A stretch of 64,000 nucleotides of DNA, taken from positions 7,121 to 71,120 of IMG/VR virus record IMGVR_UViG_3300033156_000424; one strand, written 5' to 3'. Shown here piece after piece: positions 1 through 64,000 of this stretch. Under the pieces are notes generated by a model that was given only the letters and a program-made list of their open reading frames with translations, made no database searches and was not told the origin of the DNA. The translations under genes and the position numbers were made by a program. The first letter of the stretch is position 1, and the number at the start of each line of letters is the position of its first letter. Origin of the DNA: a virus.

Positions 1-2
1 TA

Positions 3-626
3 GGAGGATATATAAAACAATTACCATATAATAGGGTAAAAATATCAGAGAGAAATACAGAATATATTAATCTCACTTGTAGGTTTTATTTTGAAATTGA
101 TTATAAAGATAACATACGAAAAGAGATGAAAGAATCTTTTAAATTTGACATAATAGCTACAGATAATGGAACAACAATAACAGCAAACTATAATGTAGTT
201 TTGATGAAAGTTTCTATCCCAAGAGAAAATAATATAGGATTGTATGTAAATGATGTAAAAATAGACGAAATAAAATATGATGAAGGGGTTGAGATAAATA
301 AAACATTTGATTTTGTTATAAAGAGTCCAATAAGAAAAATGATTAATGAAAGTATTGTAAATATTTTTGATATAAATACCTATATATCATTTATAAATAC
401 ACCAGTAGAACCGAGAGAGACGTTGTGGATTATGATGTTGGTACCTTTTACAGTTGGATTTTTAGTTTCTGTGTTTATATCCACAGTTTTTGTTTTGACA
501 GCAGATGATTTGGAGTACAATAAGCGATATGTTATTATTGAAGTGTTTATTGGTTCATCTCGTGATTATAAAGTGAGAAAGAAAGAAGCTAAAGAAAGAG
601 ATGAGAGTAATGGATATTCTATATAA
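3..626 (+). CDS. membrane protein, 5'-truncated at window edge
   Basis: Frame is open from position 3, upstream of the listed ATG at 126; one hydrophobic segment (LWIMMLVPFTVGFLVSVFISTVFVL). Confidence 0.6.
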   Translation, partial: GGYIKQLPYNRVKISERNTEYINLTCRFYFEIDYKDNIRKEMKESFKFDIIATDNGTTITANYNVVLMKVSIPRENNIGLYVNDVKIDEIKYDEGVEINKTFDFVIKSPIRKMINESIVNIFDINTYISFINTPVEPRETLWIMMLVPFTVGFLVSVFISTVFVLTADDLEYNKRYVIIEVFIGSSRDYKVRKKEAKERDESNGYSI

Positions 627-825
627 ATTTAGTGAAGATGATTATGAAGAATTATATTATAGAATACGTCATAAATTAAATAATTTATATCTCCTTCTTG
701 AGACAAAGATTGATGTACAAAAAATGGGGAGAAAAATGGTATGGGAGAAGCAGAGAGCAAAGGAAAAAATAAAAATATTAGAAGATTTGTTAATAGATAT
801 GAAAGTTCCAAAATCAAATAAATAA
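601..825 (+). CDS. hypothetical protein
   Basis: ORF in tightly packed + strand early cluster. Confidence 0.5.
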   Translation: MRVMDILYKFSEDDYEELYYRIRHKLNNLYLLLETKIDVQKMGRKMVWEKQRAKEKIKILEDLLIDMKVPKSNK

Positions 826-829
826 AGGA

Positions 830-1318
830 TTGATAAAAATGATTACAGATGATGATGAAATTTTCCCAATAGAATATTATGGAAATAGTAGTAGATTTAT
901 TGATTTTAAGTTGTTTATAGATAAGAAAGAAGTTGGAGAAGTGGTTAAAATTGTATTTATAAATGATGATGTTATGGAATATACAGCAAATATAGTTATT
1001 ACTGAAGAAAACAGAGAATATATATATAAAGATGTATTAAATGTTGTTGGATTAAAGAATATCGAAAACGGAAAATATAGATTATTTGGACTTCCAATAG
1101 GTGATAAAAACTATATAACGGTAACTGGAGTGGTTGGGATGAGTGGGGTTATTATTAAATTTGAACAAAGTAGAATAGATATACATACAGTAACACATAA
1201 ACCACCTATCTATATGGAGATGGCTGTAACAAACATTGATTCATATAAAAACATTGATTCATGTGATATTGAAAAGAGTATAGAATGGAAAGAAAAAGGA
1301 TGGATAAAAGATGTATAA
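830..1318 (+). CDS. hypothetical protein
   Basis: 162-aa ORF in co-directional cluster. Confidence 0.6.
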   Translation: MIKMITDDDEIFPIEYYGNSSRFIDFKLFIDKKEVGEVVKIVFINDDVMEYTANIVITEENREYIYKDVLNVVGLKNIENGKYRLFGLPIGDKNYITVTGVVGMSGVIIKFEQSRIDIHTVTHKPPIYMEMAVTNIDSYKNIDSCDIEKSIEWKEKGWIKDV

Positions 1319-1475
1319 AGGGTCAGAATATAGAACTATGGAAGAAGTAGCTGAAGCTTGTGGTGTGTCAAGAATGACTATCCATAAAAGAATACGTGAA
1401 TGGAAAGATGTTGATATATTACCAAACATATCATTAAATATTGTGATACATAAAAAACAAAAAGGAGGCAACTAA
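1311..1475 (+). CDS. small HTH DNA-binding protein (54 aa, not in ORF track)
   Basis: Manual translation MYKGSEYRTMEEVAEACGVSRMTIHKRIREWKDVDILPN... shows a classic HTH pattern. Confidence 0.75.
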   Translation: MYKGSEYRTMEEVAEACGVSRMTIHKRIREWKDVDILPNISLNIVIHKKQKGGN

Positions 1476-1476
1476 A

Positions 1477-1833
1477 ATGATGAGAGAAAGAGATGTATAT
1501 ACTCATATAGTTGAAATATTTGATTTTCGTGGAAGAATATGTATGATACGAAGGGTTATTATGCCATTATTTAATGAAGATATTACATATCATAACGGAT
1601 ATGTTGAAAAGGCAAAGAATATGTATGGAAAAGGATATTATGATGCCAATGTTGAAGGTGTAGATGTTGGAGAAGAAATAACGTTTGATGGTTCTTGGAG
1701 TGAGTTTAAAGGCAGAGAATTTTGGGGATTTGATACGATGCACTCATATGATACAAAAGAAACACAATCACATAAAGCTGTTAAGGAAAGATTATTAAAA
1801 TTTGCTGAAGAAATCATAGCGAGTGGATTATAA
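1477..1833 (+). CDS. hypothetical phage protein
   Basis: HNGYV...EITF...WGFDTMH pattern seen in small phage proteins. Confidence 0.6.
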   Translation: MMRERDVYTHIVEIFDFRGRICMIRRVIMPLFNEDITYHNGYVEKAKNMYGKGYYDANVEGVDVGEEITFDGSWSEFKGREFWGFDTMHSYDTKETQSHKAVKERLLKFAEEIIASGL

Positions 1834-1834
1834 G

Positions 1835-1996
1835 ATGATTACAAATAAACCAAATTATAGAACAGTAAAAGAGATAGCTGATGTATGTGGTGTATCTGAA
1901 GCAACGGTACAAAGAAGACTCAAAGAATGGAAAGAAGCTGGTATTATACCTAATGTGTATTTAAGGAAGATAATAAACAATTTATTGATAGAGTGA
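1835..1996 (+). CDS. small HTH DNA-binding protein (53 aa, not in ORF track), paralog of 1311..1475
   Basis: Manual translation MITNKPNYRTVKEIADVCGVSEATVQRRLKEWKEAGIIPN... Confidence 0.75.
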   Translation: MITNKPNYRTVKEIADVCGVSEATVQRRLKEWKEAGIIPNVYLRKIINNLLIE

Positions 1997-2373
1997 AGAT
2001 GAGAAAGATGAAAGAACATTTAATTGAATATTATGAGAAAATGAGGAGAAAAGAACTTATAAGAGAGATTGAGATATTACGTGATTTGGTTTTAGAGGTT
2101 ATTGGAGACGAGAAATTATTAGAGAAGATAATCAAACTTGAACATGCGAGAACACAATATTATGAGTTACCAGAAAGCTGGGTAATTGATGATGAAGATG
2201 ATAAAGACGAAAAAATTGCTGTAAAAGAATTAATAGATTTGTTACATGAACCTCCTCTAACTCATAAAAAGAAAAGATGGTATCCATTTAAAAAAATAAT
2301 CAACTTTTTTAGAAGATTAAAAGACGATTTAGGTGTATTATCTACAATTGGAGAGTGGGATAATGAAAAATAA
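1993..2373 (+). CDS. hypothetical protein
   Basis: ORF overlapping the upstream stop codon. Confidence 0.55.
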   Translation: MKMRKMKEHLIEYYEKMRRKELIREIEILRDLVLEVIGDEKLLEKIIKLEHARTQYYELPESWVIDDEDDKDEKIAVKELIDLLHEPPLTHKKKRWYPFKKIINFFRRLKDDLGVLSTIGEWDNEK

Positions 2374-2488
2374 TATGAGAAAAAGACTTCTTTTTTTGAG
2401 AGTCAAATTATGGAAAAAAATTATAGAGTTTGCAGAAAAACGAAAAGAATATCTTTTTGATAAGTATTTTATGTATAGGTGATATAAA

Positions 2489-2719
2489 ATGTTCATAGTA
2501 TATGCTTCAGATTACGATGCGATGGAAGTGTTTGGTATATTTGATACAAAAGAAAAGGCAGAGTTTTGTTTATCTGAAGTTGTAAAAGAGGAAGGAGAAT
2601 TTGGGTTTTTTAAACCAGACCAATTTAAAATAAAAGAAATAGTAGTAAATGCAATTTATTATGATGGGTTTTTTTATATTGTTTATTTACCACAAAACGA
2701 GGAAGATAAAAATGGATGA
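2489..2719 (+). CDS. small phage protein (GIF.T.EKAE motif)
   Basis: AGGTGA RBS upstream; VFGIFDTKEKAE motif common in small phage proteins. Confidence 0.6.
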   Translation: MFIVYASDYDAMEVFGIFDTKEKAEFCLSEVVKEEGEFGFFKPDQFKIKEIVVNAIYYDGFFYIVYLPQNEEDKNG

Positions 2720-3092
2720 GGAAAGACTTGAAATGTTTAACACATTGTTGGTGTTATTAGAAACGTTTGATGAGAGAGAGATTCATAAACTTATCATTTT
2801 TGTGCAAGACCTCTTGACTCGTGAGTGGAATGAGTGTTTAAAATATGATGTAAAAACTGTTGAAGATTTCTTTACTCTTTTTAATCAGATATATGAGATT
2901 GATAGTACAGCATTTTTTAAAACACTTGACGAAAAATATATAGCTTGGGATTTTGTATCATTACCAAATGGAATGATTGCGTATAAATTATCTAATACTG
3001 GGAGAATAGAACAAAAAAGACCAAAAGATTTACATAAGAGGATAAAATTGTTGCGAAACAAAAGGTTTTTAAGAGATGGTGAGATAGGATGA
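2712..3092 (+). CDS. hypothetical protein
   Basis: Likely start MDEERL overlapping the end of the previous gene. Confidence 0.5.
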   Translation: MDEERLEMFNTLLVLLETFDEREIHKLIIFVQDLLTREWNECLKYDVKTVEDFFTLFNQIYEIDSTAFFKTLDEKYIAWDFVSLPNGMIAYKLSNTGRIEQKRPKDLHKRIKLLRNKRFLRDGEIG

Positions 3093-3286
3093 GTGAATTT
3101 GGAAAACTTGTAGAATTTTATAATAAAATAACAGTTCTTGATGTTTGTCTTCTTGAACATTTAGCTGATGAAACACCAATTATACGAATGTGTGCTAATA
3201 TATTATATAAAGAAATAGGAAAAGCAAGAGCAATAATAGATGAAACAATACAACTTATAGATAGAATAATAAAAGAAAGAAAGTGA
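3089..3286 (+). CDS. hypothetical protein
   Basis: GGTGAG RBS, ATGA overlap with previous gene. Confidence 0.55.
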   Translation: MSEFGKLVEFYNKITVLDVCLLEHLADETPIIRMCANILYKEIGKARAIIDETIQLIDRIIKERK

Positions 3287-3558
3287 TAATAATGACTAAA
3301 ATAGGAAATTATTTAAAAAATGTTATTTCAAGAATTATGGTTGCAGTTGGTTATATTGTTTGGGTTACTATAATCTGTTTAGTAGTATTACTTTTATTTT
3401 TATTATCTATTATACATATATTTATGTTACCACTTATCTGGGTTTTTGCTGGAGAGAAAAATACACAAAAAACAATAGATTGGTGGGAAAATGTGGATAG
3501 AAAAATAAATAACATCGATAGAAAAGTATTTAAATCATGTAAAGAAAAAGTAAAGTGA
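3283..3558 (+). CDS. small membrane protein
   Basis: Long hydrophobic stretch. Confidence 0.55.
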   Translation: MIIMTKIGNYLKNVISRIMVAVGYIVWVTIICLVVLLLFLLSIIHIFMLPLIWVFAGEKNTQKTIDWWENVDRKINNIDRKVFKSCKEKVK

Positions 3559-3689
3559 GAAAAATGAAAACAGTATATACACTTATCATAATATCTTTAT
3601 CTACTATTTCAGTAGTGTTATTAACACTATTCTTTGGTTGGTTAGTAGATAGAACAAGTGATAAGGGGTATTTTGATACAATAAGATAA

Positions 3690-3763
3690 GCGACCATCGT
3701 TCAACGGAAGGACAATGTACTGCCAGTACATTAACGTGGGTTCGAATCCCTCTGGTCGCACCA
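3690..3763 (+). tRNA. tRNA-Gly(GCC), intronless, CCA encoded
   Basis: Acceptor GCGACCA/TGGTCGC, D arm GTTC/GGAC, anticodon arm ATGTA-CTGCCAG-TACAT, T loop TTCGAAT, discriminator A followed by CCA. Confidence 0.95.
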
Positions 3764-3769
3764 AAAAAA

Positions 3770-3973
3770 GTGATAAAAATGAAATATTGTGATATATGTG
3801 GTAAAGAAGCAACACAAACTTGTCAGAAATGTGGAGCTGATTATTGTGATGATTGTGCTTTACCATTTGATATTGAATATGATGGGAAAGACAGATTTGG
3901 AAAAACATCAAAGATAAAACTTACCATTTATACTCAATGTCCAATTTGTCCAAAGATAAAGTGGTTTAAGTAA
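3770..3973 (+). CDS. small Cys-rich zinc-finger protein
   Basis: Four CxxC pairs. Confidence 0.6.
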   Translation: MIKMKYCDICGKEATQTCQKCGADYCDDCALPFDIEYDGKDRFGKTSKIKLTIYTQCPICPKIKWFK

Positions 3974-3981
3974 AAAACAAA

Positions 3982-5031
3982 GTGATTAAAATGAAGAAAT
4001 ATCCAAAAATACCTCATAAAACGAGGAAAGATGTAAATTTTGTTCCTTTTGAGCCAGAACATGATGTTGTGATTCAAGAGAAGGTAGATGGAGAAAATTT
4101 TAGAATACAAATAGAAAAGGAAGAAATTACCGATATGAGTTCTATGTTTAAGTTCTCATATGGAAGCAGACGAGTTGATAACATAAATGCAAATGGTGGA
4201 TTTGGAAAAATAATAGAATATTTCGAATCAGAACCGTTCATGCCAACTCATATTAGTAATTTATTTGATATAGCAACAAGAGTATATAGAACATATGTAC
4301 AAAAAATAACAGTTTTTGGAGAGTTTCTTGGAAGTCATAAACACAAGAAAATACCGTATGATAGAGCACCGAAGAACAATCTTGCTGTGTTTGATATTAT
4401 GATATCTAATGATAAGGAATATGCATTTATTCATCCAGCAAGTAATCTATTTACTCTAATTTGTGATACACTTAAAGTTGATAAAGTTCCTATACTTTAT
4501 ATGGGGAAAAGTGGATGTGGGATGCAAGATTTCATTAAACTTAATGAGAGTTTTTTTGATAAGATGAGTTATCTTGGAGGACATAAAATAGAAGGAACTG
4601 TTGCAAAAAACTATGAGAACTTTATAGACGATGAGAAAGGAGTAAAGATGGTAGATATATCTTTTGGTGGAGATGAACTTGGTCTTCCGATGATTAAGTT
4701 TGTTCAAGAACACCTTAAAGAACATGCACATGTTGAAAATATAGTTACCGATACTATTGAAGGTATAGTTAATTTCATAGCTGATAGATGTATTACTGAA
4801 GGAAGGGTATATAAAGCACTAACAAAGATAGAATTTGATGAGCAAAAGAAATGTGATAGAACAGATACACCAAAGATTATAAAAGAAGTTATGAATGATG
4901 TGCTTATAGAAGAAGATGAACATATACGAAAAATGCTTTATAAAGAATTTAAAGATAAATTTGGAAGAAAAGCGAATAAAATAGTAAAGATATATTTTAA
5001 ATTATTAGAAAAAGGATTAGAAGAAAGGTGA
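3982..5031 (+). CDS. ATP-dependent RNA ligase, Rnl2-like
   Basis: YPKI N-terminus, motif I QEKVDGEN, then FGEF, VFDI, VPIL, EGTVAK and a motif V lysine; helical C-terminal domain. Confidence 0.85.
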   Translation: MIKMKKYPKIPHKTRKDVNFVPFEPEHDVVIQEKVDGENFRIQIEKEEITDMSSMFKFSYGSRRVDNINANGGFGKIIEYFESEPFMPTHISNLFDIATRVYRTYVQKITVFGEFLGSHKHKKIPYDRAPKNNLAVFDIMISNDKEYAFIHPASNLFTLICDTLKVDKVPILYMGKSGCGMQDFIKLNESFFDKMSYLGGHKIEGTVAKNYENFIDDEKGVKMVDISFGGDELGLPMIKFVQEHLKEHAHVENIVTDTIEGIVNFIADRCITEGRVYKALTKIEFDEQKKCDRTDTPKIIKEVMNDVLIEEDEHIRKMLYKEFKDKFGRKANKIVKIYFKLLEKGLEER

Positions 5032-5231
5032 AAAACATGATAGAAAAAAGGGTTTATATAGATAAAGAAGGAGATTATTGTTTTAGATATTATAGAAAAA
5101 ACTCTACAATTGAATTACTTCATGAAAATGAAATTATTCATGTGTTACAATATGATGATATTAGAATTATTCAAGAGTTCTTTTTAGATGTAATTGAATA
5201 TATAGATAGATGTGTTGATTTAGATGAGTGA
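5028..5231 (+). CDS. hypothetical protein
   Basis: ORF with GGTGA RBS. Confidence 0.5.
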   Translation: MKNMIEKRVYIDKEGDYCFRYYRKNSTIELLHENEIIHVLQYDDIRIIQEFFLDVIEYIDRCVDLDE

Positions 5232-5356
5232 TAAAAAATGTCTCCAGAATTAATTACAGTGATATTTACTTGTGTCATAATGGGAATATTCATCTTATTT
5301 AAGATTGGAGAAATAATATATGTTATTGTAGATAACTATTTAAATTAGGTGAAAAA

Positions 5357-5617
5357 ATGTATTCAAAAAACTATGATGATATATTAGATGAGAAATTTAA
5401 AAAAGAACCAATATGTGCTAATTGTAAATATTTAAGAGTAACATATTATTTTAATCGTAATGATTATGCTTGTGCGTACGATAAAAGAAACATACATAGA
5501 TTTGGTTCTGCTGGAAATAGAAAACAATTAAGTAATATGTTAGAAGAAAGAGGATATGATTGTGATAGAGTTACTAAAGTACTTAATTTTATAGTTGAAA
5601 GAGGAATAGGAAAATGA
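5357..5617 (+). CDS. Cys-containing hypothetical protein
   Basis: AGGTGA RBS; CANC motif. Confidence 0.55.
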   Translation: MYSKNYDDILDEKFKKEPICANCKYLRVTYYFNRNDYACAYDKRNIHRFGSAGNRKQLSNMLEERGYDCDRVTKVLNFIVERGIGK

Positions 5618-5844
5618 GTGACAAAGAAAAAAGTGTTCATAAAATTCAGTTTCATCCGTTATTTAATAAGGTATTTAAACAAGTTGTTGATATAGGATAT
5701 AATCATGATGAATCATGGGAAATAACTAAAGAAATGATTGAGTTAAATAGAAAACTTTATCAATTAGAAGAATGTTTGAAGTTTTTGAAACCCCTCATAG
5801 AATTATGGGATAATGAAAAAGATGAGTTTTGGAATGATGTATAA
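5614..5844 (+). CDS. hypothetical protein
   Basis: ATGA overlap with previous gene. Confidence 0.5.
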   Translation: MSDKEKSVHKIQFHPLFNKVFKQVVDIGYNHDESWEITKEMIELNRKLYQLEECLKFLKPLIELWDNEKDEFWNDV

Positions 5845-5973
5845 TAAATGTAAAAAATGTAAATATTTAGCTCATCCGAGAATGATTAATAAGGAATCTT
5901 GGTGTATGAGAAAAAATGATTTTATATTTACAGAAGACCAGATAGATTGTGATTTATTTAAAGTAAAAGAGAA

Positions 5974-6537
5974 GTGAAGAAGATGGGACAGCAGATATAC
6001 AATAGAAAAAATAACGAAAGAGAACCAAATGATTTTTATGTAACTCCTCCAGAGACTACACGAGCACTTATGGAAAGAGAAAAGTTTGATGGACTTATTT
6101 GGGAATGTGCTTGTGGTACTGGGGAGATGGCTGAAGTTATAAAAGAATATGATTGTATGGTTTTTTCGAGTGATTTGATAGATAGAGGATATGGTCGTGG
6201 TGGAGTTGATTTTTTACAACATCCAGATGAGGATGAGGTAGAGAATATAATTACAAATCCACCATATAAACATGCATTTGCATTTGTTAAAAAAGCCAAG
6301 AAAATTGCTACAAAAAAGATAGCAATGCTCTTAAAAATAACATTTCTTGAAGGTATATCAAGATATGAGATGTTTCAAGATACAGACTTTCCTCTAAAAA
6401 TAGTATATGTTTTTTGTAGAAGACAAAAAGTAGCTAAAGAAGGTATGGAATTAAAAAATGCTGGTATGATTGCTTATGCATGGTTTGTGTGGGATAAAGA
6501 ATATAAAGGAAAACCAATAATTGAGTGGATACCATAA
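5974..6537 (+). CDS. DNA adenine methyltransferase
   Basis: DFYVTP, SAM motif ECACGTG, catalytic NPPY, YAWFVW. Confidence 0.85.
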   Translation: MKKMGQQIYNRKNNEREPNDFYVTPPETTRALMEREKFDGLIWECACGTGEMAEVIKEYDCMVFSSDLIDRGYGRGGVDFLQHPDEDEVENIITNPPYKHAFAFVKKAKKIATKKIAMLLKITFLEGISRYEMFQDTDFPLKIVYVFCRRQKVAKEGMELKNAGMIAYAWFVWDKEYKGKPIIEWIP

Positions 6538-6546
6538 CACTTCAAC

Positions 6547-6564
6547 AGAAATGTTTATATATAT
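6547..6564 (+). promoter_or_regulatory. archaeal-type promoter (BRE+TATA)
   Basis: AGAAATG-TTTATATA about 25-30 nt before the next ORF. Confidence 0.55.
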
Positions 6565-6583
6565 GATATTTTAAACGTTTGAA

Positions 6584-6784
6584 GTGATGTCAATGACTGA
6601 ATTTAGATATTATAATAAACCGGTATGTCCTAAATGTGGAAAGAAGATGATAGATGTGAGAATGTTCTTCTCTGAATGGAAGGAAAGAAATCTTTCTGTG
6701 AGGTTTTATTGTGATAATTGTGATATTCATCGATGGGTTGTTATAAAAAAAGCAAATTTGACATTTGGTGATATATATGAATAG
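6584..6784 (+). CDS. zinc-ribbon protein
   Basis: CPKCG and CDNC motifs. Confidence 0.6.
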   Translation: MMSMTEFRYYNKPVCPKCGKKMIDVRMFFSEWKERNLSVRFYCDNCDIHRWVVIKKANLTFGDIYE

Positions 6785-7019
6785 AAACACAAAAAAAGAG
6801 AATGAAGAAATATTAAACGCAATGACAGAAGAAGAAATAATGATGATGAGAAATAGATTTATCAATTTTTACTATGATGAAAAATTAAGACTTAAAGAGA
6901 CCCTTTTTTTTATATCATTATTTAACAAACAGTTAAAAGAGTTTAAAAAGAAGGAAAACAAAATAAACAGATTTAAGAAATTGGAAGAATTCATAGACAG
7001 AACATACCAAAAAGTTTAA
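6765..7019 (+). CDS. hypothetical protein
   Basis: ORF with GGTGA RBS. Confidence 0.5.
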   Translation: MVIYMNRNTKKENEEILNAMTEEEIMMMRNRFINFYYDEKLRLKETLFFISLFNKQLKEFKKKENKINRFKKLEEFIDRTYQKV

Positions 7020-7041
7020 AAATGAGTGAGAGATTACTATC

Positions 7042-7257
7042 GTGATTAAAATGAGTTCAACTGATATTAATAATTATAGAGCATGTGATGATTGTAAAGG
7101 TCTTTTTTCTACTTTGAATCTAATAGAAATAGAGACAAAGAATAAGATAATAAATAAACTTATTTGTGATGAGTGTTTAAAAATAAGAAACAAAAGAGCA
7201 TTTTTAAAGAGACAGAGAAAGGAAAGATTTAACACAATCATTGAAAAAGTGTCATAA
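7042..7257 (+). CDS. zinc-finger protein
   Basis: CDDC and CDEC motifs. Confidence 0.55.
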   Translation: MIKMSSTDINNYRACDDCKGLFSTLNLIEIETKNKIINKLICDECLKIRNKRAFLKRQRKERFNTIIEKVS

Positions 7258-7359
7258 AAAATTTACGCGTAGAAAAATTGGATTTTTTATTTTTTCAGAA
7301 TAGATGAAAGTAAAAAATTCAATTTTGAAGTGTTTAGATGAAAAAAAGAGGAGAAAGAA

Positions 7360-7551
7360 ATGAATTTTTTAACAACAAAGATACTGCGAAAGATTAAATG
7401 TAATTTTTGTACCAAAAAGACTATAAAAAAAGATAAGGGGAAGTTTGTCTGTACGAATTGTGGGATGATGTACGAGGAATGGGAGTTATGGGACATGGTT
7501 GATGAGGAAAACAAGTACAATGGGATATGGAAATATGAATATAAAAAATAA
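7360..7551 (+). CDS. zinc-ribbon protein
   Basis: GAGGAG RBS; CNFC and CTNCG motifs. Confidence 0.6.
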   Translation: MNFLTTKILRKIKCNFCTKKTIKKDKGKFVCTNCGMMYEEWELWDMVDEENKYNGIWKYEYKK

Positions 7552-7699
7552 AATAGAGATAGAGATGAGATTTTCTGAAGATGTATATGATTGTTTTGAG
7601 TATTTAAAGGATAGATTTCCAGAACTTGCTCGAAGATTTATTTCATCATATAAGAAAAACAACAATACATGGATTTGTGAGTTTAAGACGGATTGATAT

Positions 7700-7892
7700 C
7701 ATGACAAGTAGTTGTAGTAGATGTGATAAACCGTTTCAAAGAGAACCAATTAAATGTGCTGTACATAAGGGATATATTTGTATGGATTGTGTTGGTTATG
7801 TTGATAGAGAAGGACATTATTATTGTTGGGATTGTATTGAGATAGGACAAAAATATGATGAATTTAAGGAGAATGAAATAAATGTATTATAA
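7700..7892 (+). CDS. Cys-rich zinc-finger protein (start approximate)
   Basis: MTSSCSRC...CAVH...CMDC...CWDC. Confidence 0.5.
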
Positions 7893-8676
7893 AAGCACAA
7901 ACAATAGAGGTCAAAGCATAGAACTTTTTCATGTTGATTGTATAGAATTAATGAATAGCTGGGTAAGTGAATGTGAAACATGTAATGTTGGTATGTATGA
8001 TGTTATTTTTGTTGACCCACCGTTTGGTATAAATTTTAGAAATAATGTTGGATATTACAATAGAGATAATACAAATGTTATAGAATATGAAGATATAAAT
8101 CCAATAGAATATAATTATTTTACAAGAGAGTGGATTAACCTTGTGTCGTTTTTATTGAAAGATACTGGAGTGTTATGGGTTGTATCTGGATGGTCTAATA
8201 TTGATATTATTAGGTCATGGGCAAGATATTATAAACTGTTCCTTATAAATGAAGTTATATGGCATTTTCCTTTTGGTGTTTTTCATAAAGGGAAAAAATT
8301 TATATCAAGTCATTATACTTTATCATTATTTGTTAAGAATAAAAAGAAATATTTTTTTAATTCTGAAGCATTTTTCCCATTTAAGAAAGGTAAAGGAAAT
8401 AATAAAAAAAATTATGAAGATAGACAAGATGTGTGGATAATACCAAGAGAATATGTAAAGGGAAAAAAGAAAACAGCGACAGTTTTACCATATAAACTTA
8501 TTTATAAAATGTTAAAATATACTTCTAAAAGTGGAGACATTTTATTAGACCCAATGATGGGGAGTGGAAGAACATTAGAAGTAGCATATAAGTTGGGATT
8601 GAATGTTGTTGGGATAGAAAAAAATAAAAAAACGTTTGATTTTGCATATGATAACCTTAAACATCTTTTTAATTAA
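7882..8676 (+). CDS. DNA methyltransferase, beta class (N6A/N4C)
   Basis: Catalytic DPPF before SAM motif LDPMMGSG; DVW and GIE motifs. Confidence 0.9.
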   Translation: MYYKSTNNRGQSIELFHVDCIELMNSWVSECETCNVGMYDVIFVDPPFGINFRNNVGYYNRDNTNVIEYEDINPIEYNYFTREWINLVSFLLKDTGVLWVVSGWSNIDIIRSWARYYKLFLINEVIWHFPFGVFHKGKKFISSHYTLSLFVKNKKKYFFNSEAFFPFKKGKGNNKKNYEDRQDVWIIPREYVKGKKKTATVLPYKLIYKMLKYTSKSGDILLDPMMGSGRTLEVAYKLGLNVVGIEKNKKTFDFAYDNLKHLFN

Positions 8677-8689
8677 TTAAAAAAACTTA

Positions 8690-8707
8690 AAAGAAAACAT
8701 TTATAAG
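8690..8707 (+). promoter_or_regulatory. archaeal-type promoter
   Basis: AAGAAAACA-TTTATAAG, the same motif as at about 10610 and 15520. Confidence 0.65.
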
Positions 8708-8751
8708 TAACAAAAATAATAACAATATAAGAATTATGGAAGTATGATAGA

Positions 8752-9111
8752 ATGGAAGATGAATTTGTTGATATAAGCGAGACTATTGGAATAAAAGAAG
8801 ACAATGAAACCATAACTATAAGATATAGAGGAAAACAAGCCATAGAAGCTGTTGCTATGTTGAGAAGTATATATTTGACCAAGTATCATAAAGAACCAGA
8901 GTTTATTATTGTTGATGATGTAACATATCTTATGATTAAAGCAAATGTATTTAATCATAATGAAACATTCTTCTCACCAGATGATGTGTTAGACGACATT
9001 CTTGGAATGAAGATAATAAATAAGAATAATTGTATATCATTTACACAAAATGATATAACATTTATTGATAATAGTGATGGTGGAGAAGAAGATGCCGAGA
9101 TTGGTTCATAA
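8752..9111 (+). CDS. hypothetical protein resembling an isolated HK97 capsid A-domain
   Basis: EAVAML...PEFIIVDDVTY...ILGMKII...NDITFI pattern. Confidence 0.35.
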   Translation: MEDEFVDISETIGIKEDNETITIRYRGKQAIEAVAMLRSIYLTKYHKEPEFIIVDDVTYLMIKANVFNHNETFFSPDDVLDDILGMKIINKNNCISFTQNDITFIDNSDGGEEDAEIGS

Positions 9112-9910
9112 AGAAGGAAATATTATTATATATGGAGAAGATTCAAGAGTAATGTGTGAAGTTAATGATGAGTATGTAGATTCAATAATAACGTCACCTC
9201 CATATAATGTTAAGAAAAAATATATTGGTAAGAGAGAATATCATGATAATTTAAATGATTTTGAATATTTTCATATGTTATATGATATTTTTAAAGAATG
9301 TTATCGAGTGTTAAAGAAGGAAGGGGTGTTTTTTTTAAATGTTGGGTTTAACAGAGAAGATTTGAAAAAGGCATGGAAGGTTCTTGAAGTCGCTGAACAA
9401 GCTGGATTTATTTATTTTCAACCAATAATATGGATGAAATCATTTATGGGGAAAGGTCATTATAGCCCAAGTAAGAACCCAAAGCATTTTTATCTTAATT
9501 ATGAATATATATTTATTTTAGTAAAAGATGAAAAGTTTAAATTAAATGCTAAAAAAATAGGTATTCCTTATACTGATAAGTCAAATCTTAAAAGATATAA
9601 CCATTCTGTTGATTTAAGAGATGCTGGTAATGTATGGTTTATACCATATGAAACAAGAAATAAAGATAGTAGGATTTTATATCCATCTATTTATCCATTT
9701 AAACTTGTACAAAACTGTATAGATGTATTAGATAAAGATAATGGGATTATTTTAGACCCATTTTGTGGAGTCGGCACATCATTGATAGTAGCAGAGGATA
9801 ATGGGTTTGATGCGATAGGATATGATGTCACATTTAATATAGAAGGATTCAAACAAAGAAAAAAAGGATATGAGAAGTGGAAAAATAATGAGAAAAACGA
9901 TGAGAGATAG
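9092..9910 (+). CDS. DNA methyltransferase, beta class (probably N4-cytosine)
   Basis: TSPPY catalytic motif, CYRVLKKEG, GNVW, LDPFCGVGT. Confidence 0.9.
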   Translation: MPRLVHKEGNIIIYGEDSRVMCEVNDEYVDSIITSPPYNVKKKYIGKREYHDNLNDFEYFHMLYDIFKECYRVLKKEGVFFLNVGFNREDLKKAWKVLEVAEQAGFIYFQPIIWMKSFMGKGHYSPSKNPKHFYLNYEYIFILVKDEKFKLNAKKIGIPYTDKSNLKRYNHSVDLRDAGNVWFIPYETRNKDSRILYPSIYPFKLVQNCIDVLDKDNGIILDPFCGVGTSLIVAEDNGFDAIGYDVTFNIEGFKQRKKGYEKWKNNEKNDER

Positions 9911-10118
9911 AGTTATAGAAACTATTAATAATCTTCCAGATAGATTCTCATTTAAAGATATTTTAGTTTCTATTAATATAGATAAGAATGATAACAGAAG
10001 GAGAACAATATATAAAATTCTTGGAGAAATGATGATTGTAGGTAAGATACAAAAAGCAAAAGTTATACTTGATGACCAAAAAAAGAGTTTGTATGAGAAG
10101 GTAAAAGAGGGGTGTTAA
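9870..10118 (+). CDS. winged-helix-like protein
   Basis: FSFKDIL...TIYKILGEM..GKI..K...LY pattern. Confidence 0.45.
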   Translation: MRSGKIMRKTMRDRVIETINNLPDRFSFKDILVSINIDKNDNRRRTIYKILGEMMIVGKIQKAKVILDDQKKSLYEKVKEGC

Positions 10119-10122
10119 AGAG

Positions 10123-10593
10123 ATGAGAATTTTAAGTGGTAAGAGAGCAGAGAGATATCAATATATACAACACATAGCAGATAAAAAACAAATATGTAAT
10201 GATGGGATAATTTTAACATTTGGTGCGGTATTTGATGTATTAGATATACCAATGGAAAAAAACATAGAAAATATACGATATAAACATGTACAACCAATGG
10301 TAAAAAATGGAAAAGCTGTATTGATGACAAATGGAACATATCTATTTGGGATAAATGAAAAATTCTCATTAAAGATACATGATGGATTTTTAAAAACAGA
10401 TAAAAAAGTATTTGGATATATTGTTCCTTTAGATAGTTGGATAAAAAGAGGTCATTCAGTTGAAAACAAAATAATTAACTGGGGGTTCGAAGGATATGAT
10501 ACTGTGTTAGTATCATATAATTATTCTGGGGAATTGTTGTTAAATATTCCTTTTGCAAAAGTTATGTTTATTGAATACGAAACTTTAGAATAG
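10123..10593 (+). CDS. degenerate dCTP deaminase/dUTPase-fold protein
   Basis: SWIKRG, INWGFEG and FAKVMF resemble the SSLAR.G, IDPGF.G and IAQLVF motifs; catalytic Arg/Asp appear altered. Confidence 0.6.
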   Translation: MRILSGKRAERYQYIQHIADKKQICNDGIILTFGAVFDVLDIPMEKNIENIRYKHVQPMVKNGKAVLMTNGTYLFGINEKFSLKIHDGFLKTDKKVFGYIVPLDSWIKRGHSVENKIINWGFEGYDTVLVSYNYSGELLLNIPFAKVMFIEYETLE

Positions 10594-10609
10594 AATAAAA
10601 AAGAACTTA

Positions 10610-10626
10610 AGGAAACATTTATAAGG
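10610..10626 (+). promoter_or_regulatory. archaeal-type promoter
   Basis: AGGAAACA-TTTATAAG. Confidence 0.65.
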
Positions 10627-10687
10627 TATAATTGTATCTGTGAATTAATTTAAAATGTACAAAAAACATAAAGAAAGTGAATGAAAA

Positions 10688-12079
10688 ATGGTAGATAAAT
10701 ACAAAAAAATTTTAAATAAGATAAGTCTTGAAGAATTTGTCGAGGAAGTACAAAATCAAGTGAATGCTAAATTTGATGCAGAGTCTCTCTCACAGATTGA
10801 TAAAGGAAGGATAGAAAAAGTTGCTGAAGAAGTATATACGCATCCAATTTATTCAACAAAGAGGATTGTTACTGGATTAAGTAAAGCATTGCGTGATGTT
10901 GGAAAGACAATTATTAAGGCTGAAAAAATTGTAGAAGGATATTATATTGGGAGTCAAGACCAAATTAATCCGAGAAAAGAAACTGAACCAAGCAGACAAT
11001 CAGTGATATTGTTTGATGATGAGAATGAGGAACTTGTAGAAGTTACAGTTTTTGGTCATGGTGCTTTGAGAATTATTGATGATTTAAAAACAAGCGAGAA
11101 AGGAGAGTTTGTTTTTGGAAAGAAATATAGAATGTATTGTAAAATCTATGAAGCTCATGGTACATATACTGGTGTATATATGAAAGAACTTGACAATGTC
11201 ATGGATGTAGAGAAATTCTATACATTTTTAAAGACAAACGCACTTCAACCAAGCGAGATAACGAGAGATAATCTCTACAAAACTGTTATTATAACATCTG
11301 ATATTAGATATGTATCTCCATTAGAAATAAGAGGAGAAGATAAATCTCAACCACAAAAGGATTTAGTAGTTGGGGGAGAAGTGCAGTATGATACTGTTAC
11401 CGGTCTTCCTATAAAGGTATATCCTATTGTTGATATTGGATATTATCCTCTTGTGAGTGGGAGACTTGATGAGCACCCAGAACAACCATCATTTACGGCA
11501 AGAGTTAAACTCTGGAGAGAAGACGTCATTGAAGGGGATGATGAGGAAAAGAATTATACAGAACTCATGTTCTATCCACAGAGATTGGGACAGATACGTG
11601 TCTCTATTGATGGATTAAATGACCTTCTTGTAAAAGACAATATACTTGAGTGTCCTCCAACAGAACAAGTTGAGATATTCAGTGATGAGGTACTACAGAG
11701 AGAAATAATTGCAGTAGGAAAGGTCTCACAATTTAACAAAGACAACAAAGGACAGCCTATAAATTGGGTGAAGATTAATACAGTGTTACTCATAGATAAC
11801 AAAAAGATGGAAGACAGTTTAGAAGGTGTAACAGTAGAACCAGTGACAGATAGTGTTGTTGAAGAAATAATATCATCTGGGGATTATGATAATCTTGGAG
11901 ATGATAAGCTTAAAGAGTTAAGAGCAATTTTATCAGACAGTTCTGTTGCGATGCTTGGAGAAACAAACTACGATGAACTTAAACAGACTGGGAGACTCGA
12001 AAAAATCGAATGGTTAGACGATTCCTATCGTACAATTATCAATGATTTATTAAAAGAAGAGGGAAGATTCTCTCTTTAA
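10688..12079 (+). CDS. hypothetical replication-module protein, possibly an OB-fold ssDNA-binding protein
   Basis: Acidic, beta-rich 463 aa with its own promoter and T-rich terminator; upstream of the Sak4-like ATPase. Confidence 0.35.
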   Translation: MVDKYKKILNKISLEEFVEEVQNQVNAKFDAESLSQIDKGRIEKVAEEVYTHPIYSTKRIVTGLSKALRDVGKTIIKAEKIVEGYYIGSQDQINPRKETEPSRQSVILFDDENEELVEVTVFGHGALRIIDDLKTSEKGEFVFGKKYRMYCKIYEAHGTYTGVYMKELDNVMDVEKFYTFLKTNALQPSEITRDNLYKTVIITSDIRYVSPLEIRGEDKSQPQKDLVVGGEVQYDTVTGLPIKVYPIVDIGYYPLVSGRLDEHPEQPSFTARVKLWREDVIEGDDEEKNYTELMFYPQRLGQIRVSIDGLNDLLVKDNILECPPTEQVEIFSDEVLQREIIAVGKVSQFNKDNKGQPINWVKINTVLLIDNKKMEDSLEGVTVEPVTDSVVEEIISSGDYDNLGDDKLKELRAILSDSSVAMLGETNYDELKQTGRLEKIEWLDDSYRTIINDLLKEEGRFSL

Positions 12080-12096
12080 TTTTTTTTATTTATTTT
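12080..12096 (+). terminator. oligo-T archaeal terminator
   Basis: Long T tract directly after the stop codon. Confidence 0.5.
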
Positions 12097-12487
12097 GGTG
12101 ATAATGATGAGAGATGTTAATGAAAGGAATAAACTTATTGGTCAGTTGTTATCTGATATTACAAACAAAATCGATGAAGCTAAAAATAGTTTTGAAAATG
12201 AGATGGAAAATATAGAAAAAAATGAAGAATTATCTAAAAGTGAGAAAGAAAAAAAAATATATATTAATGAGATAAAATATTTGGCTAAAAATGAAGTTAT
12301 GAGAGATATTTACTCATCAATAGAAAATGAGTCAAAAAGAGTATTCTTAAGTATAGATGATATTATTGTTATGTTTATAAAAACAGTAGATAAAGAGTTA
12401 GGTGCATTAAGAAAACAATTATCTTTAGATTTTAGTAATGTTGTAAGAGCAATAGAAAAACTTGATAAAAAGTTGGGTAGAAAATGA
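12095..12487 (+). CDS. coiled-coil hypothetical protein
   Basis: GGTGA RBS; helical and charged. Confidence 0.55.
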   Translation: MVIMMRDVNERNKLIGQLLSDITNKIDEAKNSFENEMENIEKNEELSKSEKEKKIYINEIKYLAKNEVMRDIYSSIENESKRVFLSIDDIIVMFIKTVDKELGALRKQLSLDFSNVVRAIEKLDKKLGRK

Positions 12488-12655
12488 GTGACAAAGAGCA
12501 TGATAAAAAAAGTCTTAATATATTTGTAGCTAAATTACTAAAAGAAATAAGAATAACATCAGAAGTAAGCTATATGACAATGGATATTCAAACATCATTA
12601 AGACAAATAGCCAACTGTTTAACTTTTGAAATATTGAGAGATGAGTTGATGAAAG

Positions 12656-13510
12656 ATGAGTGAAGTACAATTTAAGTCATCTGAACATATTATAACAAGA
12701 GAATTTGCATTGAAGAATTTTTTCTTTAAAGTTCTTGTATATGGAGAGACAGATATTGGAAAGACATATTTAGGTGTATCTGCATTTCTTATGGACAGAG
12801 AAAAAGAAACATATATGTTCATATTTCCAACTGATACAATTGAGAATGTTGAGGAAGTTTTAAAACAACTCTTAACGAAAGACCAATTAATGAGAGTTAA
12901 TGCACCAAGAGATAATGAGGGGAGAATGGTATCATTAAAAACATATAAAGATATTATAAAAAGAATGGTTGAACTAACAAAATGGACAAAAGAAAATGAG
13001 GATAAGAGATTAGTTATACTTGTAGATAATGCAGATGGTATAGAAGAAATATATCTCAATTCTCATTTTGATACGCTAAAGTATGATACTCCGAGACCAA
13101 CAGATTGGGGTAAAGCAAGAACAAGAATGATTAGAGAGTTTGTTATTCCATTAATGGATATGAAGGCTGATGTAATTTTTGTGAGTAGTGAAGAAGATAT
13201 TTATCCAGAGAGTGATGACCCCTATTTGAAACCAACTGGCATTACAGATTGTACTCTTGGTGGTGGGAGTAAGAAAAGTAAAGATAAGTTTAAAAGAAAA
13301 TTCAATCTTATATTTAATTTACAAAAGAGATTTGTAACAGACCCAGAAAGATTGTGTGTTGTAAATGTCATTAAAAAGATAAAGTTAGCAGATGACCCAA
13401 AGAAATGGATGAAAACAATAGAATTGTATGGTAATGATTGTAATGACATGAGAAGGATATATAAGGAAATATTATATAGACAAAAGGTAAGTAGAGGAGA
13501 GACAAAATAA
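12656..13510 (+). CDS. P-loop ATPase, AAA_24/Sak4-like
   Basis: KVLVYGETDIGKT Walker A, ILVDN Walker B, DWG motif. Confidence 0.7.
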   Translation: MSEVQFKSSEHIITREFALKNFFFKVLVYGETDIGKTYLGVSAFLMDREKETYMFIFPTDTIENVEEVLKQLLTKDQLMRVNAPRDNEGRMVSLKTYKDIIKRMVELTKWTKENEDKRLVILVDNADGIEEIYLNSHFDTLKYDTPRPTDWGKARTRMIREFVIPLMDMKADVIFVSSEEDIYPESDDPYLKPTGITDCTLGGGSKKSKDKFKRKFNLIFNLQKRFVTDPERLCVVNVIKKIKLADDPKKWMKTIELYGNDCNDMRRIYKEILYRQKVSRGETK

Positions 13511-13607
13511 TAAAGATACGATAAACTCTTAATATAGAAACCCTAGTACTTCTTCGGAAGATGGGAAGTCTAACGCGTTAGCAAAGAGGTCGCTATATCT
13601 TTATTAT
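13507..13607 (+). ncRNA. BHB-closed hairpin, unit 1 (predicted 70-nt excised RNA 13525-13594)
   Basis: ATAATAAAGATA-CGAT-AAA-CTCTT ... AAGAG-GTCG-CTA-TATCTTTATTAT. Confidence 0.8.
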
Positions 13608-13685
13608 AAGATGCGATAAACCTCATTATAAAAAAATAGGAGCTTGAAATCGCGGCATTTTTTATAATGGGGGTCGCAACATCTT
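13608..13685 (+). ncRNA. BHB-closed hairpin, unit 2 (predicted 59-nt excised RNA 13620-13678)
   Basis: AAGATG-CGAT-AAA-CCTCATTATAAAAAA ... TTTTTTATAATGGGG-GTCG-CAA-CATCTT; compensatory G-C pair relative to units 1 and 3. Confidence 0.8.
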
Positions 13686-13785
13686 TACTGTAAGATACGA
13701 CAAACCTCATGCGATTGAAAAGATAGTAAGCTTGAAACCGACAGTCGGAGTTCTTTCAGAATGAGGGTCGCTATATCTTGTGGTG
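13686..13785 (+). ncRNA. BHB-closed hairpin, unit 3 (predicted 69-nt excised RNA 13704-13772)
   Basis: AAGATA-CGAC-AAA-CCTCAT ... ATGAGG-GTCG-CTA-TATCTT, with a G-U-rich outer extension. Confidence 0.8.
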
Positions 13786-13790
13786 AGCAT

Positions 13791-14156
13791 ATGATTAACT
13801 TTGAACGGCTTTCTTCAATAGAAAAGAAAAGTGTATTGAAGAAGATTAAAGAAACTGGAAATTATAATAATATAACATATAAAGGAAAGAAGATTATATT
13901 TGGAGAAACAGTAGTGCTTGGATTTGTTTGTACAAATAATAAATGTAATGCTTTTCATAAATTTAATATTCATCCATCATCATTGAGATATGTTGTTGAT
14001 AGACATCCATGCAGTAGATGTAATTCAGATAGTTATCTTAAATTTATTATGGAAGATAAGTTTGAAAAGAACATTGGAAGATATCTTAATAAAGGTGGAA
14101 CATTATTAGAATATTTTATAGATGAGAAAACAGAAGAAACTATGGATGAATATTGA
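13791..14156 (+). CDS. zinc-binding hypothetical protein
   Basis: GGTGAG RBS before the ATG at 13791; CTNNKC and CSRC motifs. Confidence 0.6.
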   Translation: MINFERLSSIEKKSVLKKIKETGNYNNITYKGKKIIFGETVVLGFVCTNNKCNAFHKFNIHPSSLRYVVDRHPCSRCNSDSYLKFIMEDKFEKNIGRYLNKGGTLLEYFIDEKTEETMDEY

Positions 14157-14169
14157 ACTATTGAAAAAA

Positions 14170-14186
14170 GGGAAAAACTTATAAAT
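14170..14186 (+). promoter_or_regulatory. archaeal-type promoter
   Basis: GGAAAAAC-TTATAAAT. Confidence 0.55.
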
Positions 14187-14213
14187 CAAAAATTATATGT
14201 TGAGTTGATTAAT

Positions 14214-14606
14214 ATGATTGATTGGAATCAAGCACAGTTTTTTATACAACTATCAGTATATATTGGTATAATGGTAGGTACAGCAGTATATGTTTATATG
14301 AGAAAGAAAAAAGGAAAAGACAGTCCTCCAGAGTTAATGCAACTATTAACTGGACAACAAGAAGCGATTATAAAGTGGTTTTGGAGAGTGATGGAAGATG
14401 GACTTATAACTATTGATGAAGCCCATGAATTAAAAGAGTTGGTTGGGCAAGGATATAATTCTGTATTAAATATGATTATATCTCTTTATGGGATAAAAGA
14501 TGAGCAATTAGCTGTGTTACAACCATTAAAACCAGACGAGATACCTCAAGTTGATGAGAATCCTCAAGAAGAACCTCAAGAAGAAGTTGTTGAAGAGCCT
14601 ACATAA
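14214..14606 (+). CDS. single-pass membrane protein with acidic tail (holin-like?)
   Basis: N-terminal TM followed by RKKKGK; E/P-rich C-terminus. Confidence 0.5.
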   Translation: MIDWNQAQFFIQLSVYIGIMVGTAVYVYMRKKKGKDSPPELMQLLTGQQEAIIKWFWRVMEDGLITIDEAHELKELVGQGYNSVLNMIISLYGIKDEQLAVLQPLKPDEIPQVDENPQEEPQEEVVEEPT

Positions 14607-14608
14607 AA

Positions 14609-15454
14609 TTAGAGTAATCTTCTTTTTTTATTACTTATTTTTCTTCTCCTTAATTTAGGATTATTTATATTATTATGAACAAAATTGTTTAAATCTCCAG
14701 TTAGACCAGAAAATTCGAAAAGATAGTCTTCTTTTGGGAGAGTGTTTTTTGATTTGATTTTCTTGTAATAGAGTGGAACTAAAACAACTAAAAGTAGAAC
14801 AATACCAACTAATGTAGCAACTGATAATGGTGCGTTGTTTATAATATAAGAGATAAAAACAGATGGATTTTGAACGAATACCTTTATAACATTTAATAAT
14901 ATTGAAATGATGTTATATGTTATAATACCAATAATCCCATATTTCTTTGCACCGTTGAATAAGAGTTTGATTGCATTTTGTACTGCAATACGTAACTGCT
15001 CAACTTGGGCTCGTGTATTAACATGTTCCATACGTATGTCTGCTATCTCTCTTTCAATGAGAAACATTCGTTGAGAGGTGACACCATTTGAAATCTGTTT
15101 CACATACTTTGATACGGCTTCAATAACATTAATAACTTTAAATGGTTTCTCAACTACTTCCATAGCACCAGCTTGAAGCATTTCTTCTCTTCCTTTTGGG
15201 CTATAACCAGTAATACCTATAATCTTTGCTAAATTGTCAATCTGTAATATTTGTCGTATTGCTTCAGCACCACTCATATCTGGCATGACATAGTCCATAA
15301 CAACAATATCTGGTCTATATTTATCATATAATTTAACAGCCTCCTTCCCAGTTCTTGCTTCCATTACTTCAAAATAATCACCAAGTGTGGGAGTGAGAAT
15401 GTTAAGGACATTGTCATTATCATCTGCTATAAGTATGAGTTGTGTGCATTGCAT
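14609..15454 (-). CDS. response-regulator receiver domain fused to a coiled coil and two TM helices
   Basis: ILIADD, PDIVVMDYVMPDMSG (phospho-acceptor Asp), ITG, AGA, KPF; two hydrophobic segments in the C-terminal part. Confidence 0.85.
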   Translation of the reverse strand: MQCTQLILIADDNDNVLNILTPTLGDYFEVMEARTGKEAVKLYDKYRPDIVVMDYVMPDMSGAEAIRQILQIDNLAKIIGITGYSPKGREEMLQAGAMEVVEKPFKVINVIEAVSKYVKQISNGVTSQRMFLIEREIADIRMEHVNTRAQVEQLRIAVQNAIKLLFNGAKKYGIIGIITYNIISILLNVIKVFVQNPSVFISYIINNAPLSVATLVGIVLLLVVLVPLYYKKIKSKNTLPKEDYLFEFSGLTGDLNNFVHNNINNPKLRRRKISNKKRRLL

Positions 15455-15519
15455 AAACAAAATATATTTGCAGTATTTTATAAACATTTCGTAATAAATT
15501 ATGTGGTTGAAAATACTTC

Positions 15520-15537
15520 AAAAGAAACATTTATTAA
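15520..15537 (+). promoter_or_regulatory. archaeal-type promoter of primase-helicase
   Basis: AAAGAAACA-TTTATTAA about 30 nt before the ATG at 15563. Confidence 0.6.
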
Positions 15538-15562
15538 TAAGGAAAGAGATGTGAGAGTACAT

Positions 15563-18500
15563 ATGTCCTACTATGATAAAATCCAAGAGAAAATTTATGA
15601 TTTTATGCTTGGAGCTCAAAAATATGCAAATGCAAGAAGGTCACCATCTGGTTCGAGAGTATGGGATTGGATTGACTCTGAAGATTTTATGTCATTAAGA
15701 TATTATAGACCGTTCTTTAGGACAGTTGAGGGAATAAATCATACAATGTTTGTTATTGATATAGATACAAAGATACCAGAAAAAATATCATCTCGTCTTG
15801 ATGATGAAGAAGAGAGAGAAATAAAATTAAGAGCATTGTTAGGATATATGAATGTGTGGTTTAAAAACAATAAAGACTACAAATTTACATCATATATTTC
15901 TGGGACTGGTCTTTATCTTGTTCAGAAAATTAATGAGGTAATCGATAAAAGAAATTTAGAGGAAATAGTATGGTCTCCTCCAATTGATAGTTTTGATAAA
16001 TATGACAATGAAGAAGAGGATAGAGGTTTATTTAAAGCATGTATTAAAAAGCTGAAGAACGAAAAACATGTATGTACAAGTAAATGTAATGGATGGCATA
16101 AAAGTGGATTACATGAGGTATCAAGATATGTAAATTATATGGGAATAGAAGTTAAATTAATTGTTGATTTACATATGTATAATCATAAGGGATACAGATT
16201 GTTTCGAGCACCATATTCTCCATATGTAAAATTAAGCAAACCGTATAGATGTATTCCACTTGTTTTTAATGAAGATAATATAGATATAAAAAGAGTGTTA
16301 CGGTTAAGTGAAAGAGGAACAACAGATGTTCAAAATATTGTTGTTTACCCTTTTCAGTTTTATGATAGGGTTGAATTAAAAACAACATTTGAAACAAAGG
16401 TGAGATATGATAGGAAAAAACATAAAAAACTCACTCAAGTTGATTATAATGAATATAAGATGCTTAGAATCCCAGAACCAGAAGATACATTAACAAAAAA
16501 TGATAATAAAATACTAACTAAAATGAAGGCTCTTTTTTCTGATGACCCCACAATTTGTCCTCCATGTATTTATAAACATTACATTGGGGAGACCGATAAA
16601 TTTTGGTCGAAGATGGTTATTGTAAGATATCTTGCTAACAAAGGATTTAGTTTGAGAGAAGTTGCGTTGTTTATTAGATTTGTTCTCAATGATGAGGAGG
16701 ATAACAATAGTAGAAATAGACATAAACTCTTTACATACCTTCCTCTTGCATTTGGAAAAATAGATAAACCTCATAGACCTCCCAGCTGTGCAAAAATGAC
16801 AGAACCAAATGGAATTTTTCAAGCTGTAACACTCGATGAATGTGAAACATGTGGAAGAAGATATCCATTACAAGATATATCTTTTGATATGGAAAGAATT
16901 GAAAGAAAAAATATTTTTAAGAAAGTAAAAGAAATAAAAAATAAACCAACATTGTTAAATGATAATGTTTTTACAAAAAAAGATATACATATTATAAATA
17001 AGATAGTAGAAGATGAGAAGAAAGGGTTTGAGAGGATAAGAGAAATATTAACAGAAGTTCTCAACAATAAAAAACATTCAGAGCTTATAAAAACAACACG
17101 ATGTGGGGTGACTACCACACTTATTCATCTTACGAAAGAACAAAAAAAGAGAATGCTTGTTGTTGCACCAACAAATGCGATAGCGTATAAGACGTTTCCA
17201 GAGGCATTAGAATTTGGAAAGAGGTTGTATGGGTTAGATATCAATGGGGCTATTATGTCAAGCAATGTTAAGTCATGTTTAAAACTTTCTATTGATATGA
17301 ATAAGCTGTTTAAAAAGAAGAAAGACAACCCAGAATGGGGAGAAGCTGGTGTAAGATTTAATGATATGACTTTTCATTTCAAACCTCCATGTGTTACAGA
17401 AAACAAGGGAAAACCAGTATTTTGTAAATTTTATGAAGATTTATTTGATTTTCCTCATAGTGTTGATGATATTCCATATCCAGTTGGAATGTCTGAAATA
17501 ACTCAACTTGGGGAAACATATGAAGAATGTGAAGGACTATGTGCTTATAATACTATTATGAACAACCTTATAAATTATGATGTTCTTTTTATAACATATG
17601 ATAAATTAAATGCAATTCTTTCTGAAAGAAGTGATGAAACAAAAGATTTACTTAACTTTATACTTAATGAAATAGATGTCCTTTTTTTTGATGAAATAAG
17701 TTTTCTTGCACAAAAACCAAAACTTGTGATACCTTTGATTAATGAAAATATTGAAGGTGTTACAGAGGAATTTTTGGATAAGGTGAAAGAAGAAGCTACA
17801 ACTATGGGGAAGATATATAAATATGAATATATAGAAAAACTACTTGATATTGTTGGGGTGTTTATTGGTCATCTTGAAACTGTTGTTTCTGATTTATATT
17901 TTAATGATAGTTTTAAGAAATCATTTTCTTATAAGATAAAGAATCCTCTTGATGAAAATGAGAGAGATTTTGTTATAAATTATTTTGGTATTTTTCACAC
18001 ATTATTAGAAAAATTTACGAAAGAGGAAAACATTTATCTTGAAAACCTTGAGAAGTTTGTTATCCTTATGCAAGAAAAAATATTTTATTTGAGCAATCAT
18101 CAGACTCTTGATTATAATTTTGTCTGCACTCTTACATGTTCTCCTATTCTTACGTCTATTAGAAACTTTTCAAGACAGTTCGCAGAACTTTTTAATAAAC
18201 AAGTATTAGTAACAGATGCTACGATGCCATATATAAAGATGAGTGATTTGCTTGGGCTTGATTTTAAGAGAGTTATTGTTGGAGACCCAAGAGGAACTAA
18301 TAATTATCAACTCATTGTAGCTGATACAAAACGGTTACCAGTTGTGACTCTTGTAAATAGTAATAATAAAATGTTTGGTAATAAAAATTATATGGAGTTA
18401 TATGAGTTTATTAATAATGTGTGTGAGACACATAATGAAAAAGATGTTATGGTTGTACTTCCAAATTCTGGAATTATATTTCAAAAAATAAAAAGTGCAA

Positions 18501-19180
18501 AGAAAAAGGGAATGATACCAAAGAAGGTTCAATTAACATATTATAGAAGCGATAAGACAATAGGAGTAGCAACGAAAAGAAGAGTCATGATAGCTGTATG
18601 TACCCCATACCCACCGAAATATTCATATATATGGTTAGCTAACTATTACAAAGATATAGGTTTATATAAAAATCAATCAATAGAGGAGTTATCAGAGAAG
18701 CTTGAAAACATGAATGCATTCCAGACGTTCTATCAAACTATAGGAAGGGTTAAAGACCCATCAAATAGAGTTAATTCGATAGTTTATTTATATGGAATAA
18801 GAGAAATAGATGTGAATAAGCTTCTTGAAGCAGATAAAGATATTCCAAAACCAAAAATTGTAACCATGCCAAGAGAAGGAAATAAGAAAAAAACAATAAA
18901 TCTTGTCGGTACCATGTGGAAAGGAGATAGAAAAACAGTCTCAGAATCTACATTAAAAATGATTAATTATTTAGATAAGAGGCGTGGGAAAAAGATATAT
19001 TTAAGCAAAATATTTAATGATTTAAAATTAAACAAAAAACAAGTATATGATATATTAAACACAGATAGAATGGTGCTTAATAGAAGTGGTATCATGTTAT
19101 CAAAAACAAATAGGGGAACATATATTATAGAGATGGAAAATGAATTGAACATAAGTAAAATAAATAATACATATATGTAA
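15563..19180 (+). CDS. archaeo-eukaryotic primase (PriS-like plus PriL-like Fe-S domain) fused to an SF2 helicase-like domain
   Basis: VIDID, ISGTGLY, D..RLFRAPYS (AEP motifs); CPPCI and PPSC (PriL C-terminal domain); KTTRCGVTT, VVAPT, FFDE, TDAT, QTIGR (SF2). Confidence 0.75.
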   Translation: MSYYDKIQEKIYDFMLGAQKYANARRSPSGSRVWDWIDSEDFMSLRYYRPFFRTVEGINHTMFVIDIDTKIPEKISSRLDDEEEREIKLRALLGYMNVWFKNNKDYKFTSYISGTGLYLVQKINEVIDKRNLEEIVWSPPIDSFDKYDNEEEDRGLFKACIKKLKNEKHVCTSKCNGWHKSGLHEVSRYVNYMGIEVKLIVDLHMYNHKGYRLFRAPYSPYVKLSKPYRCIPLVFNEDNIDIKRVLRLSERGTTDVQNIVVYPFQFYDRVELKTTFETKVRYDRKKHKKLTQVDYNEYKMLRIPEPEDTLTKNDNKILTKMKALFSDDPTICPPCIYKHYIGETDKFWSKMVIVRYLANKGFSLREVALFIRFVLNDEEDNNSRNRHKLFTYLPLAFGKIDKPHRPPSCAKMTEPNGIFQAVTLDECETCGRRYPLQDISFDMERIERKNIFKKVKEIKNKPTLLNDNVFTKKDIHIINKIVEDEKKGFERIREILTEVLNNKKHSELIKTTRCGVTTTLIHLTKEQKKRMLVVAPTNAIAYKTFPEALEFGKRLYGLDINGAIMSSNVKSCLKLSIDMNKLFKKKKDNPEWGEAGVRFNDMTFHFKPPCVTENKGKPVFCKFYEDLFDFPHSVDDIPYPVGMSEITQLGETYEECEGLCAYNTIMNNLINYDVLFITYDKLNAILSERSDETKDLLNFILNEIDVLFFDEISFLAQKPKLVIPLINENIEGVTEEFLDKVKEEATTMGKIYKYEYIEKLLDIVGVFIGHLETVVSDLYFNDSFKKSFSYKIKNPLDENERDFVINYFGIFHTLLEKFTKEENIYLENLEKFVILMQEKIFYLSNHQTLDYNFVCTLTCSPILTSIRNFSRQFAELFNKQVLVTDATMPYIKMSDLLGLDFKRVIVGDPRGTNNYQLIVADTKRLPVVTLVNSNNKMFGNKNYMELYEFINNVCETHNEKDVMVVLPNSGIIFQKIKSAKKKGMIPKKVQLTYYRSDKTIGVATKRRVMIAVCTPYPPKYSYIWLANYYKDIGLYKNQSIEELSEKLENMNAFQTFYQTIGRVKDPSNRVNSIVYLYGIREIDVNKLLEADKDIPKPKIVTMPREGNKKKTINLVGTMWKGDRKTVSESTLKMINYLDKRRGKKIYLSKIFNDLKLNKKQVYDILNTDRMVLNRSGIMLSKTNRGTYIIEMENELNISKINNTYM

Positions 19181-19195
19181 TGGAGATGAAAAAAT

Positions 19196-21757
19196 ATGTG
19201 GTTAATGAGTACAAAATATAACAAAAGTGAAAAATATGGACAGATACTTGTCTTCTTAAAGGATGATGGGGGTATAGAAGAAATATATTTAAAAAAAGTG
19301 CTACCTTATTTTTATACTGAATTGAATGAAGATGAAATAAAGACAGAACATTTCTTAAGAGAAGAATATTGGGATTTTAAAAATGACTGTTGGGATAAAA
19401 AGAAAGTTCATTCATTTAAAGAGATATATAAAATAAATCCAATAACAAGAGAGAGAACGAAATTAACAAAAGTTTCTGTTACGTCTCCATTTTATGTGAC
19501 TAATAGAAAAGGGACTGGAATGTCTCAATATTTGCCTAAGAAGTTTGTTTATAATAATAGAGTTAAATATACTGATGTGTTTATTCAGAACACAGATTTA
19601 ACAATGGCTATGCCATATGAATATAGAGATGGAAAAATAGTTCATGTTGTGAATAAAGAAGAAATAGAAAAACATGAGATTTTTAACCTAAAACAGCTAC
19701 AACGATTTGATAAGAGGGTGTTTGATTGGTTTGTCCCATTGTTTGTTACACCATTCCCAACACTTAAGAACCACATAGTTGCTGTTGATGTGGAGGTAGA
19801 CCATAATATGAGGAGAATAATTGAACCATTCAAAGCAACATATCCTATAAGTTCAATAGCATTTAAAACGCATGAGGAGGAGATATGTTTTGTTCTTGAT
19901 GATGATGTAAGAAATGTTGAGAAAAAAGAAGAAAAAGAATATGGAGTGAAAGATAAAACTATTGTATGTAAGAATGAGAGACAGTTATTACAGAAAGCAA
20001 TATCATATATGTGCTCATGTCCGCAAAAGATAGTGGTAGGATTTAATATAGATAGGTTTGATTTACCATATATTTATAATAGAGCAAAATTGTATGGGTT
20101 GAATGATAAAAGATTTTGGGCATATATACGAGAAACCGATGGGTCGATAGTTAAGGGAGTTAAAGATAAATTTCTTGTTGATTTATATCCATTTTTTAAG
20201 AATCCTTCTGTAAAAACATACGCTTTTAAGAACAAATATGATAGAAATAGCTTGGACTCTATAGCACAAGGATTGTTGAAAAAAGAAAAATATAAATTTG
20301 AGGGAAATATTAATACTCTATCAAAATATGAACTTGCATATTACAATTTAAAGGATGTGGAGCTAACATATAATTTATGTGTATTTGATGATGAGGTCAT
20401 TATGAAACTTGCTATGATGTTTCAAAGAATGAGTGGATTAACATTTGAATCTGTGTTTAGAAGGAGAGTATCTGCTTTAATTATGAATATGTTAAATCAG
20501 TATATGACTATGAAAGACATGTTCTTTCCAAATAGGGTCATGCTTGATTCTGTTGGAGAAGCCAAAACAAAATCTATTATAGAAGGAAAGGGATATCAAG
20601 GTGCAAAAGTCATAGAACCAGTAAAAGGATTACATTTTAATGTCACTGTTCTTGACTTTGCTTCACTCTATCCAAGTATCATGGATACAAAAAACATATG
20701 TTTTAGTACTGTTAATTGTAATCATGAATCATGTAAAAATAATATCATTGAAGGGGCTGGACATCATATATGTACCTTGAGGAGAGGAATAATATCTGAA
20801 CTTGTAGGGGCTGTAAAGGATATACGTGTTCATTACTTTAAAGATAGAAAGAAAGACAATCCATTGTTTAGTGTTGTTGAACAAGCATTAAAAGTATTTA
20901 TAAATGCATCCTACGGTATCACTGGTGATGACCGCCTTCCGTATTTTGCTTCTCCAGTGGCAGAAAGTATAACAACTGAAGCTAGAAACGCATTAGAAAC
21001 ACTGATAGAGAAAACAGAAGAACTTGGAGTTGAGGTTGTAGCTGGAGATACAGATAGTATATTTATAAAGACCATAGATAAAAAAATAATTGATAAATTT
21101 ATTATTTTTTGCAAAGAAAAGTTAAATCTTCAGCTTGGTATTGATTATCAAATGAGATTTATTAATACGTATAAAAAAAAGAATTATTTTGGTTATACTT
21201 TTGATAATAATAAAATAATAAAAGGATTGAGTGGTAAGAAGAAAAACACACCATTATATATTAAAAAATGTTTTGATGAGACAATAGATATTCTTAAAGA
21301 GATTACTGAAAAGAATAAAAAAGAAGCTATAGAAAAAGTTTTAAATACTGTAAAGAAATATTACATGGGACTAAAAAAAGGAACAATGATAACAGATATT
21401 AATGATTTTACTATAAGTACTGTTATTCACAAGAACATTGATATATATGAAACAGAACCAATTCATGTTAATGTTGCTAAACAATTATATAAATATATTA
21501 TAAATAAAACAAAAAACGAGGGGATAAATATTAGAACAGTTGTACCAGAAGGGTCTGTTATTGTGTATGTAAGAACCATCCCTATTGGAAAGAGGAAGGC
21601 TAAACCAGTTGAGACGGTCACATTTAGTGATATAGATGTAGAGGAATATGAAAAGAGATTAATAAACGTCATGAAACAGATATATGAACCGTTGGGTATA
21701 ACTGATGATGAAATAATAGGGATAAATCAAATGACTTTAATGGAGTTTTTAAAATGA
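19196..21757 (+). CDS. polB: family B DNA polymerase (archaeal PolB1-like)
   Basis: Exo motifs DVE, FNIDRFD, YNLKD; Pol motifs DFASLYPS, KVFINASYG, GDTDS. Confidence 0.95.
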   Translation: MWLMSTKYNKSEKYGQILVFLKDDGGIEEIYLKKVLPYFYTELNEDEIKTEHFLREEYWDFKNDCWDKKKVHSFKEIYKINPITRERTKLTKVSVTSPFYVTNRKGTGMSQYLPKKFVYNNRVKYTDVFIQNTDLTMAMPYEYRDGKIVHVVNKEEIEKHEIFNLKQLQRFDKRVFDWFVPLFVTPFPTLKNHIVAVDVEVDHNMRRIIEPFKATYPISSIAFKTHEEEICFVLDDDVRNVEKKEEKEYGVKDKTIVCKNERQLLQKAISYMCSCPQKIVVGFNIDRFDLPYIYNRAKLYGLNDKRFWAYIRETDGSIVKGVKDKFLVDLYPFFKNPSVKTYAFKNKYDRNSLDSIAQGLLKKEKYKFEGNINTLSKYELAYYNLKDVELTYNLCVFDDEVIMKLAMMFQRMSGLTFESVFRRRVSALIMNMLNQYMTMKDMFFPNRVMLDSVGEAKTKSIIEGKGYQGAKVIEPVKGLHFNVTVLDFASLYPSIMDTKNICFSTVNCNHESCKNNIIEGAGHHICTLRRGIISELVGAVKDIRVHYFKDRKKDNPLFSVVEQALKVFINASYGITGDDRLPYFASPVAESITTEARNALETLIEKTEELGVEVVAGDTDSIFIKTIDKKIIDKFIIFCKEKLNLQLGIDYQMRFINTYKKKNYFGYTFDNNKIIKGLSGKKKNTPLYIKKCFDETIDILKEITEKNKKEAIEKVLNTVKKYYMGLKKGTMITDINDFTISTVIHKNIDIYETEPIHVNVAKQLYKYIINKTKNEGINIRTVVPEGSVIVYVRTIPIGKRKAKPVETVTFSDIDVEEYEKRLINVMKQIYEPLGITDDEIIGINQMTLMEFLK

Positions 21758-21922
21758 GTGAAAATCTAGCTAACTTAATACGTGACATGTATGATGATTT
21801 ATATTTTTTAATGGATTATGTTCCTAAATACATCATAGAGTTTGGAACAAAAACTATTGGAAAAATGTCAAGAGAAGAGATGGAGAGAAACCTTATAACA
21901 ATTTTACAAGAGATGAAAAAAC

Positions 21923-23422
21923 ATGATTAAATTATTTGTAAGAAATGTATATACATATTATGAGGGAATAAATATACAAACACTGTCAGAAATAGAAAAG
22001 ATAATGCAATATAGAGACCCAGATTGGATACATAAATATAGATATAATGTTCAAAGGATGAAAGAGAAAGTTAGAAACTATTATGACTTGAGAAGATTAG
22101 AAACATATATGGCAAGTAGTGGATATATTTCTCTTCTCGATAGAAAAACAAAACGATTTCCAACTGGGTTTTTAGAACAAGTCATCATGAAATTGAAGAT
22201 ACTTAAGCTTCAATATATGATAATAGATGAAAAGAAGAAGCCAGAAGAAAAGATAAATTTAACAGCATATAAACTTAAATTATATCCTAATCAAAGAAAA
22301 GTATTTGAGAAAATGAAAGGAAAAGATTTTAGGTGTATATTAGATGCATCAACCGCATTTGGAAAAACAATTATTGGATTAAATATAATAGATTATCTTA
22401 AAACTCCAACACTTGTTATTGTCCCTACTGTTGTTATTAGAGACCAATGGGAACAGCATTTTAAAAACATTTTTCTTAATTGTTCTGTTAAAAAATATGG
22501 TAGCGGAAGGATGATTGTTGATGAAGATGGAAAAGATGCTGTTCTCATATCAACGTCACAGCTTTTAATGAGTGTATTTAATAATACAGCTAAAACAGAT
22601 AGTATAAGAAAAAGAAATAAAATGTTACAAGAGTTCATCTATAGAAAGGTTGGGTTATTAATATATGATGAGGTTCATCTTGCTGGGAGTGAGACTGGTG
22701 TATTTATTCTTAATAATGTTCAGTGTTATTATAGAATTGGATTGACTGGTAGTTTTAATAGTAGAGAAGATAATAGAGATTTAGAGTATATTTCTCTCAT
22801 TGGAGAAAGGGCAACATATGTTTCTCCAAGCGATTTGATAGAAATAGAAAGGGCGGTTAAACTATCTATAAAATTTTATTCGGTTGACCCAATAGGGTTT
22901 GGAAGATATTCTAATTATGATACTGTTATCAATGTAGCTATTATTAATAATCATCTTCGTAATGAATCTATACTTGATTTAGCATATGAAATGATAGAGG
23001 AAGATAGACAAGTTCTTATTCTTGTTGATAGGATAAAACATGCAGAGATTCTTGCAAATATTGGTGATTTTGAATATACAACAAGTAAAGACAAGGAAAG
23101 AAAAGAAAAGTTTGATAGATTTAGAAGTGGGGAGTTATCTGTATTAATTTGTACAACCAAACTTGCTGGTATAGGATTTGATATGCCTCCTTTGAGTGCA
23201 TTAATACTTGCTGGTGGCGGTAAATCAACAAACAAATTTGTTCAATCATTAGGGAGGGTACTAAGGATAAGTGAAGGAAAAACTGATGCGAAAGTTATAG
23301 ACTTCGCAGATAACTGTAAATATTTAAGAGACCATGCAATTAAAAGGCTAAAAATATATAGAAATGAGAGACAGTATAAAATAGATGTGAAGGGAACATA
23401 TTTGGAGAAACATATGAGGTGA
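21923..23422 (+). CDS. SF2 helicase (UvsW/XPB-like)
   Basis: STAFGKT, DEVH, GLTG, GFDMP, QSLGRVLR, DFAD. Confidence 0.9.
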   Translation: MIKLFVRNVYTYYEGINIQTLSEIEKIMQYRDPDWIHKYRYNVQRMKEKVRNYYDLRRLETYMASSGYISLLDRKTKRFPTGFLEQVIMKLKILKLQYMIIDEKKKPEEKINLTAYKLKLYPNQRKVFEKMKGKDFRCILDASTAFGKTIIGLNIIDYLKTPTLVIVPTVVIRDQWEQHFKNIFLNCSVKKYGSGRMIVDEDGKDAVLISTSQLLMSVFNNTAKTDSIRKRNKMLQEFIYRKVGLLIYDEVHLAGSETGVFILNNVQCYYRIGLTGSFNSREDNRDLEYISLIGERATYVSPSDLIEIERAVKLSIKFYSVDPIGFGRYSNYDTVINVAIINNHLRNESILDLAYEMIEEDRQVLILVDRIKHAEILANIGDFEYTTSKDKERKEKFDRFRSGELSVLICTTKLAGIGFDMPPLSALILAGGGKSTNKFVQSLGRVLRISEGKTDAKVIDFADNCKYLRDHAIKRLKIYRNERQYKIDVKGTYLEKHMR

Positions 23423-23601
23423 TTAAAATGAATGTTGAATTAAAAGTTTTAGTAATAATAGGAATAGTAATATTAACAATACAAATAATTGACCAAATAA
23501 TTTTTCCTATTATTCGTTATTTATATGATAATATTAGTTATTTATACAAAATTATTTATTATTTGTATAATAAAAAATGGAGAAATAAAAAATGTACTTG
23601 A
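23419..23601 (+). CDS. small membrane protein
   Basis: GAGGTGA RBS; hydrophobic N-terminus. Confidence 0.45.
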   Translation: MIKMNVELKVLVIIGIVILTIQIIDQIIFPIIRYLYDNISYLYKIIYYLYNKKWRNKKCT

Positions 23602-23840
23602 AAAGAGATAGAACTAAAAACGACTGGTGGAATTGGGTTACATATATATATTGTCATAGATGTGGTGATTTTGTAAAAGATTGGCATTCATATGAGATAA
23701 AAATAGGTGATGATAGATATGTATATAAATATATTTGTAATAAATGTAATAATGTAGCTGAAGAGTTTTTTTATAGTAAGAAGGAACAAAGGTTACTTAC
23801 AAATGATGAGATAATAAAAATTAAAATGGGCGAGAAATAA
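23592..23840 (+). CDS. zinc-finger protein
   Basis: CHRC and CNKC motifs. Confidence 0.55.
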   Translation: MYLKRDRTKNDWWNWVTYIYCHRCGDFVKDWHSYEIKIGDDRYVYKYICNKCNNVAEEFFYSKKEQRLLTNDEIIKIKMGEK

Positions 23841-23992
23841 AATGAAGTTAAGAAAGATTAGACATATAGATAAAAAATATCTTACAGATTTTTCTGTAAT
23901 GGGTGGAACTAAATCTATTGACCTCTATGTTGATTACATAGCACAAAAAGTAGATGAACTTATAGATGTTGTAAATACACTTGTAGATAAAA

Positions 23993-24037
23993 TACAAAGA
24001 TTGTAGAGATTGTATAGATTATAGAGATTACAAAGAT
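23993..24037. repeat. 5 x 9-bp imperfect tandem repeat
   Basis: TACAAAGAT TGTAGAGAT TGTATAGAT TATAGAGAT TACAAAGAT. Confidence 0.75.
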
Positions 24038-24046
24038 TAAACACAT

Positions 24047-24062
24047 AGAAAGGTTTATATAG
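24047..24062 (+). promoter_or_regulatory. archaeal-type promoter
   Basis: AGAAAGG-TTTATATA. Confidence 0.6.
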
Positions 24063-24082
24063 TTTGAAGAGGTTGATAAGTT

Positions 24083-24706
24083 ATGTGTTACAATAGAGAA
24101 GATTGTGATAATTTCACACCGTCACCGTTAAATAAGACAGTTTGTCTGATTCATTGCTCGAGAAATCCAGAAGTAGCTGAAGTTGCTTTTGCTCATGATT
24201 GGTATAATCCTACAAAAGGTGAGAGAGTTATGAAGGTTATAACATTACGAGAGGAAGGAACTTCTATAAAAGAAGCAAGACTTACTGAAGAATTTGACGA
24301 TGTGGATAAATTTATAAATATGATGAATGAAGAGAATAAAGTGAAAATAGTTAAAAGCAATATGGATTTGAGAGAGAGTGAAAGAAAAGCTATTGTTGAG
24401 GCTGAAGGCGAGTTATTACAGAAGCCAGAGAGACCAAAAGAAGAAGCTATGACGTTAGACCCAAAAGAGGTCATGGTAAATATACAACAGAAGATGAAAG
24501 AGTATGAGGAAAAAGTTATTTCCGAGTCTGTTATAGAACATGATGAGGAAAAGATACGAGAAAAGATACAAAAGATACAAAAAGATTTGAACAGAGAAAA
24601 AAAAGATGTTGAGGAATGTCCATATTGTGGAAGAAGCTTTAAGAAATTGTATGCTCATTTACGATTTTGTAAAAAGAAACCTATTGAAAAAGATGGTGAA
24701 GAATGA
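24083..24706 (+). CDS. coiled-coil protein with C-terminal C2HC zinc finger
   Basis: CPYCGRSFKKLYAHLRFC. Confidence 0.6.
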   Translation: MCYNREDCDNFTPSPLNKTVCLIHCSRNPEVAEVAFAHDWYNPTKGERVMKVITLREEGTSIKEARLTEEFDDVDKFINMMNEENKVKIVKSNMDLRESERKAIVEAEGELLQKPERPKEEAMTLDPKEVMVNIQQKMKEYEEKVISESVIEHDEEKIREKIQKIQKDLNREKKDVEECPYCGRSFKKLYAHLRFCKKKPIEKDGEE

Positions 24707-24909
24707 TGTGTTTGTTTAAGAGAAAGAAAAAAAATAAAAAGAAAGAGAAAAAATATATAAGAAATGATTTGAAACAAGAATTAGATAGAGACTCAAAGGA
24801 AGAATTTCCAGTTTATTGTATGGCTCTCACAAAGAAAGGCACAAGGTGTAAGAATAAAGCTGTAAAGGGTTCTCCTTTTTGTTATATTCATAATGCTATG
24901 TATAAATAA
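24703..24909 (+). CDS. basic protein with C-C-C-H zinc motif (DUF5763-like)
   Basis: CMALTKKGTRCKNK...FCYIH. Confidence 0.65.
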   Translation: MMCLFKRKKKNKKKEKKYIRNDLKQELDRDSKEEFPVYCMALTKKGTRCKNKAVKGSPFCYIHNAMYK

Positions 24910-24927
24910 TAAGGGAAAAACGATATT

Positions 24928-25830
24928 ATGCCGTACAAAGTTTGGTTATCAGATGATGATTACGCCCTCATACCAAGAGTTAGTGATGTTGTAAGTGCAA
25001 GTCAATGTGAAATGAGTGCTTGGTTAAACCCAATCAATAAACAAAAAAGGTATAAGAAAAGAATACCAATAACACATGAAAATAATTTGTATGCTTTAAG
25101 GGGAACATTGGCTCATCATAGGATAGAAAATGAATTAAGAAAAATGTTAGATTTGCCAAAGAAACAATTAGACCTTACTTATGGAGAGAAAAAGTTATAT
25201 GAAGAGATGTCTGCTGATGAGGAGTTAAGTTATGAGACAAACAAACATATTGAAATAAGTATGGATAATTTTTATGATTTTATTGGAGATAAAAATGTTA
25301 GACCATTAGTTCCAGAACAATCTATAGTATATATAAAGTATGATAAGCAAGGTAAAGTTCTTATAGAGGAAAGTCTGAAAGGGACTATAGATTTGATAGG
25401 AGAAATGGAAACTGAAAACGGTTGGGAAACAGTGCTTATAGACTGGAAAACATCGACAACATTTAAAGATTCTTCGTATCAATTACAGCTTACTGGGTAT
25501 GCTTTTCTTATGGAGGCGTCTGGTAAATGGAAAGAATTAAAAGAAGACGGAGTCATGAGGTATCCAAAGAGTACATGGGCATTTAAAAATGGAAAATATG
25601 ATGTGGAAAGAGCATTATGTGTTGTGTTAGGAGATGGAGAGAAGGGGTATCAATGTAGATGGTATGATACCTCTAACAAGGAATTTTTTCGTTTCTGGAA
25701 GGTTTTCAACAATCCTAAAAAGACACTCAAATCGCCGATGAATGGGCGATGGGGAGTAAAAATGTATTGTATGTTTTGTCCATATAAAGGAACTGAATGT
25801 CCATTTTATAATAGGTGGGTAGAAAAATGA
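24928..25830 (+). CDS. Cas4-like PD-(D/E)XK exonuclease
   Basis: GTLAH, GTID, IDWKT, QLTGY and C-terminal CMFCPY...C. Confidence 0.85.
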   Translation: MPYKVWLSDDDYALIPRVSDVVSASQCEMSAWLNPINKQKRYKKRIPITHENNLYALRGTLAHHRIENELRKMLDLPKKQLDLTYGEKKLYEEMSADEELSYETNKHIEISMDNFYDFIGDKNVRPLVPEQSIVYIKYDKQGKVLIEESLKGTIDLIGEMETENGWETVLIDWKTSTTFKDSSYQLQLTGYAFLMEASGKWKELKEDGVMRYPKSTWAFKNGKYDVERALCVVLGDGEKGYQCRWYDTSNKEFFRFWKVFNNPKKTLKSPMNGRWGVKMYCMFCPYKGTECPFYNRWVEK

Positions 25831-26216
25831 TTCGATATATAAAGATTGTAAGAGAAAGACAACAAGGAAAGACTGAATGGTGTATAAATAATGCTATAGA
25901 TGAGGCAAAAAAAGGAAAATCTGTTTTATTTTTAGTTCCAACACAAGAGTTTCAGAGAGAAGTCTTCATACGTATACTTAAAAGAGATTGTATTGAGGCA
26001 CATACTAAAGGAGAAGTCCATGTTTATAACAATAGTAAAAAAGTAGGAATAATAATAATAAAAAAACTTACTCCAAGAAGTGTTAGAGGAATACATGTAG
26101 ATGTTATTGTTTCTGATGAAGCTAATATTGTATCTCCTCATATATTGCTTGTTGATTTATATCATAATTTCAAAGGAAATGATGGGATAATTTATGAAGC
26201 CTTACAGAAGTGGTGA
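25827..26216 (+). CDS. short terminase-ATPase-like P-loop protein
   Basis: RQQGKT, VLFLVPT, VRG..VDVIVSDEA; no nuclease domain. Confidence 0.65.
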   Translation: MIRYIKIVRERQQGKTEWCINNAIDEAKKGKSVLFLVPTQEFQREVFIRILKRDCIEAHTKGEVHVYNNSKKVGIIIIKKLTPRSVRGIHVDVIVSDEANIVSPHILLVDLYHNFKGNDGIIYEALQKW

Positions 26217-26479
26217 AAATGAGTTTCGATATAATTAGAGTTGCAGATATAAGGAAAAAAAATATTCAAAGAAGAGAACCAATAGCTAAGCCAATTATAA
26301 CAAATTTGTTAAAAGATAAATTTGGAATGGCGTTATCAAAAGAATATATATGTGAGAATACCGGTTTTTGTTATACAACTGTTCATAGGGTGATATTAGA
26401 ACTTATAGAAGAAGGTAAAGTTGTTAGAGAACTGGTAAGAGGACAAAAAAAACATTTTTTTACATGGATTGGAGAATGA
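26210..26479 (+). CDS. winged-helix DNA-binding protein
   Basis: ICENTGFCYTTVHRVILELIEEGKV. Confidence 0.65.
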   Translation: MVKMSFDIIRVADIRKKNIQRREPIAKPIITNLLKDKFGMALSKEYICENTGFCYTTVHRVILELIEEGKVVRELVRGQKKHFFTWIGE

Positions 26480-26484
26480 TATAG

Positions 26485-27636
26485 ATGACTAAGCTATTGG
26501 AAGATATATTAACTAAAGAATACTTGTTAGATTGTATAAGAAGAGGAATGACACAGCAAGATGTTGCTGATGAGGTTGGAAGACTATTTAATAAAAGGAT
26601 TTCAAGACAATCTGTTTTTTATTGGATGAGGAGACATGGATTACAATGGGGAAGAAAGGTGTATGAACCGGTCTCGTTAGATGTCGAAGCAATTGTAGAG
26701 GCTACAAATCTCGTTGATAAAGTTATATCACAAATAGGTGATTTTAAAAATTTGAATAATATTATAAGACAAGAAAACAATGATGTGTTGTTTTTAGCTA
26801 TAGGTGATGTACATGCTGGTGCTAAATATGATAGAACTGGTAGAATAAATTGGAAAGATGTGTTATCTGAAAGATTTGGAATATTTAGAGATGAGGTTGA
26901 AAAAAAATTAAGAGATATAAATCTTATACCATCAAAAATTATTATCTGTCTTTTAGGAGATTTAGTGGATGGATTTGAAATATATCCAAACCAAGCAGAA
27001 ATGTCCGATACTATTGTTTCTGACCAGATTGACTTGTTATTAAAAGAGCTCATTGATACAATATTATATTTATCTGCATTTACAAAAGAGGTAAAGATAT
27101 ATGCTGTACAAGGAAATCATGGAAGAATAAGTAAAAGAAGCGAAATAAATAATTGGGATAGTGTTGTTTATGTTGCATTAGAAAGAATTATTGATTATAT
27201 TACTAAATCTCAAAAAGAAGATGAGATAGTAAATATATCTATAACAAGAGTAAATAAATTTCTTTTGCAATTTCAAGAAGGAAAATGGAAATATCTTATT
27301 GGACACGGTCATAGATTATTAACAAAATCTTCTTTAGGTAGTGTAAAATATATAAATAATATGGTTATAACACGAAAATCTTTAGGGTTTGACCATAATG
27401 TTTTTATTATGGGACATGTTCATCAAACACGATATTGGTGTAATGGTGATAATAGTTATTATATTTCAAATGGTACTATGTATGATAGCGAACATTTTTC
27501 AGAAACTCTTGGTCTTCCATCTGATTTGAGGTTTGTTGCATTCACTTCAAATGATAGGACTCCAGTAGATATGTTGTTTTTTATACCGCTTGTACCAGAA
27601 TCATATTATAGGAAGAGAAAAAACTATCTTTTTTAA
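26485..27636 (+). CDS. HTH plus calcineurin-like metallophosphoesterase
   Basis: N-terminal HTH; GDVH, GDLVDG, GNHG, HGH, GHVH. Confidence 0.85.
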   Translation: MTKLLEDILTKEYLLDCIRRGMTQQDVADEVGRLFNKRISRQSVFYWMRRHGLQWGRKVYEPVSLDVEAIVEATNLVDKVISQIGDFKNLNNIIRQENNDVLFLAIGDVHAGAKYDRTGRINWKDVLSERFGIFRDEVEKKLRDINLIPSKIIICLLGDLVDGFEIYPNQAEMSDTIVSDQIDLLLKELIDTILYLSAFTKEVKIYAVQGNHGRISKRSEINNWDSVVYVALERIIDYITKSQKEDEIVNISITRVNKFLLQFQEGKWKYLIGHGHRLLTKSSLGSVKYINNMVITRKSLGFDHNVFIMGHVHQTRYWCNGDNSYYISNGTMYDSEHFSETLGLPSDLRFVAFTSNDRTPVDMLFFIPLVPESYYRKRKNYLF

Positions 27637-27745
27637 TATCATGTTAAACTGATACTAAAAATAAGGCATCAAAACCTCACGCTAACAAACGTTTTGTGTT
27701 CCATGTATATAAATACACACAAAAAAACAAAAACTTTCGTTAGAA

Positions 27746-28315
27746 TTAGTTTTTCTGATTTCTCTTTTTATGTGTTAAGAAAAGATTTCTTTGTTCTTGC
27801 TCTCTTTTTGTTGTTTTTGCTCGTTTTTCTTTTCGTGTTGCAAGTAATTCTTTTAATGAACGAATGTAAGTATTTTCTGTATCTTTTAAAACTTTATAGA
27901 ACTCGCGTGCTTTATTTTGACCATCTTTTGTATTAAATAAAGAAATGAATTTTTCTGATGTTTCAATAATATACATTCTTCTCATACGTAAGAAATTTTG
28001 TATTAATGGAAAGATAAGCAATCTATCTAATCCTTCAACATCTATGCCCTCATCACGAAGAGTGTTTATAATTGATGTAACAAAATCTTTTTCGAATGGG
28101 CATACGGCATCATCGTTTCCTCTTTTTGGACAATCTGTAAAGACACAAGCACCGCATTTTTGTAAATATGGTTTAACCATTTTATTCATATTTAAAACTT
28201 CTAAAACACCGTCTTCTTTTTCAATGAATAAAAAGTTATCTTCAGTTACTTGAATAGCCTCATCTATAACATCTTCTAATAGATTTTTATTGTTTTTATT
28301 GTCCAAAATAACCAC
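27746..28315 (-). CDS. putative terminase small subunit
   Basis: Divergent from terL; Cys cluster followed by helices ending LKELLATRKEK. Confidence 0.45.
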   Translation of the reverse strand: MVILDNKNNKNLLEDVIDEAIQVTEDNFLFIEKEDGVLEVLNMNKMVKPYLQKCGACVFTDCPKRGNDDAVCPFEKDFVTSIINTLRDEGIDVEGLDRLLIFPLIQNFLRMRRMYIIETSEKFISLFNTKDGQNKAREFYKVLKDTENTYIRSLKELLATRKEKRAKTTKREQEQRNLFLTHKKRNQKN

Positions 28316-28357
28316 AATACTTATAAAACAATTTAAGTATTTAAATTTTGTGGAATA
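28316..28357. promoter_or_regulatory. 42-bp bidirectional promoter region
   Basis: TATA-like elements (TTATAAAA, TTTAAGTA, TTTAAAT) between divergent starts. Confidence 0.5.
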
Positions 28358-29953
28358 ATGAGTTCAATAAATATGATTACAGAAGAAGATATGGAACATT
28401 TTTTTGTGTCTCCATCATATTTTTCTGAGAAACTATTAAACATGAGGTTACATTGGTATCAAAAAGAAATGCTTAGTGCTATTGTAGAAAGAAATGATTT
28501 AGCTATTTGTTGCTCAAGGCAAATTGGAAAAACAGAAGCTATGGCTATAGGTGTTGTTTGGTTTGCTGTAACGAGACCAGAAAGCTTGACTGTTGTTGTG
28601 TCACAATCAAGAGACCAAGCAAAAGAATTTTATTATCGTGTTCTTAATTTGTTTAGAAAACATCCAATCCTTTTCAGTCTTATAGAAAAAGAAACCCAAT
28701 CAGAAATGATTTTGTTAAACGGTGCAAGAATAATGAACAGAGCAGTTGGAAAGGAAGGAGTATCAATACGAGGATTGCCAATAGATTTGCTTGTTGTTGA
28801 TGAGGCAGACTTCATACCAGAACTTGTTTTTAATGCAATAGAAGCAACTCAAGCATCAACAGATGGAAACATTATACTTATTTCAACACCAAACAAAAAA
28901 AATAGTACATTTTATAGATATTTTCAAGATGGAATGAAAGCTAGAAGAGAATATGAAGAAGGATTAATAGATAAACCAATACATGAACTTTCTGAAGACG
29001 ATGATAACGAAGGGACTGGTTTCATGGCATTTCATTATGATTATACTGTTGGGCTCGAAGCAAAACTTCCAAATGGAAAACCTCAGCTTTCTATGAGAGT
29101 TATATTGAGAGCAAAAAGAAACAAACCAAAATATCTTTTTGAACAAGAATATCTTGCTGTGTGGTCTGAAGACATATCTGCATATTTCAATTCTCAGTAC
29201 ATCAAAGATGCATTTGAGAGCTTTGAGGAGAATGGATTTACTCTTTTAGAGAGAGGAGAGCCAAACAAAAGGTATTATATGGGTGTAGATTTTGCGAAAC
29301 AAAAAGATAAAACAGTTGCACTTGTTGTGGAAAAGGTGTCTGAGGCAGAAGTAAGAGTTGTTCATATTTATGAGGCTGAAGGAAGAGATTGGGACAGTCA
29401 AATAAGAGATTTAAGAGAAATAGCATTAAAATTTAATATTGTAAAGGCATATTTTGATGAGAGTGGGTTAGGAGATGTTATTGTAGATTTAGAAAATAAA
29501 AATGATTTGTCTCCATTCTTTGGGAAGATAGAAGGAATAGTATTTAGTATTAAAACAAAAACAGCTATGTATGGTAATTTGACAAGATTGTTCGGAAATA
29601 GATTAATTTCTATACCATATCACAAAAGACTCATAGATGAACTTATTGACCTTCAATATGAAAAAACAGAAACATCTGAATATGTTAAAATACACGCACC
29701 GTCTGGTCAATTTGATGACTACCCAGATGCTCTTGCTCTTGCATGTATGTTTACCATAAAAATGACAATCGATGATATCGCAAATGCTATAGTTAAAGTA
29801 TCAAAAATGAAGAGAAGACAAATTGTAGATAGAAGACCAGATTTAATAAAAGATGATGGTAGTATGGATGCACTTAATGCTCTTGGAAGAAAAAATAAAA
29901 AGAGAACAAGAAACTTTATAGGAAGAAAGATGAGAATACGGAGATATGTTTAA
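28358..29953 (+). CDS. terL: terminase large subunit
   Basis: WYQ, SRQIGKT, IRG, VVDEA, ISTP; nuclease motifs GVDFA, DESGLG, DDYPDA. Confidence 0.95.
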   Translation: MSSINMITEEDMEHFFVSPSYFSEKLLNMRLHWYQKEMLSAIVERNDLAICCSRQIGKTEAMAIGVVWFAVTRPESLTVVVSQSRDQAKEFYYRVLNLFRKHPILFSLIEKETQSEMILLNGARIMNRAVGKEGVSIRGLPIDLLVVDEADFIPELVFNAIEATQASTDGNIILISTPNKKNSTFYRYFQDGMKARREYEEGLIDKPIHELSEDDDNEGTGFMAFHYDYTVGLEAKLPNGKPQLSMRVILRAKRNKPKYLFEQEYLAVWSEDISAYFNSQYIKDAFESFEENGFTLLERGEPNKRYYMGVDFAKQKDKTVALVVEKVSEAEVRVVHIYEAEGRDWDSQIRDLREIALKFNIVKAYFDESGLGDVIVDLENKNDLSPFFGKIEGIVFSIKTKTAMYGNLTRLFGNRLISIPYHKRLIDELIDLQYEKTETSEYVKIHAPSGQFDDYPDALALACMFTIKMTIDDIANAIVKVSKMKRRQIVDRRPDLIKDDGSMDALNALGRKNKKRTRNFIGRKMRIRRYV

Positions 29954-31956
29954 TACCACTCTTTAACTGCTAATCCATAAAATCTACAATAACTATTAGA
30001 TAGTGTAGCTGTTCCATCTTTAGTAACTTCGAAAAATATTCTATATCCTTCATTTCCACTTATAGTTTCTGGTGTTAGTGTTATTGTTAATGTAAAGGTT
30101 GTTGGACCGAACGTACATGATGTTTCAGTTGTACAACTATCTGATAAAGAATCATTTCCAATGCCAGTCCATGTACCAGATGTCGTTCTTTTTTGTAATG
30201 TTATTCTTGCAGTATAACCAGCTGTTCCACCATCAACTTCTCCAGCCATAACTCCTTGTACTTGTATTGTTTTTGTTTTAGAGCTTAAATCTATATATCC
30301 ATATCCAGTTGCTGAGGCAAGTGTAATTGTTGTTTCTAAATAATCATCTGTATTTTTGAAATTAAGGTTAGATATATTTCTATATCTATTTCCATACAAA
30401 GATATATTTCTCCAAACACCGTTTGTTATTGTTACATCTGCAAATTGAACAGTATCTGATGTTCTAAGAGATTGGTTTATATCTGTTATTGTCGATGTAC
30501 TATGATTGTGGCTATCATCTGTTACAGCAATATCATTAAATGCTATATCTGAAGTTCCATCAAAACTTTTAGATGTTGCAGTAACATCTCCAGATAAAGA
30601 AAATGTTCTCGCTGTTGTTAATTTATCTGCTTGTGATGCAGATGATGCGTTTCCACTTACATCTCCAATTAAATCTGCCATAACAGTAACAAAAGATGGA
30701 CTTGAACTTGTAAGTAAATCTTGGTTTATAGTAGCTAAATAGTTATGTGTTATTGGGTCTCCTTGCCACGTTCCAGTAACTATTGTTCCTACACTTGTTA
30801 TTCCAGTATCTCCAGATAAATCTAAGCTTGATAAAGTATGGTTATGTTGGTCATCCACAACTGTAGCTACGAGTGTTGCGTTTCCACTTCCATCCCAAGA
30901 TGATGATGTCCCAGTTACATCTCCGGAGAGTGTTAATGTTCTTGCAGTCTCCCATGCAGTAGCTGTATCTGCATTACCAGTTACATCACCAGTTATGTTC
31001 CCAGAGAAACCAGCTGTAGAAGAAATCAATCCAGTTACATCGAGTGTTCCAGCTATAGTAGCATTTCCACTTGTTGCATTAATAGTCATTTTATTTGTAT
31101 TAACAGAAAAATCTCCAACAACATTTGTTGTACTAGAACAAGTTAGAGACCCAGATATAATTGTTGAGGGTGTTATAGTTAAAGTTCCACCACTAAAATC
31201 ATCTATAGTATTAACATATAATATATCTGAATCAGCTTTTATCGTTGTTATATCTTTGATAAGCATTCCTTCTATTGTAACACCAGAATCTGATGTTTCT
31301 TCTGTTATTGTATCTACTTTTATAGGCAAATAAAATGTTATTTGATTATAATCCATAAGTGTTGATAATGCTCTTAATTGAGAATCACCATCTCCAACAT
31401 AAAAACTTAAACTATGACCATATTTAGGTCTATATTTATTTGATTCCACTTCATATTGATGTGCAAGTTGAACAACATTTGATAATGTTGTTCCAGTTTT
31501 ATCTACTGAACATATAACTAAATAGGTATCATCTATTGATGATAGAGAAGTTGATATGTCCCAAGAGAACGACTCTGAAGACCCATCTCTTGTTGAACTC
31601 TCTGATAAAGTGCTTGTTTTTATTGAAACAAAATTTGTTCCTTCAGAAAAACTGCTTTCACTAAACACTTTTTGTGAAGACATAACTGCTACTCTACCAG
31701 CAACTACTGCTTCAGCTGGGTCTGTTCCGCTTATATCTATGATTAACTGATTTGTATTAAGTGATGCACTGAATCCTCTAAAAATAACATTTCTTGTTAA
31801 TCTTCTTTCATGGTCTTGAAAGTATCTATATATTGATTGTAATATACCATCTGGATTTCCACCAGAATAATTAAAATTTTCATATGCATTTGCATAATCA
31901 GAAGTTGTAAATTCTGTGTCGTATCCGGATTGTGTTATTTTATTTACTAATGACAT
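29950..31956 (-). CDS. tail fibre
   Basis: T/S/G-rich; two GNA...ART..LSGDVT...DG...DD.HNH fibre repeats; last gene of the baseplate module. Confidence 0.8.
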   Translation of the reverse strand: MSLVNKITQSGYDTEFTTSDYANAYENFNYSGGNPDGILQSIYRYFQDHERRLTRNVIFRGFSASLNTNQLIIDISGTDPAEAVVAGRVAVMSSQKVFSESSFSEGTNFVSIKTSTLSESSTRDGSSESFSWDISTSLSSIDDTYLVICSVDKTGTTLSNVVQLAHQYEVESNKYRPKYGHSLSFYVGDGDSQLRALSTLMDYNQITFYLPIKVDTITEETSDSGVTIEGMLIKDITTIKADSDILYVNTIDDFSGGTLTITPSTIISGSLTCSSTTNVVGDFSVNTNKMTINATSGNATIAGTLDVTGLISSTAGFSGNITGDVTGNADTATAWETARTLTLSGDVTGTSSSWDGSGNATLVATVVDDQHNHTLSSLDLSGDTGITSVGTIVTGTWQGDPITHNYLATINQDLLTSSSPSFVTVMADLIGDVSGNASSASQADKLTTARTFSLSGDVTATSKSFDGTSDIAFNDIAVTDDSHNHSTSTITDINQSLRTSDTVQFADVTITNGVWRNISLYGNRYRNISNLNFKNTDDYLETTITLASATGYGYIDLSSKTKTIQVQGVMAGEVDGGTAGYTARITLQKRTTSGTWTGIGNDSLSDSCTTETSCTFGPTTFTLTITLTPETISGNEGYRIFFEVTKDGTATLSNSYCRFYGLAVKEWY

Positions 31957-31967
31957 TTTTTCACCTA

Positions 31968-32720
31968 TTATGATTTTAAAATATTGAGCTCAAAGGCTCT
32001 GTCTTGTATTATAAATGGGTCGTTTCGTTCTATTTTCATGGTAAATATAACTCCTATAGGAGATAAACTTTTAATAAACGTATATAATAATGATAAATTT
32101 GTTTCTTTACTCCAGTACTCGTAAGTTTTTCTATCTGTGTCAGACCCAGATGGAAGAGAAATTTTTATTTGAAAAAACTCATCACCTATTTGTGTTTCAC
32201 TTATAAAATTCTTTTTATATTGTTCTTCTGTGTTTATTGTAACAAAATTATATGAGCCCCCAGATACAAAATTATATGTTGATTCTGTATATGGATTTAA
32301 TATAGATATTTGAGTATCTTTATTAAATTCATCATTATTTATAAAATAATATATTGCTGTTCGTATCTCATCTTCAGTTGCACCTATGATTGAAAAATTG
32401 TTTAGATAAAATAATCTATTTATGTAACTTGTATCCGGCTCGTATAGAATTCTATTTATTCCTACATTTTTTCCTATGTTTTCCAAAGATTCTCCTATAG
32501 CTATCTCCCACATTTCTCCATATATTTTTCTATAATTTTTTATTATTTCTATTATATCATCTAATCTATATTTTTGTCTATCTATAGCTTGAGTGAGTTT
32601 ATAAAGATTTGAATTTTTATTATGACCAACAAAATATGGAAACCTTCTTATTAATCCATATATTTCAGAATATAAATATTCTTGTATATTATCAACGTCA
32701 TTACCAGCAATTTTACTCAT
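31968..32720 (-). CDS. baseplate wedge / tail protein I-like
   Basis: Follows baseplate J; LENIG...GI.R...E.D..Y.NRL and terminal P.GV.F motifs. Confidence 0.65.
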   Translation of the reverse strand: MSKIAGNDVDNIQEYLYSEIYGLIRRFPYFVGHNKNSNLYKLTQAIDRQKYRLDDIIEIIKNYRKIYGEMWEIAIGESLENIGKNVGINRILYEPDTSYINRLFYLNNFSIIGATEDEIRTAIYYFINNDEFNKDTQISILNPYTESTYNFVSGGSYNFVTINTEEQYKKNFISETQIGDEFFQIKISLPSGSDTDRKTYEYWSKETNLSLLYTFIKSLSPIGVIFTMKIERNDPFIIQDRAFELNILKS

Positions 32721-35122
32721 TAATCAACCACCACAGAATTAGATGTTATAGTTAAATTGTTTAAAACAATAATTTCTGGATATCTCGCATATAAGTCAGC
32801 CTCAATATCTTTGTCATTATCGAAATATTCTGAATTATCTTGTATATTAAGAGTTGTTCGTATATTCATGAATCTATTAACCCAATCTGTACCAGCACCA
32901 GCATTAGATATATCTGTCCATCCACTACCTTCATCTATCATAACACTTGGATTTCCAACTGGAGTTATCTCATCACCAGCCTTAGACATATAGACTTTTA
33001 CAGATTCAGTTCCGCCGGTGTTTCCAGACCAATTTTGAATAACTAACCAAAATAGTTGAGAGGGGTCATCTGTCCCATTCCCAGATGCTAATGTCAATGG
33101 AGATGAAAATGTAACATCAACTTCTAATAGACCATCAACAGCATCTGCATAAGTTAAAATATATCCAGTATATCCCCCTATTTTTGTTGTTGGTTCTGTA
33201 GCTCCAGAGTAAATATCAATATCACATGTTAGTCCATCAGATGCACTATTTATTTCTAACCAAAACCTAACACCATTTATTTTATCATATTTAACATAAT
33301 GATAATCATAAATTAAATTATCTCCATCAGAAAGATTCCTTCCCACAATATCACCATTTGTGCTATCTATGGCTTTATACTCATAATTAACAAGATTTTC
33401 ACCATCACTATAATCTATAGTATATCGTGGGTCTCGTATCCAATTACCATAGGAATCTTGTATAGCCAAATAAGTCATAGGATATTTTTGTTGAACACTT
33501 TTTTCAACATATCCAGCATGAGCTGTTTCTGGGTAAGCATAAGCGTCTGCACTATCATATATTTGGTATCGTTTATAGTTTTTCGTTGTACATTGAAATC
33601 CTTGTGCATATTTATAGTCTGTCGTTCCATTGACAACTTGATATCCAGCATTAGAACTATCAAACTCATATGGGGTATATGAATATACAGAAAATGTTAA
33701 ATCATTTATTATAACATTTTCTAGCTCTGGTGATTCTCTAAGAATCTCTTTTAAGAGCTGACTTTGTTTAAAATCTTCACCTATTTCTAAACTATTTATA
33801 TAGTTTGTGACTGTAGTTGATACGGTATTTTCAATCTCAGTTTTGTTTGACCAATAATTTGTTGGTATATATATATTCAAATCAACATCAATATATACTG
33901 GATATGGTCTTGTTACTGTGAATGATGTGCCAATTGGTTTATAGTTTTCTATAACATTTTTCACATCTTGTAAATCATCTTTACTTATAAGTTTAGTTCC
34001 TTCCCCAACAACAAACACATTAAACGTGCCTATAGATAAAAGTTTATTTTCTTCCCAATCTTGAACCTTAGCAAGTGATATTGAAGATAGATTTTCTACA
34101 GCATTTTTTATACTATCCTTTCTTGCTGTAACGGTTTTTGTAGTTGTTGCGAGTATTCTTTTTCTTAATTCCTCATCACTTTCCTCATCAGTACCATCAT
34201 CAAATAGATTTTGAACACCATCTACATATGGTGGATTTATACATGTATATGTTGATGATATCTCAGAATCAAGAGTATCGCTTTGATATATTTTTGTTAT
34301 AGTTCCAACACCAACATTTTGGTTTTTTCCAACATCAGTTGATTCTATAAATATTTTTTTTGTTTCTCCACTTGCTATCTCATAAAATTCAGAACATCTA
34401 AACAAAACGGCATCTGTTGTTCTTTCGGTAACAAACACATTTGATGGACTAATATTTAAGTTACTTGTCCCATTATTTGTAACAACTACATATCCTTTTG
34501 ATGTAGTTCCAGAATATCGTGTTAATCCATATAAGTTTGCATGTACATCTATAAAATCTCCAGTTGCAGTACTAATATATGACTGCCCATTTATTACATC
34601 TAAAGTATTATATATGTTACTCATCATTGTTGATACAGAATCAACAAGAGTTCTTGCTAATGTACCCTCACTAAAATTTGTTATTTGACTTACTTTTGAA
34701 CTATCATAATATCTATATGTTACATAAAAAACTTCATTCTCTTTAAAAATATTATCTTTTAAAAATTCTATACCATCATAAATTGCTGTTCCAGCCCAAT
34801 GTGAAGTTGAATATGCATTGTCTTCTATATAACTTGGTGTTCCACCATCTACCCATAATTGATAATCTTCTCCATCTACAAGTGGGTCTATCCCATTTAT
34901 CGTTTTTTCATTGTCTATATAATTCTCTTCTGGTGTCAATCCGGATATATATAATATGTCTATAACAACTGGAGACCCTTTTTCAACTGAAGCAGAAAAA
35001 CTATACGTTGATGTTGAATGAATATATGTTATGGGCTCGTTTTCTACCAATACAATTCCATCTCTTACTTGAGATATCAACTCATCTAAAATATCGTTTT
35101 TTGTTTTAATATTTATTTTCAT
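32720..35122 (-). CDS. baseplate J-like protein with extra domains
   Basis: ITNFSEGT, TATG.FID, GTDEESDEELRKR, KPIG. Confidence 0.85.
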   Translation of the reverse strand: MKINIKTKNDILDELISQVRDGIVLVENEPITYIHSTSTYSFSASVEKGSPVVIDILYISGLTPEENYIDNEKTINGIDPLVDGEDYQLWVDGGTPSYIEDNAYSTSHWAGTAIYDGIEFLKDNIFKENEVFYVTYRYYDSSKVSQITNFSEGTLARTLVDSVSTMMSNIYNTLDVINGQSYISTATGDFIDVHANLYGLTRYSGTTSKGYVVVTNNGTSNLNISPSNVFVTERTTDAVLFRCSEFYEIASGETKKIFIESTDVGKNQNVGVGTITKIYQSDTLDSEISSTYTCINPPYVDGVQNLFDDGTDEESDEELRKRILATTTKTVTARKDSIKNAVENLSSISLAKVQDWEENKLLSIGTFNVFVVGEGTKLISKDDLQDVKNVIENYKPIGTSFTVTRPYPVYIDVDLNIYIPTNYWSNKTEIENTVSTTVTNYINSLEIGEDFKQSQLLKEILRESPELENVIINDLTFSVYSYTPYEFDSSNAGYQVVNGTTDYKYAQGFQCTTKNYKRYQIYDSADAYAYPETAHAGYVEKSVQQKYPMTYLAIQDSYGNWIRDPRYTIDYSDGENLVNYEYKAIDSTNGDIVGRNLSDGDNLIYDYHYVKYDKINGVRFWLEINSASDGLTCDIDIYSGATEPTTKIGGYTGYILTYADAVDGLLEVDVTFSSPLTLASGNGTDDPSQLFWLVIQNWSGNTGGTESVKVYMSKAGDEITPVGNPSVMIDEGSGWTDISNAGAGTDWVNRFMNIRTTLNIQDNSEYFDNDKDIEADLYARYPEIIVLNNLTITSNSVVVD

Positions 35123-35625
35123 TATGTAGCACCAAGATTTATTATTATATTTCTCAAAGATTCCCCAGTTACTGTTTTTAGTTCTAAATTAAAATAAATT
35201 GTATCATCATTTATTTCTGAATCTATTTTTGTAACAGATTCTATTAACTCTAATCGTGTTACCTTTTCAATCATAACAGCTTTCATAAGTTGAATATATT
35301 CTTCTTGCTTTACACTATTATATAATCCAAGCAAATCTTCCAACCGTAAAGAGCCAACACCATATACATCTTCATATTCTGTCAATAATACTGTTAAACA
35401 TACTTGTACAACTAAATCTGTTAGTTCTTTTAACTTTCTTCCAACAACTATACCAGTAACATCAATATCACCATTTGGAGCTATCGCTATATCGTTACCA
35501 TTTATATCTATTTTAACGTCTTTACCATAGATAATTTTATATAGACTCAAGAACTCTTTAAGCTCTTGTTCTGTCATAGAATCAGCTAAACTCATCTTAT
35601 TCAAAAAAATAATTGCCTTACCCAT
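35122..35625 (-). CDS. baseplate wedge / sheath initiator (gp25-like)
   Basis: GKDVK...NGDI..V, YGVGS; position next to J. Confidence 0.55.
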   Translation of the reverse strand: MGKAIIFLNKMSLADSMTEQELKEFLSLYKIIYGKDVKIDINGNDIAIAPNGDIDVTGIVVGRKLKELTDLVVQVCLTVLLTEYEDVYGVGSLRLEDLLGLYNSVKQEEYIQLMKAVMIEKVTRLELIESVTKIDSEINDDTIYFNLELKTVTGESLRNIIINLGAT

Positions 35626-35643
35626 TTAAAAAGTTTATGGTGT

Positions 35644-36699
35644 TTATTTCCTCTTTTTATGAAAGTAGAAACAAACATATATAATCATTAATGATAGTAA
35701 ATTAAATAGATAATATGATGTTTCTGTTGTTTTAATATAGTCGCTATTCTTAATATCATAATAATTTAATATATATATATATTCTAACTCATTTGTAACT
35801 GTATCATATAATGTTTTTATTTGATTGTTATTGTTTGTTGTATTTATTAGAGAGTTACTAAATGTTCTTTCTATTAACAGAGGTAATCCAACATCAAAAG
35901 AATAAACCCAATTTTCGTTTCTTTCAAGTGTTATTTGTATATTAAAGAAAGACAAAAAGTTATAAGAATCATTTTTAATAGAAAAATGATTTTCTTGTTT
36001 AATATATAACGTCTCTATTGTAATATTTTTACATTCTTGATTATCATAAACAAAACTATTTGTACTATAAAATCTTTCTTTTATTTTTATAAGTAATCTT
36101 AATTCTAATATTGTATCTTTTGTGACGCTACCATTTATAAAAACATTATAATATTCCATTGTCTCATAAGCATATCCAGTTGATATTGTTTTTATTATTT
36201 CTATATTTGAAAAAGTTCTGTAAAACATTATAGATAAATTATCTATTTTTGTTGAGTTATACTTTAAGTCTACAGTTCCGGTTACTTTATATTCAAAAGG
36301 CAAGTTCCCTCTTGCTGTGTAACCATTTGTTACTATATTAGTTATAATAAAATTACTTAAACTAATATTTGTGTTCGCTGAAACAAAAAATTCTTTATTA
36401 ATAATTTCTAATATTAAACCATTTTCTATATCATAATTGTTTTGGGTAATAATATTTATAGGTATTTGTTCAACTGAACCCAAAAATTTTCTTGATGTTA
36501 CATTATATATTATAGTTGTGTCATCAGATAACAATAAAGAAACATCGTTTAATTGTTTAACATCATTTTTTATTATATAACTCCAATCATCTCCTACTTC
36601 TATTTCCACTAAAACTTCTCCATTTACCATTATTTGAGATAATAACATACTAACAATAAAAAGGACAAAGAATTTGTTTTTTATTTTATTTCTAATCAT
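35644..36699 (-). CDS. secreted, C-terminally anchored surface protein
   Basis: Signal peptide, beta-rich body, C-terminal TM followed by HKKRK; very low GC; own promoter at about 36729-36742. Confidence 0.7.
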   Translation of the reverse strand: MIRNKIKNKFFVLFIVSMLLSQIMVNGEVLVEIEVGDDWSYIIKNDVKQLNDVSLLLSDDTTIIYNVTSRKFLGSVEQIPINIITQNNYDIENGLILEIINKEFFVSANTNISLSNFIITNIVTNGYTARGNLPFEYKVTGTVDLKYNSTKIDNLSIMFYRTFSNIEIIKTISTGYAYETMEYYNVFINGSVTKDTILELRLLIKIKERFYSTNSFVYDNQECKNITIETLYIKQENHFSIKNDSYNFLSFFNIQITLERNENWVYSFDVGLPLLIERTFSNSLINTTNNNNQIKTLYDTVTNELEYIYILNYYDIKNSDYIKTTETSYYLFNLLSLMIIYVCFYFHKKRK

Positions 36700-36757
36700 T
36701 TTTATCTATAAAACAATTGTTTTTCTCATTTATAAATATTTCTATTAGTTATAATTT

Positions 36758-38014
36758 TTATGTTGAATAATAACAGTGAAGTTGAACGAGACTTAAATCG
36801 AAATCTCCAGTTGTTGAAGATAAAACTATATCTATTCTGACAGCAACCATACTATAGGAACTAAAATCTATTGCAGTAAAGGATTTTTCTATTTCTTGTG
36901 GTACAGTTACATCAGTATCATCATACCATTTTTCTGTTGCACTATTCCAATTAACCCCAAATATCGACATTCTTGAAATATAGTCATCACTATCAGAATC
37001 CATTAATCCTACACGTATACCATCTATATATAGTTTTTCTGTTGCCCCACCAATACCTTTTCTTTGTGTAGGTAACAATAACCAAAATGGTAATTGAGGG
37101 GTACCAGAAGTACCAGTACTAGTCAATCTTACACCATATCCACGAATAAGTCTATTTACATTGTTTTCTACAACAAATGATACTGGTTGCCAAACAGCAT
37201 TAGTTGAGCCATAATAAGTTCTTCCATCAGTTCCATAATCATGAGAGTGGTCAGAACGAGAAACAGTAGTAGCACTACCAGAACCAGCAAAGTCTTTATT
37301 AAATGCAGTGTTTTTGGTGAATGCTGGTTCTAACCCAGCTTCTGATGCTGTCTGATTAATCCATTGTGATGTTGCACTATTATAAGCAAGGATTTCGTTG
37401 TCTGCTGGTGATGATATTGTTACGTCTCCTATATCATTTATATAATCAGTTATTGATATACTCCAAGAACTTCCACTATAAATATAATGTACATTTTCAT
37501 CTTCTACCCAAGTTATCATTCCCTCACTTGGAGATATAAAAACCCATCCATCTTGATATTCTGTTATGTTATTTTCATATCCAGTCCAATCTCCAGTTGC
37601 TGTTGCTATTATTAGATAACGGTCTCCATTTGTAGGACTTGATGGTGGTGTTGCTAAACGGTCTAAAACACTATCTTGAAAGTCTCCTTTTGTATAGAGT
37701 GGGTCTGTCCCCCATTCATCATATGGTATAGCAGAACCATTAACAACTGCATATAAACCATTTGTATCAGCATAGATGCCATATTTAAATCCAGTTGATG
37801 ATGGGGTTAATTTTGTATATATATCTGTTGTACCATCTGTTGTCTTTCCCCAACCTATAGCCCCTTTATTGTCACCTACATACATAAATCCACTTGCTGA
37901 TGACCAGTTTTTCCCACTCATGTCACCAGAATATCCAGTTGAATCATAAAACACACAAGTAAAATCATTTGAGCCAGTACTACTAAATTCAGATGCTATA
38001 TAATATGTACTCAT
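36758..38014 (-). CDS. tail/baseplate-associated protein with DUF2793-like domain
   Basis: TPPSSPTNGDRYLI...GDWTG...W.F..P.EG...WV; DHSH fibre motif. Confidence 0.65.
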   Translation of the reverse strand: MSTYYIASEFSSTGSNDFTCVFYDSTGYSGDMSGKNWSSASGFMYVGDNKGAIGWGKTTDGTTDIYTKLTPSSTGFKYGIYADTNGLYAVVNGSAIPYDEWGTDPLYTKGDFQDSVLDRLATPPSSPTNGDRYLIIATATGDWTGYENNITEYQDGWVFISPSEGMITWVEDENVHYIYSGSSWSISITDYINDIGDVTISSPADNEILAYNSATSQWINQTASEAGLEPAFTKNTAFNKDFAGSGSATTVSRSDHSHDYGTDGRTYYGSTNAVWQPVSFVVENNVNRLIRGYGVRLTSTGTSGTPQLPFWLLLPTQRKGIGGATEKLYIDGIRVGLMDSDSDDYISRMSIFGVNWNSATEKWYDDTDVTVPQEIEKSFTAIDFSSYSMVAVRIDIVLSSTTGDFDLSLVQLHCYYST

Positions 38015-39171
38015 TATTCCACCTTCTCTTTTCTATTTGGGCTGTCTAATGTTCCACCAGATAGTGTTATTGTACTTCCAGTTCCATTTGTAAATGTTAA
38101 TATTGTAGCAACTGGTATAGGACAACCCATATTTCCAGCTGGTATCGTTCCAGCATACGTAGCTGAAAAATTTGATATACTTATACTTGTTGCAGAATCT
38201 ATACTTACAGTATCACCATCAGCTGCTACACTTTTATTACCACCTTGAAACACTACATTTCCAGATGTTGTTATATTTAAATTATTGTTCCCACTTATAT
38301 CTATATCTCCATCTTTGGTTATTGTTAAAGTTGTAGTTCCAGCAGTTATAACTATCTTTCCAGTAGAATCAGCTCCATCTAAATCAATTTTTAATGATTT
38401 ATCTTCTATATTAAAGATGATGTGTTTATCAATAGGCATCAATCCAGAAATCTCAGATTCAATTGTTGTTGGTCTATGTGTTGTCCAGTTATAAGTTCCT
38501 TCATATTTCATAGTAGTAGTATCATAGACATTAACTCTAAATCCATTTGCTTCTTGTAACATCTGTTGTTTTTCACTCATATAAAACTTTTGTCCAAGTC
38601 TATCCATGATTAGAAACGATGAATGGTCATCTCCTAATGTGTTTTCTGGTACAAGAGGTGTAGAACTGAATGGACTTGATGAATCAAATCTTTTACTTAT
38701 CCACCATTCTGGATGAAACTCATCATCTATAGTTGCTCTATTTACATTGTTTCCTAATAAAATCATCTTTCTGTTATATTGTTCTCTTACAAAGCCGGTT
38801 ATTTGAACTGTTGGATAATCATCATCAAATGTTAATAATCCATAAGGGTCGTTATAAATTGTATAGAAAGAATCTGTTGAACTTGTCCCGAAATTTATCC
38901 CATGAAATTCTACAGATGTTGATGGCTTTGTGAAGAGATACGAATAAGAGAGATTATCTATAAATCCGGCAAAACATGAGGTATTCATATTTTCGAGACT
39001 TAGAGTATAATATTCATTAACAGTTGTGCTATTGTTACTAAACGCTGTTTGAAGCGAATCTTTTGGAGACCTAAGTAATGAATAGACCCCTTGTTTTAAC
39101 ACATCAGCATATGGGTATGTTTGTGTAGCACCATCAAAGAACTTTCTTTTGGTATTTATAGATGAACTCAT
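38014..39171 (-). CDS. baseplate spike (gpV/gp5-like)
   Basis: C-terminal beta-helix-like repeats (TLTITKDGDIDISG...VAADGD). Confidence 0.6.
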   Translation of the reverse strand: MSSSINTKRKFFDGATQTYPYADVLKQGVYSLLRSPKDSLQTAFSNNSTTVNEYYTLSLENMNTSCFAGFIDNLSYSYLFTKPSTSVEFHGINFGTSSTDSFYTIYNDPYGLLTFDDDYPTVQITGFVREQYNRKMILLGNNVNRATIDDEFHPEWWISKRFDSSSPFSSTPLVPENTLGDDHSSFLIMDRLGQKFYMSEKQQMLQEANGFRVNVYDTTTMKYEGTYNWTTHRPTTIESEISGLMPIDKHIIFNIEDKSLKIDLDGADSTGKIVITAGTTTLTITKDGDIDISGNNNLNITTSGNVVFQGGNKSVAADGDTVSIDSATSISISNFSATYAGTIPAGNMGCPIPVATILTFTNGTGSTITLSGGTLDSPNRKEKVE

Positions 39172-42100
39172 TTTAACACCTCATATAATCCTAATTTGTT
39201 TTGAATATTTCCGGCAAGTCTTGTTGTTAAATCTTTCTCCTCAAAATTTATAACCCAGTTAAACGGATTATTTGTGAGATAACATTTTCTTGTAAATCCA
39301 GACGTACCACCAGCATCACCAATATATATTGTTCGTTTCCAACAGAACTGAGCATGTTCATGTCTATGACTGCTTCGTATCTCTTCTGGTAAATATGCTA
39401 CATTTTCATCAGTTATCCCTATAGCTGTTTTTGCATCTCCAACAAATGGTACCTTTATTCTTCCAACTTTATTAATATCTATTTTCTTTCTATCATCAAC
39501 AATAAATACTTTATCTCCTACATTTATATTAATAGATGCTGGAATATAAATAGATGATTTTATCGATTGGGTTGCAAGTAACTCATCATAATATCTTGAT
39601 GCTACTGTGTAAATAGATATAATCATTTTTATTGCATAAATCCATTCAGTAACTTCTGTATTTTTAAGATACGGAACAAATTTTAATGTCTCCCCTTCTA
39701 AATATCCATAACAATCATCCTTAAACGAATAAAATAATTCTTTGTATGATTGGTGTTTTGTTAATTCGAGACTTGAATATTTATCAATAACAAAAAGTCT
39801 TGTTGGTAACTTTCTTGACCAAAATGTTGGATTTTGCATGTGCCGTTTATAAAAATAATTTAATATCTTATCAATAAATGTTTCTAAAGACATATTTTTT
39901 TGGTTTTCTCTTATTCCTAATACTGTCTCGTACATAAATTTTGATATTTTGTTCTTATTTTTATCTCGCATAAATTGGATGGTCATATTTTTATATTGTG
40001 AGTAATTAAATACTCCATATTCTGAATACCCACTTTCAGATGATTGGTCATCGTTTATAAGAGTTTTAAGTTTATTTAATTCTTCTAAAATGCTCAATGG
40101 ATTTATATAATCTATAACTGCTACCATCATATTTAAATTATCATCTTCTCCAATTTTTTTGTCTCCAAAAACATGTGGTAATATGATGCTTTCTGTTCCA
40201 TTTTCATCTAAATAGGAAACACCAGTGTCACCACTATTATCATAAACTATAAGTTTTGGTCTATTTCCTATTTTTCCCCAAAACACATCATTTACATATC
40301 TCTGGTCTTGATGACACAGTGTTAAGATATTACTTGGTGTGCCATCAAAATCATATAATACAGTGGATTCTTCTGTTGTCAATCCTTCTATATATATTGA
40401 TGGTGTAAATGATGTGTTTGTCATAGTGTAAGAATTAAAAAATATTGGAAGTTTATTTGAAACAACACCATTCATATTAATAGCAAGAACAGAAGATGGA
40501 TGAAAATTAATATAGTTATTTCCATCTTCTGTTTCATATTCTTTATCTGTTATTATTATGTATCCTTCATTTGTTTTCATGCTTACTACTGATAACGGAT
40601 ACCTAATCACCGATGACTGATATTCTAATATATCTTCTTCTTTTATTTCTATTTCATTAGTAAATGTTGTTTTATGAGATATAAAATTATTTCGTAATAT
40701 AGATTTTACAATTAGTCTATTATTAAGTCTTTTAAATTCGAAATCTATTTTTATCCACATAGTGTTTCGTATGCTATTAAGTATCTTTCTTGGAAGTTCT
40801 TGTTCCTCGCCATTGATATACATTCTTTCTAATTCTGTCCAAGTATAAATTGGTTCGAATATTCCAGTTGATGCATAAAATAAAGTTTTTATAAGAAACA
40901 ATAATGGTATTCCATCTCTAAGCTTATTTAATGTTGTTGAAACATACTGATTTACTGGTAAAAATTTTTCGCTTCTTAATGAAAAGGTATTTTTGTTTAT
41001 AAGTGTATTTAAATCTATTGTTTCCATAAATGTTCTAAATATATTATTTCTTGCAAAATTTATGAGTTCAAGTTGTTTTACAGCTTCCATATCATTAACA
41101 ATATCTGTTGTTGTAAAACCAAAAATATTTTGGGAATATATTTTAGTATCATCATCAAATTTTAACATCCCTTCGCTTGTAAATAATGCTTGGTTTTTTG
41201 ATATATATTCATGATGGTCTGATATATAAATAACAGAATTTCCGCTTATGTGAAATGTAAATAAAACATCTGTTTCTGTTAAAAGTTTTGTAAGTGCAGC
41301 TTTTCTTCTATTTTGTGCAATTATTCTATTAAACTCTTCAGCTATAGAGAAATCATCTATTATAGGAACATATATAGCTCCTACACTAATCATATTTTTT
41401 TTATGTATTTCATTAATATTTATATATTCAATTATGTCATCAATATCAAAATCTGGAAAAAGAAAAACATCAAGCCCTATAAGAGTAAAGAAATATTTAT
41501 ATATACATTTAAGTAATATTAGTGGATGAATTGTAAATATTGTTACAGCTCCCTTTAAAAAGGTAAGATATACTTTATTTTCTATTTTATTTATATTTAT
41601 GTCTTTTACAGCTCGTATCAAAAAATACTCATCTTTTAATTTTTTAGTAAATCTTCGCTGTCCTATATCTAATGATATAAATTTATTTTTTAGTGCTTCT
41701 ATTATAGCATTAAAAAAGAATTTATTTAACGTTGAGAAAGCATCACCAACCCCTACAAGTTTATCATCTTCATCTTGATAGTAACTTTCTTTTAATTGTA
41801 TTTTTTCTATATGTTCTTCAGCCAGTCCTTTTGGAACAGAATAATGTTGAAAATATTTTGTCAAATCTAACCCTTCTATGTTTGTTCTATTTTTATTCTG
41901 TATATGTTTATGTACAGCTGTTACAAATCCAGAGAAGTCTGGCTTTACTCCTTCTCCAGATGTTGGAAATATAGCCTTATCTATAAGCACAGAAAATTCT
42001 TTTAAACTGATGAGAGATGTAAATTTTCGTTGAGTTGAACTAAACCGTTTTATTAAATCATCTAAATCAAATACCCATACAAAAATCAAATCATTTGACC

Positions 42101-42539
42101 TAACTGTATTTGATACCTCATTTGTAAAATCAGCCACACTTAGCTGAATAAAAGAGCCATACACAGATGCTTCTTCTATCTGTATCCCTATTATTCCTTC
42201 TTGGAGTTTTTTTCTATTTTCTATAACATTATCTAATCTTGCTACTCTTGTATTAGATGCATATAACCTATGAGTTGAGTTTAATCCTCCACCATTCTCA
42301 ATAACTTCAGATTCAGCACCGTAAATAACATCATATGACACTGATGATGTGTTCAACCAATCCATTTCATTAAATATCTTTACTCTTTTCTTAAGAAAGA
42401 AATCATCTGGTGTTGTATTTACAACTGGTCTTAATATTCTTACAACAACAACTGGTGTTGTTATTTTTGTTTTACTCCAATCATTGATGGTTTTTTTTAT
42501 TTTTCCAAGCAATGTGTCCCCGATTCTTGTTTCTGACAT
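39168..42539 (-). CDS. putative baseplate hub protein
   Basis: Position; FSGFVT...IEGLDLTKY and ININVGDKV motifs. Confidence 0.55.
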   Translation of the reverse strand: MSETRIGDTLLGKIKKTINDWSKTKITTPVVVVRILRPVVNTTPDDFFLKKRVKIFNEMDWLNTSSVSYDVIYGAESEVIENGGGLNSTHRLYASNTRVARLDNVIENRKKLQEGIIGIQIEEASVYGSFIQLSVADFTNEVSNTVRSNDLIFVWVFDLDDLIKRFSSTQRKFTSLISLKEFSVLIDKAIFPTSGEGVKPDFSGFVTAVHKHIQNKNRTNIEGLDLTKYFQHYSVPKGLAEEHIEKIQLKESYYQDEDDKLVGVGDAFSTLNKFFFNAIIEALKNKFISLDIGQRRFTKKLKDEYFLIRAVKDININKIENKVYLTFLKGAVTIFTIHPLILLKCIYKYFFTLIGLDVFLFPDFDIDDIIEYININEIHKKNMISVGAIYVPIIDDFSIAEEFNRIIAQNRRKAALTKLLTETDVLFTFHISGNSVIYISDHHEYISKNQALFTSEGMLKFDDDTKIYSQNIFGFTTTDIVNDMEAVKQLELINFARNNIFRTFMETIDLNTLINKNTFSLRSEKFLPVNQYVSTTLNKLRDGIPLLFLIKTLFYASTGIFEPIYTWTELERMYINGEEQELPRKILNSIRNTMWIKIDFEFKRLNNRLIVKSILRNNFISHKTTFTNEIEIKEEDILEYQSSVIRYPLSVVSMKTNEGYIIITDKEYETEDGNNYINFHPSSVLAINMNGVVSNKLPIFFNSYTMTNTSFTPSIYIEGLTTEESTVLYDFDGTPSNILTLCHQDQRYVNDVFWGKIGNRPKLIVYDNSGDTGVSYLDENGTESIILPHVFGDKKIGEDDNLNMMVAVIDYINPLSILEELNKLKTLINDDQSSESGYSEYGVFNYSQYKNMTIQFMRDKNKNKISKFMYETVLGIRENQKNMSLETFIDKILNYFYKRHMQNPTFWSRKLPTRLFVIDKYSSLELTKHQSYKELFYSFKDDCYGYLEGETLKFVPYLKNTEVTEWIYAIKMIISIYTVASRYYDELLATQSIKSSIYIPASININVGDKVFIVDDRKKIDINKVGRIKVPFVGDAKTAIGITDENVAYLPEEIRSSHRHEHAQFCWKRTIYIGDAGGTSGFTRKCYLTNNPFNWVINFEEKDLTTRLAGNIQNKLGLYEVLK

Positions 42540-43112
42540 TTAAATAACCACCGTATCTAATCCATAGTCTATAGCATTTTTTGTTTTTGACGCTACACCA
42601 CCAATTAGTCTTCCAAATAATTTTCTTTTCATTCTCGATTCTGGAGATATTTCGCTTATTTCTAATAATGTTAGATTATAACTCAAAACATTTGGTTTAG
42701 ACCCTTCTTCTATGAATTGTTCTTCTTCTATTATGACTATTGTTGTATCTATATCAGATATTAATAATAAAGGAATTCTATTTAAATAACAATATTCTAT
42801 TAAATATTGTACATACATACTATCTGTTACGCTTTCTATAAACGTTTCTCCATCAGATAATGCATATGTATATAATTCTCCTTGTAGAGTGTAACTATAT
42901 GTTGTCCTCCCAAAATCTTGGTTTTCAGTTCCACCTCTTCCTATAGCTCCCATTTTGTTTATTCTTCGAGAGCCTTGTCTTTCTATACGTTTTACTTTCA
43001 TTGCAATAAAACCATATACACCAAACATGGTTCTTATTTCCCATCTTAATGGAAAAAGAGATATTTTTCTTCCATATCTTTGCTCATTAAAATATCCTTC
43101 TATGGTACTCAT
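42540..43112 (-). CDS. tail tube initiator / DNA-circularisation N-terminal-like protein
   Basis: IGRGG.ENQDFGR...YTLQGE; YNLTLLE; follows the tape measure gene. Confidence 0.6.
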   Translation of the reverse strand: MSTIEGYFNEQRYGRKISLFPLRWEIRTMFGVYGFIAMKVKRIERQGSRRINKMGAIGRGGTENQDFGRTTYSYTLQGELYTYALSDGETFIESVTDSMYVQYLIEYCYLNRIPLLLISDIDTTIVIIEEEQFIEEGSKPNVLSYNLTLLEISEISPESRMKRKLFGRLIGGVASKTKNAIDYGLDTVVI

Positions 43113-43114
43113 TT

Positions 43115-45076
43115 TTATCCTCCTCCAGATGCTATTCTATTATCAAGCTTCTGTGCAACAGATTCTGCCAACTTATCAACCCACTCATCATTTCCTAATT
43201 TTCTCACAAGAGAATTTAGATTTGTTTTAAGTCTCGTCAATTCGGCTTTTACTACACCAAATTTTACAGAAACTGTATCAAAAGTCTTTGTTGTTTTTGA
43301 TATGTTTTCATCTGCTTCTTTAATTGCTTTTTGTAATGTTTCTATTCTGTCTTCATCTGGAATAACATTTTTAAATTTTTCTGCTGCCTCGTTTATTACT
43401 CCCTTTAATTCTTGTTTTATAGCATTAATTCTACTTTCGGTCTCAGTAACAGTAGTAAATAATTCTTGTTCTCTTGTTTCAAGAATTTCTTTTTTTATAA
43501 GTATTTTTTTTATGTGTTTTGATAACATGTTTAATGTTTCAAACATTGTTTCTTTTTTTTCATCTAATTCATTAATAAGATTGGTTACATAAGATGATGT
43601 TCCTTTTCTTGGATTTATAGCAGATAATCCTTTAAACATATCTGTTAATCCTTTTATATTTACACCACCAAACATTTCTTCTCCAGATATTTTTTTAACA
43701 AATTTAGATGCTTTTTCAAGAGTTTTTACTTTTTCATCACTTATTAATCCAAGAGTATCCATTATATCTTCAAGATGTGGTTTATATTCTTCTTTAAATT
43801 TTTTTGTTGCTTCATCTATTCCAGTACCTTCTACAAGCTTTTCAACTATTTGTTTATTTACCTCACTTGTAGTTTCTATAACAATAGTTTCACCCATCTT
43901 TTTAAATAATGTTTTCATAGTATCTTCCATATACTTTTGGGATGTCTTTTTACGTAACACACTTTTCATTTTATCTGAGACGAGTTCCATGAAGCTTTTA
44001 CTAACTGTTAAGGAAACAAGTTTATTTATTGTATCAGTGCTTATTATTTCTTTTGTTATCTCCTTAGCCATATCTACAAAATCTTTTGGGAGGTCTTTAT
44101 TTTCTAATATAAAACCATACAATTTCTTTGTGATTTCTATAGCTTTTTCCTCATCAGATACATTAGAAACAAGAGAAGAAAACATTTTTAATATAGTTTC
44201 TGTTTGTGTTGCTATATCTTTTACCTCTTCTTTCCTACCACCACTTAATGTCTTTTTCTTTTCAATCTCTTTTCTTGCTATATTTATTTCTTCAATCCTT
44301 TTTGCTATGAAGTTTTTAAATTCTTCAACACTAATTTTATTAGAATAAAAAGCCTCTATTGTATTTTTCAAATCTTTTGTTATTGTTTTTCTAAATGTCT
44401 CAACAGTTTTTATTGTTTTTGTCTCATAGAAAGGATTTATAGTTATGTTTCTTTGTTTTCGCTGTTCTCTCTCAAGAAGGGAAATCATTGTTGTCTCTGT
44501 TAGCACGTCATCTTTTCTTCCCCTTTTATATAACCCCATTATCTTTTCCATATGTTTTATTGTTTCTTCTCCACCCTTTCCAATTAGTTCTTTTGCAAGA
44601 GCTCTCGCCTCATCGACATTTCCTTTTTTTAGTCTTCTATACAATTTTCTTATGATGTCTTTATTTATTTTTGCTTCAGTAAAGTCTGTTTTTCTCTCAT
44701 CAAATTTAGATTTTATAAGTCTATCTATACTTTTTATAGCATAATCTGTTAAAAGCTCACTCCCTTTTGGACTTACATCTGTAAAGTTTCGCAAATTTTC
44801 AACAATTGGACTTACCTTTTTCTCTCCTTTAGATACAGTCTCTTTTATTTCTACAATTTGTTTTTCTTTTGGTAGTGTTTCTATTTTATTTTGTATGTCA
44901 ATTAATAATTTTTTCAGTTCATCAAAATTATAATCTTCTGGAAACTCTATTTTAAAAACTGTATCGCTAATCTTGTTCTTTATTTTTTTACTCATTTCTT
45001 TAAGGATATCTTCTATACCTTGAAAATTTATAAGAACGTCAAGAGTTAGCTCTTCACTTACTTTTTTAATTGACAT
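43115..45076 (-). CDS. tape measure protein
   Basis: 653-aa helical, charged protein after the tail chaperones. Confidence 0.65.
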   Translation of the reverse strand: MSIKKVSEELTLDVLINFQGIEDILKEMSKKIKNKISDTVFKIEFPEDYNFDELKKLLIDIQNKIETLPKEKQIVEIKETVSKGEKKVSPIVENLRNFTDVSPKGSELLTDYAIKSIDRLIKSKFDERKTDFTEAKINKDIIRKLYRRLKKGNVDEARALAKELIGKGGEETIKHMEKIMGLYKRGRKDDVLTETTMISLLEREQRKQRNITINPFYETKTIKTVETFRKTITKDLKNTIEAFYSNKISVEEFKNFIAKRIEEINIARKEIEKKKTLSGGRKEEVKDIATQTETILKMFSSLVSNVSDEEKAIEITKKLYGFILENKDLPKDFVDMAKEITKEIISTDTINKLVSLTVSKSFMELVSDKMKSVLRKKTSQKYMEDTMKTLFKKMGETIVIETTSEVNKQIVEKLVEGTGIDEATKKFKEEYKPHLEDIMDTLGLISDEKVKTLEKASKFVKKISGEEMFGGVNIKGLTDMFKGLSAINPRKGTSSYVTNLINELDEKKETMFETLNMLSKHIKKILIKKEILETREQELFTTVTETESRINAIKQELKGVINEAAEKFKNVIPDEDRIETLQKAIKEADENISKTTKTFDTVSVKFGVVKAELTRLKTNLNSLVRKLGNDEWVDKLAESVAQKLDNRIASGGG

Positions 45077-45077
45077 A

Positions 45078-45305
45078 TCATATCATCTCTTTCATCATTT
45101 CATCTTTTAGACTCTTCAATTCCTCATCTGTCATTTCTGATATATTAATCTTTTCTTTCTTTTTTGTTTTTCCAGCTGTTTTTTCATATAATATTCCTTC
45201 AAGTATTATATTATAATCAAACTCTGATAGCTTTAGTGCTTCGCTGGGAGGAATTCCAAGAGTTTTACTTACTATGTAAAGGAAATATCCCCTACCATTT
45301 CTCAC
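45078..45305 (-). CDS. tail assembly chaperone, frameshift extension (gpT-like)
   Basis: LGIPPSEALKLS pattern; lies in the -1 frame of the upstream chaperone. Confidence 0.7.
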   Translation of the reverse strand: MRNGRGYFLYIVSKTLGIPPSEALKLSEFDYNIILEGILYEKTAGKTKKKEKINISEMTDEELKSLKDEMMKEMI

Positions 45306-45313
45306 AAAATCTT

Positions 45314-45631
45314 TTATTCTGTTCCCAGCTTGTACTGTAAAAAACTTTTATCAATAATTTGATTATATGCAGAGATAACAAACCCAACTGGGAGTTTCTT
45401 GTTTTTTATCGTCTCTGGCTGGACAATAACCATATTTAATACATCTCTCATTTTATCAAATTCATTTTTATCTGAAGATGATATTTCTCCAAACTCCACA
45501 GCTGAAAGTGGTCGGCATTTTATAACTACTGTCTTATTGGCAATAGTTATATTTACATCATACACTTCATTTATTATTTCGAGAATATCTCTATCAGTTA
45601 TACCTACATTTACTTTAGACATTTTTACCAC
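45314..45631 (-). CDS. tail assembly chaperone (gpG-like)
   Basis: RPLSAVE motif; between tube and tape measure genes; slippery site near the end. Confidence 0.7.
   Translation of the reverse strand: MVKMSKVNVGITDRDILEIINEVYDVNITIANKTVVIKCRPLSAVEFGEISSSDKNEFDKMRDVLNMVIVQPETIKNKKLPVGFVISAYNQIIDKSFLQYKLGTE
45338..45344 (-). other. -1 programmed ribosomal frameshift site U UUU UUA
   Basis: Correctly phased; the -1 frame reads TVQAGNRIKDFVRNG... into 45078..45305. Confidence 0.8.
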
Positions 45632-45684
45632 TCATTAATTAATTAAAAAATTGTTCCTTCTAATAAATCTTTCTTTAAGTTATT

Positions 45685-46248
45685 TTATGCAGTAAATAAA
45701 TCAATTATATTATTTGTTGCGTTACTTTCTATATTATTGTTTAATACCTTTTTTTCTTCATGTCCAAACCTCATAGCTTGTGCCATGAATGAGCCGCTGC
45801 TTAAAACAAACATACCAGCTCTTATTTCAAAGTTTAACGAATTAAATGATACCTCTCTAAGAATTATTTTATTTATATTAACTGTGGTATTTGTTTTTGA
45901 GAATTCTTCAATACCAATAAGCTCAAGTTTTACTTTATCTTGATGAAAATATAAATAATCTTTTAAATCGATATCTGTATATGATGCTTTTTTTAATGCT
46001 GTTTGAAAAAACATGTTACCAAGCAACGAAAAATCTAATATTCCTTGTCTAAATGTTCCCTTTACTGATGGTTTTCCAATTCTTAGCTCTCTCCCACCAA
46101 CATAATCATAGTAATAATTATCGAACTCAAATGATATAACTAAATCTTGAAGCCCACCAACAAGAATATCTTTGTCATGCTTTTTAACATCATCATACAT
46201 ATAAACTTTACATGTATTAGCATGTAATAATCCAGATTCCCTTATCAT
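45685..46248 (-). CDS. tail tube paralog
   Basis: Shares HAN..K, VG..Q, G.LD and RAG.F motifs with 46302..46868. Confidence 0.65.
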   Translation of the reverse strand: MIRESGLLHANTCKVYMYDDVKKHDKDILVGGLQDLVISFEFDNYYYDYVGGRELRIGKPSVKGTFRQGILDFSLLGNMFFQTALKKASYTDIDLKDYLYFHQDKVKLELIGIEEFSKTNTTVNINKIILREVSFNSLNFEIRAGMFVLSSGSFMAQAMRFGHEEKKVLNNNIESNATNNIIDLFTA

Positions 46249-46301
46249 AATTTATGTTCTCCTCTATATTAAAAAAATAAAAAAAGAGGTTAAGCTCTTA
46301 T

Positions 46302-46868
46302 TTATGTTGCTGTAACTTTACTAAATGTATATTTCATTAAGTCCCCAGTTCCTTCTGCATTTGCTATCCAGAAATCACCGGCTCTGAATCCTACGTCAAA
46401 TGAACTTAAATAAACGTTTGGAATTGTTATTTTCACTCTTTCGCTTGTGTTTGATGGGGTATCAGAATCTATTCCTTCTCCACTAAATCCATATGCAATA
46501 ATATCAAATGTATCTATATGTAATATATATTCAGTTAGTGGGCTGTTTCTATCAACACCATCAGCATCACTTGTTGAAAGTGATGTTAAGTTCCCATCAT
46601 AATCTATTTGATATGGAATTCCAATCATTTTTTGTAAAAGTTTTCCATCTAAAAATCCAACTCTTATAGTTACATCTGTACGAAGATTTGCTGGTTTCTT
46701 TCCTACAATATGAGGTGACCCTATTTGAGGAAGGGTAGACATATCACCACTAACTCTCATAGTTATTTCTTGTGCAGCTCCAATTACCTTTCCATCTATA
46801 ACTATTTTTCCATAGTTTGCATGAACAACATTAGTAAAATTTTCAAAGTTTGTGTCTGTAGTACTCAT
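46302..46868 (-). CDS. tail tube protein
   Basis: Directly after sheath; IGAAQEIT...QIG pattern. Confidence 0.75.
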   Translation of the reverse strand: MSTTDTNFENFTNVVHANYGKIVIDGKVIGAAQEITMRVSGDMSTLPQIGSPHIVGKKPANLRTDVTIRVGFLDGKLLQKMIGIPYQIDYDGNLTSLSTSDADGVDRNSPLTEYILHIDTFDIIAYGFSGEGIDSDTPSNTSERVKITIPNVYLSSFDVGFRAGDFWIANAEGTGDLMKYTFSKVTAT

Positions 46869-46878
46869 TTTTTTTCAC

Positions 46879-48387
46879 CTATACTGGAGATATTGTTAAA
46901 TCTATAAACGCTATATATGTAGCTGGGGATATTCTTAAATCACAGAAAATCTTTCCGTCTATAGCATCTGTCTGAGTTGTATATACTTTTACAGTATATC
47001 CATCAGATATTTTTCCGCTTCTAACTTTTCTTTGAAGAACGGTGTTTATCTTCGTTTCAGCTGTATCCATAACAAAGTTATTTATAGCTTTTCCTAAATA
47101 ACTTTGAAGATTTAATCTTACATCCTTCACAATTTCATCAATTATTCTTCTTGTAGTTATCTTTAAATATGGAGAGCTCTCTGAAGAATATGTTCTCCCA
47201 ATCTCATAAAACTTTACTCCATTTTGCTCTCTTATGTAATTTACAAAATAATTTGCTAAGAATTGTCTATCAGTTTGACTCATAATAAAACCGGAATTTC
47301 CATTCCAATCACAAATTGTTGAGAATTGATATCCTTGTCTTAATATTGGAACATTAGAAGGTAATGAAGATAAAAATCCGGTGAAATAGTGTGCTAACCA
47401 ATTTCCACCTATAGTTCTTTCTGTTGAATCTCCAACATTATTAAATGTATATTTAGAATTACAAGCAAACACAATAGTTCTCCCATCATCATTTACTGTA
47501 GCCATATCAGATATAGTTGTCGGAAAAGAAATAGACCCATCTGTTTGATAGACATTTGCAAAATCTAAACCAGCTACATATACTCTTTCACTCATATATG
47601 TATCACCAGATGCTACAGAAACATGTGTTTGAACAGTTGATAATGGTATCTTACCAGCGACATTAACAAAAGATATCCCATCATATTTAAGAAACTCATT
47701 TAGTGCCAATGTTATTCCAACGTCTGGTTTTGTTTCAGCATCACTGTCATCATCAGCATCAAGAATGGCAGCTCTTACAACTGCGTTCCCATTTGCTAAG
47801 AATATTAACTCTAATGCTCGTATTATACTATTTGAATAGTCATATGATGCCGCACTGTTATTAACATCAGTAGATGCTGTAGCGTCTGCCCAAGTAACTG
47901 TAGATGTATCAACATATGTATTTACAAATGTACCAAAGTTATTAGAGGTAAGCGTTAAAATCTTTCCTTTTCTGGATGATGTCCAATAATAAGTATGTTT
48001 AGGGTCTGAAGCAGCTGCCCAACTGGTTGTATATTCATATACAGATTTAGTAGATATAACCCAAGCTGTATCACCACTTGTTGGAGTAGTATAACTAAAT
48101 GAACCAGAACCAGCATCAAAATCCCAAACCCATTCAGCTACATCGTCTGCAGTGGGTGTTCCAGTCCATGTACCAGAACCTACAATATATTGTTTCCCAT
48201 CATCTAATGGACCTAATCCAGTAGGTTCATCACTTGTTACCGGTTCAATAACACTATATGTTTGTGTTGGGTCGTATTTAAGTACAGCATGACCAATTAA
48301 AGCTATTTCTCCACCACCAGCTGTGGCAGTGGGATTGTAACCACTTGTATCTACGAAAGTAAATACTCCAGATTCTTGCTGTGTCAT
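46879..48387 (-). CDS. tail sheath protein
   Basis: N-terminal SGVF, IALIG; C-terminal ITTRRIIDEI...YLGK.N...ISP..YI.FIDLTI. Confidence 0.9.
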   Translation of the reverse strand: MTQQESGVFTFVDTSGYNPTATAGGGEIALIGHAVLKYDPTQTYSVIEPVTSDEPTGLGPLDDGKQYIVGSGTWTGTPTADDVAEWVWDFDAGSGSFSYTTPTSGDTAWVISTKSVYEYTTSWAAASDPKHTYYWTSSRKGKILTLTSNNFGTFVNTYVDTSTVTWADATASTDVNNSAASYDYSNSIIRALELIFLANGNAVVRAAILDADDDSDAETKPDVGITLALNEFLKYDGISFVNVAGKIPLSTVQTHVSVASGDTYMSERVYVAGLDFANVYQTDGSISFPTTISDMATVNDDGRTIVFACNSKYTFNNVGDSTERTIGGNWLAHYFTGFLSSLPSNVPILRQGYQFSTICDWNGNSGFIMSQTDRQFLANYFVNYIREQNGVKFYEIGRTYSSESSPYLKITTRRIIDEIVKDVRLNLQSYLGKAINNFVMDTAETKINTVLQRKVRSGKISDGYTVKVYTTQTDAIDGKIFCDLRISPATYIAFIDLTISPV

Positions 48388-48414
48388 TTTTAATCAAAAG
48401 AATGTTATTGATTT

Positions 48415-48431
48415 ACCTTTATAAACTTTGC
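48415..48431 (-). promoter_or_regulatory. promoter of the sheath/tube genes
   Basis: Minus strand GCAAAG-TTTATAAAG. Confidence 0.55.
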
Positions 48432-48439
48432 CCTCATTT

Positions 48440-49168
48440 TTAAACGTAGGTAAATTCAATTGGAAGCCATTTCTTCTTGACATAGATGGTAACTTCTATT
48501 GGACTTCCACCAATTGGTGCTGAACTATAATCTATAGATGAAATAAAATGTTCTTCAACAATAGTGGCTGGGTCTGTAACAATCCAATCAAAAACAAATT
48601 TAAATGTAACAAGTTCTCTAAAGATGAGGTCTTGACTTAAAATATGAGAATGAAACTGTAACACTCTATCAGCTTGGTCGAATCCTCTGTTTATACTTTT
48701 TTGAAAAGACATATGTCGTACTCCCATTTTACTGAAGTCATTATTAAATATTCCTCTATATAACACATTAGCTAATGACCCGCTTATCGAATATTTTTCT
48801 CTTTCGTTTCTTGCCATGACATCAAATGTTACATCAACTTCTCCTCTTAATGTATATTTTTCTTTTCCGGCTTCTTGAAATCCAATTCCACCAACCCAGT
48901 TTATATCAAGTTTAATATTAGTTGGTTCTAATACGACAGCCGGAAGGTCGAGATTTTGGAATGGGAAATATGCATAAAAATTCACATCACTTCCAGCAGC
49001 TGCATCTGAAAACTGTATTGTTTTAAACGCATTTTGTAGATAATAGGTGATATTTGTAACAAGAGTATCAATTACCCCACCATCTCCTTTTGTATAATCT
49101 TTTATATATTTTCTTGTTAAATATCCACCCTTTGTATTAATATCAACAGAAACTTCTTTATCAACCAT
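48440..49168 (-). CDS. tail terminator / completion protein
   Basis: FP...LPAVVL; FDVMARNERE; position before sheath. Confidence 0.55.
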   Translation of the reverse strand: MVDKEVSVDINTKGGYLTRKYIKDYTKGDGGVIDTLVTNITYYLQNAFKTIQFSDAAAGSDVNFYAYFPFQNLDLPAVVLEPTNIKLDINWVGGIGFQEAGKEKYTLRGEVDVTFDVMARNEREKYSISGSLANVLYRGIFNNDFSKMGVRHMSFQKSINRGFDQADRVLQFHSHILSQDLIFRELVTFKFVFDWIVTDPATIVEEHFISSIDYSSAPIGGSPIEVTIYVKKKWLPIEFTYV

Positions 49169-49171
49169 ATG

Positions 49172-49987
49172 TTACCATCTCACTTCTTTCTTATTTATAG
49201 TTATTTGTGTAGTAGGAAATTTTATTCTACTTAAATCTTTTTGTAAATCTTCTTTTAATAAAGATGCCCACTTATCGGCGTGTTTTTCAAAAGCATACCA
49301 TACAGCAGAAGATAGATAGCCTCTTTTATATGTCTCACCAGCAAATGAATATGATAGTGTTGCATAATGATATAATCTTTCAGCTTCTTCTTTAACAATT
49401 CTTCCTTTTATCAAACCAATTTGTGCTATCCTTTTTATAAAATTTGAGATTGTTTTTGAATCTCCATGCCATGAAACTTGTCCAGTTTCAATGCTTACTA
49501 AAATTTTATTTATGACTTCCACCAAAATTTTAAAGTAAATTGTATTTACATAAATCCCACTTTTTAGTCTTCCTTTTCTCCATTCTCTATCTTGTTGTCT
49601 TTCAGTCCTCTTCTTTACACGCGTTTGTAAAGATATTGATGTTGAGTTATCAGCCCATTTTTCAGCATCATTTTCATGAAAAGAGCCCTCTTCTCGTGGA
49701 TTTCTTCCCATCGCCCTCATAAGCAGTTCAGTCATATCTTTTCTTTCAACAGATTCAGAATATTCATATCGTGTAAGAGCCAAAACATATTCATTAACAA
49801 TATCTCTTCTTATAGTTTCAATAAGGTCGTTTTTACTTGTCCCACCACTATTTTTATCGCTAAACTTACTTCCATATCTATTGAGAGATTCAGTAATCTT
49901 TTTCTTTACTTCTTTTATAAGATATGTTCTTAATTCATTAACAAAACTTCTTTTTCCTTTAAAAGAAACCTCAGCAACTACTGTCAT
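49172..49987 (-). CDS. neck / tail-completion protein
   Basis: Position; basic, GRLKSGI motif. Confidence 0.4.
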   Translation of the reverse strand: MTVVAEVSFKGKRSFVNELRTYLIKEVKKKITESLNRYGSKFSDKNSGGTSKNDLIETIRRDIVNEYVLALTRYEYSESVERKDMTELLMRAMGRNPREEGSFHENDAEKWADNSTSISLQTRVKKRTERQQDREWRKGRLKSGIYVNTIYFKILVEVINKILVSIETGQVSWHGDSKTISNFIKRIAQIGLIKGRIVKEEAERLYHYATLSYSFAGETYKRGYLSSAVWYAFEKHADKWASLLKEDLQKDLSRIKFPTTQITINKKEVRW

Positions 49988-50460
49988 TGTGTTACACTCC
50001 TAATTGTTTTAAATAGTTCAAATGATATATAAATAATCCTATTTTTTGAGCCTCTCCTTAACACCTTATTCATGACTCTATATTCAACATCTTCATAAAT
50101 AATAAAATCAGCTATCTCTATTCTATCTTTATATCTATGATGAGTAAATAACATCATATCAGCTCTTTCTGCCTCTCCACCAACAGTAACAATACTTCCA
50201 CCCCCATACATTCCATGAGGTGGTCTGTGTCTTACTATTCCTTGTATCTTGTAATCAGTTGTCGTCTTTCCGAGCCCATGACAATTTGGACAGTTTGGGT
50301 CATGTTGTCTTGTTATACTATCATAACATACACTACATGTGTCTCCAACTTTTCTATGAATTAGTTTGTTTGTACCTATATGTCTAACAGCTCTTTCAAA
50401 TTGTCTATGACTTATTATAGGTAGAAATGGATTACCTATTGAATATGGCTCGACTGACAT
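49984..50460 (-). CDS. head-closure protein with zinc finger
   Basis: CSVC and CPNCHGLG; D.IIYE..EYRV. Confidence 0.6.
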   Translation of the reverse strand: MSVEPYSIGNPFLPIISHRQFERAVRHIGTNKLIHRKVGDTCSVCYDSITRQHDPNCPNCHGLGKTTTDYKIQGIVRHRPPHGMYGGGSIVTVGGEAERADMMLFTHHRYKDRIEIADFIIYEDVEYRVMNKVLRRGSKNRIIYISFELFKTIRSVTQ

Positions 50461-50464
50461 CTAA

Positions 50465-51187
50465 TCATCCCTCATGAAAATCATCGCTTCTCGCATATAA
50501 TCGTCTTAATGTTGTATTACTCAATGGATAACCAGAGAGATAACTATATCCTCTCTCATCAGCTATTACAGCTCCAGTGTTGGCTGATAATACAAAAATA
50601 AGCTCATCCAATCTTCTTTTTATCATACCAAAGAGCTCTTGAGCAATCATTCCCTCTCCCCAGAGCTTAGTCTGTATTTCAAATTCTTCCATACGGTAGT
50701 TAAATCCAGACTGGATTGTATTACCCATATTCAAAGTAATAATACAATAATATGCAGCAAGATTATATGCTGTATATCGTGCAAGTTTGTCTAAATCTGT
50801 TGTAGGATTATCCCATTCATAATCAAAATAAACCATTTTATAAGCGAGAAATAGTTTAGCCCCATCGTAATGTGTTTGTATATCTATATCTGATAATCCT
50901 TGTTTTCTAACGTAGGAAATAAGAACTTCTGTACCAGCTGTAAGAGATGTACCAAGTATTATTTTTCCATCTTTATTATCAAACGACCCGCCAGTATAAT
51001 AATTAGTACCGGTGTGGTTTGGGTCTGATGACAACCATACCCCTATTACATCTACCGTGTCTTGATAATCTGTATATATTGTATCATTACTTGCAACTAT
51101 TCCTATCTCATCTTCTTCTGTTAAATGTTGTTGTCTTCCTATCTCACCCAAAATTTGCCTTATTGTGGCTATATCTTCAGCACTCAT
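50465..51187 (-). CDS. head-tail adaptor
   Basis: IRQILGE N-terminus, LSD.DI, LAAYY; position. Confidence 0.55.
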   Translation of the reverse strand: MSAEDIATIRQILGEIGRQQHLTEEDEIGIVASNDTIYTDYQDTVDVIGVWLSSDPNHTGTNYYTGGSFDNKDGKIILGTSLTAGTEVLISYVRKQGLSDIDIQTHYDGAKLFLAYKMVYFDYEWDNPTTDLDKLARYTAYNLAAYYCIITLNMGNTIQSGFNYRMEEFEIQTKLWGEGMIAQELFGMIKRRLDELIFVLSANTGAVIADERGYSYLSGYPLSNTTLRRLYARSDDFHEG

Positions 51188-51190
51188 TTT

Positions 51191-53554
51191 TTAAACCCCA
51201 TCATCTGGATAATCATCCCATAAAACTGTTAATTGTATAGTATATGTAGTTTTATCTACATTTTTATCTGGGAAATTATTTAATCTTAATTGATATTCAT
51301 TAAAATTGTTTGGAGATTTCGCAGATATTACACTAAAATCATCATCATAATAATAACCAAAAACATGTCCATTTTTATCTATTGTCATAACGATAGGAGA
51401 CCAATCAACAGCTGGGTCTGCACCATCAAGTTCTGATGCTTTCACACATTTTATTTCAACTATACCGTTATCTAATATAAATGTTTCTAACTCTTTATCT
51501 AATGTTACAACAACTTCTGTATTTGTAAATAATGATAACCCTATTTTAACATCTTTTGCATCCCAGATATCTGCTAAATTTAAAAAGTTATTATAAACCC
51601 TAAACGTTGCAACAGAACTTGTTTCAGTTGCAGCTATGTTTCCAAAAGATAATTTTGTTAATTCATCATATGGTGATTGGTAATCTCTTATTGTTATTAT
51701 TGGCAAGTTTTTCACCTCAGCCTCATTGAGTATATACATTTCAAAATGTCTATCAGTAATTGTCTGTGTTTGAATATTTAACTCAAAATCTCTATCAAAT
51801 ATAGATAAAACATCTATACCTAATTCGAAATCTCTATCTATAATGTTCTCTATTTGAATTCCTATATAAAAGTTTCTATCAAATATTGTTTCAATTTGAA
51901 TATTAAGTTCGAAATCTCTGTCTGTTATAGATAGAGCATCTATACCTAATTCGAAATCTCTATCTACAACTGATTCTAATTGTATATTAAGTTCGAACTC
52001 CCTATCAGTTATAAATTCAAGTTGTATTGTTAGTTCAAAATCTCTATCTATGATTGCCTCTATTTGTACATTTAATTCAAAGTCTCTATCAACTATTGTT
52101 TCAGTTGCAGCCAGTGATATATTTAACTCAAAGTCTCTATCTGTAATAGATAATAATTGAACATTTAATTCAAAATCCCTATCTATAATAGTTTCAAACT
52201 CTATACCTAATTCAAAATCTCTGTCTATAATTTCTTCAAGTTGAATAACCAACTCAAAATCTCTATCAACAATTGTTTCAACTTGAATGTTTAATTCAAA
52301 ATCTCTATCTATTATTGTTTCTGTAGCACTTAATGAAACATTTAATTCAAAATCTCTATCTGTTATTGTTTCTAATTGTACGTTTAGTTCAAAATCTCTG
52401 TCTGTGATTGACTCAAATTCTATGCCAAGTTCAAAGTCTCTATCTATTATTGTCTCAAGTTGTATGTTAAGTTCAAAATCTCTATCAACAATTGTTTCAA
52501 ATTCTATACCTAATTCGAAATCTCTATCTATAATTGTTTCAAGTTGAACAGTTAGTTCAAAATCTCTGTCTGTAATTGTCTGTATCTGTATATTTAACTC
52601 AAAGTCTCTGTCTGTAATAGTTTCAATTTGAATATTAAGTTCGAAATCTCTGTCTGTAATTGTTTGTATTTGAATGTTTAGTTCGAAGTCTCTATCAACA
52701 ATAGTTTCAGTTTGTCCAACAACATTTAACTCAAAATCTCTGTCAAAAATAGTTACAGTTTGAACATTTAATTCAAAATCTCTATCAACAATAGTTAAAG
52801 CATCTATTCCTAACTCAAAATCCCTATCAACTATTGTTTCTATTTGTATATTAAGTTCGAAATCCCTATCAATGATTGCCTCAATCTGTATATTTAATTC
52901 AAAATCTCTATCTACAATTGTTTCAAACTCAACGCCGAGTTCAAAATCTCTATCTATTATTGTTTCAAGTTGAATTGTTAATTCAAAATCTCTATCTGTA
53001 ATTGTTTCTATTTGTATATTAAGTTCGAAATCCCTATCAGTTATTGTCTCTGTTTGTCCAGCTGCTGTTGTTATAGTAGCTGTGTAAGCTCCCAAAGCGA
53101 CAGAGTTTGTTACATCATAAACTTGTAGTTCATATTCTTGGTTATCTTGAGCCCCAGAGCCAAAACCCAAAGCCCATTGTATCTCACAATATAATCCAGC
53201 TCCTACTTTATTTGGTAGGCAAGAGTTATCTCCCTCATTTTCTATACTTTCATCATTTGTTTGACATCCACCACTTGAACCTACTGGTATAGTTCCATCA
53301 ACAAGAACCGTTCCAGTTCCCCAGCAGATTTCCGTATCTGCCCCAACATCAGCAAATGTCCCTCCAGCTCTTCTCCATTGTAATTTGAATGTCGATTGAG
53401 AACCAGAATGAGCTGTATTATCTTGAACCCAAGAAGCATAAATAAATTCGGCTGTTTTATTCCATCCAGTAACTGAAGTATCACAAACAGCTTGCCAAGT
53501 TCTACTTGAATCAGCTATACGACTATTGTTCGTTGATGGTTTAACAAATCCCAT
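51191..53554 (-). CDS. virion-module protein with about 31 tandem 14-aa repeats
   Basis: ETI.DRDFELNIQI repeats between two globular domains. Confidence 0.85.
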   Translation of the reverse strand: MGFVKPSTNNSRIADSSRTWQAVCDTSVTGWNKTAEFIYASWVQDNTAHSGSQSTFKLQWRRAGGTFADVGADTEICWGTGTVLVDGTIPVGSSGGCQTNDESIENEGDNSCLPNKVGAGLYCEIQWALGFGSGAQDNQEYELQVYDVTNSVALGAYTATITTAAGQTETITDRDFELNIQIETITDRDFELTIQLETIIDRDFELGVEFETIVDRDFELNIQIEAIIDRDFELNIQIETIVDRDFELGIDALTIVDRDFELNVQTVTIFDRDFELNVVGQTETIVDRDFELNIQIQTITDRDFELNIQIETITDRDFELNIQIQTITDRDFELTVQLETIIDRDFELGIEFETIVDRDFELNIQLETIIDRDFELGIEFESITDRDFELNVQLETITDRDFELNVSLSATETIIDRDFELNIQVETIVDRDFELVIQLEEIIDRDFELGIEFETIIDRDFELNVQLLSITDRDFELNISLAATETIVDRDFELNVQIEAIIDRDFELTIQLEFITDREFELNIQLESVVDRDFELGIDALSITDRDFELNIQIETIFDRNFYIGIQIENIIDRDFELGIDVLSIFDRDFELNIQTQTITDRHFEMYILNEAEVKNLPIITIRDYQSPYDELTKLSFGNIAATETSSVATFRVYNNFLNLADIWDAKDVKIGLSLFTNTEVVVTLDKELETFILDNGIVEIKCVKASELDGADPAVDWSPIVMTIDKNGHVFGYYYDDDFSVISAKSPNNFNEYQLRLNNFPDKNVDKTTYTIQLTVLWDDYPDDGV
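51725..53052 (-). repeat. coding tandem repeat, 42-bp period (occasional 48/51-bp units)
   Basis: Recurring (T)TC(A/G)AA(A/G)TC(T/C)CT(A/G)TC on the + strand with synonymous variation. Confidence 0.9.
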
Positions 53555-54150
53555 TATTCACTCACTCCCTCCCAAGAAAGAGGAACGTATTTAATGCTTT
53601 CATAACCAGTAGGTTTTTGAATTATTTTTTTTATATCATAATTAACTAAACAAGCACTTGGAAACAGTTTTTTCCAATATTCTTCTGGTTGTATAAAATA
53701 CCCATTATCTTCATATGATTTGTCACTCATACAAATAACATGTAATTGTCTCCCTTTAAAGTTGTTCAATACTTCAGCTATTTTATTAGATTCATCATCA
53801 CCACTTACACAATCTAAAACGTTCCAAGAAACAATCCAATCTGCATCTGTAAAAACAGTATATTTTTGTAAATTAATAATATCGTCTTTTATATAGTTCT
53901 CATCAAAGATGACTCTTCTTTTATATGCATAATCACTATTATCTATGGTTGTAGATTTGATATTAAAACCAAGTAGATGTTTTGTAAGAAACCCATAAGA
54001 GCCACCTAAAACTATAACATTTTCTGCCTTTAATATATCTCTAATAAATTCTGCTCTTTTTAAAAAATGCGGATAGTCTGTATAGTTTTTATATCCTATT
54101 GTACCATCATTAAAATAAGAATCATCAAATAGTAAATTCAACATTATCAC
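53554..54150 (-). CDS. class I SAM-dependent methyltransferase
   Basis: VLGGSYGF, IDNSDYA, DWIVSWNVLD. Confidence 0.7.
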   Translation of the reverse strand: MIMLNLLFDDSYFNDGTIGYKNYTDYPHFLKRAEFIRDILKAENVIVLGGSYGFLTKHLLGFNIKSTTIDNSDYAYKRRVIFDENYIKDDIINLQKYTVFTDADWIVSWNVLDCVSGDDESNKIAEVLNNFKGRQLHVICMSDKSYEDNGYFIQPEEYWKKLFPSACLVNYDIKKIIQKPTGYESIKYVPLSWEGVSE

Positions 54151-54589
54151 GTCTCATAGTATAAATAAATAAATCTGGATAATCATCTATTATACTATCT
54201 AAATGAATGTTGAAATCCTCAAAACGGAGACCCATAGAAAAAACATTATCAGTAAATGGTTTTATCTTGTTTGTCTCATAATTTATCTCCCATCCAGTAA
54301 CATCGCCTTTATTGTTATATACACAAAAAATTAATGTTATTATATTATCTTTGCTTTTTAGGGGATGACCTTCCGGAAGTAAATCACTTCCACTTGTTGT
54401 TCTATGTACTTTTAATTGACACAGTCTTTGGGTATCATTTGCTCTTGTTATGGTAACAAAATTTCCAGCAAAAAGAATTTGTATAGATTTAACTAACTTG
54501 TGTGGTAGGTGTTGAAACTTTTTTCCTTCTGATAAAAACTTTTTTTCTGTTATAGTTTCCTTATTAATTAGTCTTACTATCCAACCCAT
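54125..54589 (-). CDS. hypothetical protein
   Basis: ORF within the late operon. Confidence 0.55.
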   Translation of the reverse strand: MGWIVRLINKETITEKKFLSEGKKFQHLPHKLVKSIQILFAGNFVTITRANDTQRLCQLKVHRTTSGSDLLPEGHPLKSKDNIITLIFCVYNNKGDVTGWEINYETNKIKPFTDNVFSMGLRFEDFNIHLDSIIDDYPDLFIYTMRRDNVEFTI

Positions 54590-54648
54590 ATTGTTTCCCC
54601 CTATGATAATTTATGGTTAATTAACATTTCGAGAATTTAAACCTTTCG

Positions 54649-55308
54649 TTAAGTAGTATAATTGTAGTAACTTATAACAAACGGATGAGCCCCACCAGAT
54701 GGGTTGTGTGGTATAAATGCATGTACAACCATTCTATTACAGTTTCCTATAGAACAAGCACTCGAAAAAGTTATCATGTTGCTTCCATATACTTGATAAG
54801 TTGATGTTGTATCTGTTTGTGTCGAATACCCAGCAGCTAAATCATTATCACTTGTAGCTGACATTGTTACATTACTTGCAGTTGCAGCTGCTCTTATCCA
54901 ACATTGTGTGCCTCCGTTCCAATCTGGGTCTTGTAAAGGTTCTCCATCTGTCGAAGCATGAGATGTTGTATTCCAAAATGTTACCTTTCCAGCCGCACTT
55001 TCAGCTGTATCGGTAATTTCTATGAAGATATAATCGTCTTTTGTTAATGTCCAAGACGGTGCTGACCCATATGTTCCAGTTGCACCTCCACCTTCATATC
55101 TTCCACACTGAGCTCCAGATGCACCATCATTTATCCAGAGTTGATTAGCAACCATATAATTACTTGCTGGTGCTTGTATGTTAGAAGCGACACCACCACT
55201 CACACCACCAGTACCGGTAAAAGCAAATTTATCAGATGCTGTACATTCTGTAGTACTAGGAGTATCAGAAGATGATGTGTTTATATAAAATTTTACTGTT
55301 GAAGCCAT
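54649..55308 (-). CDS. putative virion fibre/decoration subunit
   Basis: S/T/G/A-rich beta protein, GAGGA RBS, own TATA promoter at about 55353-55370. Confidence 0.55.
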   Translation of the reverse strand: MASTVKFYINTSSSDTPSTTECTASDKFAFTGTGGVSGGVASNIQAPASNYMVANQLWINDGASGAQCGRYEGGGATGTYGSAPSWTLTKDDYIFIEITDTAESAAGKVTFWNTTSHASTDGEPLQDPDWNGGTQCWIRAAATASNVTMSATSDNDLAAGYSTQTDTTSTYQVYGSNMITFSSACSIGNCNRMVVHAFIPHNPSGGAHPFVISYYNYTT

Positions 55309-55429
55309 TTTTTATCCTCAATCTTTATTTCTATTGAATATGTTTATGTTGAATGTATATAAGCTTTTTGGTCTTTTTATATGATGAATCTTATAGAAAG
55401 TTTTTTATAACCAACCGTCTATTTGAATA

Positions 55430-55649
55430 TATGAATGATTTCGCTAAAGCTTATGATTTGTTTTATATATATGTCTTTGAAAAAGCAATGGAAATAGAAA
55501 TGAAATCTGACATAGAATTAACAATTGAACATAAACTAACAAAAATAGATAAAAATAGTTCTGAATTTCATCTTGTACAAAAAACATTAGATTCTATAAG
55601 AAAAAATAGGATAGAATTATTTAATTTATTAAGAATAAAAAAAGAATAA
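55430..55649 (+). CDS. small protein oriented against the late operon (start approximate)
   Basis: GAAAG-TTTTTTATAA promoter-like element at about 55396-55410 before MNDFAK. Confidence 0.45.
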
Positions 55650-55669
55650 AAAAGATAAAAATATTATTC

Positions 55670-56626
55670 TTACTGGAAGTTTGTTGGATTACTAACTGTC
55701 AAGCCATCTAATTTCACAGCTGCAGCTGGTCTAATAACCGCACACCCAACTCTCTCGAACATGGTTATTGTCCTCATATCTCGTAGATTGTCTGGTATTT
55801 CATTGATACCAAGAGGGCGTAACTCGTAAAACGCAGAGTATTCACTCTTTTGTAGAAATATCATTTCATCATTTGGAATAGAAGCATCAACAACAACATT
55901 ATATCTTGAAAGTCCATATGGTGCTCTTTCTCCTTCGAGCATTCTCTGCCCAAGAGGAGTAATCACGTTTGACCAATATCCATTCGAGTCTTGGAACTGT
56001 TGTAATTTCTGTACTTGGGTATATTGTGATGGATGCATAATAACTGTATCTGGATTAAATCCTTCATCTTCGAGAACTTGCAAAGCAACTTGAATTTTCT
56101 CGTGGGTTATATTAGCATCATCTGGTGTCCATACAGAAGCTTTACTCGCATCTATAATATGTGAAGCATATTTTTCTCCCTTTTTATTTGCTGTACCATC
56201 TGCAACTCCAGCTGAAAGAACACTGAAAATGTATTGATTTTCCTTTCTTGCAATAGCTTGTGTGGTTCTTGCAACATGTCGAGCAACTAAATCAAGAGCT
56301 GCGTCTTCAATGACCTCGTTTGAAAACTCTAATGCAGCTCCAATCTTGAGCATACGCAATGTTTTCTTACTGTATCTCAATCTATTTCTTGGGGGTTCTT
56401 CACCCTCAGCTAAAATAGCTGCATCAAGTCCTCTCTCATCCAACCAAGAGATGATTGGACTGTTTGCTTGAAATACATTTGTCACTGTACGACCTTTGAG
56501 TTCTGGCTCAAAGTAGGTCATTATTGCCTCATTCATAATTTCTGGAACAAATAATGAGAAGTCTCCAACATTAATCATCTGTTCGATGAGTTGTCTTTTT
56601 TCGTAATTTGATAACATCATAACCAC
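55670..56626 (-). CDS. major capsid protein, HK97 fold
   Basis: AEGEE.P, KIGAALEFSNEVIED, IARKEN, PDTVIMHP, ERVG.AV.RP.A. Confidence 0.9.
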   Translation of the reverse strand: MVMMLSNYEKRQLIEQMINVGDFSLFVPEIMNEAIMTYFEPELKGRTVTNVFQANSPIISWLDERGLDAAILAEGEEPPRNRLRYSKKTLRMLKIGAALEFSNEVIEDAALDLVARHVARTTQAIARKENQYIFSVLSAGVADGTANKKGEKYASHIIDASKASVWTPDDANITHEKIQVALQVLEDEGFNPDTVIMHPSQYTQVQKLQQFQDSNGYWSNVITPLGQRMLEGERAPYGLSRYNVVVDASIPNDEMIFLQKSEYSAFYELRPLGINEIPDNLRDMRTITMFERVGCAVIRPAAAVKLDGLTVSNPTNFQ

Positions 56627-56627
56627 C

Positions 56628-57266
56628 TTACCACCTATCTGGGGTCAATATGACCAACACATACTTATCAGTTCCATCATCATATGTACCAACTGTAATA
56701 CCTATAGTAATCTCATTCACTCTATCTGTCCCAAGCTCAACATATCCATCTGTGTTTGTTGAAGGGACTACACCAACACCTATCGCTGGAAGTGTTCCAC
56801 CATAGAAATGACACCAAACCATTCCTTCTCTGACATAAGATGCTTTTCTTACGTCTGCACCACCATAGATAGAATCATATGTATAATCTGTAACATCTAC
56901 GGTTGAACTCCATCTGTCTCCATAGTCTATAGGCATAGAACTTGTAGCTACACCTAAAATCTTCAATGCTTCTAAAGCCCCAGTTCCAGAAATAGCTTCT
57001 GCGTCTCCACTAACATCTGAAATTACTTTTATCCCATTTGTAGTAACATCTGCGGCTTTTAACACTTGAATTGTATGCTCTGGTTTGATGTGTTCAGAAC
57101 CCGACCCAGTAGGAGTGTTTAAATCTTTTATTTCTTGAAAACCAACAGCAGCCACAACTAATCCAGCAGTGATTGTCTCACTTGTTGCAACATGTCCGCC
57201 ATATTGAGGACCGCGTTTATATACAACTGTCGGTATAGAGGGGACTAAACTTTTATATAGACTCAT
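56628..57266 (-). CDS. capsid decoration/cement protein
   Basis: Between scaffold and capsid genes; TITAG.VV, ILGVA, IGIT. Confidence 0.55.
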   Translation of the reverse strand: MSLYKSLVPSIPTVVYKRGPQYGGHVATSETITAGLVVAAVGFQEIKDLNTPTGSGSEHIKPEHTIQVLKAADVTTNGIKVISDVSGDAEAISGTGALEALKILGVATSSMPIDYGDRWSSTVDVTDYTYDSIYGGADVRKASYVREGMVWCHFYGGTLPAIGVGVVPSTNTDGYVELGTDRVNEITIGITVGTYDDGTDKYVLVILTPDRW

Positions 57267-57268
57267 CT

Positions 57269-57772
57269 TTATTCACCTTTATCTCCTATAAGTATCTCGT
57301 TTATATTATACACTGGTTTCCTCATCATTTGTTGAACCTTTTTCACAGCAGTCTCACTTGGCTCTGGAAAACCAAAAAGTTCTCTCAAAACAGCTTTAGA
57401 TTTCTCTTTTCTTGACTGCTCAATAATAGGCTTACCAACAATTGTTTGAGAAGTTGGTACAATTTTCACATCCTCTTTTGGTACCTTCACACCAGAAAGT
57501 ACGACCAGAGAAGAATCTAATTCTTCGTCAGAAAACTGTTCAAGCGTCTCTCTTTTCATATCAGAGATTTGCATAATCTTTACGATTTTTTGCTCTCTTT
57601 CTTCAGCTTTTTTCTGCTCAATAAATTTGCCTTGTTCTTCGGCAATCTTTTTGAGCTCTTCGTTTTCTTTCGAATACTTTTCAAGTGCTGATTGTAAAAC
57701 CTTTAATTCTTTTTCAAAATCCTTTTGCTGTTCATTTTTCACAGCATTTGGTTTAATATTTTCGGCACTCAT
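57269..57772 (-). CDS. nested in-frame scaffold protein
   Basis: Internal BRE+TATA (CGAAAAG-TTTATAAA, 57804-57818) and GTGA RBS before MSAENIK. Confidence 0.6.
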   Translation of the reverse strand: MSAENIKPNAVKNEQQKDFEKELKVLQSALEKYSKENEELKKIAEEQGKFIEQKKAEEREQKIVKIMQISDMKRETLEQFSDEELDSSLVVLSGVKVPKEDVKIVPTSQTIVGKPIIEQSRKEKSKAVLRELFGFPEPSETAVKKVQQMMRKPVYNINEILIGDKGE

Positions 57773-58660
57773 TTTTAAATCACTTTTATCTTTATTGTCT
57801 ATGTTTATAAACTTTTCGGAACTTTCTTCATCATCTATATCATTTTGCTCTGTTTCTATACCGCATTTTTTGGCTGCACTTCTGAGCTTACTTATCGCTG
57901 AAGAAGGAGCTCCACCTTTAACCTTATTTGCGAGACGAAGAGCATCTCTCACCCATGAACAATTTACCTTTCCATTCTTATCTTTATAGGGAAGTTTTCT
58001 CTGTTCTGGCATAGCAAATGAGCTGTCTGGGAGGTTTTTCCTCTCAGCATATGATGGACCAAATTCGAGTTCTCGTTTGAGGTCGTTAATGCTCTGTGCG
58101 AGACCGTAAAATCCGGTTATTTTAGCATTTGTATCTGCTGGGAATCCAGTTAGACTGAGTTCTTTTAAATGAAAATCATTTATTAATCCAACAGCTATCT
58201 TCCCATCATATTTACTCCCGAGACGGTGATGACATTCTACCGCCTCCTCTCCACAAATAGAACACGTAATACTATTAGCATATCCACCAACACTAACAGC
58301 ATCTACATCACCTCTTTTTACAGCTATATGTATTTTTGATGGATGATGTGGGTTGATATCTATACCAAAAGCAACGCCTTCTGGAACTCTATCAAAATTT
58401 TTCACTTGTCCAACAATTCTAAAAGAATCATACTCGTGGTCTACGAGAGCTTTAGCACCAATCCAATTTTCTTTTTTTGTCGCAACATCAAGGGCATTCT
58501 CGGTAAAACGCATGTATTTTGTATTAACCTTATTAGAAACAGCAAGACCGGTTATAAGAACACTGTCCTCATTAACATCTGTCAGTTCCAAATCCACTTT
58601 TTCTCTGAATTCTATTTTATATGGTTTGCCTTCTGCAAACTCAATTTTATAAGGTTGCAT
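57269..58660 (-). CDS. prohead protease fused to scaffold
   Basis: LVDH, VGQV, VSVG, CSICG...C.H, ELSL..FPAD; coiled-coil C-terminus; promoter CGAAATAC-TTAAATA at about 58690-58704 supports the start at MQPYK. Confidence 0.85.
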   Translation of the reverse strand: MQPYKIEFAEGKPYKIEFREKVDLELTDVNEDSVLITGLAVSNKVNTKYMRFTENALDVATKKENWIGAKALVDHEYDSFRIVGQVKNFDRVPEGVAFGIDINPHHPSKIHIAVKRGDVDAVSVGGYANSITCSICGEEAVECHHRLGSKYDGKIAVGLINDFHLKELSLTGFPADTNAKITGFYGLAQSINDLKRELEFGPSYAERKNLPDSSFAMPEQRKLPYKDKNGKVNCSWVRDALRLANKVKGGAPSSAISKLRSAAKKCGIETEQNDIDDEESSEKFINIDNKDKSDLKMSAENIKPNAVKNEQQKDFEKELKVLQSALEKYSKENEELKKIAEEQGKFIEQKKAEEREQKIVKIMQISDMKRETLEQFSDEELDSSLVVLSGVKVPKEDVKIVPTSQTIVGKPIIEQSRKEKSKAVLRELFGFPEPSETAVKKVQQMMRKPVYNINEILIGDKGE

Positions 58661-58712
58661 ATGTATCACTTGTATGATTGTGAGAGAGCTATTTAAGTAT
58701 TTCGCTAATTTT

Positions 58713-59210
58713 TTAACCAAACCATAAATTAAAGAAGAACATGATAACTATCCCACCAGCCACAAGTATGAGCCCATTAAAAAATAACCATAAAAATGAT
58801 TTAGTCCCTCCCATACTCCGAGACCCATCAGCATTTCTCCAGAACACTCTTATACAAGCAGAGCCAACCCATCCTTTGACATATAAATCTAAAAAGAGAT
58901 GAGATGCATATCCAAAAAGAAAGAATGCATACAGTGGAAGAAGAGCATTTGTTTCATCAGTTACAAAATAAATTGGAAGTATAGAAAGAGCTGGAAGAAA
59001 CAAAGAATGTGTTATAACATTCCTATGAGGGAGAAACTTATTCCAAATAATATCATAGTCCGGCATCTGAGAACCAAACTGACAGATGAAAAGAGACAAC
59101 ATTATCCACAATGAATTCGTTTTCATCGGAAGCTCTATCAGAAAATAAGATGCAATCATTGCTATAGCCCAAGTCACAAATCCGCCGATGATATGACTTT
59201 TTCTGTTCAT
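58713..59210 (-). CDS. membrane-bound metal-dependent hydrolase (YdjM-like)
   Basis: SH, PDYD, HR..THS, GYASHLFLD and several TM helices. Confidence 0.8.
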   Translation of the reverse strand: MNRKSHIIGGFVTWAIAMIASYFLIELPMKTNSLWIMLSLFICQFGSQMPDYDIIWNKFLPHRNVITHSLFLPALSILPIYFVTDETNALLPLYAFFLFGYASHLFLDLYVKGWVGSACIRVFWRNADGSRSMGGTKSFLWLFFNGLILVAGGIVIMFFFNLWFG

Positions 59211-59211
59211 A

Positions 59212-59646
59212 TCAACACCCTAATGTTTTATCGGCATATTCAAATATAATTTCCATATCGTTTTCTGATGCTGTTGAAATATTTGTTGTTCTATGCTCTA
59301 TTTTTTTCCACACACCACAAATATAACATTTATAATACTCACCACCAGTATCAATGTGTTCTAATACCCAGATATGTTCATGATGAAAATTTATTTCTTC
59401 TCCGCCTATATATCCAAATTCTCCATATCCATCATACGTTGTATAGTCTTGATAAGATACTGGGTCACTTCTATCTGACGTTATTATCTTTGGGGGTGGA
59501 TTAATAATATCGTTATATTGTTTTATTATTTCTTCTATTTTATCGACAAGTTCAACTATACCAAGACATCTTTGTAATGATGCAAACTCCTTACTCTTTT
59601 TAAATTCTTCAATCTCTTTAAACATTTTTTCTATATCATCTTTCAT
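59212..59646 (-). CDS. hypothetical protein with H/C zinc motif
   Basis: HEHIW...CYICG. Confidence 0.55.
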   Translation of the reverse strand: MKDDIEKMFKEIEEFKKSKEFASLQRCLGIVELVDKIEEIIKQYNDIINPPPKIITSDRSDPVSYQDYTTYDGYGEFGYIGGEEINFHHEHIWVLEHIDTGGEYYKCYICGVWKKIEHRTTNISTASENDMEIIFEYADKTLGC

Positions 59647-59656
59647 TCAATTTCCC

Positions 59657-59914
59657 CTATCTATATTTTGGTTTATGTGCAAAACGGATAGTTATATTAC
59701 CAAACCCTCTTTTTATATTATCCACAATATCAAAAATATTCACGATACCTAAATCACAATCAATGTTATGTCGTTCTCTATATTCTTCTTTAAACTCTTC
59801 AGCTTCAAGTAACACCTTTACAGCAAGATAATAAAAAAGTTTTGGGGTGATATAATAGTCACCTTGAAATTCCATGAGTTTGTATGGTTCTCCTTCAAGC
59901 TCTTCAAGAATCAT
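59657..59914 (-). CDS. hypothetical protein
   Basis: ATGA overlap with the portal gene. Confidence 0.55.
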   Translation of the reverse strand: MILEELEGEPYKLMEFQGDYYITPKLFYYLAVKVLLEAEEFKEEYRERHNIDCDLGIVNIFDIVDNIKRGFGNITIRFAHKPKYR

Positions 59915-61518
59915 TTTTTCACACCACCAGTTGGCTTTGATTTCTTCTTTGTCGTGCCAGTTGGGGTGCTTCCATCTTTCTTGTTTGGATTAGCTTGTGC
60001 TGGAGCTGTCTGAAACTTCTTCGGGTTCTTTGTCTCCTCACGCAATCTTTCAGCACTTGCTAACCTTTCCTCAGCAGAAGCAAGTTTATCTCTATTCGCT
60101 GGGTTGAGCTTATCCTCATCATAATCTTTCGGATATAGAAGCTCTTCTCGTGCTTCCTCGACATCTATGACCCCAGCATTAAGTAATGCCTCAAGACGTA
60201 ATCTCATATCAGAAACCTTTTCAATAACCCTCCATTTCAATGTTGGTATCTTCTTCCACTGTTTTGGTTTAATCTTGAGATTCCCCGTTGACCTATACTT
60301 CCCAGCTTCATCAGCAGATGCTTTATCTGGTTTTGGATAAAATATTAAATCTGGGAAACATTTCCTTCTAAACACATTTGTCAGATGGGTCTGAATCGTC
60401 TTCAAGAACCTTACAAATGATTCCATAAGATATTCTGCCGTTGATTGTCGTGACGTTCCACCAGCAGATTCCCCCAACAAAATGTTAGGAACACCAATAC
60501 CTTTCAATATCTCTGTATTCACATATACGAGATAGTTGGTTATATCCATCGTCTCATTTCCCATCACTATTGGTTTCGGCTCAACGTACCAAGGAAGAGC
60601 AACATTTTTATCCTCTGCTTGGGTATCTAAAATGGTCTTCACAAGATTTAGATGATTTGTCGATACCGTCTGATACGCCTCATTTCCAACAAGCCAAGCA
60701 ATAAACGGTTCAGCCCATCTCTGTACAAGATATGCCAAATCTTCCTTCATCCCTAACTTCATATTTAACGTATCCATAAGCGGCATCAATGTACTTGACC
60801 CATAGGTTGCGTTTGTAAAATTGTTCCAATCAATATGAATCATATGCTCTGGATAGATTTTTATGTCATCTTTTTTTGGTTTGAAAGAAAGTGTCTCTAA
60901 CGATGTCCCATAGGTATTTGCAAGTGTCGATGTTCTCTGGTAATATGCCTTTATTTCTCCAGTCTCGGCTCTATCTATATATACTGTGGTTGGATGTAAA
61001 ATCTTCAATTCTTCGATTCCCCATCCGTTCTCACTCAACGGTTCTTTATCATAAATCTTTTCAATAAACGCGTTTCCAAATATGAGTAAATCCATAATAA
61101 CAGCAACAAAAACTTTATGAAGATTCACATAATTCGCCCACTCTGTTATCAACTCAAGGATGGATTCCTCTTTCTTTGATATCTTCTTCTTGATGAATGG
61201 ATATCCGAAATAAAACCCATAACTCACACAAAGATATGCGATGACATTTACAGCCCTAAACAACACTGGGTCGGCATAATATGCCCTCTCATACATCATC
61301 CAGTTCTCTGTCTTCGATTCTCCCTTGTTCTTTGTAATCGTGCCTATTGATAGCCGCTTCGGTGCGACTATACCCTTTCCCATACTTGCTATATAGCTAA
61401 TCGCCGTTTCTATCTGTTTCGTTGTCAAGGAATCAAACGGCGTACTCATTATTTCTGCCAAAGTCTTCCTCTCTATATCTTCCTCTAACTCATATACATG
61501 ACTCTCGTTTTCAGTCAC
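59911..61518 (-). CDS. portal protein
   Basis: IFGNAFIE, LHP.TV, HMIH, YGSS, GIGVPNILLG, GVI...EARE.L. Confidence 0.9.
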   Translation of the reverse strand: MTENESHVYELEEDIERKTLAEIMSTPFDSLTTKQIETAISYIASMGKGIVAPKRLSIGTITKNKGESKTENWMMYERAYYADPVLFRAVNVIAYLCVSYGFYFGYPFIKKKISKKEESILELITEWANYVNLHKVFVAVIMDLLIFGNAFIEKIYDKEPLSENGWGIEELKILHPTTVYIDRAETGEIKAYYQRTSTLANTYGTSLETLSFKPKKDDIKIYPEHMIHIDWNNFTNATYGSSTLMPLMDTLNMKLGMKEDLAYLVQRWAEPFIAWLVGNEAYQTVSTNHLNLVKTILDTQAEDKNVALPWYVEPKPIVMGNETMDITNYLVYVNTEILKGIGVPNILLGESAGGTSRQSTAEYLMESFVRFLKTIQTHLTNVFRRKCFPDLIFYPKPDKASADEAGKYRSTGNLKIKPKQWKKIPTLKWRVIEKVSDMRLRLEALLNAGVIDVEEAREELLYPKDYDEDKLNPANRDKLASAEERLASAERLREETKNPKKFQTAPAQANPNKKDGSTPTGTTKKKSKPTGGVKK

Positions 61519-61540
61519 TCTTCTTCACCATTCTCTTCTT

Positions 61541-61759
61541 TTATGCTTTTTTTGTATAGGTATATACGTTTGTACCTATAACTTCCGTGTCTATATCAAC
61601 ATCCACACCCTTATATGTCAGTGCGACCTCATTATATCCATCGGCTTTCAGTACAAGAACAACACTTGTGAGATTCTCTTGCTCGACACCATCAATAAGA
61701 ACGTGTGTGTCAGAACCATGCACACCGCCCTTAACCTCAATCCTCTTTACCTTCGCCAT
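61541..61759 (-). CDS. hypothetical protein (MAKVKRIEV...)
   Basis: Likely start overlapping the end of 61737..62168. Confidence 0.55.
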   Translation of the reverse strand: MAKVKRIEVKGGVHGSDTHVLIDGVEQENLTSVVLVLKADGYNEVALTYKGVDVDIDTEVIGTNVYTYTKKA

Positions 61760-62168
61760 CAGATTCAGTCCCATCAACTTCTTCTCCATCAGACACCGAC
61801 TCATCAGATACTGGCTCATCAGACCCACCAGACTCAGACTCAGCCCATGTCTCGAGAATCTCCTCAACTTCTTTCGGGTCGGTCACCACCTCACCAACAA
61901 ACCCAACTTGAACCTCCTCCTCTTCTTGAACCTCTTCTTGAACTGACTCAATAACTGGCTCTGGCTGTGGCTCGGGCTGTGATTCAACAACCGGTTCTGG
62001 CTCTTCAACAACCAATGTATCCGGCTCGGGCTCTAACTCCTCAATAACCCTCTCCATCAACACAGAACAACGGTAACATCGCTGACCGAACCTCTCATTA
62101 CGCGGATTTAACGGAATCTTGCACCGACACTTCGGACACTGAAAATATTCGCGAACTTCTACACTCAT
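61737..62168 (-). CDS. zinc ribbon plus acidic E/P-rich protein, first gene of the late operon
   Basis: CPKC and CYRC followed by a low-complexity acidic tail. Confidence 0.65.
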   Translation of the reverse strand: MSVEVREYFQCPKCRCKIPLNPRNERFGQRCYRCSVLMERVIEELEPEPDTLVVEEPEPVVESQPEPQPEPVIESVQEEVQEEEEVQVGFVGEVVTDPKEVEEILETWAESESGGSDEPVSDESVSDGEEVDGTESDGEGKED

Positions 62169-62195
62169 GACTCATCACAAGCGTACCCATAGCAA

Positions 62196-62358
62196 AGAAG
62201 TATATAAAGCTTTCGATAGATTACGCGTAGAAATCGAAAACAGATACGTAATGACCGAGTAGTAAGTAGGAGAAAATGCGAAAAAATTTCAGAACCTTCT
62301 CAAATAAGCGTTTCAGCCCTTCTAATTAAGGTATTGAAAAGAATAAGCTTTAAATAGT
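62196..62358. promoter_or_regulatory. divergent promoters (late operon on -, 62405 gene on +)
   Basis: Minus CGAAAGC-TTTATATA at about 62200-62214; plus ATAAGC-TTTAAATA at about 62343-62356. Confidence 0.65.
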
Positions 62359-62404
62359 ATGCTTGAGTATAGTTAATTAGAACAAATAAATATAGGTGTA
62401 AGAA

Positions 62405-63388
62405 ATGGATAATAGATATCTCAAATTAAAAACCCTCATTGATAGAGGGGATTATGTCGGATTCATTGAAGAATGCAACCGACATAGTAAATATAAACAA
62501 TTGCCACTATCTTTTAAGATTGAACTTGAAAAAGCAATCTTGAAAGATGACAACATGAATAACAAGAAGATTGTTAAATCTTCTTGTGTTGAAATAGTCG
62601 ATAAGCAAACCTTAAGCTTGACTATCAAAAGCCAAGCCAAAGGGTTAAGTAAGACTTTTGAAAAAGGATTAGTCATAGTCAATAGAACTAATCCTAACGA
62701 AATAGAGGAGCTATGGGACAATGTCCTTTATTCTGTTGAGAAAAACGGAATAAGAGAAACTTCATTATTCTTTAATGGAGATGTTAAGGTATTGGGAAGG
62801 AGTGAGGAAGCCAAAAGGATAAGCCGTTCTTTCATAGTCCTTTTACACAAAAAATATCGTGTAAAAGTATTAATGAATGTTTCGGGTTCAGCTGTAAATA
62901 TTACAGTTGAACAAAATTTCGATAGGGTGATTCCTATCGCTAATGAGCAAACAGAATCCAGAGCAACAAAACAGTACTTCGGACATGTAGGAATTGATAG
63001 ATTTACATCTTCAATCAGATTCTACTTGCGTTCAAAGTATCTGTTAGAAGATGCCATCAGTCAAACAGTGTTCAGAGTTACAGAGTATAACAGAGAACAT
63101 AAAACAGATAATAAAGCTGTAGCTCCAGCAACAAAAGATGAGCTTGATAAAATAGCTGATAATTTAATCAGCTACATAAAGAACCATGCAGACATTTATA
63201 ACATTCCTCTTTATACTCCAGAGGAAATAAAAGAATTAATTTTACCTTTGAGTAAAATTGAGCTCATGCCAAAGGTAAGAACAAAAGATAATGAGCTTGA
63301 AAAATTAGCAAGACAAATAGCAAAAGTCACAACTATGACATTTGAAGAAGCCTTAACAATGCTCATAACAAAAAAGAGTACTCTTTAA
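62405..63388 (+). CDS. hypothetical protein
   Basis: 327-aa ORF with AGGTG RBS and promoter. Confidence 0.7.
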   Translation: MDNRYLKLKTLIDRGDYVGFIEECNRHSKYKQLPLSFKIELEKAILKDDNMNNKKIVKSSCVEIVDKQTLSLTIKSQAKGLSKTFEKGLVIVNRTNPNEIEELWDNVLYSVEKNGIRETSLFFNGDVKVLGRSEEAKRISRSFIVLLHKKYRVKVLMNVSGSAVNITVEQNFDRVIPIANEQTESRATKQYFGHVGIDRFTSSIRFYLRSKYLLEDAISQTVFRVTEYNREHKTDNKAVAPATKDELDKIADNLISYIKNHADIYNIPLYTPEEIKELILPLSKIELMPKVRTKDNELEKLARQIAKVTTMTFEEALTMLITKKSTL

Positions 63389-63429
63389 GACATCATGACT
63401 CATATAAAGAGTACTCTTTAATTTTTTTT
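63373..63429. terminator. paired AAAGAGTACTCTTT palindromes plus T tract
   Basis: Copies at 63373-63386 and 63405-63420, followed by a T run. Confidence 0.5.
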
Positions 63430-63517
63430 GTACTTTTTTAGTATGATTGTGAGCAATCAAAAACAGATGTAGGGGAAATGAAAAAGAAAAAAAGAAAATG
63501 ATAAGATGGTGATATTA

Positions 63518-63677
63518 AGACAAATAAGTATCTCTTTCTGTATCTCTATCAGTATCAAAACAGAAATACTTTGAATCTATCATACATCTTGGCATATAGA
63601 CAAATAAGTATCTCTTTCTGTATCTCTATCAGTATCAAAACAGAAATACTTTGAATCTATCATACATCTTGGCATAT
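63518..63677. repeat. perfect 80-bp tandem duplication
   Basis: 63518-63597 is identical to 63598-63677. Confidence 0.95.
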
Positions 63678-63912
63678 CTTCAAGTATTTCTATCTTAACA
63701 GTTGTTCCGTTATCCTCAAGTATTCTATAATCAACGTTATCCCTATCAAGACAATCCTTACATGCCTCACGCCAAGAACGATTTCCAAAATGTACGATAT
63801 ATTCATCATTTACTATATCGTTATTTTGTGGTTGTTCCCACTCATCTAACATCTCCAAAATATCATTTAAAATTTTTTCAACAATGGTTTTGTTTTGACT
63901 TACTTTGTTCAT
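63580..63912 (-). CDS. hypothetical protein
   Basis: GTGA RBS; C-terminus altered by the 80-bp duplication. Confidence 0.55.
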   Translation of the reverse strand: MNKVSQNKTIVEKILNDILEMLDEWEQPQNNDIVNDEYIVHFGNRSWREACKDCLDRDNVDYRILEDNGTTVKIEILEDMPRCMIDSKYFCFDTDRDTERDTYLSICQDV

Positions 63913-64000
63913 TGTTTATCACTTCTTTCAATAAACCTTTTCATTCTATTTCTTGATTCTTCAGCATCAAGAAAGTTTATCATACCTACTAACCAATAAT

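What the first reader, a model, noticed from the sequence alone, without database searches (positions are those of the whole stretch)
13507..13785. Tandem array of three bulge-helix-bulge cassettes: viral small (circular?) RNAs released by the host splicing endonuclease
Seen: three back-to-back units share the frame AAGATR-CGAY-AAA-[inner stem]...[inner stem]-GTCG-CWA-YATCTT. Each folds as outer helix, 4-bp central helix (CGAY:GTCG) and a 3-nt bulge on the 3' side of that helix on each strand. Unit 2 has a compensatory change (AAGATG:CATCTT versus AAGATA:TATCTT). The inner stems differ in sequence but all pair, and G-U pairs point to + strand RNA. The enclosed sequences differ between units. 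There is no tRNA body, and joining the exons creates no ORF. Known: this geometry is the canonical BHB substrate of archaeal EndA, which cuts after the second base of each bulge; RtcB can circularise excised introns. Inference: the virus uses constant processing signals around variable cargo, like a CRISPR array, to make about 70, 59 and 69 nt RNAs (13525-13594, 13620-13678, 13704-13772). Alternatively the array is a decoy that titrates EndA/RtcB away from host tRNA and rRNA maturation. I do not know of a described free-standing BHB array in an archaeal virus.
Basis: partly seen in the sequence, partly recalled or inferred. Interest (0 to 1): 0.93.

Follow-up and report, generated by a model that had tools for sequence, protein, structure and literature searches.

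The report
Tandem tRNA-splice-site cassettes in archaeal virus
Between two genes of a tailed virus that probably infects archaea lie three back-to-back RNA modules, each shaped exactly like the site where archaeal cells cut introns out of tRNAs, so the host enzyme probably releases three small RNA rings from the viral message, although no RNA data exist to show it.

Summary
Window 13507-13787 (+) holds three adjacent units. On the + strand each folds as a strict helix-bulge-helix-bulge-helix motif, with 3-nt bulges on opposite strands separated by 4 bp.

- **Specificity:** a strict geometric scan of the 71-kb virus record finds only these three. The minus strand gave 0, and 20 shuffles gave 3 hits in all.
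- **Conservation:** the 28-nt frame is 24-27/28 identical between units, while the cargo of unit 1 is no more like units 2 and 3 than shuffled sequence. All four frame substitutions keep the structure.
- **Setting:** the array fills the gap between an ATPase gene and a zinc-finger gene. These two genes overlap by 4 nt in the only reachable relative.
- **Host:** the polymerase is of archaeal PolB1 type. Neither EndA nor RtcB is found in the record.

Best reading (0.6): host EndA excises RNAs of 70, 59 and 69 nt and RtcB circularises them. The function of the cargo is unknown.

There are no RNA data, the array is not conserved in the one reachable relative, and the host is unidentified. This scan has noted BHB cassettes in other archaeal viruses before. 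My literature searches found no description of such an array.

The parts
13507..13607 (+). Unit 1. Outer helix 13507-13518 with 13596-13607 (12 bp). Central helix 13519-13522 with 13589-13592. Bulges 13523-13525 and 13593-13595. Inner helix of 5 bp.
   Evidence: 21 bp in all, 1 G-U pair, MFE -25.0 kcal/mol, z -3.15.
13525..13594 (+). Predicted excised RNA 1 (70 nt), if EndA cuts after the second base of each bulge.
   Evidence: Coordinates read. The cut rule is recalled from canonical tRNA intron numbering. The RNA is 43% GC and branched, and has no tRNA, no C/D box and no ORF longer than 6 aa, even when read as a circle.
13608..13685 (+). Unit 2. Outer helix 13608-13613 with 13680-13685 (G-C at the compensated pair). 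Central helix 13614-13617 with 13673-13676. Bulges 13618-13620 and 13677-13679. Inner helix of 15 bp.
   Evidence: 25 bp, 2 G-U pairs, z -4.21. In a 351-nt context a competing fold extends the central helix by 2 bp and removes the 3' bulge.
13620..13678 (+). Predicted excised RNA 2 (59 nt): a long A/U-rich stem with a 22-nt loop.
   Evidence: It contains a T6 run at 13658, but such runs are common on the sense strand of this gene block (20 in 14.6 kb).
13684..13787 (+). Unit 3. Core 13692-13779. The outer helix extends to 14 bp (5 G-U pairs) and covers the downstream ribosome-binding site. Central helix 13698-13701 with 13767-13770. Bulges 13702-13704 and 13771-13773. Inner helix of 6 bp.
   Evidence: 24 bp. 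The whole-unit z is only -1.03.
13704..13772 (+). Predicted excised RNA 3 (69 nt). Its cargo is partly homologous to that of unit 2.
   Evidence: 40 of 60 positions identical to the unit 2 cargo, against 30.4 +/- 2.0 for shuffled sequence.
13782..13786 (+). GGTGA ribosome-binding site of the downstream gene, paired inside the outer helix of unit 3.
   Evidence: P(unpaired) per base is 0.01-0.11 in the unspliced RNA, 0.01-0.31 in the spliced and ligated RNA, and 0.07-0.97 in the 3' cleavage fragment alone.
12656..13510 (+). Upstream gene: a Sak4-like / AAA_24-like ATPase. Its stop codon 13508-13510 lies inside the extended outer helix of unit 1.
   Evidence: PHROG 124 E 1.3e-07; Pfam AAA_24 E 1.3e-05, which is below the curated cut-off.
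13791..14156 (+). Downstream gene: a small Cys-rich (zinc-finger-like) protein with no family match.
   Evidence: It is homologous to the ORF that overlaps the ATPase gene in the relative (27% identity, E 7e-08, aligned from residue 2).

Best explanation
A module of about 85-95 nt has been inserted and multiplied to three copies in the gap between two co-directional genes of a tailed virus of archaea.

Mechanism:
- When the gene block is transcribed, each module folds into a strict hBHBh' motif.
- The host tRNA-splicing endonuclease EndA recognises this shape without regard to sequence. It cuts after the second base of each 3-nt bulge and releases RNAs of 70, 59 and 69 nt.
- The host ligase RtcB would then close these RNAs into circles.
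- The flanks are either religated, leaving three small hairpins with 7-nt loops, or left cut, which separates the downstream cistron.

What selection keeps is the processing frame, not the cargo.

Shown: the sequence, the fold, its specificity to the + strand, its rarity, frame conservation against cargo divergence, the insertion relative to a relative, and the archaeal-type polymerase.

Inferred: transcription, cutting, ligation and any role.

My favoured role is EndA-dependent processing of this intercistronic junction, which also yields stable small RNAs. Whether those RNAs act in trans is open.
For: - **Geometry:** canonical 3-4-3 geometry with flanking helices in 3 of 3 units. It matches the definition of the strict motif read in PMC3978253.
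- **Rarity:** these are the only three strong motifs in 71 kb. The minus strand has 0, and 20 shuffles gave 3 hits.
- **Frame against cargo:** the frame is 24-27 of 28 identical, while the unit 1 cargo matches the others at shuffle level (33 vs 32.4; 37 vs 35.6).
- **Substitutions:** all four frame substitutions are structure-neutral. Two form a compensatory pair, one turns U-G into C-G and one lies in a bulge. The core pairs are paired in 33 of 33 cells, against 33-47% when the partners are slid.
- **Strand:** G-U pairs make the motif specific to the + strand. All flanking genes from 126 to 14606 are on +.
- **Composition:** the array is 37.5% GC, against 25-30% for the flanking genes.
- **Insertion:** in relative G001 the two genes overlap by 4 nt.
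- **Archaeal affinity:**
  - PolB matches NF004417 at E 7.6e-159.
  - PolB matches PDB 1s5j at E 1.9e-100.
  - The best TerL hit is Halogranum tailed virus 1.
- **Precedent:** a BHB intron in an mRNA 5' UTR is cut by recombinant EndA and found as a circle in Haloferax (PMC7714728, passages read).
Against: - No RNA evidence of any kind; no sequencing run could be listed, so transcription and cutting are untested.
- The array is known from one genome only. The single reachable relative lacks it, and pattern scans of IMG/VR found no other copy.
- The overall fold of unit 3 is not exceptional (z -1.03; 27 of 200 shuffles fold as well).
- Unit 2 has a near-isoenergetic fold without the 3' bulge.
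- The host is not identified, and the archaeal assignment rests on protein similarity. The polymerase score is below the family's curated cut-off (530 vs 780 bits), and most terminase and portal hits are bacterial phages.
- The cargo matches no known RNA family and has no significant complementarity within the virus (best E 0.083).
- Minimal BHB geometry arises often by chance in this A/T-rich DNA.
Confidence: 0.6

Rival explanations
1. The units are cis-acting structured RNA that EndA does not cut. In this reading they are intercistronic hairpins that set mRNA stability or gate translation of the downstream gene by masking its ribosome-binding site.
For: The GGTGA site 13782-13786 is paired inside the outer helix of unit 3, with P(unpaired) at most 0.11 in the unspliced RNA.
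Against: - Only unit 3 touches a ribosome site. Units 1 and 2 have no such target.
- A masking hairpin needs neither two 3-nt bulges exactly 4 bp apart nor their conservation in all three units.
- The masking part of the helix is weak: 5 G-U pairs in 14, and -8.4 kcal/mol for the spliced hairpin.
Confidence: 0.15
2. The units are DNA-level repeats: protein-binding or recombination sites, or a miniature inverted-repeat transposable element that multiplied in place.
For: Each unit is bounded by inverted repeats and the array is an insertion relative to G001. The frame is conserved while the interior varies, as in some mobile elements.
Against: - The two ends are not colinear inverted repeats. 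Beyond the first 6 bp they are offset by 3 nt on each side, which is exactly what creates the two bulges.
- G-U pairs would be A-C mismatches on the other strand, and the minus strand loses the motif.
- I saw no direct target-site duplication around the units.
- There is no other copy in the 71-kb record, in G001 or in IMG/VR.
- The only two GTDB pattern hits lack the geometry and lie in bacterial records.
Confidence: 0.08
3. The conserved frames encode a repeated peptide in a 46-aa ORF on the minus strand (13710 to 13570).
For: The ORF exists, and the two 39-nt junction repeats lie in the same frame 84 nt apart, giving two similar 13-residue stretches.
Against: - Of the six differences between the two junction repeats, one is synonymous and five are in codons that change the residue, so there is no sign of purifying selection on the protein. 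This is my reading of the sequences.
- There is no ribosome-binding motif before its ATG.
- It is antisense to a long + strand gene block.
- The first and last frames lie outside it.
Confidence: 0.02

Closest known systems
BHB intron in the 5' UTR of Haloferax volcanii HVO_1309 mRNA (Schwarz et al. 2020, PMC7714728; passages read)
   Same: A non-coding BHB-flanked segment inside an mRNA leader, outside any tRNA or rRNA. It is excised by EndA and recovered as a circle, and its function is not known.
   Different: It is a single 46-nt intron in a cellular gene, shown experimentally. Here there are three tandem modules with a shared frame, in a virus, between two cistrons, with no RNA data.
cbf5 pre-mRNA BHB intron of Crenarchaeota (Watanabe 2002; Yokobori 2009, PMC2738675; search listing and abstract only, plus the citation in PMC7714728)
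   Same: A BHB motif in a messenger RNA that is processed by the tRNA-splicing machinery.
   Different: That intron interrupts a coding sequence, and splicing restores the reading frame. Here no ORF is bridged.
Archaeal tRNA introns, including the tRNA-Trp intron that carries a C/D box sRNA (passages in PMC7714728 and PMC12558985)
   Same: The same cutting motif. The excised intron circularises and can itself be a functional small RNA.
   Different: No tRNA body surrounds the motif, and there are no C/D boxes in the cargo.
Processing stems of archaeal rRNA operons (circular pre-16S and pre-23S; passages in PMC12558985)
   Same: Consecutive BHB motifs in one transcript, each releasing its enclosed RNA as a circle.
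   Different: The enclosed RNAs there are rRNAs of 1.5-3 kb in long processing stems. Here the cargoes are 59-70 nt and of no known family.
CRISPR arrays (analogy only)
   Same: Constant processing signals alternate with differing inserts in one transcript.
   Different: The signals here are inverted pairs that fold around each insert, not direct repeats. There are no cas genes in the window, and units 2 and 3 share cargo ancestry.
Engineered BHB cassettes for circular-RNA expression (HARBOR preprint 10.64898/2026.10.12.758436; search listing and start of abstract only)
   Same: A BHB frame is used as a generic holder that turns any insert into a circular RNA.
   Different: That is a synthetic construct in human cells; this is natural viral DNA.

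Membership tests
Archaeal strict BHB (hBHBh') splicing motif | Two 3-nt bulges on opposite strands separated by a 4-bp helix (definition read in PMC3978253). | tested here: met
   Met in 3 of 3 units in the single-unit MFE folds and in the geometric scan. Unit 2 has a competing fold in a longer context.
Archaeal strict BHB (hBHBh') splicing motif | [quoted passage not shown] | tested here: met
   Outer helices are 12, 6 and 14 bp; inner helices are 5, 15 and 6 bp.
Archaeal strict BHB (hBHBh') splicing motif | Present in an RNA made in a cell that has EndA (an archaeal host). | tested here: inconclusive
   The polymerase is of archaeal PolB1 type and the best terminase hit is a haloarchaeal virus. 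The host is not identified and transcription is not shown. EndA is not found in the record, which is 59% complete.
Archaeal strict BHB (hBHBh') splicing motif | Cleavage by EndA at the bulges, followed by ligation or circularisation by RtcB. | not testable with these tools
   No sequencing run could be listed. This needs an enzyme assay or circRNA-seq.
tRNA intron / permuted or split tRNA | The motif sits in a tRNA body, or the excised circle contains one. | tested here: not met
   ARAGORN and Rfam find only tRNA-Gly at 3690-3763. There are 0 genes in the array with the intron option and 0 in the 3 doubled excised intervals.
C/D box sRNA carried in an intron | C box (RUGAUGA) and D box (CUGA) motifs; both motifs are recalled. 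| tested here: not met
   Neither motif occurs in any of the 3 cargoes, read as circles.
CRISPR array or solitary repeat unit | Direct repeats that match a host repeat, with a crRNA handle at the 3' end of the repeat. | tested here: inconclusive
   TTGAAA occurs 3 times in 267 nt against 0.29 expected, but two of the three are homologous positions. The two recalled 8-nt handles are absent. The host repeat is unknown.
MITE / terminal-inverted-repeat element | Colinear terminal inverted repeats, target-site duplication and several dispersed copies. | tested here: not met
   The ends are offset by 3 nt on each side. I saw no direct duplication of flanks. No dispersed copies were found.

The most novel reading that the evidence does not exclude
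The array is a virus-encoded production line for circular RNAs. One constant EndA/RtcB processing frame has been reused around different cargoes, so that the host's own tRNA-splicing enzymes release several stable small circles that act in trans. These could, for example, be decoys or sponges for host RNA-guided defence or RNA-binding proteins. Alternatively, the tandem substrates themselves could draw EndA and RtcB away from host RNA maturation.
Probability: 0.2. Interest if true: 0.9.

Novelty: new variant of a known kind. Interest (0 to 1): 0.62.

Why it matters
BHB motifs outside tRNA and rRNA are documented in very few messenger RNAs; the passages I read name cbf5 and HVO_1309. None of my five literature searches turned up one in a virus.

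A tandem set with a conserved frame and diverged cargo would show that archaeal viruses use the host tRNA-splicing enzymes on their own messages. It would also provide a natural counterpart to the engineered BHB cassettes now used to make circular RNA.

It gives a compact substrate of about 350 nt, with three sites, one built-in compensatory variant and one site with a competing fold. This makes the substrate rules of EndA on non-tRNA RNA directly testable, as well as the question of whether viral gene expression depends on EndA.

Together with the other BHB cassettes noted by this scan in archaeal tailed viruses, it suggests a recurrent and undescribed feature of these viruses.

Tried and rejected
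**Looking for relatives**
- The ATPase has 5 relatives among 6 proteins found (81, 73, 73, 60 and 53% identity).
- Only the 60% one could be reached as DNA. The IMG/VR scan gave 1 relative among 37 pattern matches.
- The single-protein IMG/VR scan found none, the GTDB scan none among 555 matches and GenBank phages none.
- A polymerase scan found none with the single protein. With a two-sequence alignment it returned 8 loci, of which only G001 is close.
- I scanned the 7 distant loci (101,743 bases). This gave 2 weak A/T-rich hits at a looser threshold and nothing like the frame.
- The downstream protein has no relative in the 5.8-billion-protein set other than itself. The trick of reading the 3' frame from relatives' N-terminal extensions therefore failed.

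**Pattern scans**
- Three IMG/VR scans each gave 0 matches.
- GTDB gave 2 matches, both in bacterial records and both lacking the geometry.

**Covariance model**
- Model R1, built from the 3 units, returned 5 matches. These were unit 2 on both strands in the window and in its duplicate locus L001, plus one weak hit (E 2.4) at 62563-62586.
- It did not return units 1 and 3, from which it was built. It is therefore a poor detector, and its blank on G001 means little.

**Cargo identity**
- Rfam gave nothing at gathering score and only chance-level hits with E of 1 or more.
- No tRNA, C/D box or ORF longer than 8 aa was found in linear or circular reading.
- No significant match or complementarity exists within G000 or G001 (best E 0.083). 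A 20-nt, 90% match at 63283-63302 lies inside a gene and looks like chance.
- The crRNA-handle idea is not supported and not excluded.
- The T6 run in unit 2 is rejected as a special terminator, because such runs are common on the sense strand.

**Expression and tools**
- No RNA holder, and no run of any kind, was listed.
- I did not open any paper supplements. Those of PMC7714728 may list further BHB candidates.
Full report
**What is there.**
- The window is 64,000 of the 71,120 bases of an IMG/VR virus record, estimated 59% complete.
- At 13513-13601, 13608-13685 and 13692-13779 three adjacent units share a 14-nt 5' frame and a 14-nt 3' frame.
- The frames are unique to this spot. There are 3 exact matches of each, against 1.96 and 0.70 matches expected at up to 2 mismatches, and no further copy in the whole record.
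- Folded alone as + strand RNA, each unit has the same minimum-energy structure. An outer helix is followed by a 4-bp helix flanked by two 3-nt bulges on opposite strands, each bulge lying 3' of the 4-bp helix, and then an inner helix.
- This is the strict hBHBh' form as defined in PMC3978253 (passage read).
- Energies are -25.0, -25.0 and -22.9 kcal/mol. Z-scores are -3.15, -4.21 and -1.03, so unit 3 as a whole is not unusually stable.
- None of the three reverse-complement folds keeps the geometry. This fits the G-U pairs in the helices.

**More than chance?**
- Minimal geometry (outer helix at least 5 bp, inner at least 4 bp, any wobble) is common in this 30% GC DNA. There are 126 hits on the + strand and 79 on the - strand, against 83-114 in shuffles. 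Geometry alone therefore proves nothing.
- With at least 21 paired positions and at most 5 G-U pairs, the + strand has exactly the three units and the - strand has none. Twenty dinucleotide shuffles gave 3 hits in all.
- Because the units are copies of one another, the better argument is how they have diverged:
  - The 28-nt frames are 25, 27 and 24 of 28 identical.
  - The cargo of unit 1 matches the cargoes of units 2 and 3 no better than shuffled sequence (33 vs 32.4 +/- 2.0; 37 vs 35.6 +/- 2.1).
  - Units 2 and 3 still share cargo ancestry (40 vs 30.4 +/- 2.0).
- The four substitutions within the frames are all structure-neutral: a compensatory A-U to G-C pair in unit 2, a U-G to C-G change in unit 3, and one change inside a bulge.
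- The 11 core pairs are paired in 33 of 33 cells. Over all 15 pairs tested, 91.1% of 45 cells pair, against 33-47% when the partners are slid. In the shuffle control, 18 of 500 shuffles reached the observed values.
- One caveat: in a 351-nt context, units 1 and 3 keep the motif. Unit 2 instead prefers a fold that lengthens the central helix by two pairs and swallows its 3' bulge.

**Setting.**
- The array fills the gap between a Sak4-like/AAA_24-like ATPase gene (12656-13510) and a small Cys-rich gene (13791-14156). Both lie on the + strand inside a co-directional block running from 126 to 14606.
- The upstream stop codon lies in the extended outer helix of unit 1.
- The downstream GGTGA ribosome-binding site lies in the extended outer helix of unit 3.
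- That site is predicted to be paired in the unspliced RNA (P(unpaired) 0.01-0.11) and in the spliced, ligated RNA (0.01-0.31). It is largely free in the 3' cleavage fragment alone (0.07-0.97).
- The array is 37.5% GC, against 30% and 25% for the two neighbouring genes.

**Relatives.**
- That record, G001, is a true relative with shared gene order: PolB 50%, TerL 48%, sheath 43% and primase-helicase 40% identity.
- In G001 the ATPase gene and the homologue of the downstream gene (27% identity, E 7e-08) overlap by 4 nt, with no gap. The array is therefore an insertion, or was lost there.
- G001 has no strong BHB anywhere.
- No other copy of the frame was found in IMG/VR. The two GTDB hits are chance matches in bacterial genes that lack the inner or the central helix.
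- Conservation therefore cannot be judged.

**Is the host an archaeon?**
- The reading needs EndA. In the tool's 14 control genomes this family was found in the 4 archaea only.
- The polymerase matches the NCBIfam model NF004417 over its whole length (E 7.6e-159, though below the curated cut-off).
- Its best solved relative by far is 1s5j (E 1.9e-100), followed by a long list of family B polymerases, one named in the table as from Pyrococcus abyssi. That 1s5j is the Sulfolobus PolB1 is my recollection.
- The best terminase hit in GenBank phages is Halogranum tailed virus 1, but most other hits are bacterial phages.
- I take an archaeal host as likely, not shown.
- Neither EndA nor RtcB is found in the record. 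It does encode an Rnl2-like RNA ligase next to a tRNA-Gly gene.

**What the cargo is not.**
- No Rfam family matches.
- There is no tRNA, even when each excised interval is read as a circle. There are no C/D boxes and no ORF longer than 8 residues.
- There is no significant match or complementarity elsewhere in G000 or G001.
TTGAAA is mildly enriched (3 against 0.29 expected), but two of the three sites are homologous positions and the recalled 8-nt handles are absent.

**Explanation.**
- The most economical reading is that these are substrates of the host tRNA-splicing endonuclease. A transcript carrying an accessible strict BHB is the enzyme's known substrate irrespective of sequence (established knowledge).
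- There is precedent in the HVO_1309 5' UTR intron, which recombinant enzyme cuts and which is recovered as a circle (PMC7714728).
- Cuts after the second base of each bulge would release RNAs of 70, 59 and 69 nt. This cut rule is recalled; it follows from the canonical 37/38 intron position.
- The frame-against-cargo contrast says that being processed is the selected property.
- Whether the benefit lies in cutting the message at this junction, in the released RNAs, or only in harmless removal of a selfish insert cannot be decided here.
- I put 0.6 on EndA processing and 0.2 on a trans-acting role of the released RNAs.
- Rivals:
  - a purely cis-acting structure (0.15);
  - DNA-level repeats (0.08), disfavoured because the ends are offset by 3 nt on each side rather than colinear;
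  - a 46-aa antisense ORF with a repeated peptide (0.02), which shows no sign of coding constraint.

**Novelty.**
- Five full-text searches returned 3, 27, 25, 1 and 3 papers. By title, abstract start, or the passages I read, none describes a BHB array or BHB intron in a viral genome.
- The virus passages of PMC4090602 concern integration into tRNA genes only.
- This scan's own earlier notes report BHB introns and intergenic BHB cassettes in several other archaeal tailed viruses. I did not check those notes. They make a recurrent phenomenon plausible but are not independent evidence.
- I class this as a new variant of a known kind. The motif and the enzymology are known; the new elements are the viral, intercistronic, tandem setting with a constant frame and diverged cargo.

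Noticed in passing
window 3982-5031 (+), next to tRNA-Gly(GCC) at 3690-3763: The virus encodes an Rnl2-like ATP-dependent RNA ligase directly downstream of its only tRNA gene. Evidence: Pfam RNA_ligase E 6.6e-14; TIGR02307 E 1.1e-07, below the cut-off; the Atlas neighbours are viral RNA ligases. G001 has a homologue at about 33-35% identity but no array, so the ligase is not tied to the BHB units. It may serve tRNA repair.
   Followed up: partly
window 13570-13710 (-): A 46-aa antisense ORF translates two of the junction repeats into two similar 13-residue stretches. No ribosome-binding motif precedes it, and only 1 of the 6 differences between the repeats is synonymous. It is probably an artefact of the repeats.
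   Followed up: partly
window 13494-13501 with 13809-13816: In the 351-nt fold an 8-bp helix (a purine-rich stretch in the end of the ATPase gene with a pyrimidine-rich stretch early in the downstream gene) encloses the whole array. It may be chance.
   Followed up: no
window 13608-13685: Cross-unit pairing is possible. The 5' arm of unit 2 and the 3' arm of unit 3 form a BHB with a 7-bp inner helix and 7 G-U pairs in all. This would excise 13620-13772 as a single RNA of about 153 nt.
   Followed up: partly
window 14609-15487 (-): A response-regulator receiver protein (Pfam Response_reg E 1.6e-21) is encoded against the direction of the surrounding genes. G001 has a weak homologue (25% identity).
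   Followed up: no
window 7882-8676 and 9065-9910 (+): Two N6/N4 DNA methylase genes lie within 2 kb of each other (Pfam E 1.8e-34 and 3.4e-41).
   Followed up: no
window 26485-27636 (+): A metallophosphoesterase has a weak match to the small subunit of archaeal DNA polymerase II (NF003118, E 1.2e-07, far below the cut-off).
   Followed up: no
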